From Paragordius varius (lineage: Eukaryota; Animalia; Nematomorpha), in NCBI GenBank assembly GCA_964247055.1, contig OZ176052.1, positions 14,355,446-14,419,445 on the forward strand: DNA of 64,000 nucleotides. Reading direction: 5' to 3'. Under the pieces are notes generated by a model. It had not been told where the DNA came from and ran no database searches. It worked only from the letters and a program-made list of their open reading frames with translations. Numbering within the stretch: the stretch's first letter is position 1; every line of letters starts with the position of its first letter. This document shows positions 1 to 64,000 of this stretch, in pieces. Position numbers and translations under genes: made by a program.

Positions 1-3000
1 TATATTTTTTAAATATTTAAAAAATTCATAAAAATTACATTTATACTCCGATCTCGAAAATATTTGGGGTGATGATGGAACTACCCTAGGGCTACCCAAA
101 AAAAATTATAGTGACATCACCTGATCAAATTTGGATTTTAGGTAACCATTTTTATTTTTAATATCGTATAAAATAAATTTTTTAAATATTTAAAAAATTC
201 ATAAAAATTACATTTATAGTCCGATCCCCAAAATATTTGGGGTGATGATGGAACTACCATAGGGCTACCCAAAAAAAATTATAGTGACATCACCTGATCA
301 AATTTGGATTTTAGGTAGCCATTTTTATTTTTAAAATCGTATAAAATAAATTTTTTAAATATTTAAAAAATTCATAAAAATTACATTTATACTCCGATCT
401 CGAAAATATTTGGGGTGATGATGGAACTGCCATAGGGCTACCCAAAAAAAATTATGGCGACATCACCTGATCAAATTTGGATTTTAGGTAGCCATTTTTA
501 TTTTTAAAATCGTATAAAATAAATTTTTTAAATATATAAAAAATTCATAAAAATTACATTTATAGTCCGATCCCCAAAATATTTGGGGTGATGATGGAAC
601 AACCATAGGGCTACGCAAAAAAAATTATGGCGACATCACCTGATCAAATTTGGATTTTAGGTAGCCATTTTTATTTTTAATATCGTATAAAATAAATTTT
701 TTAAATATTTAAAAAATTCATAAAAATTACATTTATAGTCCGATCCCCAAAATATTTGGGGTGATGATGGAACTACCATAGGGCTACCCAAAAAAAATTA
801 TAGTGACATCACCTGATCAAATTTGGATTTTAGGTAGCCATTTTTATTTTTAAAATCGTATAAAATAAATTTTTTAAATATTTAAAAAATTCATAAAAAT
901 TACATTATAGTCCGATCCCCAAAATATTTGGGGTGATGATGGAATTACCATAGGGCTACCCACAAAAAATTATGGTGACATCACCTGATCAAATTTGGAT
1001 TTTAGGTAGCCATTTTTATTTTTAAAATCGTATAAAATATATTTTTTAAATATTTAAAAAATTCATAAAAATTACATTTATACTCCGATCTCGAAAATAT
1101 TTGGGGTGATGATGGAACTACCATAGGGCTACCCAAAAAAATTATAGTGACATCACCTGATCAAATTTGGATTTTAGGTAACCATTTTTATTTTTAATAT
1201 CGTATAAAATAAATTTTTTAAATATTTAAAAAATTCATAAAAATTACATTTATAGTCCGATCCCCAACATATTTGGGGTGATGATGGAACTACCATAGGG
1301 CTACCCAAAAAAAATTATAGTGACATCACCTGATCAAATTTGGATTTTAGGTAGCCATTTTTATTTTTAAAATCGTATAAAATAAATTTTTTAAATATTT
1401 AAAAAATTCATAAAAATTACATTTATAGTCCGATCCCCAAAATATTTGGGGTGATGATGGAACTACCATAGGGCTACCCAAAAAAATTATGGTGACATCA
1501 CCTGATCAAATTTGGATTTTAGGTAGCCATTTTTATTTTTAAAATCGTATAAAATAAATTTTTTAAATATTTAAAAAATTCATAAAAATTACATTTATAC
1601 TCCGATCTCGAAAATATTTGGGGTGATGATGGAACTACCATAGGGCTACCCAAAAAAATTATAGTGACATCACCTGATCAAATTTGGATTTTAGGTAGCC
1701 ATTTTTATTTTTAAAATCGTATAAAATAAATTTTTTAAATATTTAAAAAATTCATAAAAATTACATTTATAGTCCGATCCCCAAAATATTTGGGGTGATG
1801 ATGGAACTACCATAGGGCTACCCAAAAAAAAATATGGTGACATCACCTGATCAAATTTCGATTTTAGGTAGCCATTTTTATTTTTAAAATCGTATAAAAT
1901 AAATTTTTTAAATATTTAAAAAATTCATAAAAATTGCATTTATACTCCGATCTCGAAAATATTTGGGGTGATGATGGAACTACCATAGGGCTACGCAAAA
2001 AAAATTATGGTGACATCACCTGATCAAATTTGGATTTTAGGTAGCCATTTTTATTTTTAAAATCGTATAAAATAAATTTTTTAAATATTTAAAAAATTCA
2101 AAAAAATTACATTTATACTCCGATCTCGACAATATTTGGGGTGATGATGGAACTACCATGGGGCTACCCAAAAAAAATTATGGTGACATCACCTGATCAA
2201 TTTTGGATTTTAGGTAGCCATTTTTATTTTTAAAATCGTATAAAATAAATTTTTTAAATATTTAAAAAATTCATAAAAATTACATTTATACTCCGATCTC
2301 GAAAATATTTGGGGTGATGATGGAACTACCATAGGGCTACCCAAAAAAAATTATGGTGACATCACCTGATCAAATTTGGATTTTAGGTAGCCATTTTTAT
2401 TTTTAAAATTGTATAAAATAAATTTTTTAAATATTTAAAAAATTCATAAAAGTTACATTTATAGTCCGATCCCCAAAATATTTGTGGTGATGATGGAACT
2501 ACCATAGGGCTACCCAAAAAAAATTATGGTGACATCACCTGATCAAATTTGGATTTTAGGTAGCCATTTTTATTTTTAAAATCGTATAAAATAAATTTTT
2601 TAAATATTTAAAAAATTCATAAAAATTACATTTATAGTCCGATCCCCAAAATATTTGGGGTGATGATGGAACAACCATAGGGCTACGCAAAAAAAATTAT
2701 GGCGACATCACCTGATCAAATTTGGATTTTAGGTAGCCATTTTTATTTTTAATATCGTATAAAATAAATTTTTTAAATATTTAAAAAATTCATAAAAATT
2801 ACATTTATAGTCCGATCCCCAAAATATTTGGGGTGATGATGGAACTACCATAGGGCTACCCAAAAAAAATTATAGTGACATCACCTGATCAAATTTGGAT
2901 TTTAGGTAGCCATTTTTATTTTTAAAATCGTATAAAATAAATTTTTTAAATATTTAAAAAATTCATAAAAATTACATTTATAGTCCGATCCCCAAAATAT

Positions 3001-6000
3001 TTGGGGTGATGATGGAACAACCATAGGGCTACGCAAAAAAAATTATGGCGACATCACCTGATCAAATTTGGATTTTAGGTAGCCATTTTTATTTTTAATA
3101 TCGTATAAAATAAATTTTTTAAATATTTAAAAAATTCATAAAAATTACATTTATAGTCCGATCCCCAAAATATTTGGGGTGATGATGGAACTACCATAGG
3201 GCTACCCAAAAAAAATTATAGTGACATCACCTGATCAAATTTGGATTTTAGGTAGCCATTTTTATTTTTAAAATCGTATAAAATAAATTTTTTAAATATT
3301 TAAAAAATTCATAAAAATTACATTTATAGTCCGATCCCCAAAATATTTGGGGTGATGATGGAACAACCATAGGGCTACGCAAAAAAAATTATGGCGACAT
3401 CACCTGATCAAATTTGGATTTTAGGTAGCCATTTTTATTTTTAAAATCGTATAAAATAAATTTTTTAAATATTTAAAAAATTCAAAAAAATTACATTTAT
3501 ACTCCGATCTCGACAATATTTGGGGTGATGATGGAACTACCATAGGGCCACCCAAAAAAAATTATGGTGACATCACCTGATCAAATTTGGATTTTAGGTA
3601 GCCATTTTTATTTTTAAAATCGTATAAAATAAATTTTTTAAATATTTAAAAAATTCATAAAAATTACATTTATACTCCGATCTCGAAAATATTTGGGGTG
3701 ATGATGGAACTACCATAGGGCTACCCAAAAAAAATTATGGTGACATCACCTGATCAAATTTGGATTTTAGGTAGCCATTTTTATTTTTAAAATCGTATAA
3801 AATAAATTTTTTAAATATTTAAAAAATTCATAAAAATTACATTTATACTCCGATCTCGAAAATATTTGGGGTGATGATGGAACTACCATAGGGCTACGCA
3901 AAAAAAATTATGGTGACATCACCTGATCAAATTTGGATTTTAGGTAGCCATTTTTATTTTTAAAATCGTATAAAATAAATTTTTTAAATATTTAAAAAAT
4001 TCAAAAAAATTACATTTCTACTCCGATCTCGACAATATTTGGGGTGATGATGGAACTACCATAGGGCTACCCAAAAAAAATTATGGTGACATCACCTGAT
4101 CAAATTTGGATTTTAGGTAGCCATTTTTATTTTTAAAATCGTATAAAATAAATTTTTTAAATATTTAAAAAATTCATAAAAATTACATTTATACTCCGAT
4201 CTCGAAAATATTTGGGGTGATGATGGAACTACCATAGGGCTACCCAAAAAAAATTATGGTGACATCACCTGATCAAATTTGGATTTTAGGTAGCCATTTT
4301 TATTTTTAAAATTGTATAAAATAAATTTTTTAAATATTTAAAAAATTCATAAAAGTTACATTTATAGTCCGATCCCCAAAATATTTGTGGTGATGATGGA
4401 ACTACCATAGGGCTACCCAAAAAAAATTATGGTGACATCACCTGATCAAATTTGGATTTTAGGTAGCCATTTTTATTTTTAAAATCGTATAAAATAAATT
4501 TTTTAAATATTTAAAAAATTCATAAAAATTACATTTATAGTCCGATCCCCAAAATATTTGGGGTGATGATGGAACAACCATAGGGCTACGCAAAAAAAAT
4601 TATGGCGACATCACCTGATCAAATTTGGATTTTAGGTAGCCATTTTTATTTTTAATATCGTATAAAATAAATTTTTTAAATATTTAAAAAATTCATAAAA
4701 ATTACATTTATAATCCGATCCCCAAAATATTTGGGGTGATGATGGAACTACCATAGGGCTACCCAAAAAAAATTATAGTGACATCACCTGATCAAATTTG
4801 GATTTTAGGTAGCCATTTTTATTTTTAAAATCGTATAAAATATATTTTTTAAATATTTAAAAAATTCATAAAAATTACATTTATACTCCGATCTCGAAAA
4901 TATTTGGGGTGATGATGGAACTGCCATAGGGCTACCCAAAAAAAATTATGGCGACATCACCTGATCAAATTTGGATTTTAGGTAGCCATTTTTATTTTTA
5001 AAATCGTATAAAATAAATTTTTTAAATATTTAAAAAATTCATAAAAATTACATTTATAGTCCGATCCCCAAAATATTTGGGGTGATGATGGAACAACCAT
5101 AGGGCTACGCAAAAAAAATTATGGCGACATCACCTGATCAAATTTGGATTTTAGGTAGCCATTTTTATTTTTAATATCGTATAAAATAAATTTTTTAAAT
5201 ATTTAAAAAATTCATAAAAATTACATTTATAGTCCGATCCCCAAAATATTTGGGGTGATGATGGAACTACCATAGGGCTACCCAAAAAAAATTATAGTGA
5301 CATCACCTGATCAAATTTGGATTTTAGGTAGCCATTTTTATTTTTAAAATCGTATAAAATATATTTTTTAAATATTTAAAAAATTCATAAAAATTACATT
5401 TATACTCCGATCTCGAAAATATTTGGGGTGATGATGGAACTACCATAGGGCTACCCAAAAAAAATTATGGCGACATCACCTGATCAAATTTGGATTTTAG
5501 GTAGCCATTTTTATTTTTAAAATCGTATAAAATAAATTTTTTAAATGTTTAAAAAATTCATAAAAATTACATTTATAGTCCGATCCCCAAAATATTTGGG
5601 GTGATGATGGAATTACCATAGGGCTACCCAAAAAAAATTATGGTGACATCACCTGATCAAATTTGGATTTTATGTAGCCATTTTTATTTTTAAAATCGTA
5701 TAAAATAAATTTTTTAAATATTTAAAAAATTCATAAAAATTACATTTATAGTCCGATCCCCAAAATATTTGAGGTGATGATGGAACAACCATAGGGCTAC
5801 GCAAAAAAAAATATGGCGACATCACCTGATCAAATTTGGATTTTAGGTAGCCATTTTTATTTTTAATATCGTATAAAATAAATTTTTTAAATATTTAAAA
5901 AATTCATAAAAATTACATTTATAGTCCGATCCCCAAAATATTTGGGGTGATGATGGAACTACCATAGGGCTACCCAAAAAAAATTATAGTGACATCACCT

Positions 6001-9000
6001 GATCAAATTTGGATTTTAGGTAGCCATTTTTATTTTTAAAATCGTATAAAATATATTTTTTAAATATTTAAAAAATTCATAAAAATTACATTTATACTCC
6101 GATCTCGAAAATATTTGGGGTGATGATGGAACTACCATAGGGCTACCCAAAAAAAATTATGGCGACATCACCTGATCAAATTTGGATTTTAGGTAGCCAT
6201 TTTTATTTTTAAAATCGTATAAAATATATTTTTTAAATATTTAAAAAATTCATAAAAATTACATTTATACTCCGATCTCGAAAATATTTGGGGTGATGAT
6301 GGAACTACCCTAGGGCTACCCAAAAAAAATTATAGTGACATCACCTGATCAAATTTGGATTTTAGGTAACCATTTTTATTTTTAATATCGTATAAAATAA
6401 ATTTTTAAATATTTAAAAAATTCATAAAAATTACATTTATAGTCCGATCCCCAAAATATTTGGGGTGATGATGGAACTACCATAGGGCTACCCAAAAAAA
6501 ATTATAGTGACATCACCTGATCAAATTTGGATTTTAGGTAGCCATTTTTATTTTTAAAATCGTATAAAATAAATTTTTTAAATATTTAAAAAATTCATAA
6601 AAATTACATTTATAGTCCGATCCCCAAAATATTTGGGGTGATGATGGAATTACCATAGGGCTACCCAAAAAAAATTATGGTGACATCACCTGATCAAATT
6701 TGGATTTTAGGTAGCCATTTTTATTTTTAAAATCGTATAAAATATATTTTTTAAATATTTAAAAAATTCATAAAAATTACATTTATACTCCGATCTCGAA
6801 AATATTTGGGGTGATGATGGAACTACCCTAGGGCTACCCAAAAAAAATTATAGTGACATCACCTGATCAAATTTGGATTTTAGGTAACCATTTTTATTTT
6901 TAATATCGTATAAAATAACTTTTTTAAATATTTAAAAAATTCATAAAAATTACATTTATAGTCCGATCCCCAAAATATTTGGGGTGATGATGGAACTACC
7001 ATAGGGCTACCCAAAAAAAATTATGGTGACATCACCTGATCAAATTTGGATTTTAGGTAGCCATTTTTATTTTTAAAATCGTATAAAATATATTTTTTAA
7101 ATATTTAAAAAATTCATAAAAATTACATTTATACTCCGATCTCGAAAATATTTGGGGTGATGATGGAACTGCCATAGGGCTACCCAAAAAAAATTATGGC
7201 GACATCACCTGATCAAATTTGGATTTTAGGTAGCCATTTTTATTTTTAAAATCGTATAAAATAAATTTTTTAAATATTTAAAAAATTCATAAAAATTACA
7301 TTTATAGTCCGATCCCCAAAATATTTGGGGTGATGATGGAACAACCATAGGGCTACGCAAAAAAAATTATGGCGACATCACCTGATCAAATTTGGATTTT
7401 AGGTAGCCATTTTTATTTTTAATATCGTATAAAATAAATTTTTTAAATATTTAAAAAATTCATAAAAATTACATTTATAGTCCGATCCCCAAAATATTTG
7501 GGGTGATGATGGAACTACCATAGGGCTACCCAAAAAAAATTATAGTGACATCACCTGATCAAATTTGGATTTTAGGTAGCCATTTTTATTTTTAAAATCG
7601 TATAAAATATATTTTTTAAATATTTAAAAAATTCATAAAAATTACATTTATACTCCGATCTCGAAAATATTTGGGGTGATGATGGAACTACCATAGGGCT
7701 ACCCAAAAAAAATTATGGCGACATCACCTGATCAAATTTGGATTTTAGGTAGCCATTTTTATTTTTAAAATCGTATAAAATAAATTTTTTAAATGTTTAA
7801 AAAATTCATAAAAATTACATTTATAGTCCGATCCCCAAAATATTTGGGGTGATGATGGAATTACCATAGGGCTACCCAAAAAAAATTATGGTGACATCAC
7901 CTGATCAAATTTGGATTTTATGTAGCCATTTTTATTTTTAAAATCGTATAAAATAAATTTTTTAAATATTTAAAAAATTCATAAAAATTACATTTATAGT
8001 CCGATCCCCAAAATATTTGAGGTGATGATGGAACAACCATAGGGCTACGCAAAAAAAATTATGGCGACATCACCTGATCAAATTTGGATTTTAGGTAGCC
8101 ATTTTTATTTTTAATATCGTATAAAATAAATTTTTTAAATATTTAAAAAATTCATAAAAATTACATTTATAGTCCGATCCCCAAAATATTTGGGGTGATG
8201 ATGGAACTACCATAGGGCTACCCAAAAAAAATTATAGTGACATCACCTGATCAAATTTGGATTTTAGGTAGCCATTTTTATTTTTAAAATCGTATAAAAT
8301 ATATTTTTTAAATATTTAAAAAATTCATAAAAATTACATTTATACTCCGATCTCGAAAATATTTGGGGTGATGATGGAACTACCATAGGGCTACCCAAAA
8401 AAAATTATGGCGACATCACCTGATCAAATTTGGATTTTAGGTAGCCATTTTTATTTTTAAAATCGTATAAAATATATTTTTTAAATATTTAAAAAATTCA
8501 TAAAAATTACATTTATACTCCGATCTCGAAAATATTTGGGGTGATGATGGAACTACCCTAGGGCTACCCAAAAAAAATTATAGTGACATCACCTGATCAA
8601 ATTTGGATTTTAGGTAACCATTTTTATTTTTAATATCGTATAAAATAAATTTTTTAAATATTTAAAAAATTCATAAAAATTACATTTATAGTCCGATCCC
8701 CAAAATATTTGGGGTGATGATGGAACTACCATAGGGCTACCCAAAAAAAATTATAGTGACATCACCTGATCAAATTTGGATTTTAGGTAGCCATTTTTAT
8801 TTTTAAAATCGTATAAAATAAATTTTTTAAATATTTAAAAAATTCATAAAAATTACATTTATAGTCCGATCCCCAAAATATTTGGGGTGATGATGGAATT
8901 ACCATAGGGCTACCCAAAAAAAATTATGGTGACATCACCTGATCAAATTTGGATTTTAGGTAGCCATTTTTATTTTTAAAATCGTATAAAATATATTTTT

Positions 9001-12000
9001 TAATATTTAAAAAATTCATAAAAATTACATTTATACTCCGATCTCGAAAATATTTGGGGTGATGATGGAACTACCCTAGGGCTACCCAAAAAAAATTATA
9101 GTGACATCACCTGATCAAATTTGGATTTTAGGTAACCATTTTTATTTTTAATATCGTATAAAATAAATTTTTTAAATATTTAAAAAATTCATAAAAATTA
9201 CATTTATAGTCCGATCCCCAAAATATTTGGGGTGATGATGGAACTACCATAGGGCTACCCAAAAAAAATTATGGTGACATCACCTGATCAAATTTGGATT
9301 TTAGGTAGCCATTTTTATTTTTAAAATCGTATAAAATATATTTTTTAAATATTTAAAAAATTCATAAAAATTACATTTATACTCCGATCTCGAAAATATT
9401 TGGGGTGATGATGGAACTACCCTAGGGCTACCCAAAAAAAATTATAGTGACATCACCTGATCAAATTTGGATTTTAGGTAACCATTTTTATTTTTAATAT
9501 CGTATAAAATAAATTTTTTAAATATTTAAAAAATTCATAAAAATTACATTTATAGTCCGATCCCCAAAATATTTGGGGTGATGATGGAACTACCATAGGG
9601 CTACCCAAAAAAATCTAGAGTGACATCACCTGATCAAATTTGGATTTTAGGTAGCCATTTTTATTTTTAAAATCGTATAAAATAAATTTTTTAAATATTT
9701 AAAAAATTCATAAAAATTACATTTATAGTCCGATCCCCAAAATATTTGGGGTGATGATGGAACTACCATAGGGCTACCCAAAAAAAATTATGGTGACATC
9801 ACCTGATCAAATTTGGATTTTAGGTAGCCATTTTTATTTTTAAAATCGTATAAAATAAATTTTTTAAATATTTAAAAAATTCATAAAAATTACATTTATA
9901 CTCCGATCTCGAAAATATTTGGGGTGATGATGGAACTACCCTAGGGCTACCCAAAAAAAATTATAGTGACATCACCTGATCAAATTTGGATTTTAGGTAA
10001 CCATTTTTATTTTTAATATCGTATAAAATAAATTTTTTAAATATTTAAAAAATTCATAAAAATTACATTTATAGTCCGATCCCCAAAATATTTGGGGTGA
10101 TGATGGAACTACCATAGGGCTAGCCAAAAAAAATTATAGTGACATCACCTGATCAAATTTGGATTTTAGGTAGCCATTTTTATTTTTAAAATCGTATAAA
10201 ATAAATTTTTTAAATATTTAAAAAATTCATAAAAATTACATTTATAGTCCGATCCCCAAAATATTTGGGGTGATGATGGAACTACCATAGGGCTACCCAA
10301 AAAAAATTATGGTGACATCACCTGATCAAATTTGGATTTTAGGTAGCCATTTTTATTTTTAAAATCGTATAAAATAAATTTTTTAAATATTTAAAAAATT
10401 CATAAAAATTACATTTATACTCCGATCTCGAAAATATTTGGGGTGATGATGGAACTACCATAGGGCTACCCAAAAAAAATTATGGTGACATCACCTGATC
10501 AAATTTGGATTTTAGGTAGCCATTTTTATTTTTAAAATCGTATAAAATCAATTTTTTAAATATTTAAAAAATTCATAAAAATTACATTTATAGTCCGATC
10601 CCCAAAATATTTGGGGTGATGATGGAACTACCATAGGGCTACCCAAAAAAAATTATGGTGACATCACCTGATCAAATTTGGATTTTAGGTAGCCATTTTT
10701 ATTTTTAAAATCGTATAAAATAAATTTTTTAAATATTTAAAAAATTCATAAAAATTACATTTATACTCCGATCTCGAAAATATTTGGGGTGATGATGGAA
10801 CTACCATAGGGCTACCCAAAAAAAATTATGGTGACATCACCTGATCAAATTTGGATTTTAGGTAGCCATTTTTATTTTTAAAATCGTATAAAATATATTT
10901 TTTAATATTTAAAAAATTCATAAAAATTACATTTATACTCCGATCTCGAAAATATTTGTTGGGGTGATGATGGAACTACCCTAGGGCTACCCAAAAAAAA
11001 TTATAGTGACATCACCTGATCAAATTTGGATTTTAGGTAACCATTTTTATTTTTAATATCGTATAAAATAAATTTTTTAAATATTTAAAAAATTCATAAA
11101 AATTACATTTATAGTCCGATCCCCAAAATATTTGGGGTGATGATGGAACTACCATAGGGCTACCCAAAAAAAATTATGGTGACATCACCTGATCAAATTT
11201 GGATTTTAGGTAGCCATTTTTATTTTTAAAATCGTATAAAATATATTTTTTAAATATTTAAAAAATTCATAAAAATTACATTTATACTCCGATCTCGAAA
11301 ATATTTGGGGTGATGATGGAACTACCCTAGGGCTACCCAAAAAAAATTATAGTGACATCACCTGATCAAATTTGGATTTTAGGTAACCATTTTTATTTTT
11401 AATATCGTATAAAATAAATTTTTTAAATATTTAAAAAATTCATAAAAATTACATTTATAGTCCGATCCCCAAAATATTTGGGGTGATGATGGAACTACCA
11501 TAGGGCTACCCAAAAAAAATTATAGTGACATCACCTGATCAAATTTGGATTTTAGGTAGCCATTTTTATTTTTAAAATCGTATAAAATAAATTTTTTAAA
11601 TATTTAAAAAATTCATAAAAATTACATTTATAGTCCGATCCCCAAAATATTTGGGGTGATGATGGAACTACCATAGGGCTACCCAAAAAAAATTATGGTG
11701 ACATCACCTGATCAAATTTGGATTTTAGGTAGCCATTTTTATTTTTAAAATCGTATAAAATAAATTTTTTAAATATTTAAAAAATTCATAAAAATTACAT
11801 TTATACTCCGATCTCGAAAATATTTGGGGTGATGATGGAACTACCATAGGGCTACCCAAAAAAAATTATGGTGACATCACCTGATCAAATTTGGATTTTA
11901 GGTAGCCATTTTTATTTTTAAAATCGTATAAAATAAATTTTTTAAATATTTAAAAAATTCATAAAAATTACATTTATACTCCGATCTCGAAAATATTTGG

Positions 12001-15000
12001 GGTGATGATGGAACTACCATAGGGCTACGCAAAAAAAATTATGGTGACATCACCTGATCAAATTTGGATTTTAGGTAGCCATTTTTATTTTTAAAATCGT
12101 ATAAAATAAATTTTTTAAATATTTAAAAAATTCAAAATAATTACATTTATACTCCGATCTCGACAATATTTGGGGTGATGATGGAACTACCATAGGGCTA
12201 CCCAAAAAAAATTATGGTGACATCACCTGATCAAATTTGGATTTTATGTAGCCATTTTTATTTTTAAAATCGTATAAAATAAATTTTTTAAATATTTAAA
12301 AAATTCATAAAAATTACATTTATAGTCCGATCCCCAAAATATTTGGGGTGATGATGGAACAACCATAGGGCTACGCAAAAAAAATTATGGCGACATCACC
12401 TGATCAAATTTGGATTTTAGGTAGCCATTTTTATTTTTAATATCGTATAAAATAAATTTTTTAAATATTTAAAAAATTCATAAAAATTACATTTATAGTC
12501 CGATCCCCAAAATATTTGGGGTGATGATGGAACTACCATAGGGCTACCCAAAAAAAATTATAGTGACATCACCTGATCAAATTTGGATTTTAGGTAGCCA
12601 TTTTTATTTTTAAAATCGTATAAAATATTTTTTTTAAATATTTAAAAAATTCATAAAAATTACATTTATACTCCGATCTCGAAAATATTTGGGGTGATGA
12701 TGGAACTACCATAGGGCTACCCAAAAAAAATTATGGCGACATCACCTGATCAAATTTGGATTTTAGGTAGCCATTTTTATTTTTAAAATCGTATAAAATA
12801 AATTTTTTAAATGTTTAAAAAATTCATAAAAATTACATTTATACTCCGATCTCGAAAATATTTGGGGTGATGATGGAACTACCCTAGGGCTACCCAAAAA
12901 AAATTATAGTGACATCACCTGATCAAATTTGGATTTTAGGTAACCATTTTTATTTTTAATATCGTATAAAATAAATTTTTTAAATATTTAAAAAATTCAT
13001 AAAAATTACATTTATAGTCCGATCCCCAAAATATTTGGGGTGATGATGGAACTACCATAGGGCTACCCAAAAAAAATTATAGTGACATCACCTGATCAAA
13101 TTTGGATTTTAGGTAGCCATTTTTATTTTTAAAATCGTATAAAATATATTTTTTAAATATTTAAAAAATTCATAAAAATTACATTTATACTCCGATCTCG
13201 AAAATATTTGGGGTGATGATGGAACTACCCTAGGGCTACCCAAAAAAAATTATAGTGACATCACCTGATCAAATTTGGATTTTAGGTAACCATTTTTATT
13301 TTTAATATCGTATAAAATAAATTTTTTAAATATTTAAAAAATTCATAAAAATTACATTTATAGTCCGATCCCCAAAATATTTGGGGTGATGATGGAACTA
13401 CCATAGGGCTACCCAAAAAAAATTATGGTGACATCACCTGATCAAATTTGGATTTTAGGTAGCCATTTTTATTTTTAAAATCGTATAAAATAAATTTTTT
13501 AAATATTTAAAAAATTCATAAAAATTACATTTATACTCCGATCTCGAAAATATTTGGGGTGATGATGGAACTACCCTAGGGCTACCCAAAAAAAATTATA
13601 GTGACATCACCTGATCAAATTTGGATTTTAGGTAACCATTTTTATTTTTAATATCGTATAAAATAAATTTTTTAAATATTTAAAAAATTCATAAAAATTA
13701 CATTTATAGTCCGATCCCCAAAATATTTGGGGTGATGATGGAACTACCATAGGGCTACCCAAAAAAATTATAGTGACATCACCTGATCAAATTTGGATTT
13801 TAGGTAGCCATTTTTATTTTTAAAATCGTATAAAATAAATTTTTTAAATATTTAAAAAATTCATAAAAATTACATTTATAGTCCGATCCCCAAAATATTT
13901 GGGGTGATGATGGAACTACCATAGGGCTACCCAAAAAAAATTATGGTGACATCACCTGATCAAATTTGGATTTTAGGTAGCCATTTTTATTTTTAAAATC
14001 GTATAAAATAAATTTTTTAAATATTTAAAAAATTCATAAAAATTACATTTATACTCCGATCTCGAAAATATTTGGGGTGATGATGGAACTACCATAGGGC
14101 TACCCAAAAAAAATTATGGTGACATCACCTGATCAAATTTGGATTTTAGGTAGCCATTTTTATTTTTAAAATCGTATAAAATAAATTTTTTAAATATTTA
14201 AAAAATTCATAAAAATTACATTTATACTCCGATCTCGAAAATATTTGGGGTGATGATGGAACTACCATAGGGCTACGCAAAAAAAATTATGGTGACATCA
14301 CCTGATCAAATTTGGATTTTAGGTAGCCATTTTTATTTTTAAAATCGTATAAAATAAATTTTTTAAATATTTAAAAAATTCAAAAAAATTACATTTATAC
14401 TCCGATCTCGACAATATTTGGGGTGATGATGGAACTACCATAGGGCTACCCAAAAAAAATTATGGTGACATCACCTGATCAAATTTGGATTTTATGTAGC
14501 CATTTTTATTTTTAAAATCGTATAAAATAAATTTTTTAAATATTTAAAAAATTCATAAAAATTACATTTATAGTCCGATCCCCAAAATATTTGGGGTGAT
14601 GATGGAACAACCATAGGGCTACGCAAAAAAAATTATGGCGACATCACCTGATCAAATTTGGATTTTAGGTAGCCATTTTTATTTTTAATATCGTATAAAA
14701 TAAATTTTTTAAATATTTAAAAAATTCATAAAAATTACATTTATAGTCCGATCCCCAAAATATTTGGGGTGATGATGGAACTACCATAGGGCTACCCAAA
14801 AAAAATTATAGTGACATCACCTGATCAAATTTGGATTTTAGGTAGCCATTTTTATTTTTAAAATCGTATAAAATAAATTTTTTAAATGTTTAAAAAATTC
14901 ATAAAAATTACATTTATAGTCCGATCCCCAAAATATTTGGGGTGATGATGGAACTACCCTAGGGCTACCCAAAAAAAATTATAGTGACATCACCTGATCA

Positions 15001-18000
15001 AATTTGGATTTTAGGTAACCATTTTTATTTTTAATATCGTATAAAATAAATTTTTTAAATATTTAAAAAATTCATAAAAATTACATTTATAGTCCGATCC
15101 CCAAAATATTTGGGGTGATGATGGAACTACCATAGGGCTACCCAAAAAAAATTATGGTGACATCACCTGATCAAATTTGGATTTTAGGTAGCCATTTTTA
15201 TTTTTAAAATCGTATAAAATATATTTTTTAAATATTTAAAAAATTCATAAAAATTACATTTATACTCCGATCTCGAAAATATTTGGGGTGATGATGGAAC
15301 TACCCTAGGGCTACCCAAAAAAAATTATAGTGACATCACCTGATCAAATTTGGATTTTAGGTAACCATTTTTATTTTTAATATCGTATAAAATAAATTTT
15401 TTAAATATTTAAAAAATTCATAAAAATTACATTTATAGTCCGATCCCCAAAATATTTGGGGTGATGATGGAACTACCATAGGGCTACCCAAAAAAATCTA
15501 GAGTGACATCACCTGATCAAATTTGGATTTTAGGTAGCCATTTTTATTTTTAAAATCGTATAAAATAAATTTTTTAAATATTTAAAAAATTCATAAAAAT
15601 TACATTTATAGTCCGATCCCCAAAATATTTGGGGTGATGATGGAACTACCATAGGGCTACCCAAAAAAAATTATGGTGACATCACCTGATCAAATTTGGA
15701 TTTTAGGTAGCCATTTTTATTTTTAAAATCGTATAAAATAAATTTTTTAAATATTTAAAAAATTCATAAAAATTACATTTATACTCCGATCTCGAAAATA
15801 TTTGGGGTGATGATGGAACTACCATAGGGCTACCCAAAAAAAATTATGGTGACATCACCTGATCAAATTTGGATTTTAGGTAGCCATTTTTATTTTTAAA
15901 ATCGTATAAAATAAATTTTTTAAATATTTAAAAAATTCATAAAAATTACATTTATACTCCGATCTCGAAAATATTTGGGGTGATGATGGAACTACCATAT
16001 GGCTACGCAAAAAAATTATGGTGACATCACCTGATCAAATTTGGATTTTAGGTAGCCATTTTTATTTTTAAAATCGTATAAAATAAATTTTTTAAATATT
16101 TAAAAAATTCAAAAAAATTACATTTATACTCCGATCTCGACAATATTTGGGGTGATGATGGAACTACCATAGGGCTACCCAAAAAAAATTATGGTGACAT
16201 CACCTGATCAAATTTGGATTTTAGGTAGCCATTTTTATTTTTAAAATCGTATAAAATAAATTTTTTAAATATTTAAAAAATTCATAAAAATTACATTTAT
16301 ACTCCGATCTCGAAAATATTTGGGGTGATGATGGAACTACCATAGGGCTACCCAAAAAAAATTATGGTGACATCACCTGATCAAATTTGGATTTTAGGTA
16401 GCCCCTTTTATTTTTAAAATTGTATAAAATAAATTTTTTAAATATTTAAAAAATTCATAAAAGTTACATTTATAGTCCGATCCCCAAAATATTTGTGGTG
16501 ATGATGGAACTACCATAGGGCTACCCAAAAAAAATTATGGTGACATCACCTGATCAAATTTGGATTTTAGGTAGCCATTTTTATTTTTAAAATCGTATAA
16601 AATAAATTTTTTAAATATTTAAAAAATTCATAAAAATTACATTTATAGTCCGATCCCCAAAATATTTGGGGTGATGATGGAACTACCATAGGGCTACCCA
16701 AAAAAAATTATAGTGACATCACCTGATCAAATTTGGATTTTAGGTAGCCATTTTTATTTTTAAAATCGTATAAAATATATTTTTTAAATATTTAAAAAAT
16801 TCATAAAAATTACATTTATACTCCGATCTCGAAAATATTTGGGGTGATGATGGAACTACCATAGGGCTACCCAAAAAAAATTATAGTGACATCACCTGAT
16901 CAAATTTGGATTTTAGGTAGCCATTTTTATTTTTAAAATCGTATAAAATATATTTTTTAAATATTTAAAAAATTCATAAAAATTACATTTATACTCCGAT
17001 CTCGAAAATATTTGGGGTGATGATGGAACTACCATAGGGCTACCCAAAAAAAATTATAGTGACATCACCTGATCAAATTTGGATTTTAGGTAACCATTTT
17101 TATTTTTAATATCGTATAAAATAAATTTTTTAAATATTTAAAAAATTCATAAAAATTACATTTATAGTCCGATCCCCAAAATATTTGGGGTGATGATGGA
17201 ACTACCATAGGGCTACCCAAAAAAAATTATAGTGACATCACCTGATCAAATTTGGATTTTAGGTAGCCATTTTTATTTTTAAAATCGTATAAAATAAATT
17301 TTTTAAATATTTAAAAAATTCATAAAAATTACATTTATAGTCCGATCCCCAAAATATTTGGGGTGATGATGGAACTACCATAGGGCTACCCAAAAAAAAT
17401 TATGGTGACATCACCTGATCAAATTTGGATTTTAGGTAGCCATTTTTATTTTTAAAATCGTATAAAATAAATTTTTTAAATATTTAAAAAATTCATAAAA
17501 ATTACATTTATACTCCGATCTCGAAAATATTTGGGGTGATGATGGAACTACCATAGGGCTACCCAAAAAAATTATAGTGACATCACCTGATCAAATTTGG
17601 ATTTTAGGTAGCCATTTTTATTTTTAAAATCGTATAAAATAAATTTTTTAAATATTTAAAAAATTCATAAAAATTACATTTATAGTCCGATCCCCAAAAT
17701 ATTTGGGGTGATGATGGAACTACCATAGGGCTACCCAAAAAAAATTATGGTGACATCACCTGATCAAATTTGGATTTTAGGTAGCCATTTTTATTTTTAA
17801 AATCGTATAAAATAAATTTTTTAAATATTTAAAAAATTCATAAAAATTACATTTATACACCGATCTCGAAAATATTTGGGGTGATGATGGAACTACCATA
17901 GGGCTACGCAAAAAAAATTATGGTGACATCACCTGATCAAATTTGGATTTTAGGTAGCCATTTTTATTTTTAAAATCGTATAAAATAAATTTTTTAAATA

Positions 18001-21000
18001 TTTAAAAAATTCAAAAAAATTACATTTATACTCCGATCTCGACAATATTTGGGGTGATGATGGAACTACCATAGGGCTACGCAAAAAAAATTATGGTGAC
18101 ATCACCTGATCAAATTTGGATTTTAGGTAGCCATTTTTATTTTTAAAATCGTATAAAATATATTTTTTAAATATTTAAAAAATTCATAAAAATTACATTT
18201 ATACTCCGATCTCGAAAATATTTGGGGTGATGATGGAATTACCATAGGGCTACCCACAAAAAATTATGGTGACATCACCTGATCAAATTTGGATTTTAGG
18301 TAGCCATTTTTATTTTTAAAATCGTATAAAATATATTTTTTAAATATTTAAAAAATTCATAAAAATTACATTTATACTCCGATCTCGAAAATATTTGGGG
18401 TGATGATGGAACTACCATAGGGCTACCCAAAAAAAATTATAGTGACATCACCTGATCAAATTTGGATTTTAGGTAACCATTTTTATTTTTAATATCGTAT
18501 AAAATAAATTTTTTAAATATTTAAAAAATTCATAAAAATTACATTTATAGTGATATCCCCAAAATATTTGGGGTGATGATGGAACTACCATAGGGCTACC
18601 CAAAAAAAATTATAGTGACATAACCTGATCAAATTTGGATTTTAGGTAGCCATTTTTATTTTTAAAATCGTATAAAATAAATTTTTTAAATATTTAAAAA
18701 ATTCATAAAAATTACATTTATAGTCCGATCCCCAAAATATTTGGGGTGATGATGGAACTACCATAGGGCTACCCAAAAAAAATTATGGTGACATCACCTG
18801 ATCAAATTTGGATTTTAGGTAGCCATTTTTATTTTTAAAATCGTATAAAATAAATTTTTTAAATATTTAAAAAATTCATAAAAATTACATTTATACTCCG
18901 ATCTCGAAAATATTTGGGGTGATGATGGAACTACCATAGGGCTACCCAAAAAAATTATAGTGACATCACCTGAATTTGGATTTTAGGTAGCCATTTTTAT
19001 TTTTAAAATCGTATAAAATAAATTTTTTAAATATTTAAAAAATTCATAAAAATTACATTTATAGTCCGATCCCCAAAATATTTGGGGTGATGATGGAACT
19101 ACCATAGGGCTACCCAAAAAAAATTATGGTGACATCACCTGATCAAATTTGGATTTTAGGTAGCCATTTTTATTTTTAAAATCGTATAAAATAAATTTTT
19201 TAAATATTTAAAAAATTCATAAAAATTACATTTATACTCCGATCTCGAAAATATTTGGGGTGATGATGGAACTACCATAGGGCTACGCAAAAAAAATTAT
19301 GGTGACATCACCTGATCAAATTTGGATTTTAGGTAGCCATTTTTATTTTTAAAATCGTATAAAATAAATTTTTTAAATATTTAAAAAATTCAAAAAAATT
19401 ACATTTATACTCCGATCTCGACAATATTTGGGGTGATGATGGAACTACCATAGGGCTACGCAAAAAAAATTATGGTGACATCACCTGATCAAATTTGGAT
19501 TTTAGGTAGCCATTTTTATTTTTAAAATCGTATAAAATAAATTTTTTAAATATTTAAAAAATTCAAAAAAATTACATTTATACTCCGATCTCGACAATAT
19601 TTGGGGTGATGATGGAACTACCATAGGGCTACCCAAAAAAAATTATGGTGACATCACCTGATCAAATTTGGATTTTAGGTAGCCATTTTTATTTTTAAAA
19701 TCGTATAAAATAAATTTTTTAAATATTTAAAAAATTCATAAAAATTACATTTATACTCCGATCTCGAAAATATTTGGGGTGATGATGGAACTACCATAGG
19801 GCTACCCAAAAAAAATTATGGTGACATCACCTGATCAAATTTGGATTTTAGGTAGCCATTTTTATTTTTAAAATTGTATAAAATAAATTTTTTAAATATT
19901 TAAAAAATTCATAAAAGTTACATTTATAGTCCGATCCCCAAAATATTTGTGGTGATGATGGAACTACCATAGCGCTACCCAAAAAAAATTATGGTGACAT
20001 CACCTGATCAAATTTGGATTTTAGGTAGCCATTTTTATTTTTAAAATCGTATAAAATAAATTTTTTAAATATTTAAAAAATTCATAAAAATTACATTTAT
20101 AGTCCGATCCCCAAAATATTTGGGGTGATGATGGAACTACCATAGGGCTACCCAAAAAAAATTATAGTGACATCACCTGATCAAATTTGGATTTTAGGTA
20201 GCCATTTTTATTTTTAAAATCGTATAAAATAAATTTTTTAAATATTTAAAAAATTCATAAAAATTACATTTATAGTCCGATCCCCAAAATATTTGGGGTG
20301 ATGATGGAACTACCATAGGGCTACCCAAAAAAAATTATGGTGACATCACCTGATCAAATTTGGATTTTAGGTAGCCATTTTTATTTTTAAAATCGTATAA
20401 AATAAATTTTTTAAATATTTAAAAAATTCATAAAAATTACATTTATACTCCGATCTCGAAAATATTTGGGGTGATGATGGAACTACCATAGGGCTACCCA
20501 AAAAAATTATAGTGACATCACCTGATCAAATTTGGATTTTAGGTAGCCATTTTTATTTTTAAAATCGTATAAAATAAATTTTTTAAATATTTAAAAAATT
20601 CATAAAAATTACATTTATAGTCCGATCCCCAAAATATTTGGGGTGATGATGGAACTACCATAGGGCTACCCAAAAAAAATTATGGTGACATCACCTGATC
20701 AAATTTGGATTTTAGGTAGCCATTTTTATTATTAAAATCGTATAAAATAAATTTTTTAAATATTTAAAAAATTCATAAAAATTACATTTATACACCGATC
20801 TCGAAAATATTTGGGGTGATGATGGAACTACCATAGGGCTACGCAAAAAAAATTATGGTGACATCACCTGATCAAATTTGGATTTTAGGTAGCCATTTTT
20901 ATTTTTAAAATCGTATAAAATAAATTTTTTAAATATTTAAAAAATTCAAAAAAATTACATTTATACTCCGATCTCGACAATATTTGTGGTGATGATGGAA

Positions 21001-24000
21001 CTACCATAGGGCTACGCAAAAAAAATTATGGTGACATCACCTGATCAAATTTGGATTTTAGGTAGCCATTTTTATTTTTAAAATCGTATAAAATATATTT
21101 TTTAAATATTTAAAAAATTCATAAAAATTACATTTATACTCCGATCTCGAAAATATTTGGGGTGATGATGGAATTACCATAGGGCTACCCACAAAAAATT
21201 ATGGTGACATCACCTGATCAAATTTGGATTTTAGGTAGCCATTTTTATTTTTAAAATCGTATAAAATATATTTTTTAAATATTTAAAAAATTCATAAAAA
21301 TTACATTTATACTCCGATCTCGAAAATATTTGGGGTGATGATGGAACTACCATAGGGCTACCCAAAAAAAATTATAGTGACATCACCTGATCAAATTTGG
21401 ATTTTAGGTAACCATTTTTATTTTTAATATCGTATAAAATAAATTTTTTAAATATTTAAAAAATTCATAAAAATTACATTTATAGTCCGATCCCCAAAAT
21501 ATTTGGGGTGATGATGGAACTACCATAGGGCTACCCAAAAAAAATTATAGTGACATAACCTGATCAAATTTGGATTTTAGGTAGCCATTTTTATTTTTAA
21601 AATCGTATAAAATAAATTTTTTAAATATTTAAAAAATTCATAAAAATTACATTTATAGTCCGATCCCCAAAATATTTGGGGTGATGATGGAACTACCATA
21701 GGGCTACCCAAAAAAAATTATGGTGACATCACCTGATCAAATTTGGATTTTAGGTAGCCATTTTTATTTTTAAAATCGTATAAAATAAATTTTTTAAATA
21801 TTTAAAAAATTCATAAAAATTACATTTATACTCCGATCTCGAAAATATTTGGGGTGATGATGGAACTACCATAGGGCTACCCAAAAAAATTATAGTGACA
21901 TCACCTGATCAAATTTGGATTTTAGGTAGCCATTTTTATTTTTAAAATCGTATAAAATAAATTTTTTAAATATTTAAAAAATTCATAAAAATTACATTTA
22001 TAGTCCGATCCCCAAAATATTTGGGGTGATGATGGAACTACCATAGGGCTACCCAAAAAAAATTATGGTGACATCACCTGATCAAATTTGGATTTTAGGT
22101 AGCCATTTTTATTTTTAAAATCGTATAAAATAAATTTTTTAAATATTTAAAAAATTCATAAAAATTACATTTATACTCCGATCTCGAAAATATTTGGGGT
22201 GATGATGGAACTACCATAGGGCTACGCAAAAAAAATTATGGTGACATCACCTGATCAAATTTGGATTTTAGGTAGCCATTTTTATTTTTAAAATCGTATA
22301 AAATAAATTTTTTAAATATTTAAAAAATTCAAAAAAATTACATTTATACTCCGATCTCGACAATATTTGGGGTGATGATGGAACTACCATAGGGCTACGC
22401 AAAAAAAATTATGGTGACATCACCTGATCAAATTTGGATTTTAGGTAGCCATTTTTATTTTTAAAATCGTATAAAATAAATTTTTTAAATATTTAAAAAA
22501 TTCAAAAAAATTACATTTATACTCCGATCTCGACAATATTTGTGGTGATGATGGAACTACCATAGGGCTACCCAAAAAAAATTATGGTGACATCACCTGA
22601 TCAAATTTGGATTTTAGGTAGCCATTTTTATTTTTAAAATCGTATAAAATAAATTTTTTAAATATTTAAAAAATTCATAAAAATTACATTTATACTCCGA
22701 TCTCGAAAATATTTGGGGTGATGATGGAACTACCATAGGGCTACCCAAAAAAAATTATGGTGACATCACCTGATCAAATTTGGATTTTAGGTAGCCATTT
22801 TTATTTTTAAAATTGTATAAAATAAATTTTTTAAATATTTAAAAAATTCATAAAAGTTACATTTATAGTCCGATCCCCAAAATATTTGTGGTGATGATGG
22901 AACTACCATAGGGCTACCCAAAAAAAATTATGGTGACATCACCTGATCAAATTTGGATTTTAGGTAGCCATTTTTATTTTTAAAATCGTATAAAATAAAT
23001 TTTTTAAATATTTAAAAAATTCATAAAAATTACATTTATAGTCCGATCCCCAAAATATTTGGGGTGATGATGGAACAACCATAGGGCTACGCAAAAAAAA
23101 TTATGGCGACATCACCTGATCAAATTTGGATTTTAGGTAGCCATTTTTATTTTTAATATCGTATAAAATAAATTTTTTAAATATTTAAAAAATTCATAAA
23201 AATTACATTTATAGTCCGATCCCCAAAATATTTGGGGTGATGATGGAACTACCATAGGGCTACCCAAAAAAAATTATAGTGACATCACCTGATCAAATTT
23301 GGATTTTAGGTAGCCATTTTTATTTTTAAAATCGTATAAAATAAATTTTTTAAATATTTAAAAAATTCATAAAAATTACATTTATAGTCCGATCCCCAAA
23401 ATATTTGGGGTGATGATGGAACAACCATAGGGCTACGCAAAAAAAATTATGGCGACATCACCTGATCAAATTTGGATTTTAGGTAGCCATTTTTATTTTT
23501 AAAATCGTATAAAATAAATTTTTTAAATATTGAAAAAATACAAAAAAATTACATTTATACTCCGATCTCGAAAATATTTGGGGTGATGATGGAACTACCA
23601 TAGGGCTACCCAAAAAAAATTATGGCGACATCACCTGATCAAATTTGGATTTTAGGTAGCCATTTTTATTTTTAAAATCGTATAAAATAAATTTTTTAAA
23701 TGTTTAAAAAATTCATAAAAATTACATTTATAGTCCGATCCCCAAAATATTTGGGGTGATGATGGAATTACCATAGGGCTACCCAAAAAAAATTATGGTG
23801 ACATCACCTGATCAAATTTGGATTTTAGGTAGCCATTTTTATTTTTAAAATCGTATAAAATATATTTTTTAAATATTTAAAAAATTCATAAAAATTACAT
23901 TTATACTCCGATCTCGAAAATATTTGGGGTGATGATGGAACTACCCTAGGGCTACCCAAAAAAAATTATAGTGACATCACCTGATCAAATTTGGATTTTA

Positions 24001-27000
24001 GGTAACCATTTTTATTTTTAATATCGTATAAAATAAATTTTTTAAATATTTAAAAAATTCATAAAAATTACATTTATAGTCCGATCCCCAAAATATTTGG
24101 GGTGATGATGGAATTACCATAGGGCTACCCAAAAAAAATTATGGTGACATCACCTGATCAAATTTGGATTTTAGGTAGCCATTTTTATTTTTAAAATCGT
24201 ATAAAATATATTTTTTAAATATTTAAAAAATTCATAAAAATTACATTTATACTCCGATCTCGAAAATATTTGGGGTGATGATGGAACTACCCTAGGGCTA
24301 CCCAAAAAAAATTATAGTGACATCACCTGATCAAATTTGGATTTTAGGTAACCATTTTTATTTTTAATATCGTATAAAATAAATTTTTTAAATATTTAAA
24401 AAATTCATAAAAATTACATTTATAGTCCGATTCCCAAAATATTTGGGGTGATGATGGAACTACCATAGGGCTACCCAAAAAAAATTATAGTGACATCACC
24501 TGATCAAATTTGGATTTTAGGTAGCCATTTTTATTTTTAAAATCGTATAAAATAAATTTTTTAAATATTTAAAAAATTCATAAAAATTACATTTATTCCT
24601 CAAAATATTTGGGGTGATGATGGAACTACCATAGGGCTACCCAAAAAAAATTATGGTGACATCACCTGATCAAATTTGGATTTTAGGTAGCCATTTTTAT
24701 TTTTAAAATCGTATAAAATAAATTTTTTAAATATTTAAAAAATTCATAAAAATTACATTTATACTCCGATCTCGAAAATATTTGGGGTGATGATGGAACT
24801 ACCATAGGGCTACCCAAAAAAAATTATAGTGAAACACCTGATCAAATTTGGATTTTAGGTAGCCATTTTTATTTTTAAAATCGTATAAAATAAATTTTTT
24901 AAATATTTAAAAAATTCATAAAAATTACATTTATAGTCCGATCCCCAAAATATTTGGGGTGATGATGGAACTACCATAGGGCTACCCAAAAAAAATTATG
25001 GTGACATCACCTGATCAAATTTGGATTTTAGGTAGCCATTTTTATTTTTAAAATCGTATAAAATAAATTTTTAAATATTTAAAAAATTCATAAAAATTAC
25101 ATTTATAGTCCGATCCCCAAAATATTTGGGGTGATGATGGAACTACCATAGGGCTACCCAAAAAATATTATGGTGACATCACCTGATCAAATTTGGATTT
25201 TAGGTAGCCATTTTTATTTTTAAAATCGTATAAAATAAATTTTTTAAATATTGAAAAAATTCAAAAAAATTACATTTATACTCCGATCTCGAAAATATTT
25301 GGGGTGATGATGGAACTACCATAGGGCTACCCAAAAAAAATTATGGCGACATCACCTGATCAAATTTGGATTTTAGGTAGCCATTTTTATTTTTAAAATC
25401 GTATAAAATAAATTTTTTAAATGTTTAAAAAATTCATAAAAATTACATTTATAGTCCGATCCCCAAAATATTTGGGGTGATGATGGAATTACCATAGGGC
25501 TACCCAAAAAAAATTATGGTGACATCACCTGATCAAATTTGGATTTTAGGTAGCCATTTTGATTTTTAAAATCGTATAAAATATATTTTTTAAATATTTA
25601 AAAAATTCATAAAAATTACATTTATACTCCGATCTCGAAAATATTTGGGGTGATGATGGAACTACCATAGGGCTACCCAAAAAAAATTATAGTGACATCA
25701 CCTGATCAAATTTGGATTTTAGGTAACCATTTTTATTTTTAATATCGTATAAAATAAATTTTTTAAATATTTAAAAAATTCATAAAAATTACATTTATAG
25801 TCCGATCCCCAAAATATTTGGGGTGATGATGGAACTACCATAGGGCTACCCAAAAAAAATTATAGTGACATCACCTGATCAAATTTGGATTTTAGGTAGC
25901 CATTTTTATTTTTAAAATCGTATAAAATAAATTTTTTAAATATTTAAAAAATTCATAAAAATTACATTTATAGTCCGATCCCCAAAATATTTGGGGTGAT
26001 GATGGAACTACCATAGGGCTACCCAAAAAAAATTATGGTGACATCACCTGATCAAATTTGGATTTTAGGTAGCCATTTTTATTTTTAAAATCGTATAAAA
26101 TAAATTTTTTTGATATTTAAAAAATTCATAAAAATTACATTTATACTCCGATCTCGAAAATATTTGGGGTGATGATGGAACTACCATAGGGCTACCCAAA
26201 AAAAATTATGGTGACATCACCTGATCAAATTTGGATTTTAGGTAGCCATTTTTATTTTTAAAATTGTATAAAATCAATTTTTTAAATATTTAAAAAATTC
26301 ATAAAAGTTACATTTATAGTCCGATCCCCAAAATATTTGGGGTGATGATGGAACTACCATAGGGCTACCCAAAAAAAATTATAGTGACATCACCTGATCA
26401 AATTTGGATTTTAGGTAGCCATTTTTATTTTTAAAATCGTATAAAATAAATTTTTTAAATATTTAAAAAATTCATAAAAAGTACATTTATAGTCCGATCC
26501 CCAAAATATTTGGGGTGATGATGGAACTACCCTAGGGCTACCCAAAAAAAATTATAGTGACATCACCTGATCAAATTTGGATTTTAGGTAACCATTTTTA
26601 TTTTTAATATCGTATAAAATAAATTTTTTAAATATTTAAAAAATTCATAAAAATTACATTTATAGTCCGATCCCCAAAATATTTGGGTTGATGATGGAAT
26701 TACCATAGGGCTACCCAAAAAAAATTATGGTGACATCACCTGATCAAATTTGGATTTTAGGTAGCCATTTTTATTTTTAAAATCGTATAAAATATATTTT
26801 TTAAATATTTAAAAAATTCATAAAAATTACATTTATACTCCGATCTCGAAAATATTTGGGGTGATGATGGAACTACCCTAGGGCTACCCAAAAAAAATTA
26901 TAGTGACATCACCTGATCAAATTTGGATTTTAGGTAACCATTTTTATTTTTAATATCGTATAAAATAAATTTTTTAAATATTTAAAAAATTCATAAAAAT

Positions 27001-30000
27001 TACATTTATAGTCCGATCCCCAAAATATTTGGGGTGATGATGGAACTACCATAGGGCTACCCAAAAAAAATTATAGTGACATCACCTGATCAAATTTGGA
27101 TTTTAGGTAGCCATTTTTATTTTTAAAATCGTATAAAATAAATTTTTTAAATATTTAAAAAATTCATAAAAATTACATTTATAGTCCGATCCTCAAAATA
27201 TTTGGGGTGATGATGGAACTACCATAGGGCTACCCAAAAAAAATTATGGTGACATCACCTGATCAAATTTGGATTTTAGGTAGCCATTTTTATTTTTAAA
27301 ATCGTATAAAATAAATTTTTTAAATATTTAAAAAATTCATAAAAATTACATTTATACTCCGATCTCGAAAATATTTGGGGTGATGATGGAACTACCATAG
27401 GGCTACCCAAAAAAAATTATAGTGACATCACCTGATCAAATTTGGATTTTAGGTAGCCATTTTTATTTTTAAAATCGTATAAAATAAATTTTTTAAATAT
27501 TTAAAAAATTCATAAAAATTACATTTATAGTCCGATCCCCAAAATATTTGGGGTGATGATGGAACTACCATAGGGCTACCCAAAAAAAATTATGGTGACA
27601 TCACCTGATCAAATTTGGATTTTAGGTAGCCATTTTTATTTTTAAAATCGTATAAAATAAATTTTTTAAATATTTAAAAAATTCATAAAAATTACATTTA
27701 TAGTCCGATCCCCAAAATATTTGGGGTGATGATGGAACTACCATAGGGCTACCCAAAAAATATTATGGTGACATCACCTGATCAAATTTGGATTTTAGGT
27801 AGCCATTTTTATTTTTAAAATCGTATAAAATAAATTTTTTAAATATTGAAAAAATTCAAAAAAATTACATTTATACTCCGATCTCGAAAATATTTGGGGT
27901 GATGATGGAACTACCATAGGGCTACCCAAAAAAAATTATGGCGACATCACCTGATCAAATTTGGATTTTAGGTAGCCATTTTTATTTTTAAAATCGTATA
28001 AAATAAATTTTTTAAATGTTTAAAAAATTCATAAAAATTACATTTATAGTCCGATCCCCAAAATATTTGGGGTGATGATGGAATTACCATAGGGCTACCC
28101 AAAAAAAATTATGGTGACATCACCTGATCAAATTTGGATTTTAGGTAGCCATTTTTATTTTTAAAATCGTATAAAATAAATTTTTTAAATATTTAAAAAA
28201 TTCATAAAAATTACATTTATACTCCGATCTCGAAAATATTCGGGGTGATGATGGAACTACCATAGGGCTACCCAAAAAAAATTATGGCGACATCACCTGA
28301 TCAAATTTGGATTTTAGGTAGCCATTTTTATTTTTAAAATCGTATAAAATAAATTTTTTAAATATTTAAAAAATTCATAAAAATTACATTTATAGTCCGA
28401 TCTTCAAAATATTTGGGGTGATGATGGAACAACCATAGGGCTACGCAAAAAAAATTATGGCGACATCACCTGATCAAATTTGGATTTTAGGTAGCCATTT
28501 TTATTTTTAATATCGTATAAAATAAATTTTTTAAATATTTAAAAAATTCATAAAAATTACATTTATAGTCCGATCCCCAAAATATTTGGGGTGATGATGG
28601 AACTACCATAGGGCTACCCAAAAAAAATTATAGTGACATCACCTGATCAAATTTGGATTTTAGGTAGCCATTTTTATTTTTGAAATCGTATAAAATAAAT
28701 TTTTTAAATATTTAAAAAATTCATAAAAATTACATTTATAGTCCGATCCCCAAAATATTTGGGGTGATGATGGAATTACCATAGGGCTACCCACAAAAAA
28801 TTATGGTGACATCACCTGATCAAATTTGGATTTTAGGTAGCCATTTTTATTTTTAAAATCGTATAAAATATATTTTTTAAATATTTAAAAAATTCATAAA
28901 AATTACATTTATACTCCGATCTCGAAAATATTTGGGGTGATGATGGAACTACCATAGGGCTACCCAAAAAAAATTATAGTGACATCACCTGATCAAATTT
29001 GGATTTTAGGTAACCATTTTTATTTTTAATATCGTATAAAATAAATTTTTTAAATATTTAAAAAATTCATAAAAATTACATTTATAGTCCGATCCCCAAA
29101 ATATTTGGGGTGATGATGGAACTACCATAGGGCTACCCAAAAAAAATTATAGTGACATCACCTGATCAAATTTGGATTTTAGGTAGCCATTTTTATTTTT
29201 AAAATCGTATAAAATAAATTTTTTAAATATTTAAAAAATTCATAAAAATTACATTTATAGTCCGATCCCCAAAATATTTGGGGTGATGATGGAACTACCA
29301 TAGGGCTACCCAAAAAAAATTATGGTGACATCACCTGATCAAATTTGGATTTAAGGTAGCCATTTTTATTTTTAAAATCGTATAAAATAAATTTTTTAAA
29401 TATTTAAAAAATTCATAAAAATTACATTTATACTCCGATCTCGAAAATATTTGGGGTGATGATGGAACTACCATAGGGCTACCCAAAAAAATTATAGTGA
29501 CATCACCTGATCAAATTTGGATTTTAGGTAGCCATTTTTATTTTTAAAATCGTATAAAATAAATTTTTTAAATATTTAAAAAATTCATAAAAATTACATT
29601 TATAGTCCGATCCCCAAAATATTTGGGGTGATGATGGAACTACCATAGGGCTACCCAAAAAAAATTATGGTGACATCACCTGATCAAATTTGGATTTTAG
29701 GTAGATATTTTTATTTTTAAAATCGTATAAAATAAATTTTTTAAATATTTAAAAAATTCATAAAAATTACATTTATAGTCCGATCCCCAAAATATTTGGG
29801 GTGATGATGGAATTACCATAGGGCTACCCACAAAAAATTATGGTGACATCACCTGATCAAATTTGGATTTTAGGTAGCCATTTTTATTTTTAAAATCGTA
29901 TAAAATATATTTTTTAAATATTTAAAAAATTCATAAAAATTACATTTATACTCCGATCTCGAAAATATTTGGGGTGATGATGGAACTACCATAGGGCTAC

Positions 30001-33000
30001 CCAAAAAAAATTATAGTGACATCACCTGATCAAATTTGGATTTTAGGTAACCATTTTTATTTTTAATATCGTATAAAATAAATTTTTTAAATATTTAAAA
30101 AATTCATAAAAATTACATTTATAGTCCGATCCCCAAAATATTTGGGGTGATGATGGAACTACCATAGGGCTACCCAAAAAAAATTATAGTGACATCACCT
30201 GATCAAATTTGGATTTTAGGTAGCCATTTTTATTTTTAAAATCGTATAAAATAAATTTTTTAAATATTTAAAAAATTCATAAAAATTACATTTATAGTCC
30301 GATCCCCAAAATATTTGGGGTGATGATGGAACTACCATAGGGCTACCCAAAAAAAATTATGGTGACATCACCTGATCAAATTTGGATTTTAGGTAGCCAT
30401 TTTTATTTTTGAAATCGTATAAAATAAATTTTTTAAATATTTAAAAAATTCATAAAAATTACATTTATACTCCGATCTCGAAAATATTTGGGGTGATGAT
30501 GGAACTACTATAGGGCTACCCAAAAAAATTATAGTGACATCACCTGATCAAATTTGGATTTTAGGTAGCCATTTTTATTTTTAAAATCGTATAAAATAAA
30601 TTTTTTAAATATTTAAAAAATTCATAAAAATTACATTTATAGTCCGATCCCCAAAATATTTGGGGTGATGATGGAACTACCATAGGGCTACCCAAAAAAA
30701 ATTATGGTGACATCACCTGATCAAATTTGGATTTTAGGTAGATATTTTTATTTTTAAAATCGTATAAAATAAATTTTTTAAATATTTAAAAAATTCATAA
30801 AAATTACATTTATACTCCGATCTCGAAAATATTTGGGGTGATGATGGAACTACCATAGGGCTACGCAAAAAAAATTATGGTGACATCACCTGATCAAATT
30901 TGGATTTTAGGTAGCCATTTTTATTTTTAAAATCGTATAAAATAAATTTTTTAAATATTTAAAAAATTCAAAAAAATTACATTTATACTCCGATCTCGAC
31001 AATATTTGGGGTGATGATGGAACTACCATAGGGCTACGCAAAAAAAATTATGGTGACATCACCTGATCAAATTTGGATTTTAGGTAGCCATTTTTATTTT
31101 TAAAATCGTATAAAATATATTTTTTAAATATTTAAAAAATTCATAAAAATTACATTTATACTCCGATCTCGAAAATATTTGGGGTGATGATGGAATTACC
31201 ATAGGGCTACCCACAAAAAATTATGGTGACATCACCTGATCAAATTTGGATTTTAGGTAGCCATTTTTATTTTTAAAATCGTATAAAATATATTTTTTAA
31301 ATATTTAAAAAATTCATAAAAATTACATTTATACTCCGATCTCGAAAATATTTGGGGTGATGATGGAACTACCATAGGGCTACCCAAAAAAAATTATAGT
31401 GACATCACCTGATCAAATTTGGATTTTAGGTAACCATTTTTATTTTTAATATCGTATAAAATAAATTTTTTAAATATTTAAAAAATTCATAAAAATTACA
31501 TTTATAGTCCGATCCCCAAAATATTTGGGGTGATGATGGAACTACCATAGGGCTACCCAAAAAAAATTATAGTGACATCACCTGATCAAATTTGGATTTT
31601 AGGTAGCCATTTTTATTTTTAAAATCGTATAAAATAAATTTTTTAAATATTTAAAAAATTCATAAAAATTACATTTATAGTCCGATCCCCAAAATATTTG
31701 GGGTGATGATGGAACTACCATAGGGCTACCCAAAAAAAATTATGGTGACATCACCTGATCAAATTTGGATTTTAGGTAGCCATTTTTATTTTTAAAATCG
31801 TATAAAATAAATTTTTTAAATATTTAAAAAATTCATAAAAATTACATTTATACTCCGATCTCGAAAATATTTGGGGTGATGATGGAACTACCATAGGGCT
31901 ACCCAAAAAAATTATAGTGACATCACCTGATCAAATTTGGATTTTAGGTAGCCATTTTTATTTTTGAAATCGTATAAAATAAATTTTTTAAATATTTAAA
32001 AAATTCATAAAAATTACATTTATACTCCGATCTCGAAAATATTTGGGGTGATGATGGAACTACTATAGGGCTACCCAAAAAAATTATAGTGACATCACCT
32101 GATCAAATTTGGATTTTAGGTAGCCATTTTTATTTTTAAAATCGTATAAAATAAATTTTTTAAATATTTAAAAAATTCATAAAAATTACATTTATAGTCC
32201 GATCCCCAAAATATTTGGGGTGATGATGGAACAACCATAGGGCTACGCAAAAAAAATTATGGCGACATCACCTGATCAAATTTGGATTTTAGGTAGCCAT
32301 TTTTATTTTTAAAATCGTATAAAATAAATTTTTTAAATATTTAAAAAATTCATAAAAATTACATTTATACTCCGATCTCGAAAATATTTGGGGTGATGAT
32401 GGAACTACCATAGGGCTACCCAAAAAAATTATAGTGACATCACCTGATCAAATTTGGATTTTAGGTAGCCATTTTTATTTTTAAAATCGTATAAAATAAA
32501 TTTTTTAAATATTTAAAAAATTCATAAAAATTACATTTATAGTCCGATCCCCAAAATATTTGGGGTGATGATGGAACTACCATAGGGCTACCCAAAAAAA
32601 ATTATGGTGACATCACCTGATCAAATTTGGATTTTAGGTAGATATTTTTATTTTTAAAATCGTATAAAATAAATTTTTTAAATATTTAAAAAATTCATAA
32701 AAATTACATTTATAGTCCGATCCCCAAAATATTTGGGGTGATGATGGAATTACCATAGGGCTACCCACAAAAAATTATGGTGACATCACCTGATCAAATT
32801 TGGATTTTAGGTAGCCATTTTTATTTTTAAAATCGTATAAAATATATTTTTTAAATATTTAAAAAATTCATAAAAATTACATTTATACTCCGATCTCGAA
32901 AATATTTGGGGTGATGATGGAACTACCATAGGGCTACCCAAAAAAAATTATAGTGACATCACCTGATCAAATTTGGATTTTAGGTAACCATTTTTATTTT

Positions 33001-36000
33001 TAATATCGTATAAAATAAATTTTTTAAATATTTAAAAAATTCATAAAAATTACATTTATAGTCCGATCCCCAAAATATTTGGGGTGATGATGGAACTACC
33101 ATAGGGCTACCCAAAAAAAATTATAGTGACATCACCTGATCAAATTTGGATTTTAGGTAGCCATTTTTATTTTTAAAATCGTATAAAATAAATTTTTTAA
33201 ATATTTAAAAAATTCATAAAAATTACATTTATAGTCCGATCCCCAAAATATTTGGGGTGATGATGGAACTACCATAGGGCTACCCAAAAAAAATTATGGT
33301 GACATCACCTGATCAAATTTGGATTTTAGGTAGCCATTTTTATTTTTGAAATCGTATAAAATAAATTTTTTAAATATTTAAAAAATTCATAAAAATTACA
33401 TTTATACTCCGATCTCGAAAATATTTGGGGTGATGATGGAACTACTATAGGGCTACCCAAAAAAATTATAGTGACATCACCTGATCAAATTTGGATTTTA
33501 GGTAGCCATTTTTATTTTTAAAATCGTATAAAATAAATTTTTTAAATATTTAAAAAATTCATAAAAATTACATTTATAGTCCGATCCCCAAAATATTTGG
33601 GGTGATGATGGAACTACCATAGGGCTACCCAAAAAAAATTATGGTGACATCACCTGATCAAATTTGGATTTTAGGTAGATATTTTTATTTTTAAAATCGT
33701 ATAAAATAAATTTTTTAAATATTTAAAAAATTCATAAAAATTACATTTATACTCCGATCTCGAAAATATTTGGGGTGATGATGGAACTACCATAGGGCTA
33801 CGCAAAAAAAATTATGGTGACATCACCTGATCAAATTTGGATTTTAGGTAGCCATTTTTATTTTTAAAATCGTATAAAATAAATTTTTTAAATATTTAAA
33901 AAATTCAAAAAAATTACATTTATACTCCGATCTCGACAATATTTGGGGTGATGATGGAACTACCATAGGGCTACGCAAAAAAAATTATGGTGACATCACC
34001 TGATCAAATTTGGATTTTAGGTAGCCATTTTTATTTTTAAAATCGTATAAAATATATTTTTTAAATATTTAAAAAATTCATAAAAATTACATTTATACTC
34101 CGATCTCGAAAATATTTGGGGTGATGATGGAATTACCATAGGGCTACCCACAAAAAATTATGGTGACATCACCTGATCAAATTTGGATTTTAGGTAGCCA
34201 TTTTTATTTTTAAAATCGTATAAAATATATTTTTTAAATATTTAAAAAATTCATAAAAATTACATTTATACTCCGATCTCGAAAATATTTGGGGTGATGA
34301 TGGAACTACCATAGGGCTACCCAAAAAAAATTATAGTGACATCACCTGATCAAATTTGGATTTTAGGTAACCATTTTTATTTTTAATATCGTATAAAATA
34401 AATTTTTTAAATATTTAAAAAATTCATAAAAATTACATTTATAGTCCGATCCCCAAAATATTTGGGGTGATGATGGAACTACCATAGGGCTACCCAAAAA
34501 AAATTATAGTGACATCACCTGATCAAATTTGGATTTTAGGTAGCCATTTTTATTTTTAAAATCGTATAAAATAAATTTTTTAAATATTTAAAAAATTCAT
34601 AAAAATTACATTTATAGTCCGATCCCCAAAATATTTGGGGTGATGATGGAACTACCATAGGGCTACCCAAAAAAAATTATGGTGACATCACCTGATCAAA
34701 TTTGGATTTTAGGTAGCCATTTTTATTTTTAAAATCGTATAAAATAAATTTTTTAAATATTTAAAAAATTCATAAAAATTACATTTATACTCCGATCTCG
34801 AAAATATTTGGGGTGATGATGGAACTACCATAGGGCTACCCAAAAAAATTATAGTGACATCACCTGATCAAATTTGGATTTTAGGTAGCCATTTTTATTT
34901 TTAAAATCGTATAAAATAAATTTTTTAAATATTTAAAAAATTCATAAAAATTACATTTATAGTCCGATCCCCAAAATATTTGGGGTGATGATGGAACTAC
35001 CATAGGGCTACCCAAAAAAAATTATGGTGACATCACCTGATCAAATTTGGATTTTAGGTAGCCATTTTTATTTTTAAAATCGTATAAAATAAATTTTTTA
35101 AATATTTAAAAAATTCATAAAAATTACATTTATACTCCGATCTCGAAAATATTTGGGGTGATGATGGAACTACCATAGGGCTACGCAAAAAAAATTATGG
35201 TGACATCACCTGATCAAATTTGGATTTTAGGTAGCCATTTTTATTTTTAAAATCGTATAAAATAAATTTTTTAAATATTTAAAAAATTCAAAAAAATTAC
35301 ATTTATACTCCGATCTCGACAATATTTGGGGTGATGATGGAACTACCATAGGGCTACGCAAAAAAAATTATGGTGACATCACCTGATCAAATTTGGATTT
35401 TAGGTAGCCATTTTTATTTTTAAAATCGTATAAAATAAATTTTTTAAATATTTAAAAAATTCAAAAAAATTACATTTATACTCCGATCTCGACAATATTT
35501 GGGGTGATGATGGAACTACCATAGGGCTACCCAAAAAAAATTATGGTGACATCACCTGATCAAATTTGGATTTTAGGTAGCCATTTTTATTTTTAAAATC
35601 GTATAAAATAAATTCTTTAAATATTTAAAAAATTCATAAAAATTACATTTATACTCCGATCTCGAAAATATTTGGGGTGATGATGGAACTACCATAGGGC
35701 TACCCAAAAAAAATTATGGTGACATCACCTGATCAAATTTGGATTTTAGGTAGCCATTTTTATTTTTAAAATTGTATAAAATAAATTTTTTAAATATTTA
35801 AAAAATTCATAAAAGTTACATTTATAGTCCGATCCCCAAAATATTTGTGGTGATGATGGAACTACCATAGGGCTACCCAAAAAAAATTATGGTGACATCA
35901 CCTGATCAAATTTGGATTTTAGGTAGCCATTTTTATTTTTAAAATCGTATAAAATAAATTTTTTAAATATTTAAAAAATTCATAAAAATTACATTTATAG

Positions 36001-39000
36001 TCCGATCCCCAAAATATTTGGGGTGATGATGGAACAACCATAGGGCTACGCAAAAAAAATTATGGCGACATCACCTGATCAAATTTGGATTTTAGGTAGC
36101 CATTTTTATTTTTAATATCGTATAAAATAAATTTTTTAAATATTTAAAAAATTCATAAAAATTACATTTATAGTCCGATCCCCAAAATATTTGGGGTGAT
36201 GATGGAACTACCATAGGGCTACCCAAAAAAAATTATAGTGACATCACCTGATCAAATTTGGATTTTAGGTAGCCATTTTTATTTTTAAAATCGTATAAAA
36301 TAAATTTTTTAAATATTTAAAAAATTCATAAAAATTACATTTATAGTCCGATCCCCAAAATATTTGGGGTGATGATGGAACAACCATAGGGCTACGCAAA
36401 AAAAATTATGGCGACATCACCTGATCAAATTTGGATTTTAGGTAGCCATTTTTATTTTTAAAATCGTATAAAATAAATTTTTTAAATATTGAAAAAATAC
36501 AAAAAAATTACATTTATACTCCGATCTCGAAAATATTTGGGGTGATGATGGAACTACCATAGGGCTACCCAAAAAAAATTATGGCGACATCACCTGATCA
36601 AATTTGGATTTTAGGTAGCCATTTTTATTTTTAAAATCGTATAAAATAAATTTTTTAAATGTTTAAAAAATTCATAAAAATTACATTTATAGTCCGATCC
36701 CCAAAATATTTGGGGTGATGATGGAATTACCATAGGGCTACCCAAAAAAAATTATGGTGACATCACCTGATCAAATTTGGATTTTAGGTAGCCATTTTTA
36801 TTTTTAAAATCGTATAAAATATATTTTTTAAATATTTAAAAAATTCATAAAAATTACATTTATACTCCGATCTCGAAAATATTTGGGGTGATGATGGAAC
36901 TACCCTAGGGCTACCCAAAAAAAATTATAGTGACATCACCTGATCAAATTTGGATTTTAGGTAACCATTTTTATTTTTAATATCGTATAAAATAAATTTT
37001 TTAAATATTTAAAAAATTCATAAAAATTACATTTATAGTCCGATCCCCAAAATATTTGGGGTGATGATGGAATTACCATAGGGCTACCCAAAAAAAATTA
37101 TGGTGACATCACCTGATCAAATTTGGATTTTAGGTAGCCATTTTTATTTTTAAAATCGTATAAAATATATTTTTTAAATATTTAAAAAATTCATAAAAAT
37201 TACATTTATACTCCGATCTCGAAAATATTTGGGGTGATGATGGAACTACCCTAGGGCTATTCAAAAAAAATTATAGTGACATCACCTGATCAAATTTGGA
37301 TTTTAGGTAACCATTTTTATTTTTAATATCGTATAAAATAAATTTTTTAAATATTTAAAAAATTCATAAAAATTACATTTATAGTCCGATCCCCAAAATA
37401 TTTGGGGTGATGATGGAACTACCATAGGGCTACCCAAAAAAAATTATAGTGACATCACCTGATCAAATTTGGATTTTAGGTAGCCATTTTTATTTTTAAA
37501 ATCGTATAAAATAAATTTTTTAAATATTTAAAAAATTCATAAAAATTACATTTATAGTCCGATCCTCAAAATATTTGGGGTGATGATGGAACTACCATAG
37601 GGCTACCCAAAAAAAATTATGGTGACATCACCTGATCAAATTTGGATTTTAGGTAGCCATTTTTATTTTTAAAATCGTATAAAATAAATTTTTTAAATAT
37701 TTAAAAAATTCATAAAAATTACATTTATACTCCGATCTCGAAAATATTTGGGGTGATGATGGAACTACCATAGGGCTACCCAAAAAAAATTATAGTGACA
37801 TCACCTGATCAAATTTGGATTTTAGGTAGCCATTTTTATTTTTAAAATCGTATAAAATAAATTTTTTAAATATTTAAAAAATTCATAAAAATTACATTTA
37901 TACTCCGATCTCGAAAATATTTGGGGTGATGATGGAACTACCATAGGGCTACCCAAAAAAAATTATGGTGACATCACCTGATCAAATTTGGATTTTAGGT
38001 AGCCATTTTTATTTTTAAAATTGTATAAAATAAATTTTTTAAATATTTAAAAAATTCATAAAAGTTACATTTATAGTCCGATCCCCAAAATATTTGTGGT
38101 GATGATGGAACTACCATAGGGCTACCCAAAAAAAATTATGGTGACATCACCTGATCAAATTTGGATTTTAGGTAGCCATTTTTATTTTTAAAATCGTATA
38201 AAATAAATTTTTTAAATATTTAAAAAATTCATAAAAATTACATTTATAGTCCGATCCCCAAAATATTTGGGGTGATGATGGAACAACCATAGGGCTACGC
38301 AAAAAAAATTATGGCGACATCACCTGATCAAATTTGGATTTTAGGTAGCCATTTTTATTTTTAATATCGTATAAAATAAATTTTTTAAATATTTAAAATG
38401 TTCATAAAAATTACATTTATAGTCCGATCCCCAAAATATTTGGGGTGATGATGGAACTACCATAGGGCTACCCAAAAAAAATTATAGTGACATCACCTGA
38501 TCAAATTTGGATTTTAGGTAGCCATTTTTATTTTTAAAATCGTATAAAATAAATTTTTTAAATATTTAAAAAATTCATAAAAATTACATTTATAGTCCGA
38601 TCCCCAAAATATTTGGGGTGATGATGGAACAACCATAGGGCTACGCAAAAAAAATTATGGCGACATCACCTGATCAAATTTGGATTTTAGGTAGCCATTT
38701 TTATTTTTAAAATCGTATAAAATAAATTTTTTAAATATTGAAAAAATACAAAAAAATTACATTTATACTCCGATCTCGAAAATATTTGGGGTGATGATGG
38801 AACTACCATAGGGCTACCCAAAAAAAATTATGGCGACATCACCTGATCAAATTTGGATTTTAGGTAGCCATTTTTATTTTTAAAATCGTATAAAATAAAT
38901 TTTTTAAATGTTTAAAAAATTCATAAAAATTACATTTATAGTCCGATCCCCAAAATATTTGGGGTGATGATGGAATTACCATAGGGCTACCCAAAAAAAA

Positions 39001-42000
39001 TTATGGTGACATCACCTGATCAAATTTGGATTTTAGGTAGCCATTTTTATTTTTAAAATCGTATAAAATATATTTTTTAAATATTTAAAAAATTCATAAA
39101 AATTACATTTATACTCCGATCTCGAAAATATTTGGGGTGATGATGGAACTACCCTAGGGCTACCCAAAAAAAATTATAGTGACATCACCTGATCAAATTT
39201 GGATTTTAGTTAACCATTTTTATTTTTAATATCGTATAAAATAAATTTTTTAAATATTTAAAAAATTCATAAAAATTACATTTATAGTCCGATCCCCAAA
39301 ATATTTGGGGTGATGATGGAATTACCATAGGGCTACCCAAAAAAAATTATGGTGACATCACCTGATCAAATTTGGATTTTAGGTAGCCATTTTTATTTTT
39401 AAAATCGTATAAAATATATTTTTTAAATATTTAAAAAATTCATAAAAATTACATTTATACTCCGATCTCGAAAATATTTGGGGTGATGATGGAACTACCC
39501 TAGGGCTATTCAAAAAAAATTATAGTGACATCACCTGATCAAATTTGGATTTTAGGTAACCATTTTTATTTTTAATATCGTATAAAATAAATTTTTTAAA
39601 TATTTAAAAAATTCATAAAAATTACATTTATAGTCCGATCCCCAAAATATTTGGGGTGATGATGGAACTACCATAGGGCTACCCAAAAAAAATTATAGTG
39701 ACATCACCTGATCAAATTTGGATTTTAGGTAGCCATTTTTATTTTTAAAATCGTATAAAATAAATTTTTTAAATATTTAAAAAATTCATAAAAATTACAT
39801 TTATAGTCCGATCCTCAAAATATTTGGGGTGATGATGGAACTACCATAGGGCTACCCAAAAAAAATTATGGTGACATCACCTGATCAAATTTGGATTTTA
39901 GGTAGCCATTTTTATTTTTAAAATCGTATAAAATAAATTTTTTAAATATTTAAAAAATTCATAAAAATTACATTTATACTCCGATCTCGAAAATATTTGG
40001 GGTGATGATGGAACTACCATAGGGCTACCCAAAAAAAATTATAGTGACATCACCTGATCAAATTTGGATTTTAGGTAGCCATTTTTATTTTTAAAATCGT
40101 ATAAAATAAATTTTTTAAATATTTAAAAAATTCATAAAAATTACATTTATAGTCCGATCCCCAAAATATTTGGGGTGATGATGGAACTACCATAGGGCTA
40201 CCCAAAAAAAATTATGGTGACATCACCTGATCAAATTTGGATTTTAGGTAGCCATTTTTATTTTTAAAATCGTATAAAATAAATTTTTTAAATATTTAAA
40301 AAATTCATAAAAATTACATTTATAGTCCGATCCCCAAAATATTTGGGGTGATGATGGAACAACCATAGGGCTACGCAAAAAAAATTATGGCGACATCACC
40401 TGATCAAATTTGGATTTTAGGTAGCCATTTTTATTTTTAATATCGTATAAAATAAATTTTTTAAATATTTAAAAAATTCATAAAAATTACATTTATAGTC
40501 CGATCCCCAAAATATTTGGGGTGATGATGGAACTACCATAGGGCTACCCAAAAAAAATTATAGTGACATCACCTGATCAAATTTGGATTTTATGTAGCCA
40601 TTTTTATTTTTAAAATCGTATAAAATAAATTTTTTAAATATTTAAAAAATTCATAAAAATTACATTTATAGTCCGATCCCCAAAATATTTGGGGTGATGA
40701 TGGAACAACCATAGGGCTACGCAAAAAAAATTATGGCGACATCACCTGATCAAATTTGGATTTTAGGTAGCCATTTTTATTTTTAAAATCGTATAAAATA
40801 AATTTTTTAAATATTGAAAAAATACAAAAAAATTACATTTATACTCCGATCTCGAAAATATTTGGGGTGATGATGGAACTACCATAGGGCTACCCAACAA
40901 AAATTATGGCGACATCACCTGATCAAATTTGGATTTTAGGTAGCCATTTTTATTTTTAAAATCGTATAAAATAAATTTTTTAAATGTTTAAAAAATTCAT
41001 AAAAATTACATTTATAGTCCGATCCCCAAAATATTTGGGGTGATGATGGAATTACCATAGGGCTACCCAAAAAAAATTATGGTGACATCACCTGATCAAA
41101 TTTGGATTTTAGGTAGCCATTTTTATTTTTAAAATCGTATAAAATATATTTTTTAAATATTTAAAAAATTCATAAAAATTACATTTATACTCCGATCTCG
41201 AAAATATTTGGGGTGATGATGGAACTACCCTAGGGCTACCCAAAAAAAATTATAGTGACATCACCTGATCAAATTTGGATTTTAGGTAACCATTTTTATT
41301 TTTAATATCGTATAAAATAAATTTTTTAAATATTTAAAAAATTCATAAAAATTACATTTATAGTCCGATCCCCAAAATATTTGGGGTGATGATGGAATTA
41401 CCATAGGGCTACCCAAAAAAAATTATGGTGACATCACCTGATCAAATTTGGATTTTAGGTAGCCATTTTTATTTTTAAAATCGTATAAAATATATTTTTT
41501 AAATATTTAAAAAATTCATAAAAATTACATTTATACTCCGATCTCGAAAATATTTGGGGTGATGATGGAACTACCCTAGGGCTATTCAAAAAAAATTATA
41601 GTGACATCACCTGATCAAATTTGGATTTTAGGTAACCATTTTTATTTTTAATATCGTATAAAATAAATTTTTTAAATATTTAAAAAATTCATAAAAATTA
41701 CATTTATAGTCCGATCCCCAAAATATTTGGGGTGATGATGGAACTACCATAGGGCTACCCAAAAAAAATTATAGTGACATCACCTGATCAAATTTGGATT
41801 TTAGGTAGCCATTTTTATTTTTAAAATCGTATAAAATAAATTTTTTAAATATTTAAAAAAGTCATAAAAATTACATTTATAGTCCGATCCTCAAAATATT
41901 TGGGGTGATGATGGAACTACCATAGGGCTACCCAAAAAAAATTATGGTGACATCACCTGATCAAATTTGGATTTTAGGTAGCCATTTTTATTTTTAAAAT

Positions 42001-45000
42001 CGTATAAAATAAATTTTTTAAATATTTAAAAAATTCATAAAAATTACATTTATACTCCGATCTCGAAAATATTTGGGGTGATGATGGAACTACCATAGGG
42101 CTACCCAAAAAAAATTATAGTGACATCACCTGATCAAATTTGGATTTTAGGTAGCCATTTTTATTTTTAAAATCGTATAAAATAAATTTTTTAAATATTT
42201 AAAAAATTCATAAAAATTACATTTATAGTCCGATCCCCAAAATATTTGGGGTGATGATGGAACTACCATAGGGCTACCCAAAAAAAATTATGGTGACATC
42301 ACCTGATCAAATTTGGATTTTAGGTAGCCATTTTTATTTTTAAAATCGTATAAAATAAATTTTTTAAATATTTAAAAAATTCATAAAAATTACATTTATA
42401 GTCCGATCCCCAAAATATTTGGGGTGATGATGGAACTACCATAGGGCTACCCAAAAAATATTATGGTGACATCACCTGATCAAATTTGGATTTTAGGTAG
42501 CCATTTTTATTTTTAAAATCGTATAAAATAAATTTTTTAAATATTGAAAAAATTCAAAAAAATTACATTTATACTCCGATCTCGAAAATATTTGGGGTGA
42601 TGATGGAACTACCATAGGGCTACCCAAAAAAAATTATGGCGACATCACCTGATCAAATTTGGATTTTAGGTAGCCATTTTTATTTTTAAAATCGTATAAA
42701 ATAAATTTTTTAAATGTTTAAAAAATTCATAAAAATTACATTTATAGTCCGATCCCCAAAATATTTGGGGTGATGATGGAATTACCATAGGGCTACCCAA
42801 AAAAAATTATGGTGACATCACCTGATCAAATTTGGATTTTAGGTAGCCATTTTGATTTTTAAAATCGTATAAAATATATTTTTTAAATATTTAAAAAATT
42901 CATAAAAATTACATTTATACTCCGATCTCGAAAATATTTGGGGTGATGATGGAACTACCATAGGGCTACCCAAAAAAAATTATAGTGACATCACCTGATC
43001 AAATTTGGATTTTAGGTAACCATTTTTATTTTTAATATCGTATAAAATAAATTTTTTAAATATTTAAAAAATTCATAAAAATTACATTTATAGTCCGATC
43101 CCCAAAATATTTGGGGTGATGATGGAACTACCATAGGGCTACCCAAAAAAAATTATAGTGACATCACCTGATCAAATTTGGATTTTAGGTAGCCATTTTT
43201 ATTTTTAAAATCGTATAAAATAAATTTTTTAAATATTTAAAAAATTCATAAAAATTACATTTATAGTCCGATCCCCAAAATATTTGGGGTGATGATGGAA
43301 CTACCATAGGGCTACCCAAAAAAAATTATGGTGACATCACCTGATCAAATTTGGATTTTAGGTAGCCATTTTTATTTTTAAAATCGTATAAAATAAATTT
43401 TTTAAATATTTAAAAAATTCATAAAAATTACATTTATACTCCGATCTCGAAAATATTTGGGGTGATGATGGAACTACCATAGGGCTACCCAAAAAAAATT
43501 ATGGTGACATCACCTGATCAAATTTGGATTTTAGGTAGCCATTTTTATTTTTAAAATTGTATAAAATCAATTTTTTAAATATTTAAAAAATTCATAAAAG
43601 TTACATTTATAGTCCGATCCCCAAAATATTTGGGGTGATGATGGAACTACCATAGGGCTACCCAAAAAAAATTATAGTGACATCACCTGATCAAATTTGG
43701 ATTTTAGGTAGCCATTTTTATTTTTAAAATCGTATAAAATAAATTTTTTAAATATTTAAAAAATTCATAAAAATTACATTTATAGTCCGATCCCCAAAAT
43801 ATTTGGGGTGATGATGGAACAACCATAGGGCTACGCAAAAAAAATTATGGCGACATCACCTGATCAAATTTGGATTTTAGGTAGCCATTTTTATTTTTAA
43901 TATCGTATAAAATAAATTTTTTAAATATTTAAAAAATTCATAAAAATTACATTTATAGTCCGATCCCCAAAATATTTGGGGTGATGATGGAACTACCATA
44001 GGGCTACCCAAAAAAAATTATAGTGACATCACCTGATCAAATTTGGATTTTAGGTAGCCATTTTTATTTTTAAAATCGTATAAAATAAATTTTTTAAATA
44101 TTTAAAAAATTCATAAAAATTACATTTATAGTCCGATCCCCAAAATATTTGGGGTGATGATGGAACAACCATAGGGCTACGCAAAAAAAATTATGGCGAC
44201 ATCACCTGATCAAATTTGGATTTTAGGTAGCCATTTTTATTTTTAAAATCGTATAAAATAAATTTTTTAAATATTGAAAAAATACAAAAAAATTACATTT
44301 ATACTCCGATCTCGAAAATATTTGGGGTGATGATGGAACTACCATAGGGCTACCCAAAAAAAATTATGGCGACATCACCTGATCAAATTTGGATTTTAGG
44401 TAGCCATTTTTATTTTTAAAATCGTATAAAATAAATTTTTTAAATGTTTAAAAAATTCATAAAAATTACATTTATAGTCCGATCCCCAAAATATTTGGGG
44501 TGATGATGGAATTACCATAGGGCTACCCAAAAAAAATTATGGTGACATCACCTGATCAAATTTGGATTTTAGGTAGCCATTTTTATTTTTAAAATCGTAT
44601 AAAATATATTTTTTAAATATTTAAAAAATTCATAAAAATTACATTTATACTCCGATCTCGAAAATATTTGGGGTGATGATGGAACTACCCTAGGGCTACC
44701 CAAAAAAAATTATAGTGACATCACCTGATCAAATTTGGATTTTAGGTAACCATTTTTATTTTTAATATCGTATAAAATAAATTTTTTAAATATTTAAAAA
44801 ATTCATAAAAATTACATTTATAGTCCGATCCCCAAAATATTTGGGGTGATGATGGAATTACCATAGGGCTACCCAAAAAAAATTATGGTGACATCACCTG
44901 ATCAAATTTGGATTTTAGGTAGCCATTTTTATTTTTAAAATCGTATAAAATATATTTTTTAAATATTTAAAAAATTCATAAAAATTACATTTATACTCCG

Positions 45001-48000
45001 ATCTCGAAAATATTTGGGGTGATGATGGAACTACCCTAGGGCTACCCAAAAAAAATTATAGTGACATCACCTGATCAAATTTGGATTTTAGGTAACCATT
45101 TTTATTTTTAATATCGTATAAAATAAATTTTTTAAATATTTAAAAAATTCATAAAAATTACATTTATAGTCCGATCCCCAAAATATTTGGGGTGATGATG
45201 GAACTACCATAGGGCTACCCAAAAAAAATTATAGTGACATCACCTGATCAAATTTGGATTTTAGGTAGCCATTTTTATTTTTAAAATCGTATAAAATAAA
45301 TTTTTTAAATATTTAAAAAATTCATAAAAATTACATTTATAGTCCGATCCTCAAAATATTTGGGGTGATGATGGAACTACCATAGGGCTACCCAAAAAAA
45401 ATTATGGTGACATCACCTGATCAAATTTGGATTTTAGGTAGCCATTTTTATTTTTAAAATCGTATAAAATAAATTTTTTAAATATTTAAAAAATTCATAA
45501 AAATTACATTTATAGTCCGATCCCCAAAATATTTGGGGTGATGATGGAACTACCATAGGGCTACCCAAAAAAAATTATGGTGACATCACCTGATCAAATT
45601 TGGATTTTAGGTAGCCATTTTTATTTTTAAAATCGTATAAAATAAATTTTTTAAATATTTAAAAAATTCATAAAAATTACATTTATAGTCCGATCCCCAA
45701 AATATTTGGGGTGATGATGGAACTACCATAGGGCTACCCAAAAAATATTATGGTGACATCACCTGATCAAATTTGGATTTTAGGTAGCCATTTTTATTTT
45801 TAAAATCGTATAAAATAAATTTTTTAAATATTGAAAAAATTCAAAAAAATTACATTTATACTCCGATCTCGAAAATATTTGGGGTGATGATGGAACTACC
45901 ATAGGGCTACCCAAAAAAAATTATGGCGACATCACCTGATCAAATTTGGATTTTAGGTAGCCATTTTTATTTTTAAAATCGTATAAAATAAATTTTTTAA
46001 ATGTTTAAAAAATTCATAAAAATTACATTTATAGTCCGATCCCCAAAATATTTGGGGTGATGATGGAATTACCATAGGGCTACCCAAAAAAAATTATGGT
46101 GACATCACCTGATCAAATTTGGATTTTAGGTAGCCATTTTGATTTTTAAAATCGTATAAAATATATTTTTTAAATATTTAAAAAATTCTTAAAAATTACA
46201 TTTATACTCCGATCTCGAAAATATTTGGGGTGATGATGGAACTACCATAGGGCTACCCAAAAAAAATTATAGTGACATCACCTGATCAAATTTGGATTTT
46301 AGGTAACCATTTTTATTTTTAATATCGTATAAAATAAATTTTTTAAATATTTAAAAAATTCATAAAAATTACATTTATAGTCCGATCCCCAAAATATTTG
46401 GGGTGATGATGGAACTACCATAGGGCTACCCAAAAAAAATTATAGTGACATCACCTGATCAAATTTGGATTTTAGGTAGCCATTTTTATTTTTAAAATCG
46501 TATAAAATAAATTTTTTAAATATTTAAAAAATTCATAAAAATTACATTTATAGTCCGATCCCCAAAATATTTGGGGTGATGATGGAACTACCATAGGGCT
46601 ACCCAAAAAAAATTATGGTGACATCACCTGATCAAATTTGGATTTTAGGTAGCCATTTTTATTTTTAAAATCGTATAAAATAAATTTTTTAAATATTTAA
46701 AAAATTCATAAAAATTACATTTATACTCCGATCTCGAAAATATTTGGGGTGATGATGGAACTACCATAGGGCTACCCAAAAAAAATTATGGTGACATCAC
46801 CTGATCAAATTTGGATTTTAGGTAGCCATTTTTATTTTTAAAATTGTATAAAATCAATTTTTTAAATATTTAAAAAATTCATAAAAGTTACATTTATAGT
46901 CCGATCCCGAAAATATTTGGGGTGATGATGGAACTACCATAGGGCTACCCAAAAAAAATTATAGTGACATCACCTGATCAAATTTGGATTTTAGGTATCC
47001 ATTTTTATTTTTAAAATCGTATAAAATAAATTTTTTAAATATTTAAAAAATTCATAAAAATTACATTTATAGTCCGATCCCCAAAATATTTGGGGTGGTG
47101 ATGGAACTACCATAGGGCTACCCAAAAAAAATTATGGTGACATCACCTGATCAAATTTGGATTTTAGGTAGCCATTTTTATTTTTAAAATCGTATAAAAT
47201 AAATTTTTTAAATATTTAAAAAATTCATAAAAATTACATTTATACTCCGATCTCGAAAATATTTGGGGTGATGATGGAACTACCATAGGGCTACGCAAAA
47301 AAAATTATGGTGACATCACCTGATCAAATTTGGATTTTAGGTAGCCATTTTTATTTTTAAAATCGTATAAAATAAATTTTTTAAATGTTTAAAAAATTCA
47401 TAAAAATTACATTTATAGTCCGATCCCCAAAATATTTGGGGTGATGATGGAATTACCATAGGGCTACCCAAAAAAAATTATGGTGACATCACCTGATCAA
47501 ATTTGGATTTTAGGTAGCCATTTTGATTTTTAAAATCGTATAAAATATATTTTTTAAATATTTAAAAAATTCATAAAAATTACATTTATACTCCGATCTC
47601 GAAAATATTTGGGGTGATGATGGAACTACCATAGGGCTACCCAAAAAAAATTATAGTGACATCACCTGATCAAATTTGGATTTTAGGTAACCATTTTTAT
47701 TTTTAATATCGTATAAAATAAATTTTTTAAATATTTAAAAAATTCATAAAAATTACATTTATAGTCCGATCCCCAAAATATTTGGGGTGATGATGGAACT
47801 ACCATAGGGCTACCCAAAAAAAATTATAGTGACATCACCTGATCAAATTTGGATTTTAGGTAGCCATTTTTATTTTTAAAATCGTATAAAATAAATTTTT
47901 TAAATATTTAAAAAATTCATAAAAATTACATTTATACTCCGATCTCGAAAATATTTGGGGTGATGATGGAACTACCATAGGGCTACCCAAAAAAAATTAT

Positions 48001-51000
48001 GGTGACATCACCTGATCAAATTTGGATTTTAGGTAGCCATTTTTATTTTTAAAATTGTATAAAATCAATTTTTTAAATATTTAAAAAATTCATAAAAGTT
48101 ACATTTATAGTCCGATCCCCAAAATATTTGGGGTGATGATGGAACTACCATAGGGCTACCCAAAAAAAATTATAGTGACATCACCTGATCAAATTTGGAT
48201 TTTAGGTAGCCATTTTTATTTTTAAAATCGTATAAAATAAATTTTTTAAATATTTAAAAAATTCATAAAAATTACATTTATAGTCCGATCCCCAAAATAT
48301 TTGGGGTGGTGATGGAACTACCATAGGGCTACCTAAAAAAAATTATGGTGACATCACCTGATCAAATTTGGATTTTAGGTAGCCATTTTTATTTTTAAAA
48401 CCGTATAAAATAAATTTTTTAAATATTTAAAAAATTCATAAAAATTACATTTATACTCCGATCTCGAAAATATTTGGGGTGATGATGGAACTACTATAGG
48501 GCTACGCAAAAAAAATTATGGTGGCATCACCTGATCAAATTTGTATTTTAGGTAGCCATTTTTATTTTTAAAATCGTATAAAATAAATTTTTTAAATGTT
48601 TAAAAAATTCATAAAAATTACATTTATAGTCCGATCCCCAAAATATTTGGGGTGATGATGGAATTACCATAGGGCTACCCAAAAAAAATTATGGTGACAT
48701 CACCTGATCAAATTTGGATTTTAGGTAGCCATTTTTATTTTTAAAATCGTATAAAATATATTTTTTAAATATTTAAAAAATTCATAAAAATTACATTTAT
48801 ACTCCGATCTCGAAAATATTTGGGGTGATGATGGAACTACCCTAGGGCTACCCAAAAAAAATTATAGTGACATCACCTGATCAAATTTGGATTTTAGGTA
48901 GCCATTTTGATTTTTAAAATCGTATAAAATATATTTTTTAAATATTTAAAAAATTCATAAAAATTACATTTATACTCCGATCTCGAAAATATTTGGGGTG
49001 ATGATGGAACTACCATAGGGCTACCCAAAAAAAATTATACATCACCTGATCAAATTTGGATTTTAGGTAACCATTTTTATTTTTAATATCGTATAAAATA
49101 AATTTTTTAAATATTTAAAAAATTCATAAAAATTACATTTATAGTCCGATCCCCAAAATATTTGGGGTGATGATGGAACTACCATAGGGCTACCCAAAAA
49201 AAATTATAGTGACATCACCTGATCAAATTTGGATTTTAGGTAGCCATTTTTATTTTTAAAATCGTATAAAATAAATTTTTTAAATATTTAAAAAATTCAT
49301 AAAAATTACATTTATAGTCCGATCCCCAAAATATTTGGGGTGATGATGGAACTACCATAGGGCTACCCAAAAAAAATTATGGTGACATCACCTGATCAAA
49401 TTTGGATTTTAGGTAGCCATTTTTATTTTTAAAATCGTATAAAATAAATTTTTTAAATATTTAAAAAATTCATAAAAATTACATTTATCCGATCTCGAAA
49501 ATATTTGGGGTGATGATGGAACTACCATAGGGCTACCCAAAAAAAATTATGGTGACATCACCTGATCAAATTTGGATTTTAGGTAGCCATTTTTATTTTT
49601 AAAATTGTATAAAATCAATTTTTTAAATATTTAAAAAATTCATAAAAGTTACATTTATAGTCCGATCCCCAAAATATTTGGGGTGATGATGGAACTACCA
49701 TAGGGCTACCCAAAAAAAATTATAGTGACATCACCTGATCAAATTTGGATTTTAGGTATCCATTTATATTTTTAAAATCGTATAAAATAAATTTTTTAAA
49801 TATTTAAAAAATTCATAAAAATTACATTTATAGTCCGATCCCCAAAATATTTGGGGTGGTGATGGAACTACCATAGGGCTACCCAAAAAAAATTATGGTG
49901 ACATCACCTGATCAAATTTGGATTTTAGGTAGCCATTTTTATTTTTAAAATCGTATAAAATAAATTTTTTAAATATTTAAAAAATTCATAAAAATTACAT
50001 TTATACTCCGATCTCGAAAGTATTTGGGGTGATGATGGAACTACCATAGGGCTACCCAAAAAAAATTATAGTGACATCACCTGATCAAATTTGGATTTTA
50101 GGTAGCCATTTTTATTTTTAAAATCGTATAAAATAAATTTTTTTAATATTTAAAAAATTCATAAAAATTACATTTATAGTCCGATCCCCAAAATATTTGG
50201 GGTGATGATGGAACTACCATAGGGCTACCCAAAAAATATTATGGTGACATCACCTGATCAAATTTGGATTTTAGGTAGCCATTTTTATTTTTAAAATCGT
50301 ATAAAATAAATTTTTTAAATATTTAAAAAATTCATAAAAATTACATTTATACTCCGATCTCGAAAATATTTGGGGTGATGATGGAACTACCATAGGGCTA
50401 CCCAAAAAAAATTATGGTGACATCACCTGATCAAATTTGGATTTTAGGTAGCCATTTTTATTTTTAAAATCGTATAAAATAAATTTTTTAAATGTTTAAA
50501 AAATTCATAAAAATTACATTTATAGTCCGATCCCCAAAATATTTGGGGTGATGATGGAATTACCATAGGGCTACCCAAAAAAAATTATGGTGACATCACC
50601 TGATCAAATTTGGATTTTAGGTAGCCATTTTGATTTTTAAAATCGTATAAAATATATTTTTTAAATATTTAAAAAATTCATAAAAATTACATTTATACTC
50701 CGATCTCGAAAATATTTGGGGTGATGATGGAACTACCATAGGGCTACCCAAAAAAAATTATAGTGACATCACCTGATCAAATTTGGATTTTAGGTAACCA
50801 TTTTTATTTTTAATATCGTATAAAATAAATTTTTTAAATATTTAAAAAATTCATAAAAATTACATTTATAGTCCGATCCCCAAAATATTTGGGGTGATGA
50901 TGGAACTACCATAGGGCTACCCAAAAAAAATTATAGTGACATCACCTGATCAAATTTGGATTTTAGGTAGCCATTTTTATTTTTAAAATCGTATAAAATA

Positions 51001-54000
51001 AATTTTTTAAATATTTAAAAAATTCATAAAAATTACATTTATACTCCGATCTCGAAAATATTTGGGGTGATGATGGAACTACCATAGGGCTACCCAAAAA
51101 AAATTATGGTGACATCACCTGATCAAATTTGGATTTTAGGTAGCCATTTTTATTTTTAAAATTGTATAAAATCAATTTTTTAAATATTTAAAAAATTCAT
51201 AAAAGTTACATTTATAGTCCGATCCCCAAAATATTTGGGGTGATGATGGAACTACCATAGGGCTACCCAAAAAAAATTATAGTGACATCACCTGATCAAA
51301 TTTAGATTTTAGGTAGCCATTTTTATTTTTAAAATCGTATAAAATAAATTTTTTAAATATTTAAAAAATTCATAAAAATTACATTTATAGTCCGATCCCC
51401 AAAATATTTAGGGTGGTGATGGAACTACCATAGGGCTACCCAAAAAAAATTATGGTGACATCACCTGATCAAATTTGGATTTTAGGTAGCCATTTTTATT
51501 TTTAAAATTGTATAAAATAAATTTTTTAAATATTTAAAAAATTCATAAAAATTACATTTATACTCCGATCTCGAAAGTATTTGGGGTGATGATGGAACTA
51601 CCATAGGGCTACCCAAAAAAAATTATAGTGACATCACCTGATCAAATTTGGATTTTAGGTAGCCATTTTTATTTTTAAAATCGTATAAAATAAATTTTTT
51701 AAATATTTAAAAAATTCATAAAAATTACATTTATAGTCCGATCCCCAAAATATTTGGGGTGATGATGGAACTACCATAGGGCTACCCAAAAAAAATTATA
51801 GTGACATCACCTGATCAAATTTGGATTTTAGGTAGCCATTTTTATTTTTAAAATCGTATAAAATAAATTTTTTAAATATTTAAAAAATTCATAAAAATTA
51901 CATTTATACTCCAATCTCGAAAATATTTGGGGTGATGATGGAACTACCATAGGGCTACCCAAAAAAAATTATGGTGACATCACCTGATCAAATTTGGATT
52001 TTAGGTAGCCATTTTTATTTTTAAAATTGTATAAAATCAATTTTTTAAATATTTAAAAAATTCATAAAAGTTACATTTATAGTCCGATCCCCAAAATATT
52101 TGGGGTGATGATGGAACTACCATAGGGCTACCCAAAAAAAATTATAGTGACATCACCTGATCAAATTTGGATTTTAGGTAGCCATTTTTATTTTTAAAAT
52201 CGTATAAAATAAATTTTTTAAATATTTAAAAAATTCATAAAAATTACATTTATAGTCCGATCCCCAAAATATTTGGGGTGGTGATGGAACTACCATAGGG
52301 CTACCCAAAAAAAATTATGGTGACATCACCTGATCAAATTTGGATTTTAGGTAGCCATTTTTATTTTTAAAATTGTATAAAATAAATTTTTTAAATATTT
52401 AAAAAATTCATAAAAATTACATTTATACTCCGATCTCGAAAGTATTTGGGGTGATGATGGAACTACCATAGGGCTACCCAAAAAAAATTATAGTGACATC
52501 ACCTGATCAAATTTGGATTTTAGGTAGCCATTTTTATTTTTAAAATCGTATAAAATAAATTTTTTTAATATTTAAAAAATTCATAAAAATTACATTTATA
52601 GTCCGATCCCCAAAATATTTGGGGTGATGATGGAACTACCATAGGGCTACCCAAAAAATATTATGGTGACATCACCTGATCAAATTTGGATTTTAGGTAG
52701 CCATTTTTATTTTTAAAATCGTATAAAATAAATTTTTTAAATATTTAAAAAATTCATAAAAATTACATTTATACTCCGATCTCGAAAATATTTGGGGTGA
52801 TGATGGAACTACTATAGGGCTACGCAAAAAAAATTATGGTGACATCACCTGATCAAATTTGTATTTTAGGTAGCCATTTTTATTTTTAAAATCGTATAAA
52901 ATAAATTTTTTAAATGTTTAAAAAATTCATAAAAATTACATTTATAGTCCGATCCCCAAAATATTTGGGGTGATGATGGAATTACCATAGGGCTACCCAA
53001 AAAAAATTATGGTGACATCACCTGATCAAATTTGGATTTTAGGTAGCCATTTTTATTTTTAAAATCGTATAAAATATATTTTTTAAATATTTAAAAAATT
53101 CATAAAAATTACATTTATACTCCGATCTCGAAAATATTTGGGGTGATGATGGAACTACCCTAGGGCTACCCAAAAAAAATTATAGTGACATCACCTGATC
53201 AAATTTGGATTTTAGGTAACCATTTTTATTTTTAATATCGTATAAAATAAATTTTTTAAATATTTAAAAAATTCATAAAAACTACATTTATAGTCCGATC
53301 CCCAAAATATTTGGGGTGATGATGGAACTACCATAGGGCTACCCAAAAAAAATTATAGTGACATCACCTGATCAAATTTGGATTTTAGGTAGCCATTTTT
53401 ATTTTTAAAATCGTATAAAATAAATTTTTTAAATATTTAAAAAATTCATAAAAATTACATTTATAGTCCGATCCCCAAAATATTTGGGGTGATGATGGAA
53501 CTACCATAGGGCTACCCAAAAAAAATTATGGTGACATCACCTGATCAAATTTGGATTTTAGGTAGCCATTTTTATTTTAAAATCGTATAAAATAAATTTT
53601 TTAAATATTTAAAAAATTCAAAAAAATTACATTTATACTCCGATCTCGACAATATTTGGGGTGATGATGGAACTACCATAGGGCTACCCAAAAAAAATTA
53701 TGGTGACATCACCTGATCAAATTTGGATTTTAGGTAGCCATTTTTTATAAAATCTAAATTTTTTAAATATTTAAAAAATTCAAAAAAATTACATTTATAC
53801 TCCGATCTCGAAAATATTTGGGGTGATGATGGAACTACCATAGGGCTACCAAAAAAAATTATGGTGACATCACCTGATCAAATTTGGGATTTAGGTAGCC
53901 ATTTTTATTTTTAAAATCGTAATTTTGTCAATATTTATAAAATTCATAAAAATAACATTTATATTCCGATCTCAAAAATAATTGGGGTGATGATGGAACT

Positions 54001-54012
54001 ACTAAAGGGCTA
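1..54012. repeat. 173-bp tandem satellite array, ~312 head-to-tail monomers, extending beyond the left edge of the window
   Basis: GATGATGGAA recurs at 71, 244 and 417 (period 173) and continues without interruption to ~54000. Hand count of one monomer gives 45/173 G+C. The last, truncated monomer ends at ...ACTAAAGGGCTA (54012). Confidence 0.99.
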
Positions 54013-54017
54013 TTTAC

Positions 54018-55570
54018 TGCATTCCCCCTATCCGTCGTCTATCATTTTTCGGCATTCCTCCTATCCGTCGTCGGTCATTTTTTAGCAATCATCCTATCCG
54101 TCGTCAGTCTGCTTCTGTCCCTCACTTTCTAGCCGTCGTCAGTTGGTTTTCTGCATTTCCCCTATCCGTCGTCAGTCATTTTTCAACAATCATCCTATCC
54201 GTCGTCAGTCATTTTTCGGAATTCCTCCTATCCGTCGTCAGTCATTTTTTAGCAATCATTCTATCCGTCGTCAGTCTGTTTCTGTCCGTCATTTTGTAGC
54301 CGTCGTAAGTTGGTTTTTTGCATTCCCCCTATCCGTCGTCAGTCATTTTTCAACAATTATCCTATCCGTCGTCAGTCATTTTTTGGCATTCAACCTATCC
54401 GTCGTCAGTCTGTTTTTGTCCGTCATTTTCTAGCCGTCGTCAGTTGGTTTTCCTGCATTCCCCTATCCGTCGTCATTTTTTGGCATTCCTCCTATCCGTC
54501 GTCAGTCTGCTTTAGTCCGTTATTTTCTAGCCGTCGTCAGTTGGTTTTCCTGCATTCCCTTATCCGTCGTCAGACATTTTTCAACAATCATCCTATCCGT
54601 CGTCAGTCATTTTTTAGCAATCATCCTATCCGTCGTCAGTCTGTTTCTGTCCCTCACTTTCTAGCCGTCGTCAGTTGGTTTTCTGCATTTCCCCTATCCG
54701 TCGTCAGTCATTTTTCAACAATCATCCTATCCGTCGTCAGTCATTTTTCGGCATTCCTCCTATCCGTCGTCAGTCATTTTTTAGCAATCATCCTATCCGT
54801 CGTCAGTCTGTTTCTGTCCCTCACTTTCTAGCCGTCGTCAGTTGGTTTTCTGCATTTCCCCTATCCGTCGTCAGTCATTTTTCAACAATCATCCTATCCG
54901 TCGTTAGTCATTTTTCGGCATTCCTCCTATCCGTCGTCAGTCATTTTTAAGTAATCATCCTATCCGTCGTCAGTCTGTTTCTGTCTCTCACTTTCTAGCC
55001 GTCGTCAGTTGGTTTTCTGCATTTCCCCTATCCGTCGTCAGTCATTTTTCAACAATCATCCTATCCGTCGTCAGTCATTTTTCGGAATTCCTCCTATCCG
55101 TCGTCAGTCATTTTTTAGCAATCATCCTATCCGTCGCCAGTCTGTTTCTGCCCCTCACTTTCAAGCCGTCGTCAGTTTGTTTTCTGCATTTCCCCTATCC
55201 GTCGTCAGTCATTTTTCAACAATCATCCTATCCGTCGTCAGTCATTTTTTAGCAATCATCCTATTCGTCGTCAGTCTGTTTCTGCCCCTCACTTTCTAGC
55301 CGTCGTCAGTTGGTTTTCTGCATTTCCCCTATCCGTCGTCAGTCATTTTTCGGCATTCCGTCGTCAGTCATTTTTTAGCAATCATTCTATCCGTCGTCAC
55401 TCTGTTTTTGTCCGTCACTTTCTAGCCGTCGTCAGTTGGTTTTTGCATTCCCCCTATCCGTCGTCAGTGATTTTTCGGTATTTCCCTTACCGTCGTCAGT
55501 CATTTTTGAACAATCATCCTATGTGTCGTCAGTCTCTTCCTAGTCGCCAATTCGTTTGCATTACTCCTCT
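54018..55570 (-). repeat. CpG-rich ~33-bp minisatellite (core TATCCGTCGTCAGT) with 167-bp pentameric higher-order repeat, left copy (~46 units)
   Basis: Core recurs every 33-35 bp. Five unit types cycle (33+33+33+33+35 = 167). The marker CTCACTTT falls at 54653, 54820, 54987 and 55154. Confidence 0.97.
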
Positions 55571-55924
55571 CGAGAGATATGAGGAAGTATTTTAAAAAAT
55601 TGTTAGAAGATATTAAAAAGCATATTTAAACATTTCCACGGGAATTCACTTTTAATCACACTATTTTGTAGGGCATTAATATTTTCCAGACAAATCACAA
55701 AATTAACAATTACACACCCAAATCAATATAAACACTAATTTCCAAATATACAAATGTTTAAGCTTTTTTATAAATGTTTTTAATACAAGTTTTCAATTAT
55801 TATTTAATGGTATCTAAAAACTGAAAATATGTTTTTTTCTGTGTTTTATTGTAATAATTAATATGATAACCTAGTATGAATCTTAGCACTCCTTAATAAT
55901 TATGATTATTTAAAATATCTATAA

Positions 55925-55931
55925 AATAATG
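55925..55931. other. Target-site duplication AATAATG, left copy
   Basis: An identical 7-mer lies at 56788-56794. The two copies bracket exactly the sequence missing from the right inverted-repeat arm. Confidence 0.7.
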
Positions 55932-55979
55932 ATGTAGGAATTGTCGTAAAATAACGCAAATAATAAAAATATAATTTTT

Positions 55980-56018
55980 TAATTCTCAAATTTTTGCCAT
56001 AGCATCATCAGGAGATTA
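55980..56018 (-). ncRNA. Degenerate minimal type I hammerhead ribozyme motif of the PLE pLTR, probably inactive
   Basis: Minus strand reads TAATCTC-CTGATGA-T-GC-TATG-GC-AAAAA-TTT-GAGAATTA. Stem I is TAATCTC/GAGA(A)TTA, the CUGAUGA core is intact and stem II is GC/GC. The GAAA box reads AAAA and stem III is rudimentary. Confidence 0.62.
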
Positions 56019-56323
56019 GTTAAGAAAAATATATATAATATAAGAAAATAATAATTAAAAAAATGAACAAAATCATGGTTGATGTTATTATATAGGAAAA
56101 AAATCACAAACCGTTAGTGAACAAAAGAAAGAAAGATCACTTAGAAAACCGTTGTGATGTAAAAAATCAAATGTGTATTTTTTTTCACAAAAATTAATTG
56201 TAAATAAATGTATAAGCGTAAAATTATTAAAATTTAAGTAATATCTACACTATAAAATGGTTTGTCATTAAAAATTCGATAATTTTTTATAAATGATTTA
56301 GTTTCAGAATTTATAGCTTTCCT

Positions 56324-56785
56324 TTATTTACGGCGATTAAGCAAACCATCTTCTGCGCTCTGTATAAAGAGGGCTTTTTTTGTTATACTTGCGCTGTGTT
56401 TTCTTTCAACGAAAACGTCAATTCTGTTTGAGCATTCATGGTTGTTATCCACGCAATGCAGAAACATGGCCGAACTTTTGCTTTTTTAATGTTCCTTATA
56501 TCTTACCTTTAAGTTTGGCTTTGACTGGCCTATGTAAATTGCCGGGCAGTTCTTGCATCTCAACTTGTATATCGTGTTTTCCATTTCCACTTCCTTAGAC
56601 TTTAACATTTTTAAAACGTTTGATGTTGGTTTATAAACTACTTTTATGTTACACAACCATCTGGATTTGCCGAAATAAGAGATAGATTTCTTTTTAAAAT
56701 TTTGTTTACTGCTGTTGTAATCCATTCTTTTTGATAGCCTTGTTGCTAAATACTGTACAATTTCATTTGTTTGGTATATCTGCAT
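56324..56785 (-). pseudogene. PLE polyprotein C-terminus: RT-EN linker and GIY-YIG endonuclease, with an in-frame stop at 56486-56488
   Basis: Translation includes NIKVVYKPTSNVLKML (PLE linker-like) and TIYKLRCKNCPAIYIGQSKPNLKVRYKEH (GIY...YIG...R..EH with CxxC). After the TAA the same frame continues KSKSSAMFLHCVDNNHECSNRIDVFVERKHSASITKKALFIQSAEDGLLNRRK*, matching the SA..H...NH...N tail typical of PLE endonucleases. No RT domain is present. Confidence 0.88.
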
Positions 56786-56787
56786 TT

Positions 56788-56794
56788 AATAATG
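56788..56794. other. Target-site duplication AATAATG, right copy
   Basis: Matches 55925-55931. Inverted-repeat homology to the right arm resumes here. Confidence 0.7.
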
Positions 56795-58787
56795 TTTGTT
56801 TAGTTATTTTAACTTACGCTTTGTTTGTGTGTTTTCATTGTTTGCAATATTGATATTTTTTATTTGGGCCATCAATGTTTTACTATGTTTTTTAGTACAT
56901 TTCAAACTAATCATCCTTTTTTTTGTTATCGTTTAAAACGGTACTTTTGCAGCCGATAACATGTTAAAATAAAAACAATTATATTTTTTTATAATCATGT
57001 TTTCATAGTTTGGTATTTTAAAACATATCAAAAAAAATATATTTTGGTGTTATATTCTGCCCACTTTTTCTTCCTTAAAAAACTCTTATATGATGGTGAT
57101 ATGTCAGAAACTTTGAATGAAGTTTTGCCTCAAATATTAAAAATTGTTTGATGTTAATTTTAAGTTGTTTAGATAGGGTTTTTTAGGCTTATTCAAACCA
57201 ATCAAGGCAAATAGAAACTAAATTATAGGCCAATTAAGATTGTAAATATATGTTAAAATTATTAATTTTAAGGCTGAGTTATCATTTTTTACAAAATAAA
57301 GATCAATCAAAAGGATTATAAAAAACAAAGTTATATTGAGAGATCTATTTAAAATCAAAAAAATGTCAGTGGATTAACGAGTTTAGTAAAGTAAAAATCT
57401 AAACAACAAATATTCATTAATTAAAATAAATGCAAAGAGTGTCAATAACTTTTAAATTTAAATTAGCGTAAAAAGATATTTTTCAAAATTCTAACATTTA
57501 TTAAATTTATGCTATAAACATATTCTAATATTGTTTTTTAAGCTACTTTTTTAACTTAAGTTGTTAACTTCAAAAATATTTGCAAAAAATATTATTATTT
57601 ATAAAAAGCAAAAAATGATATGTTTAATCATTTATATATTCGTATTAATAACATAACTTTTATAGTTTTTAAAATAGAAAAAATTCCAAACATGGTTAAA
57701 ATTTATATAACCTTGATTTTCTATATTTACAAAAAAATAATTTTTATATTTTATATTTTTTAATATAAATGTCAATTAATTAATGCATAGAAATAATTAC
57801 ACGCTTAAGTTAACATTTAAATTAAAAAAATATCATAATTTATTTATTTGTAAATTGAAATATATAATATTATTGTTAACAATATTTTTTAATAATATAT
57901 TATTTATTTTGAGCACAATCTGTAAAAATATATATACGTCAAATTTTTTTTATTTAACATTGTTTTTAACAATATAGTTCTCGTTTTTGTTAATTTAAAC
58001 TGTTAATAATTATTTGTTTTGCGTTTTGCCTGTTTTATCTAGATATTTCATTAAAAAAAATAAATAATCATTTATTATTTTTAAATAAAAAATGTTTGTT
58101 AAAAACAAATACTATAATTTTTTAATAATTACTCTCAAAAAGTAATTAAATATCAAAATGATTATATTGATGTATATCATTATCTGATAAAATATTTATA
58201 GCAATAGAAGAGCTTATTCAATTCATGATCTACATATTTTCGATTTATTTAACAGGCTTTATACGTTTTATCCTACTTTTTTTTCCATTTTGTGAGTTAT
58301 CAAAATCATTAAATTAACGTAACTAATAATATAATTTAATTATTTCAGTAAACCTAATAGAAAATGCTATTTAATTAATACACATAATTATTTATTAATT
58401 TTAGGTCACACTTTACAACTAAATAGAATTATTATAGAAATAAATAAATATGGTTTGTACTCCATACCAACTATAATAAAAATATTTTAACCGCAAACAC
58501 GTGGTGCGTTCGCTAAGAACTAATTTATATAAAAAATTTTAGTGAACTATGTTTTAATAAAGTTAAATTCATGTACATTATTTATAAAGTGACAACATAT
58601 TACAATAGCATATGTTAGTCCATAAAAAATAAAAAAATATCTTTTTTAAAATTAGATAAGAATATTATTTTTTTAAAAAAACATGTTTCTGATCTTTATA
58701 AACCAAAAATGTTTTATGCTATACAAAAAAATGTTGTTTTATTTAGGTAAATATTTTAGCAATTAAAATATAAAAACATATCTTATA

Positions 58788-58881
58788 AATGGCACTATCA
58801 TAGATGTTTTACCATAAAGAAAGTATTATGAAACAATGGCACTATCAAAGATGTTTTACCATAAAGAAAGTATTATGAAAC
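58788..58881. repeat. 47-bp tandem duplication, 2 copies with 1 mismatch
   Basis: AATGGCACTATCA(T/A)AGATGTTTTACCATAAAGAAAGTATTATGAAAC at 58788 and 58835. Confidence 0.95.
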
Positions 58882-59222
58882 AAAATAATTTTTTATAATT
58901 AAACTACAGTTTAATACAAATTCTAATTTAGTTTTAGATGCGATTATAATTTAAAATAATAAATTTACTAAAAGAATTATTTTAATAATAATTAATTTTT
59001 GTATTCGTTAAACCTAGATAAAAGAATAGTTTTATGTTAACGCTTAGTCTTGTTTTAGGTCGATTAGATATTATTTTATCACAATTTATAATCAATATAA
59101 TTGATATAATTTTTATTAACAACATCTTGCACATAAATTATTATTATTTTTATTTATTTAATTAGAAAAAATGATCAATACCAGATTTATTCATTATAAT
59201 AAACAATATACAAATTTTTTTA

Positions 59223-59646
59223 TAATACTTTAATTGTAACACGTAATTACTGTGTTCTAATTCAAATATATAATAGGATATAAAAGACTTACATTAAAAA
59301 CATAATAATAAATTCCAAATTCTCAATAATTTGATTATATATAATTCACGCTGTAGGTGAATGCGAAATATTTATCGGTTTTATGTAACAACCTATTAAT
59401 AAAATTGATATAAAAATATTTATTTTTTTCAATATTAAAAAAAATAATCACTACCATATTTATTTATTATAATAATTATAGTAATATGCAAAATTTAGTT
59501 TAATACTTTTATTGTAACACGTAATTTTACTCCAATATAAATAAATAATTTTATATAACATAGTCTTTTATTAAAAACATATTATAAAATGTAAAATTTA
59601 AATTTAAAATATTTAAATTACATGCTGTAGTTGAATGCAAAATATT
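59223..59646. repeat. Degenerate direct repeat with ~276-bp period, 2 copies
   Basis: ATTGTAACACGTAATT at 59233 and 59511; GCTGTAG(G/T)TGAATGC at 59350 and 59624. Confidence 0.8.
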
Positions 59647-59949
59647 AATTAAGAAAGTTTATTAAATGATATTTAAAAAAACTGACTTTAATGGCTTGAA
59701 ATTATCATTATTTATGCAATTCAACAAATATTAAATTTCAAACATATTTCTATAAGATCAAACTTTTTTATTATTCTTTTCTGTTCATTTGCCTTTTGGA
59801 AAGACTTATTAATAAATTTTGTTAAATTACATATTTGTACGTTACTGATAAAGATTAATCACGCATCAAATTTTAGCGGCAATTAAACAATCTATAGCTT
59901 AATACAATAACAAACTATGATGTTATAAAAAATATAAATAACAAAATTA

Positions 59950-61300
59950 TAACATAAAAAACGCATAAGACAAAATAAGTAAACATCGGTAGAGACAAAT
60001 ATATAAACACATATATAGCCTAATGCATAATGACCACGTATAATAAACTATGAAAATTACATTCCTTTATCTTTAACATGTTATAAAGCTGCGTACGTAC
60101 TGTTTAAAACAATGATGAGAAATAAACGTTTTAAAATGTTGTAAAAAACCTGGTAAAACATTCATGTTTCTAATGCAAAATATCAATTGTGCAAACAAAG
60201 TCAACAGACAAAAAACGCATTAGAAATATAACGTAAGCATCAGGATACTATTTTAAAATATCATAATTATTTAGATGAGCTAAGATTCTTACTAGAATAT
60301 TATATTAATTATTTAAAAAGCCTGTACCATTAAACACAGAAAAATATATATTTTTATACTTTTGATAGAAACAGATTAGTCATGCATCAATTAAGCGTAA
60401 AATATAAAAACACATATATAGTGTAATGCATAATACCCCAAACAGTTAAACTAAAAAAATCACATAATTGTCAACAAAAATAGAATAATTATCTTTTGTA
60501 TTTAACATGTTATCCAGCTGCGAAAGTTCCAATTAAAACTATTATCAAAAAATAAAAATTGCTTTAAAATGTAAAAAAACATTAATGGTCCAATTTAAAT
60601 ATCGATGTTGCAAAAAAAATCAACACACAAATAACGCAGAAGATAAAATAAAAACATTAATTCACTGATATATCGAAATTAGGGGCGGCAAGATTCATAC
60701 TAGCTTAATATCCCAATCACATAATTGTCAACAAAAATAGAATAATTATCTTTCGTATTTATGATGCCAGCTGCCAAACTTATAACCCAAAAGGTAAAAC
60801 AAGTAAAGATGAATGCACTAATATATCAAAATATTATTTATATGCGGCAAGATTCATACTAGATTATTATAATTATTAATAAATAGCCTGTATAATAAAA
60901 CACAGAAAAAAAAATATATTTTTATAATTTTGATACTATTAAAATTAATCATACTCACATCTATAGCGTACATATTGGATCAAAATACCAAACTATGAAA
61001 ACATGATTATAAAAAAATTATAATAGTTTTTATCTCTAACATGTTATCGGCTGCAAAAGTACCGTTTTAAACGATAACGAGAAAAGTATGATTAGTTTAT
61101 GTACTAAAAAACATAGTAAAACATTGATGGCCCTAATAAAAAATATCAATATTGCTAACAATTTAAACACACAAATAAAGCGTAAGTTAAAATAACTAAA
61201 CAAACATTATATTGATATTTGTAAAAATCATAATTATTAAGGAGTGCTAAGATTTATACTAGGTTATCATATTAATTATTACAATAAAACACATAAAAAA
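59950..61300. repeat. Old, diverged tandem array with ~400-500-bp unit (~3 copies plus a partial internal duplication)
   Basis: Recurring motifs: TAACATGTTAT...GCTGC near 60074, 60503 and 61037; AGATT(C/T)(A/T)TACTAG near 60283, 60691, 60850 and 61250; AAACACATATATAG near 60005 and 60408. An exact 39-bp copy AATCACATAATTGTCAACAAAAATAGAATAATTATCTTT lies at 60458 and 60715. Confidence 0.78.
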
Positions 61301-62176
61301 GCATATTTTCAGTTTTTAGATACCATTAAATAATAATTGAAAACTCGTATTAAAAACATTTATTAAAAAGCTTAAACAATTGTATAGTTGGAAATTCTGT
61401 TTATATTAATTTGGGTGTGTAATTGTTAATTTTGTGATTTGTCTGGAAAATATTAATGCCCTACAAAATAGTGTGATTAAAAGTGAATTCCGGTGGAAAT
61501 GTTTAAATATGTTTTTTTATTATCTTCTAACGATTTTTTAAAATACTTCCTCATATCTCTCGTTAGAAGGAATGCAAACAAACTGGCGACTGCTTGGAAG
61601 AGACTGACCACACATAGGATGATTGTTCAAAATGACTGACGACGGATAGGGGAATGCCGAAAAATCACTGACGACGGATAGTATGATTGCTGAAAAATGA
61701 CTGACGACGGATAAGAGGAATGCTTAAAACAAACTGACGACGGATAAGAACAGATTGACGACAGATTGGATGATTGTTGAAAAATGACTGACGACGGATA
61801 GGGAGAATGCAGGAAAACCAACTGACGACGGATAGAAAAGGACGGACAAAAACAGACTGACGACGGATAGGAGGAATGCCGAAAAATGACTGACGACGGA
61901 TAGGATGATTGTTGAAAAATGACTGACGACGGATAGGGGGAATGCAAAAAACCAACTGACGACGGCTAGAAAGTGACGGACAAAAACAGACTGACGACGG
62001 ATAGAATGATTGCTAAAAAATGACTGACGACGAATAGGAGGAATGCCGAAAAATGACTGACGACGGATAGGGGGAATGCAAACCAACTGACGACGGCTAG
62101 AAAGTCACGGACAAAAACAGACTGACGACGGATAGAATGATTGCTGAAAAAATATGCTGAAAACGAACTGACGACG
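60982..62176 (+). repeat. Right arm of the long inverted repeat, lacking the PLE and capped by the telomere
   Basis: Reverse-complement alignment to the left arm by eye, roughly 85-90% identity in the non-tandem part. It is contiguous across the site where the left arm carries the PLE. Confidence 0.95.
61565..62176 (+). repeat. Telomere-adjacent ~33-bp minisatellite (core ACTGACGACGGATAG), right copy (~18 units)
   Basis: Reverse complement of the left array. It shares the diagnostic inner-edge variant units (AAATCACTGACG; CACACATAGGATGATTGTTC). Confidence 0.97.
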
Positions 62177-62179
62177 CCG

Positions 62180-63415
62180 TTAGCGTTAGGGTTAGGGTTA
62201 GGGTTAGGGTTAGGGTTAGGGTTAGGGTTAGGGTTAGGGTTAGGGTTAGGGTTAGGGTTAGGGTTAGGGTTAGGGTTAGGGTTAGGGTTAGGGTTAGGGT
62301 TAGGGTTAGGGTTAGGGTTAGGGTTAGGGTTAGGGTTAGGGTTAGGGTTAGGGTTAGGGTTAGGGTTAGGGTTAGGGTTAGGGTTAGGATTAGGGTTAGG
62401 GTTAGGGTTAGGGTTAGGGTTAGGGTTAGGGTTAGGGTTAGGGTTAGGGTTAGGGTTAGGGTTAGGGTTAGGGTTAGGGTTAGGGTTAGGGTTAGGGTTA
62501 GGGTTAGGGTTAGGGTTAGGGTTAGGGTTAGGGTTAGGGTTAGGGTTAGGGTTAGGGTTAGGGTTAGGGTTAGGGTTAGGGTTAGGGTTAGGGTTAGGGT
62601 TAGGGTTAGGGTTAGGGTTAGGGTTAGGGTTAGGGTTAGGGTTAGGGTTAGGGTTAGGGTTAGGGTTAGGGTTAGGGTTAGGGTTAGGGTTAGGGTTAGG
62701 GTTAGGGTTAGGGTTAGGGTTAGGGTTAGGGTTAGGGTTAGGGTTAGGGTTAGGGTTAGGGTTAGGGTTAGGGTTAGGGTTAGGGTTAGGGTTAGGGTTA
62801 GGGTTAGGGTTAGGGTTAGGGTTAGGGTTAGGGTTAGGGTTAGGGTTAGGGTTAGGGTTAGGGTTAGGGTTAGGGTTAGGGTTAGGGTTAGGGTTAGGGT
62901 TAGGGTTAGGGTTAGGGTTAGGGTTAGGGTTAGGGTTAGGGTTAGGGTTAGGGTTAGGGTTAGGGTTAGGGTTAGGGTTAGGGTTAGGGTTAGGGTTAGG
63001 GTTAGGGTTAGGGTTAGGGTTAGGGTTAGGGTTAGGGTTAGGGTTAGGGTTAGGGTTAGGGTTAGGGTTAGGGTTAGGGTTAGGGTTAGGGTTAGGGTTA
63101 GGGTTAGGGTTAGGGTTAGGGTTAGGGTTAGGGTTAGGGTTAGGGTTAGGGTTAGGGTTAGGGTTAGGGTTAGGGTTAGGGTTAGGGTTAGGGTTAGGGT
63201 TAGGGTTAGGGTTAGGGTTAGGGTTAGGGTTAGGGTTAGGGTTAGGGTTAGGGTTAGGGTTAGGGTTAGGGTTAGGGTTAGGGTTAGGGTTAGGGTTAGG
63301 GTTAGGGTTAGGGTTAGGGTTAGGGTTAGGGTTAGGGTTAGGGTTAGGGTTAGGGTTAGGGTTAGGGTTAGGGTTAGGGTTAGGGTTAGGGTTAGGGTTA
63401 GGGTTAGGGTTAGGG
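62180..63415 (+). repeat. Telomeric repeat tract (TTAGGG)n
   Basis: One TTAGCG at 62180-62185, then 205 in-phase hexamers at 62186-63415, all TTAGGG except one TTAGGA at 62384-62389. The G-rich strand runs 5'->3' toward the window end, as expected at a right chromosome end. Confidence 0.99.
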
Positions 63416-63419
63416 TAGG

Positions 63420-63451
<32 letters not shown>

Positions 63452-64000
63452 ATGGGTAGGGTTAGGGTTAGGGTTAGGGTTAGGGGTAGGGTTAGGGTAG
63501 GGTTAGGGTAGGGTAGGTAGGGTGGGTGGGTAGGGTGAGGGTAGGGGGTGAGGGTGGGGGTGGGGGGGGGGAGGGGTGGGGGGAGGGTGAGGGTAGGGGA
63601 GGGGAGGGGGGGAGGGGAGGGGGGTGGGGTGGGGAGGGTGGGGGAGGGTGAGGGGGAGGGGGTGGGGGAGGGGGAGGGGGAGGGGGAGGGTGTGGGGGAG
63701 GGGGAGGGTGAGGGAGGGGGAGGGTGGGGAGGGGGAGGGGGAGGGGGAGGGGCAGGGTGAGGGGGAGGGGGTGGGGGTGGGGGTGGGGAGGGGGGTGGGG
63801 TAGGGGGAGGGTGAGGGGGTGGGGGAGGGGGAGGGGGAGGGGGTGGGGTGGGGGAGGGGGAGGGGAGGGGTGGGGGTGGGGGTGGGGGTGGGGGAGGGGG
63901 AGGGGGAGGGGGAGGGGGTGGGGGAGGGGGTGGGGGGTGGGGAGGGGGTGGGGGAGGGGTAGGGGTGGGGGATGGGGAGGGGGGGGTGGGGGTGCGTGTC
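63416..64000 (+). other. Progressively degenerate telomeric / G-rich tail, likely a low-quality contig end
   Basis: TTAGGG decays through TAGGG and GGTAGG into GGGGGA, GGGGGT and GGGTGA, often keeping a 6-bp period. Confidence 0.7.

Follow-up and report, generated by a model that had tools for sequence, protein, structure and literature searches.

A chromosome-end-specific inverted-repeat block in Paragordius varius, probably an old fold-back duplication spread between subtelomeres

The DNA between satellite and telomere at the right end of a 14.4-Mb telomere-to-telomere contig (C3) of the AT-rich Paragordius varius genome forms an inverted-repeat block of ~8 kb. This block is probably a chromosome-end-specific subtelomeric duplicon, in which a fold-back-type inverted duplication was healed by a telomere and then spread by recombination, and not a mobile element. 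We examined the terminal 64,000 nucleotides of the contig (the window) and confirmed the block at 54018-62176, where the original prediction had placed it. That prediction offered two accounts, a foldback-type element recruited as a chromosome cap or an inverted duplication of the terminal subtelomere. The second is favored by the restriction of all copies to chromosome ends, by their common flanks and junctions, and by the separation of left and right arms into different clades.

Read outward from the centromere side, the order is satellite, 33-bp array, inner arm, spacer, inverted inner arm, inverted array and (TTAGGG)n. The 173-bp satellite lies proximal to the block on the plus strand at 1..54012 (TRF period 173, 95% matches, 52 copies in the scanned part) and is uniform in composition from the first base of the window. 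It is followed by the left, or proximal, 33-bp array at 54013..55534 on the minus strand (45.8 copies by TRF) and by the left inner arm, whose two parts (a, 55535..55942, and b, 56789..57019) both pair with the right inner arm and are separated by a 5'-truncated Penelope-like retroelement fragment (55943..56788, minus strand). A single-copy AT-rich spacer, or loop (57020..60981), leads to the right, or distal, inner arm at 60982..61560, which is uninterrupted. The right 33-bp array (~61561..62176, plus strand, ~16 copies by TRF) is the reverse complement of the left one, and the telomere, (TTAGGG)n on the plus strand, occupies 62177..63514 (TRF, 223 copies at 62179-63514, 98% matches). TRF and self-alignment bear out the predicted pair of inverted arms, each with an outer 33-bp tandem domain and an inner AT-rich domain, as well as their placement, with one arm adjoining the 173-bp satellite, which runs up to 54012, and the other capped by (TTAGGG)n from ~62177. 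The arms are an inverted pair as described, but they are not symmetrical, because the left arm alone carries an 846-bp insertion and the arrays are unequal, with 44 versus 16 core motifs. The tandem-repeat scan and a reading of the end sequence also reveal a degenerate G-rich tail of GGGGAG/GGGGTG-like units at 63515..64000 on the plus strand. Other contig ends finish in similar degenerate runs, of the TTAAAG type.

Leaving aside its insertion, the left inner arm measures 0.64 kb, and the right inner arm measures 0.58 kb. Positions 55516-55942 pair with 61620-61191 at 91.2% over 431 columns (E 6e-144), and positions 56789-57019 pair with 61210-60982 at 93.1% over 233 columns (E 7e-77). Part b of the left arm stops cleanly at ...GGTATTTT, and the arm ends are sharp; the arms are ~5% diverged, at which level microhomology at the spacer edges is unreadable. 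The spacer, predicted to be non-coding and ~4 kb long, measures 3,962 bp with 19.8% GC and indeed contains neither an ORF longer than 64 aa nor an Rfam match at E<=0.1. In its right third lie degenerate direct repeats of ~460 bp that are related to the inner arm, such that 59923-60367 resembles 60864-61322 at 66%.

The left array is 1.5 kb in length, C/T-rich on the plus strand, CpG-rich and 45% GC, with 44 CGTCGT cores spaced mostly at 33 bp, a CpG observed/expected ratio of 1.5, and higher-order periods of 134 and 167 bp detected by TRF. The right array is inverted and shorter (0.6 kb, 16 cores, the same ratio of 1.5), and is G/A-rich on the strand that continues into the telomere G-strand. 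Inverted matches between the two arrays reach 277 nt at 94%. The outer edges of the block are therefore long terminal inverted repeats made of tandem subrepeats, an architecture of the foldback type. With 44-45% GC and 6.8 CpG per 100 bp, the arrays stand out from surroundings of 20-26% GC, and their lengths differ 2-3 fold among the block-bearing ends. CpG depletion is seen nowhere in this region, so the label 'CpG island' carries little meaning here.

The 846-bp insertion that interrupts the left arm consists of the end of an ORF with a GIY-YIG nuclease motif and a 3' UTR, and is flanked by an imperfect target duplication (ATATC...ATAATG). These features, together with its genomic relatives, mark it as a 5'-truncated Penelope-like retroelement fragment, an assignment for which the Pfam GIY-YIG match of the ORF at 56486-56785 (minus strand) is marginal (E 3e-4, 21.4 bits versus a cut-off of 22.6). 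Genome-wide, the fragment has 94 six-frame matches, many of them arranged as head-to-head (inverted) pairs and with ORFs of up to 788 aa, and its 3' part belongs to a dispersed repeat with copies at 74-86% identity. One full-length relative is similar to reverse-transcriptase/GIY-YIG/HTH clusters in the Atlas; Pfam gave no match for its ORF. The same fragment sits in the left arm at all seven ends that carry the block.

Inner arms, arrays and spacer occur at exactly seven places in the 110.6-Mb assembly, and all of them are telomere-adjacent. Eleven large contigs (C1-C11) make up 109.3 of the 110.6 Mb and have telomere repeats at both ends. The block is found at one end each of six of these (C1, C2, C3, C4, C5 and C7) and on a 24-kb orphan contig (C28), which leaves 16 of the 22 large-contig telomeres without it. 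Neither block nor satellite was found at the other ends of the six contigs, and in genome-wide searches neither arms nor arrays nor spacer matched anything on C6 or C8-C11. At the two C6 ends the non-telomeric sequence that was read, a few hundred bases, likewise showed no satellite; the end pieces of C8-C11 are almost entirely telomere. All seven copies pass into the telomere at one and the same base (...GAACTGACGACGC(C/G)G|TTAGGG), six of the seven share the satellite junction, and the spacer is oriented identically relative to the telomere in every copy. Satellite polarity relative to the telomere is also the same at all seven ends. A whole-assembly search of the arms had been proposed as a means to distinguish a transposon, with interstitial copies bearing target-site duplications, from a dedicated subtelomeric module confined to chromosome ends; it returned copies at chromosome ends only. 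The shared junctions, the common Penelope-like insertion and the uniform orientation speak for a single origin of all copies. The block thus has the attributes of a shared subtelomeric duplicon, being telomere-adjacent only, present on several chromosomes in fixed polarity, and highly similar between copies that fall into subfamilies.

In a maximum-likelihood tree of the 14 inner arms, the left arms form one clade and the right arms another (support 100/99), and both clades repeat the same split into group A (C3, C4, C7 and the orphan C28) and group B (C1, C2 and C5). Left and right arms are 93-95% identical overall and 94-95% identical inside one block, and like arms are 96-98% alike from A to B and 98.4-99.8% alike within a group. 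Because left and right arms fall into separate clades, the inversion is older than the spread, and arm-to-arm conversion has not occurred since. The original prediction that arm-to-arm recombination could invert the spacer finds no counterpart in the seven assembled copies, given their uniform spacer orientation and the 94-95% similarity of own-block arms versus 97-99.8% for like arms at different ends. When both arms and the right half of the spacer, which is homologous between the groups, are divided into 200-bp windows, substitution-only identity between groups A and B is mostly 95-98%, with one window at 92.7%. Divergence that is this even across arms and spacer gives no hint that the arms are constrained. 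Between the two groups, ~1.9 kb in the middle of the block has been replaced or rearranged.

We propose that the history of the block began with a fold-back-type inverted duplication at an end where satellite, 33-bp array, inner sequence and today's spacer were already in place. A terminal break and resection may have allowed the end to fold back on itself and make an inverted copy of the proximal 1-2 kb, with the ~4-kb loop left as single-copy spacer. The inverted copy would then have been broken within its 33-bp array and healed by telomerase, giving rise to the single array/telomere junction of today. The inverted arms around a 3,962-bp single-copy spacer, and a shorter distal array joined directly to (TTAGGG)n, are consistent with such an event. 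The Penelope-like fragment inserted into the proximal arm next, after which the finished unit of distal satellite, block and telomere junction reached one end of at least six chromosomes, likely through crossing-over or break-induced replication inside the 173-bp satellite, whose polarity is the same at each of these ends. The unit subsequently divided into subfamilies A and B. The data show the anatomy and distribution of the block, the identity of its junctions, the sequence of events and the absence of homogenisation between arms; the fold-back origin, telomerase healing and the recombinational route are inferred. No unduplicated, progenitor-type end was recovered in this genome by searches for arms, arrays and spacer. 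In its present state the block behaves like telomere-adjacent DNA that is inherited passively, with no arm conversion, no spacer flipping, and equal divergence of arms and spacer.

This architecture resembles human inv-dup-del and yeast palindromic rearrangements, which also have two inverted copies around a single-copy spacer of kilobase size. Among human fold-back inverted duplications that have been sequenced, spacer length spans 766-70,466 bp with a median of 3,428 bp (PMC3907307), so that the 3.96 kb seen here lies near the human median of 3.4 kb. As in fold-back inverted duplications beside terminal deletions, the distal copy is shortened and telomere-capped. Unlike the human and yeast cases, however, the arms here are only ~1.2-2.2 kb long, are old (5-6% diverged) and fixed, and have been copied onto several non-homologous chromosome ends. 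In that last respect the block is like yeast X/Y' elements, Plasmodium TAREs and human subtelomeric duplicons, which are likewise end-specific blocks exchanged between ends and likewise have short, GC-richer tandem repeats beside the telomere, although they share no sequence relation with it. It differs from subtelomeric elements in general in that the whole subtelomere is one inverted-repeat unit wedged between telomere and satellite.

Long inverted arms with tandem repeats in their outer domain, and a middle that varies, are shared with Drosophila FB and sea-urchin TU elements, and together with the AT-rich inner domain they would suit a foldback-type transposon that either targets chromosome ends or was recruited there. 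We regard such an origin as very unlikely. Arms, arrays and spacer have no interstitial copies anywhere in the 110.6 Mb, whereas FB and TU are dispersed; the block edges lack target-site duplications, no transposase ORF is present, and the block did not pass the mobility tests. Moreover, the copies have flanks and breakpoints in common (telomere in seven of seven, satellite in six of seven), whereas independent insertions would differ, and a left arm is more similar to the left arms at other ends than to the right arm of its own block, the opposite of what homogenised terminal repeats of a master element would give. The predicted recruitment of a foldback element as a cap is accordingly not supported, the satellite and telomere context being the same throughout. 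A foldback chimeric long read built into the contig end is an exceedingly improbable source of the structure. Long-read end artefacts do exist in this assembly, in the form of G-rich and TTAAAG tails, and the ~0.5-kb G-rich tail at 63515-64000 itself most likely arose as an error of reading or base-calling where the contig ends, outside the biology. Nonetheless, the arms differ by 5-6% and by the 846-bp insertion, the telomere lies outside the arms and not between them, and the structure was assembled independently at seven ends, with private substitutions and indels and two subfamilies.

The CpG-rich arrays raise the question of function. In humans, the promoters of TERRA consist of CpG-rich 61-29-37-bp tandem repeats beside the telomere. 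By analogy, the block might be a telomere-adjacent module kept by selection, in which the outward-facing arrays would bind proteins or act as promoters, with telomeric, TERRA-like transcription starting from the distal array and satellite transcription from the proximal one; alternatively, read-through of the arms would yield a hairpin RNA for heterochromatic silencing. The base composition of the arrays within AT-rich surroundings, the position of the distal array beside the telomere in G-strand polarity, and the invariant telomere junction would all suit this idea, yet we consider it improbable. Extra conservation is absent from arms, arrays and spacer alike, A-B identity being even along the block; array copy number differs 2-3 fold between ends; retroelement insertions and the 1.9-kb replacement are tolerated; and 16 of 22 large-contig telomeres do without the block, in a region where CpG is not depleted anywhere. 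Less probable still is a non-neutral end module specific to satellite-bearing, possibly telocentric chromosomes, in which the arrays would start transcription into telomere and satellite while hairpin RNA from the arms seeds heterochromatin over both. The conserved telomere junction and the CpG-rich arrays could nevertheless reflect function besides shared descent.

It is possible, though we hold it only tentatively and think it rather unlikely, that the block is a miniature short arm of telocentric chromosomes, with the 173-bp satellite as the centromere repeat and the block as the telomere-to-centromere transition. Mouse chromosome ends run from telomere through a conserved L1 fragment and a TLC array to the minor satellite (PMC12597820); many mouse chromosomes likewise have, at one end, a short shared block that separates the telomere from a very large satellite (PMC12597820, citing Kalitsis 2006). 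In both species the block contains a conserved truncated retroelement (Penelope-like, by our assignment, in this genome) and tandem repeats, and has been homogenised among non-homologous chromosomes; the mouse block lacks the inverted-arm architecture, and here the block is on only six of 11 chromosomes and the 173-bp satellite is a candidate centromere repeat. Each of the six telomere-to-telomere contigs has exactly one satellite-plus-block end, and the satellite is extensive (at least 0.94 Mb on C3 and at least 3.2 Mb genome-wide). On the other hand, five of the 11 contigs (C6 and C8-C11) have no block, and an arrangement of one block per chromosome on six chromosomes would arise by chance alone with p ~0.07. 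A telocentric setting bears on where the block sits and would agree with the inverted duplication and spread that we favor for its origin.

This is a fully resolved case, from a poorly studied invertebrate lineage, of a whole subtelomere that appears to be one fossil rearrangement, a fold-back inverted duplication probably homogenised later across non-homologous ends via terminal satellites. It reveals no new kind of element or mechanism. The resulting chromosome-end map comprises eleven contigs with both telomeres, six of which carry megabase satellite and block at one end only, and the block and satellite are ready probes for the question of telocentric chromosomes.

The satellite extends inward for at least 0.94 Mb on C3, with identical dimers found back to C3:13,470,378, and the genome as a whole contains at least 18,500 monomers (at least 3.2 Mb). 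When the flanking 9 kb of satellite is compared in register, similarity within groups (96-98% for C3-C4 and 92-98% for C2-C5, with 91.7% in the innermost kilobase) somewhat exceeds that between groups (mostly 93-96%, falling to 87% in the innermost kilobase), a difference in favor of spread through the satellite. The within-group in-register similarity of the satellite is only slightly above background.

The window reaches the right end of contig C3 (positions 14355446–14419445 of 14,419,445), and its sequence, which is not human, is 26% GC. A homogeneous 173-bp satellite, unrelated to alpha satellite, fills positions 1–54012. At 54013 the composition shifts to 45% GC with a strong C/T skew, which marks the start of a left 33-bp tandem array that runs to near 55534 with 45.8 copies; higher-order periodicity appears at 134 and 167 bp. 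Its G/A-rich mirror image on the right (approximately 61561–62176) continues directly into a telomere of (TTAGGG)223 at 62179–63514. Inside the arrays are located unique, AT-rich inner arms, which pair as 55516–55942 with 61620–61191 (91.2%, E = 6e-144) and as 56789–57019 with 61210–60982 (93.1%, E = 7e-77). The arm edges are sharp on both sides, at ...GGTATTTT, and the spacer between the arms measures 3,962 bp at 19.8% GC. The original prediction, which described inverted arms with outer 33-bp arrays and AT-rich inner domains around a noncoding spacer of ~4 kb, is correct in this layout and in its coordinates. It needs amendment in two respects: the left arm is interrupted by an insertion of 846 bp, and the two arrays differ in size, with 44 core motifs on the left versus 16 on the right.

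The only coding content of the block is a retroelement fragment. No ORF longer than 64 aa is found in the spacer, and ORFs inside the 33-bp array were rejected as genes because they are repeat artefacts. A search for structured RNA genes gave no Rfam match in the block at E≤0.1, and a search of the block for a telomerase-RNA-like template returned just single chance CCCTAA and TTAGGG hexamers.

The retroelement fragment corresponds to the insertion in the left arm. Inner-arm segments that are contiguous in the right arm are split in the left arm by 55943–56788, and the target (ATATC...ATAATG) is repeated imperfectly at the flanks of the insert. The minus strand of the insert carries a 99-aa ORF, the end of which matches the Pfam GIY-YIG family marginally (E = 3e-4; 21.4 bits, with a cut-off of 22.6). 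This ORF has 94 six-frame relatives genome-wide, many of them arranged in head-to-head pairs and some contained in ORFs that reach 788 aa, and in its 3′ half the insert consists of a dispersed repeat with 74–86% identity. Penelope-like elements are abundant. A full-length relative, an intact Penelope-like ORF of 787 aa located on the minus strand of another stretch (L045:549–2909), has a Protein Atlas score of 0.98 to reverse-transcriptase/GIY-YIG/HTH clusters, despite the lack of any Pfam match at E≤0.01. We read the 846-bp insert as a 5′-truncated Penelope-like retroelement, and as a passenger that lies outside the inverted-repeat design.

When the inner arm, the spacer and the array are used as queries against all 110.6 Mb of the assembly, the same seven places are returned, namely the right ends of C3 and C4, the left ends of C1, C2, C5 and C7, and a 23.9-kb orphan contig, C28. 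With the exception of retroelement fragments, the 110.6 Mb hold no interstitial copies of arm, spacer or array; all seven places are telomere-adjacent. The eleven large contigs C1–C11 (15.2 down to 1.87 Mb) account for 109.3 of the 110.6 Mb and carry (TTAGGG)n at 22 of 22 ends, and the assembly is effectively telomere-to-telomere for 11 chromosomes. The block is present at exactly one end of C1, C2, C3, C4, C5 and C7. At the opposite ends of these six contigs, neither block nor satellite occurs in the 0.8–1.5 kb read beside the telomere, the piece from the left end of C3 being all telomere. No block was found on C6 or C8–C11 in the whole-assembly searches with arm, spacer and array.

The seven copies all follow one order: satellite, C-strand array, a first inner arm carrying the shared insertion, spacer, second inner arm, G-strand array and telomere, over block lengths of 7.5–8.6 kb. 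Satellite polarity relative to the telomere and spacer orientation are each identical in seven of seven cases, and the junction between array and telomere falls at the same base throughout. The junction between satellite and array is the same in six copies, with a different breakpoint in C28. Array copy number varies across ends (19–54 on the left, 8–17 on the right).

When the 14 inner arms are placed in a maximum-likelihood tree, the seven left arms form one clade and the seven right arms form another (support 100/99). Both clades show the same subgroups, with C3, C4, C7 and C28 in group A and C1, C2 and C5 in group B. Left and right arms share 93–95% identity, whereas like arms share 96–98% between groups and 98.4–99.8% within a group. 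From the separate left and right clades, each with the same subgroups, and from the identities, we conclude that the inverted duplication occurred a single time, prior to the spread of the block. Insertion of the retroelement followed the duplication, as just one of the arms has it, and preceded the spread, as all copies share it. A further conclusion is that the paired arms within a block have since then not homogenised each other. An invertible spacer or arm-to-arm conversion as an ongoing process, as had been proposed in the form of spacer inversion by arm-to-arm recombination, is therefore rejected, given that orientation is uniform and that left and right arms form distinct clades.

To measure constraint, we aligned the inter-array part of all seven copies and calculated substitution-only identity in 200-bp windows. 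Between groups A and B this identity is mostly 95–98% per window (one window, 92.7%) in either arm and along the right-hand half of the spacer, and the groups are rearranged or non-homologous at 56,970–58,900. No selective constraint on the arms is seen in this seven-copy alignment, as they are no more constrained than the loop. The spacer segment limited to group-A blocks includes a short palindromic, MITE-like dispersed repeat (58612–58724) that, at the same loci elsewhere, matches on both strands. Group-B blocks carry in their middle, within this rearranged part, a second Penelope-like GIY-YIG fragment with open frames of up to 221 aa (C1:7510–7719; C5:6700–6924; C2:7709–7849), oriented as the first insert with its 3′ end facing the satellite. 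At the right end of C4 (fetched stretches L032/L033), ∼350 bp of the right inner arm are tandemly duplicated beside the distal array (∼17811–18162 in the oriented copy).

The original prediction offered two alternatives, a foldback-type element recruited as a chromosome cap or an inverted duplication of the terminal subtelomere, and the comparison of all seven copies decides between them in favor of the duplication. A foldback transposon is rejected on the absence of interstitial copies, the identical flanks at every copy and the arm phylogeny. The inverted structure might instead have been an artefact of assembly, but this is excluded by the 5–6% divergence of the arms, by the insertion in one arm only and by the existence of seven independent variant copies. 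It is possible that the block is a functional module, in which telomeric and satellite transcripts would start from promoters formed by the arrays, and hairpin RNA would come from the arms. Positive support for such a module is confined to the composition of the arrays (44–45% GC, CpG o/e of 1.5) and the invariant telomere junction.

Two inverted copies flanking a few kilobases of single-copy spacer, the distal one shorter and capped by a telomere, are the trace left by a fold-back inverted duplication that was subsequently broken and healed by a telomere. Spacers of sequenced human fold-back inverted duplications range from 766 to 70,466 bp (median 3,428 bp; PMC3907307), against 3,962 bp here. 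We infer that such a duplication at one satellite-bearing end would have created the block, with breakage and then telomere healing of the distal copy, and that recombination or break-induced replication, acting in satellite of the same polarity, may then have carried the unit with its junctions to other ends. The block is a genuine, clearly delimited feature. The best interpretation is that of a chromosome-end-specific subtelomeric block common to several ends, whose internal inverted structure is a fossil of the fold-back rearrangement. When the flanking 9 kb of satellite are compared in register, C3 and C4, which belong to the same group, are 96–98% identical versus mostly 93–96% between groups. 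This slightly greater similarity within groups lends weak support to exchange points inside the satellite.

For the context of the block, the closest described situation is the mouse telocentric end, where the minor satellite is separated from the telomere by a conserved truncated L1 and a 6–12 kb TLC array that different chromosomes have in common (PMC12597820). That six chromosomes carry one block each (chance ∼0.07) is suggestive of a centromeric 173-bp satellite, but weakly so, with five chromosomes lacking the block. Identical satellite dimers extend back 0.94 Mb from the block on C3, and a 20-mer taken from the monomer is counted at least 18,537 times genome-wide, equivalent to at least 3.2 Mb. 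On C1, ∼320 kb from the left telomere, satellite at 319827–337355 has a polarity opposite to that of the block-adjacent array, and therefore at least one orientation switch exists within the terminal satellite domain. A separate simple satellite, not placed on chromosomes, makes up the first 2.5 kb sampled from C12 (43.7 kb) and C13 (82.3 kb), which are nearly pure (ATTTT)n with 1% GC (L057, L058).

Beyond the telomere, the window finishes in a degenerate G-rich tail of GGGGAG and GGGGTG runs (63515–64000, the contig tip). Telomere tracts at the right ends of C8–C11 (L060–L063) decay into similarly degenerate TTAAAG runs at their tips, and because of this likeness the tips, including that of the window, look like long-read base-calling or read-end artefacts. 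Two block-free ends, C1 right (L046) and C4 left (L049), have in common a different subtelomere with the same telomere junction. They are 96% identical over ∼510 bp and then 99.3% over 2.85 kb, mostly telomere repeat, so the genome has a second family of duplicated ends.
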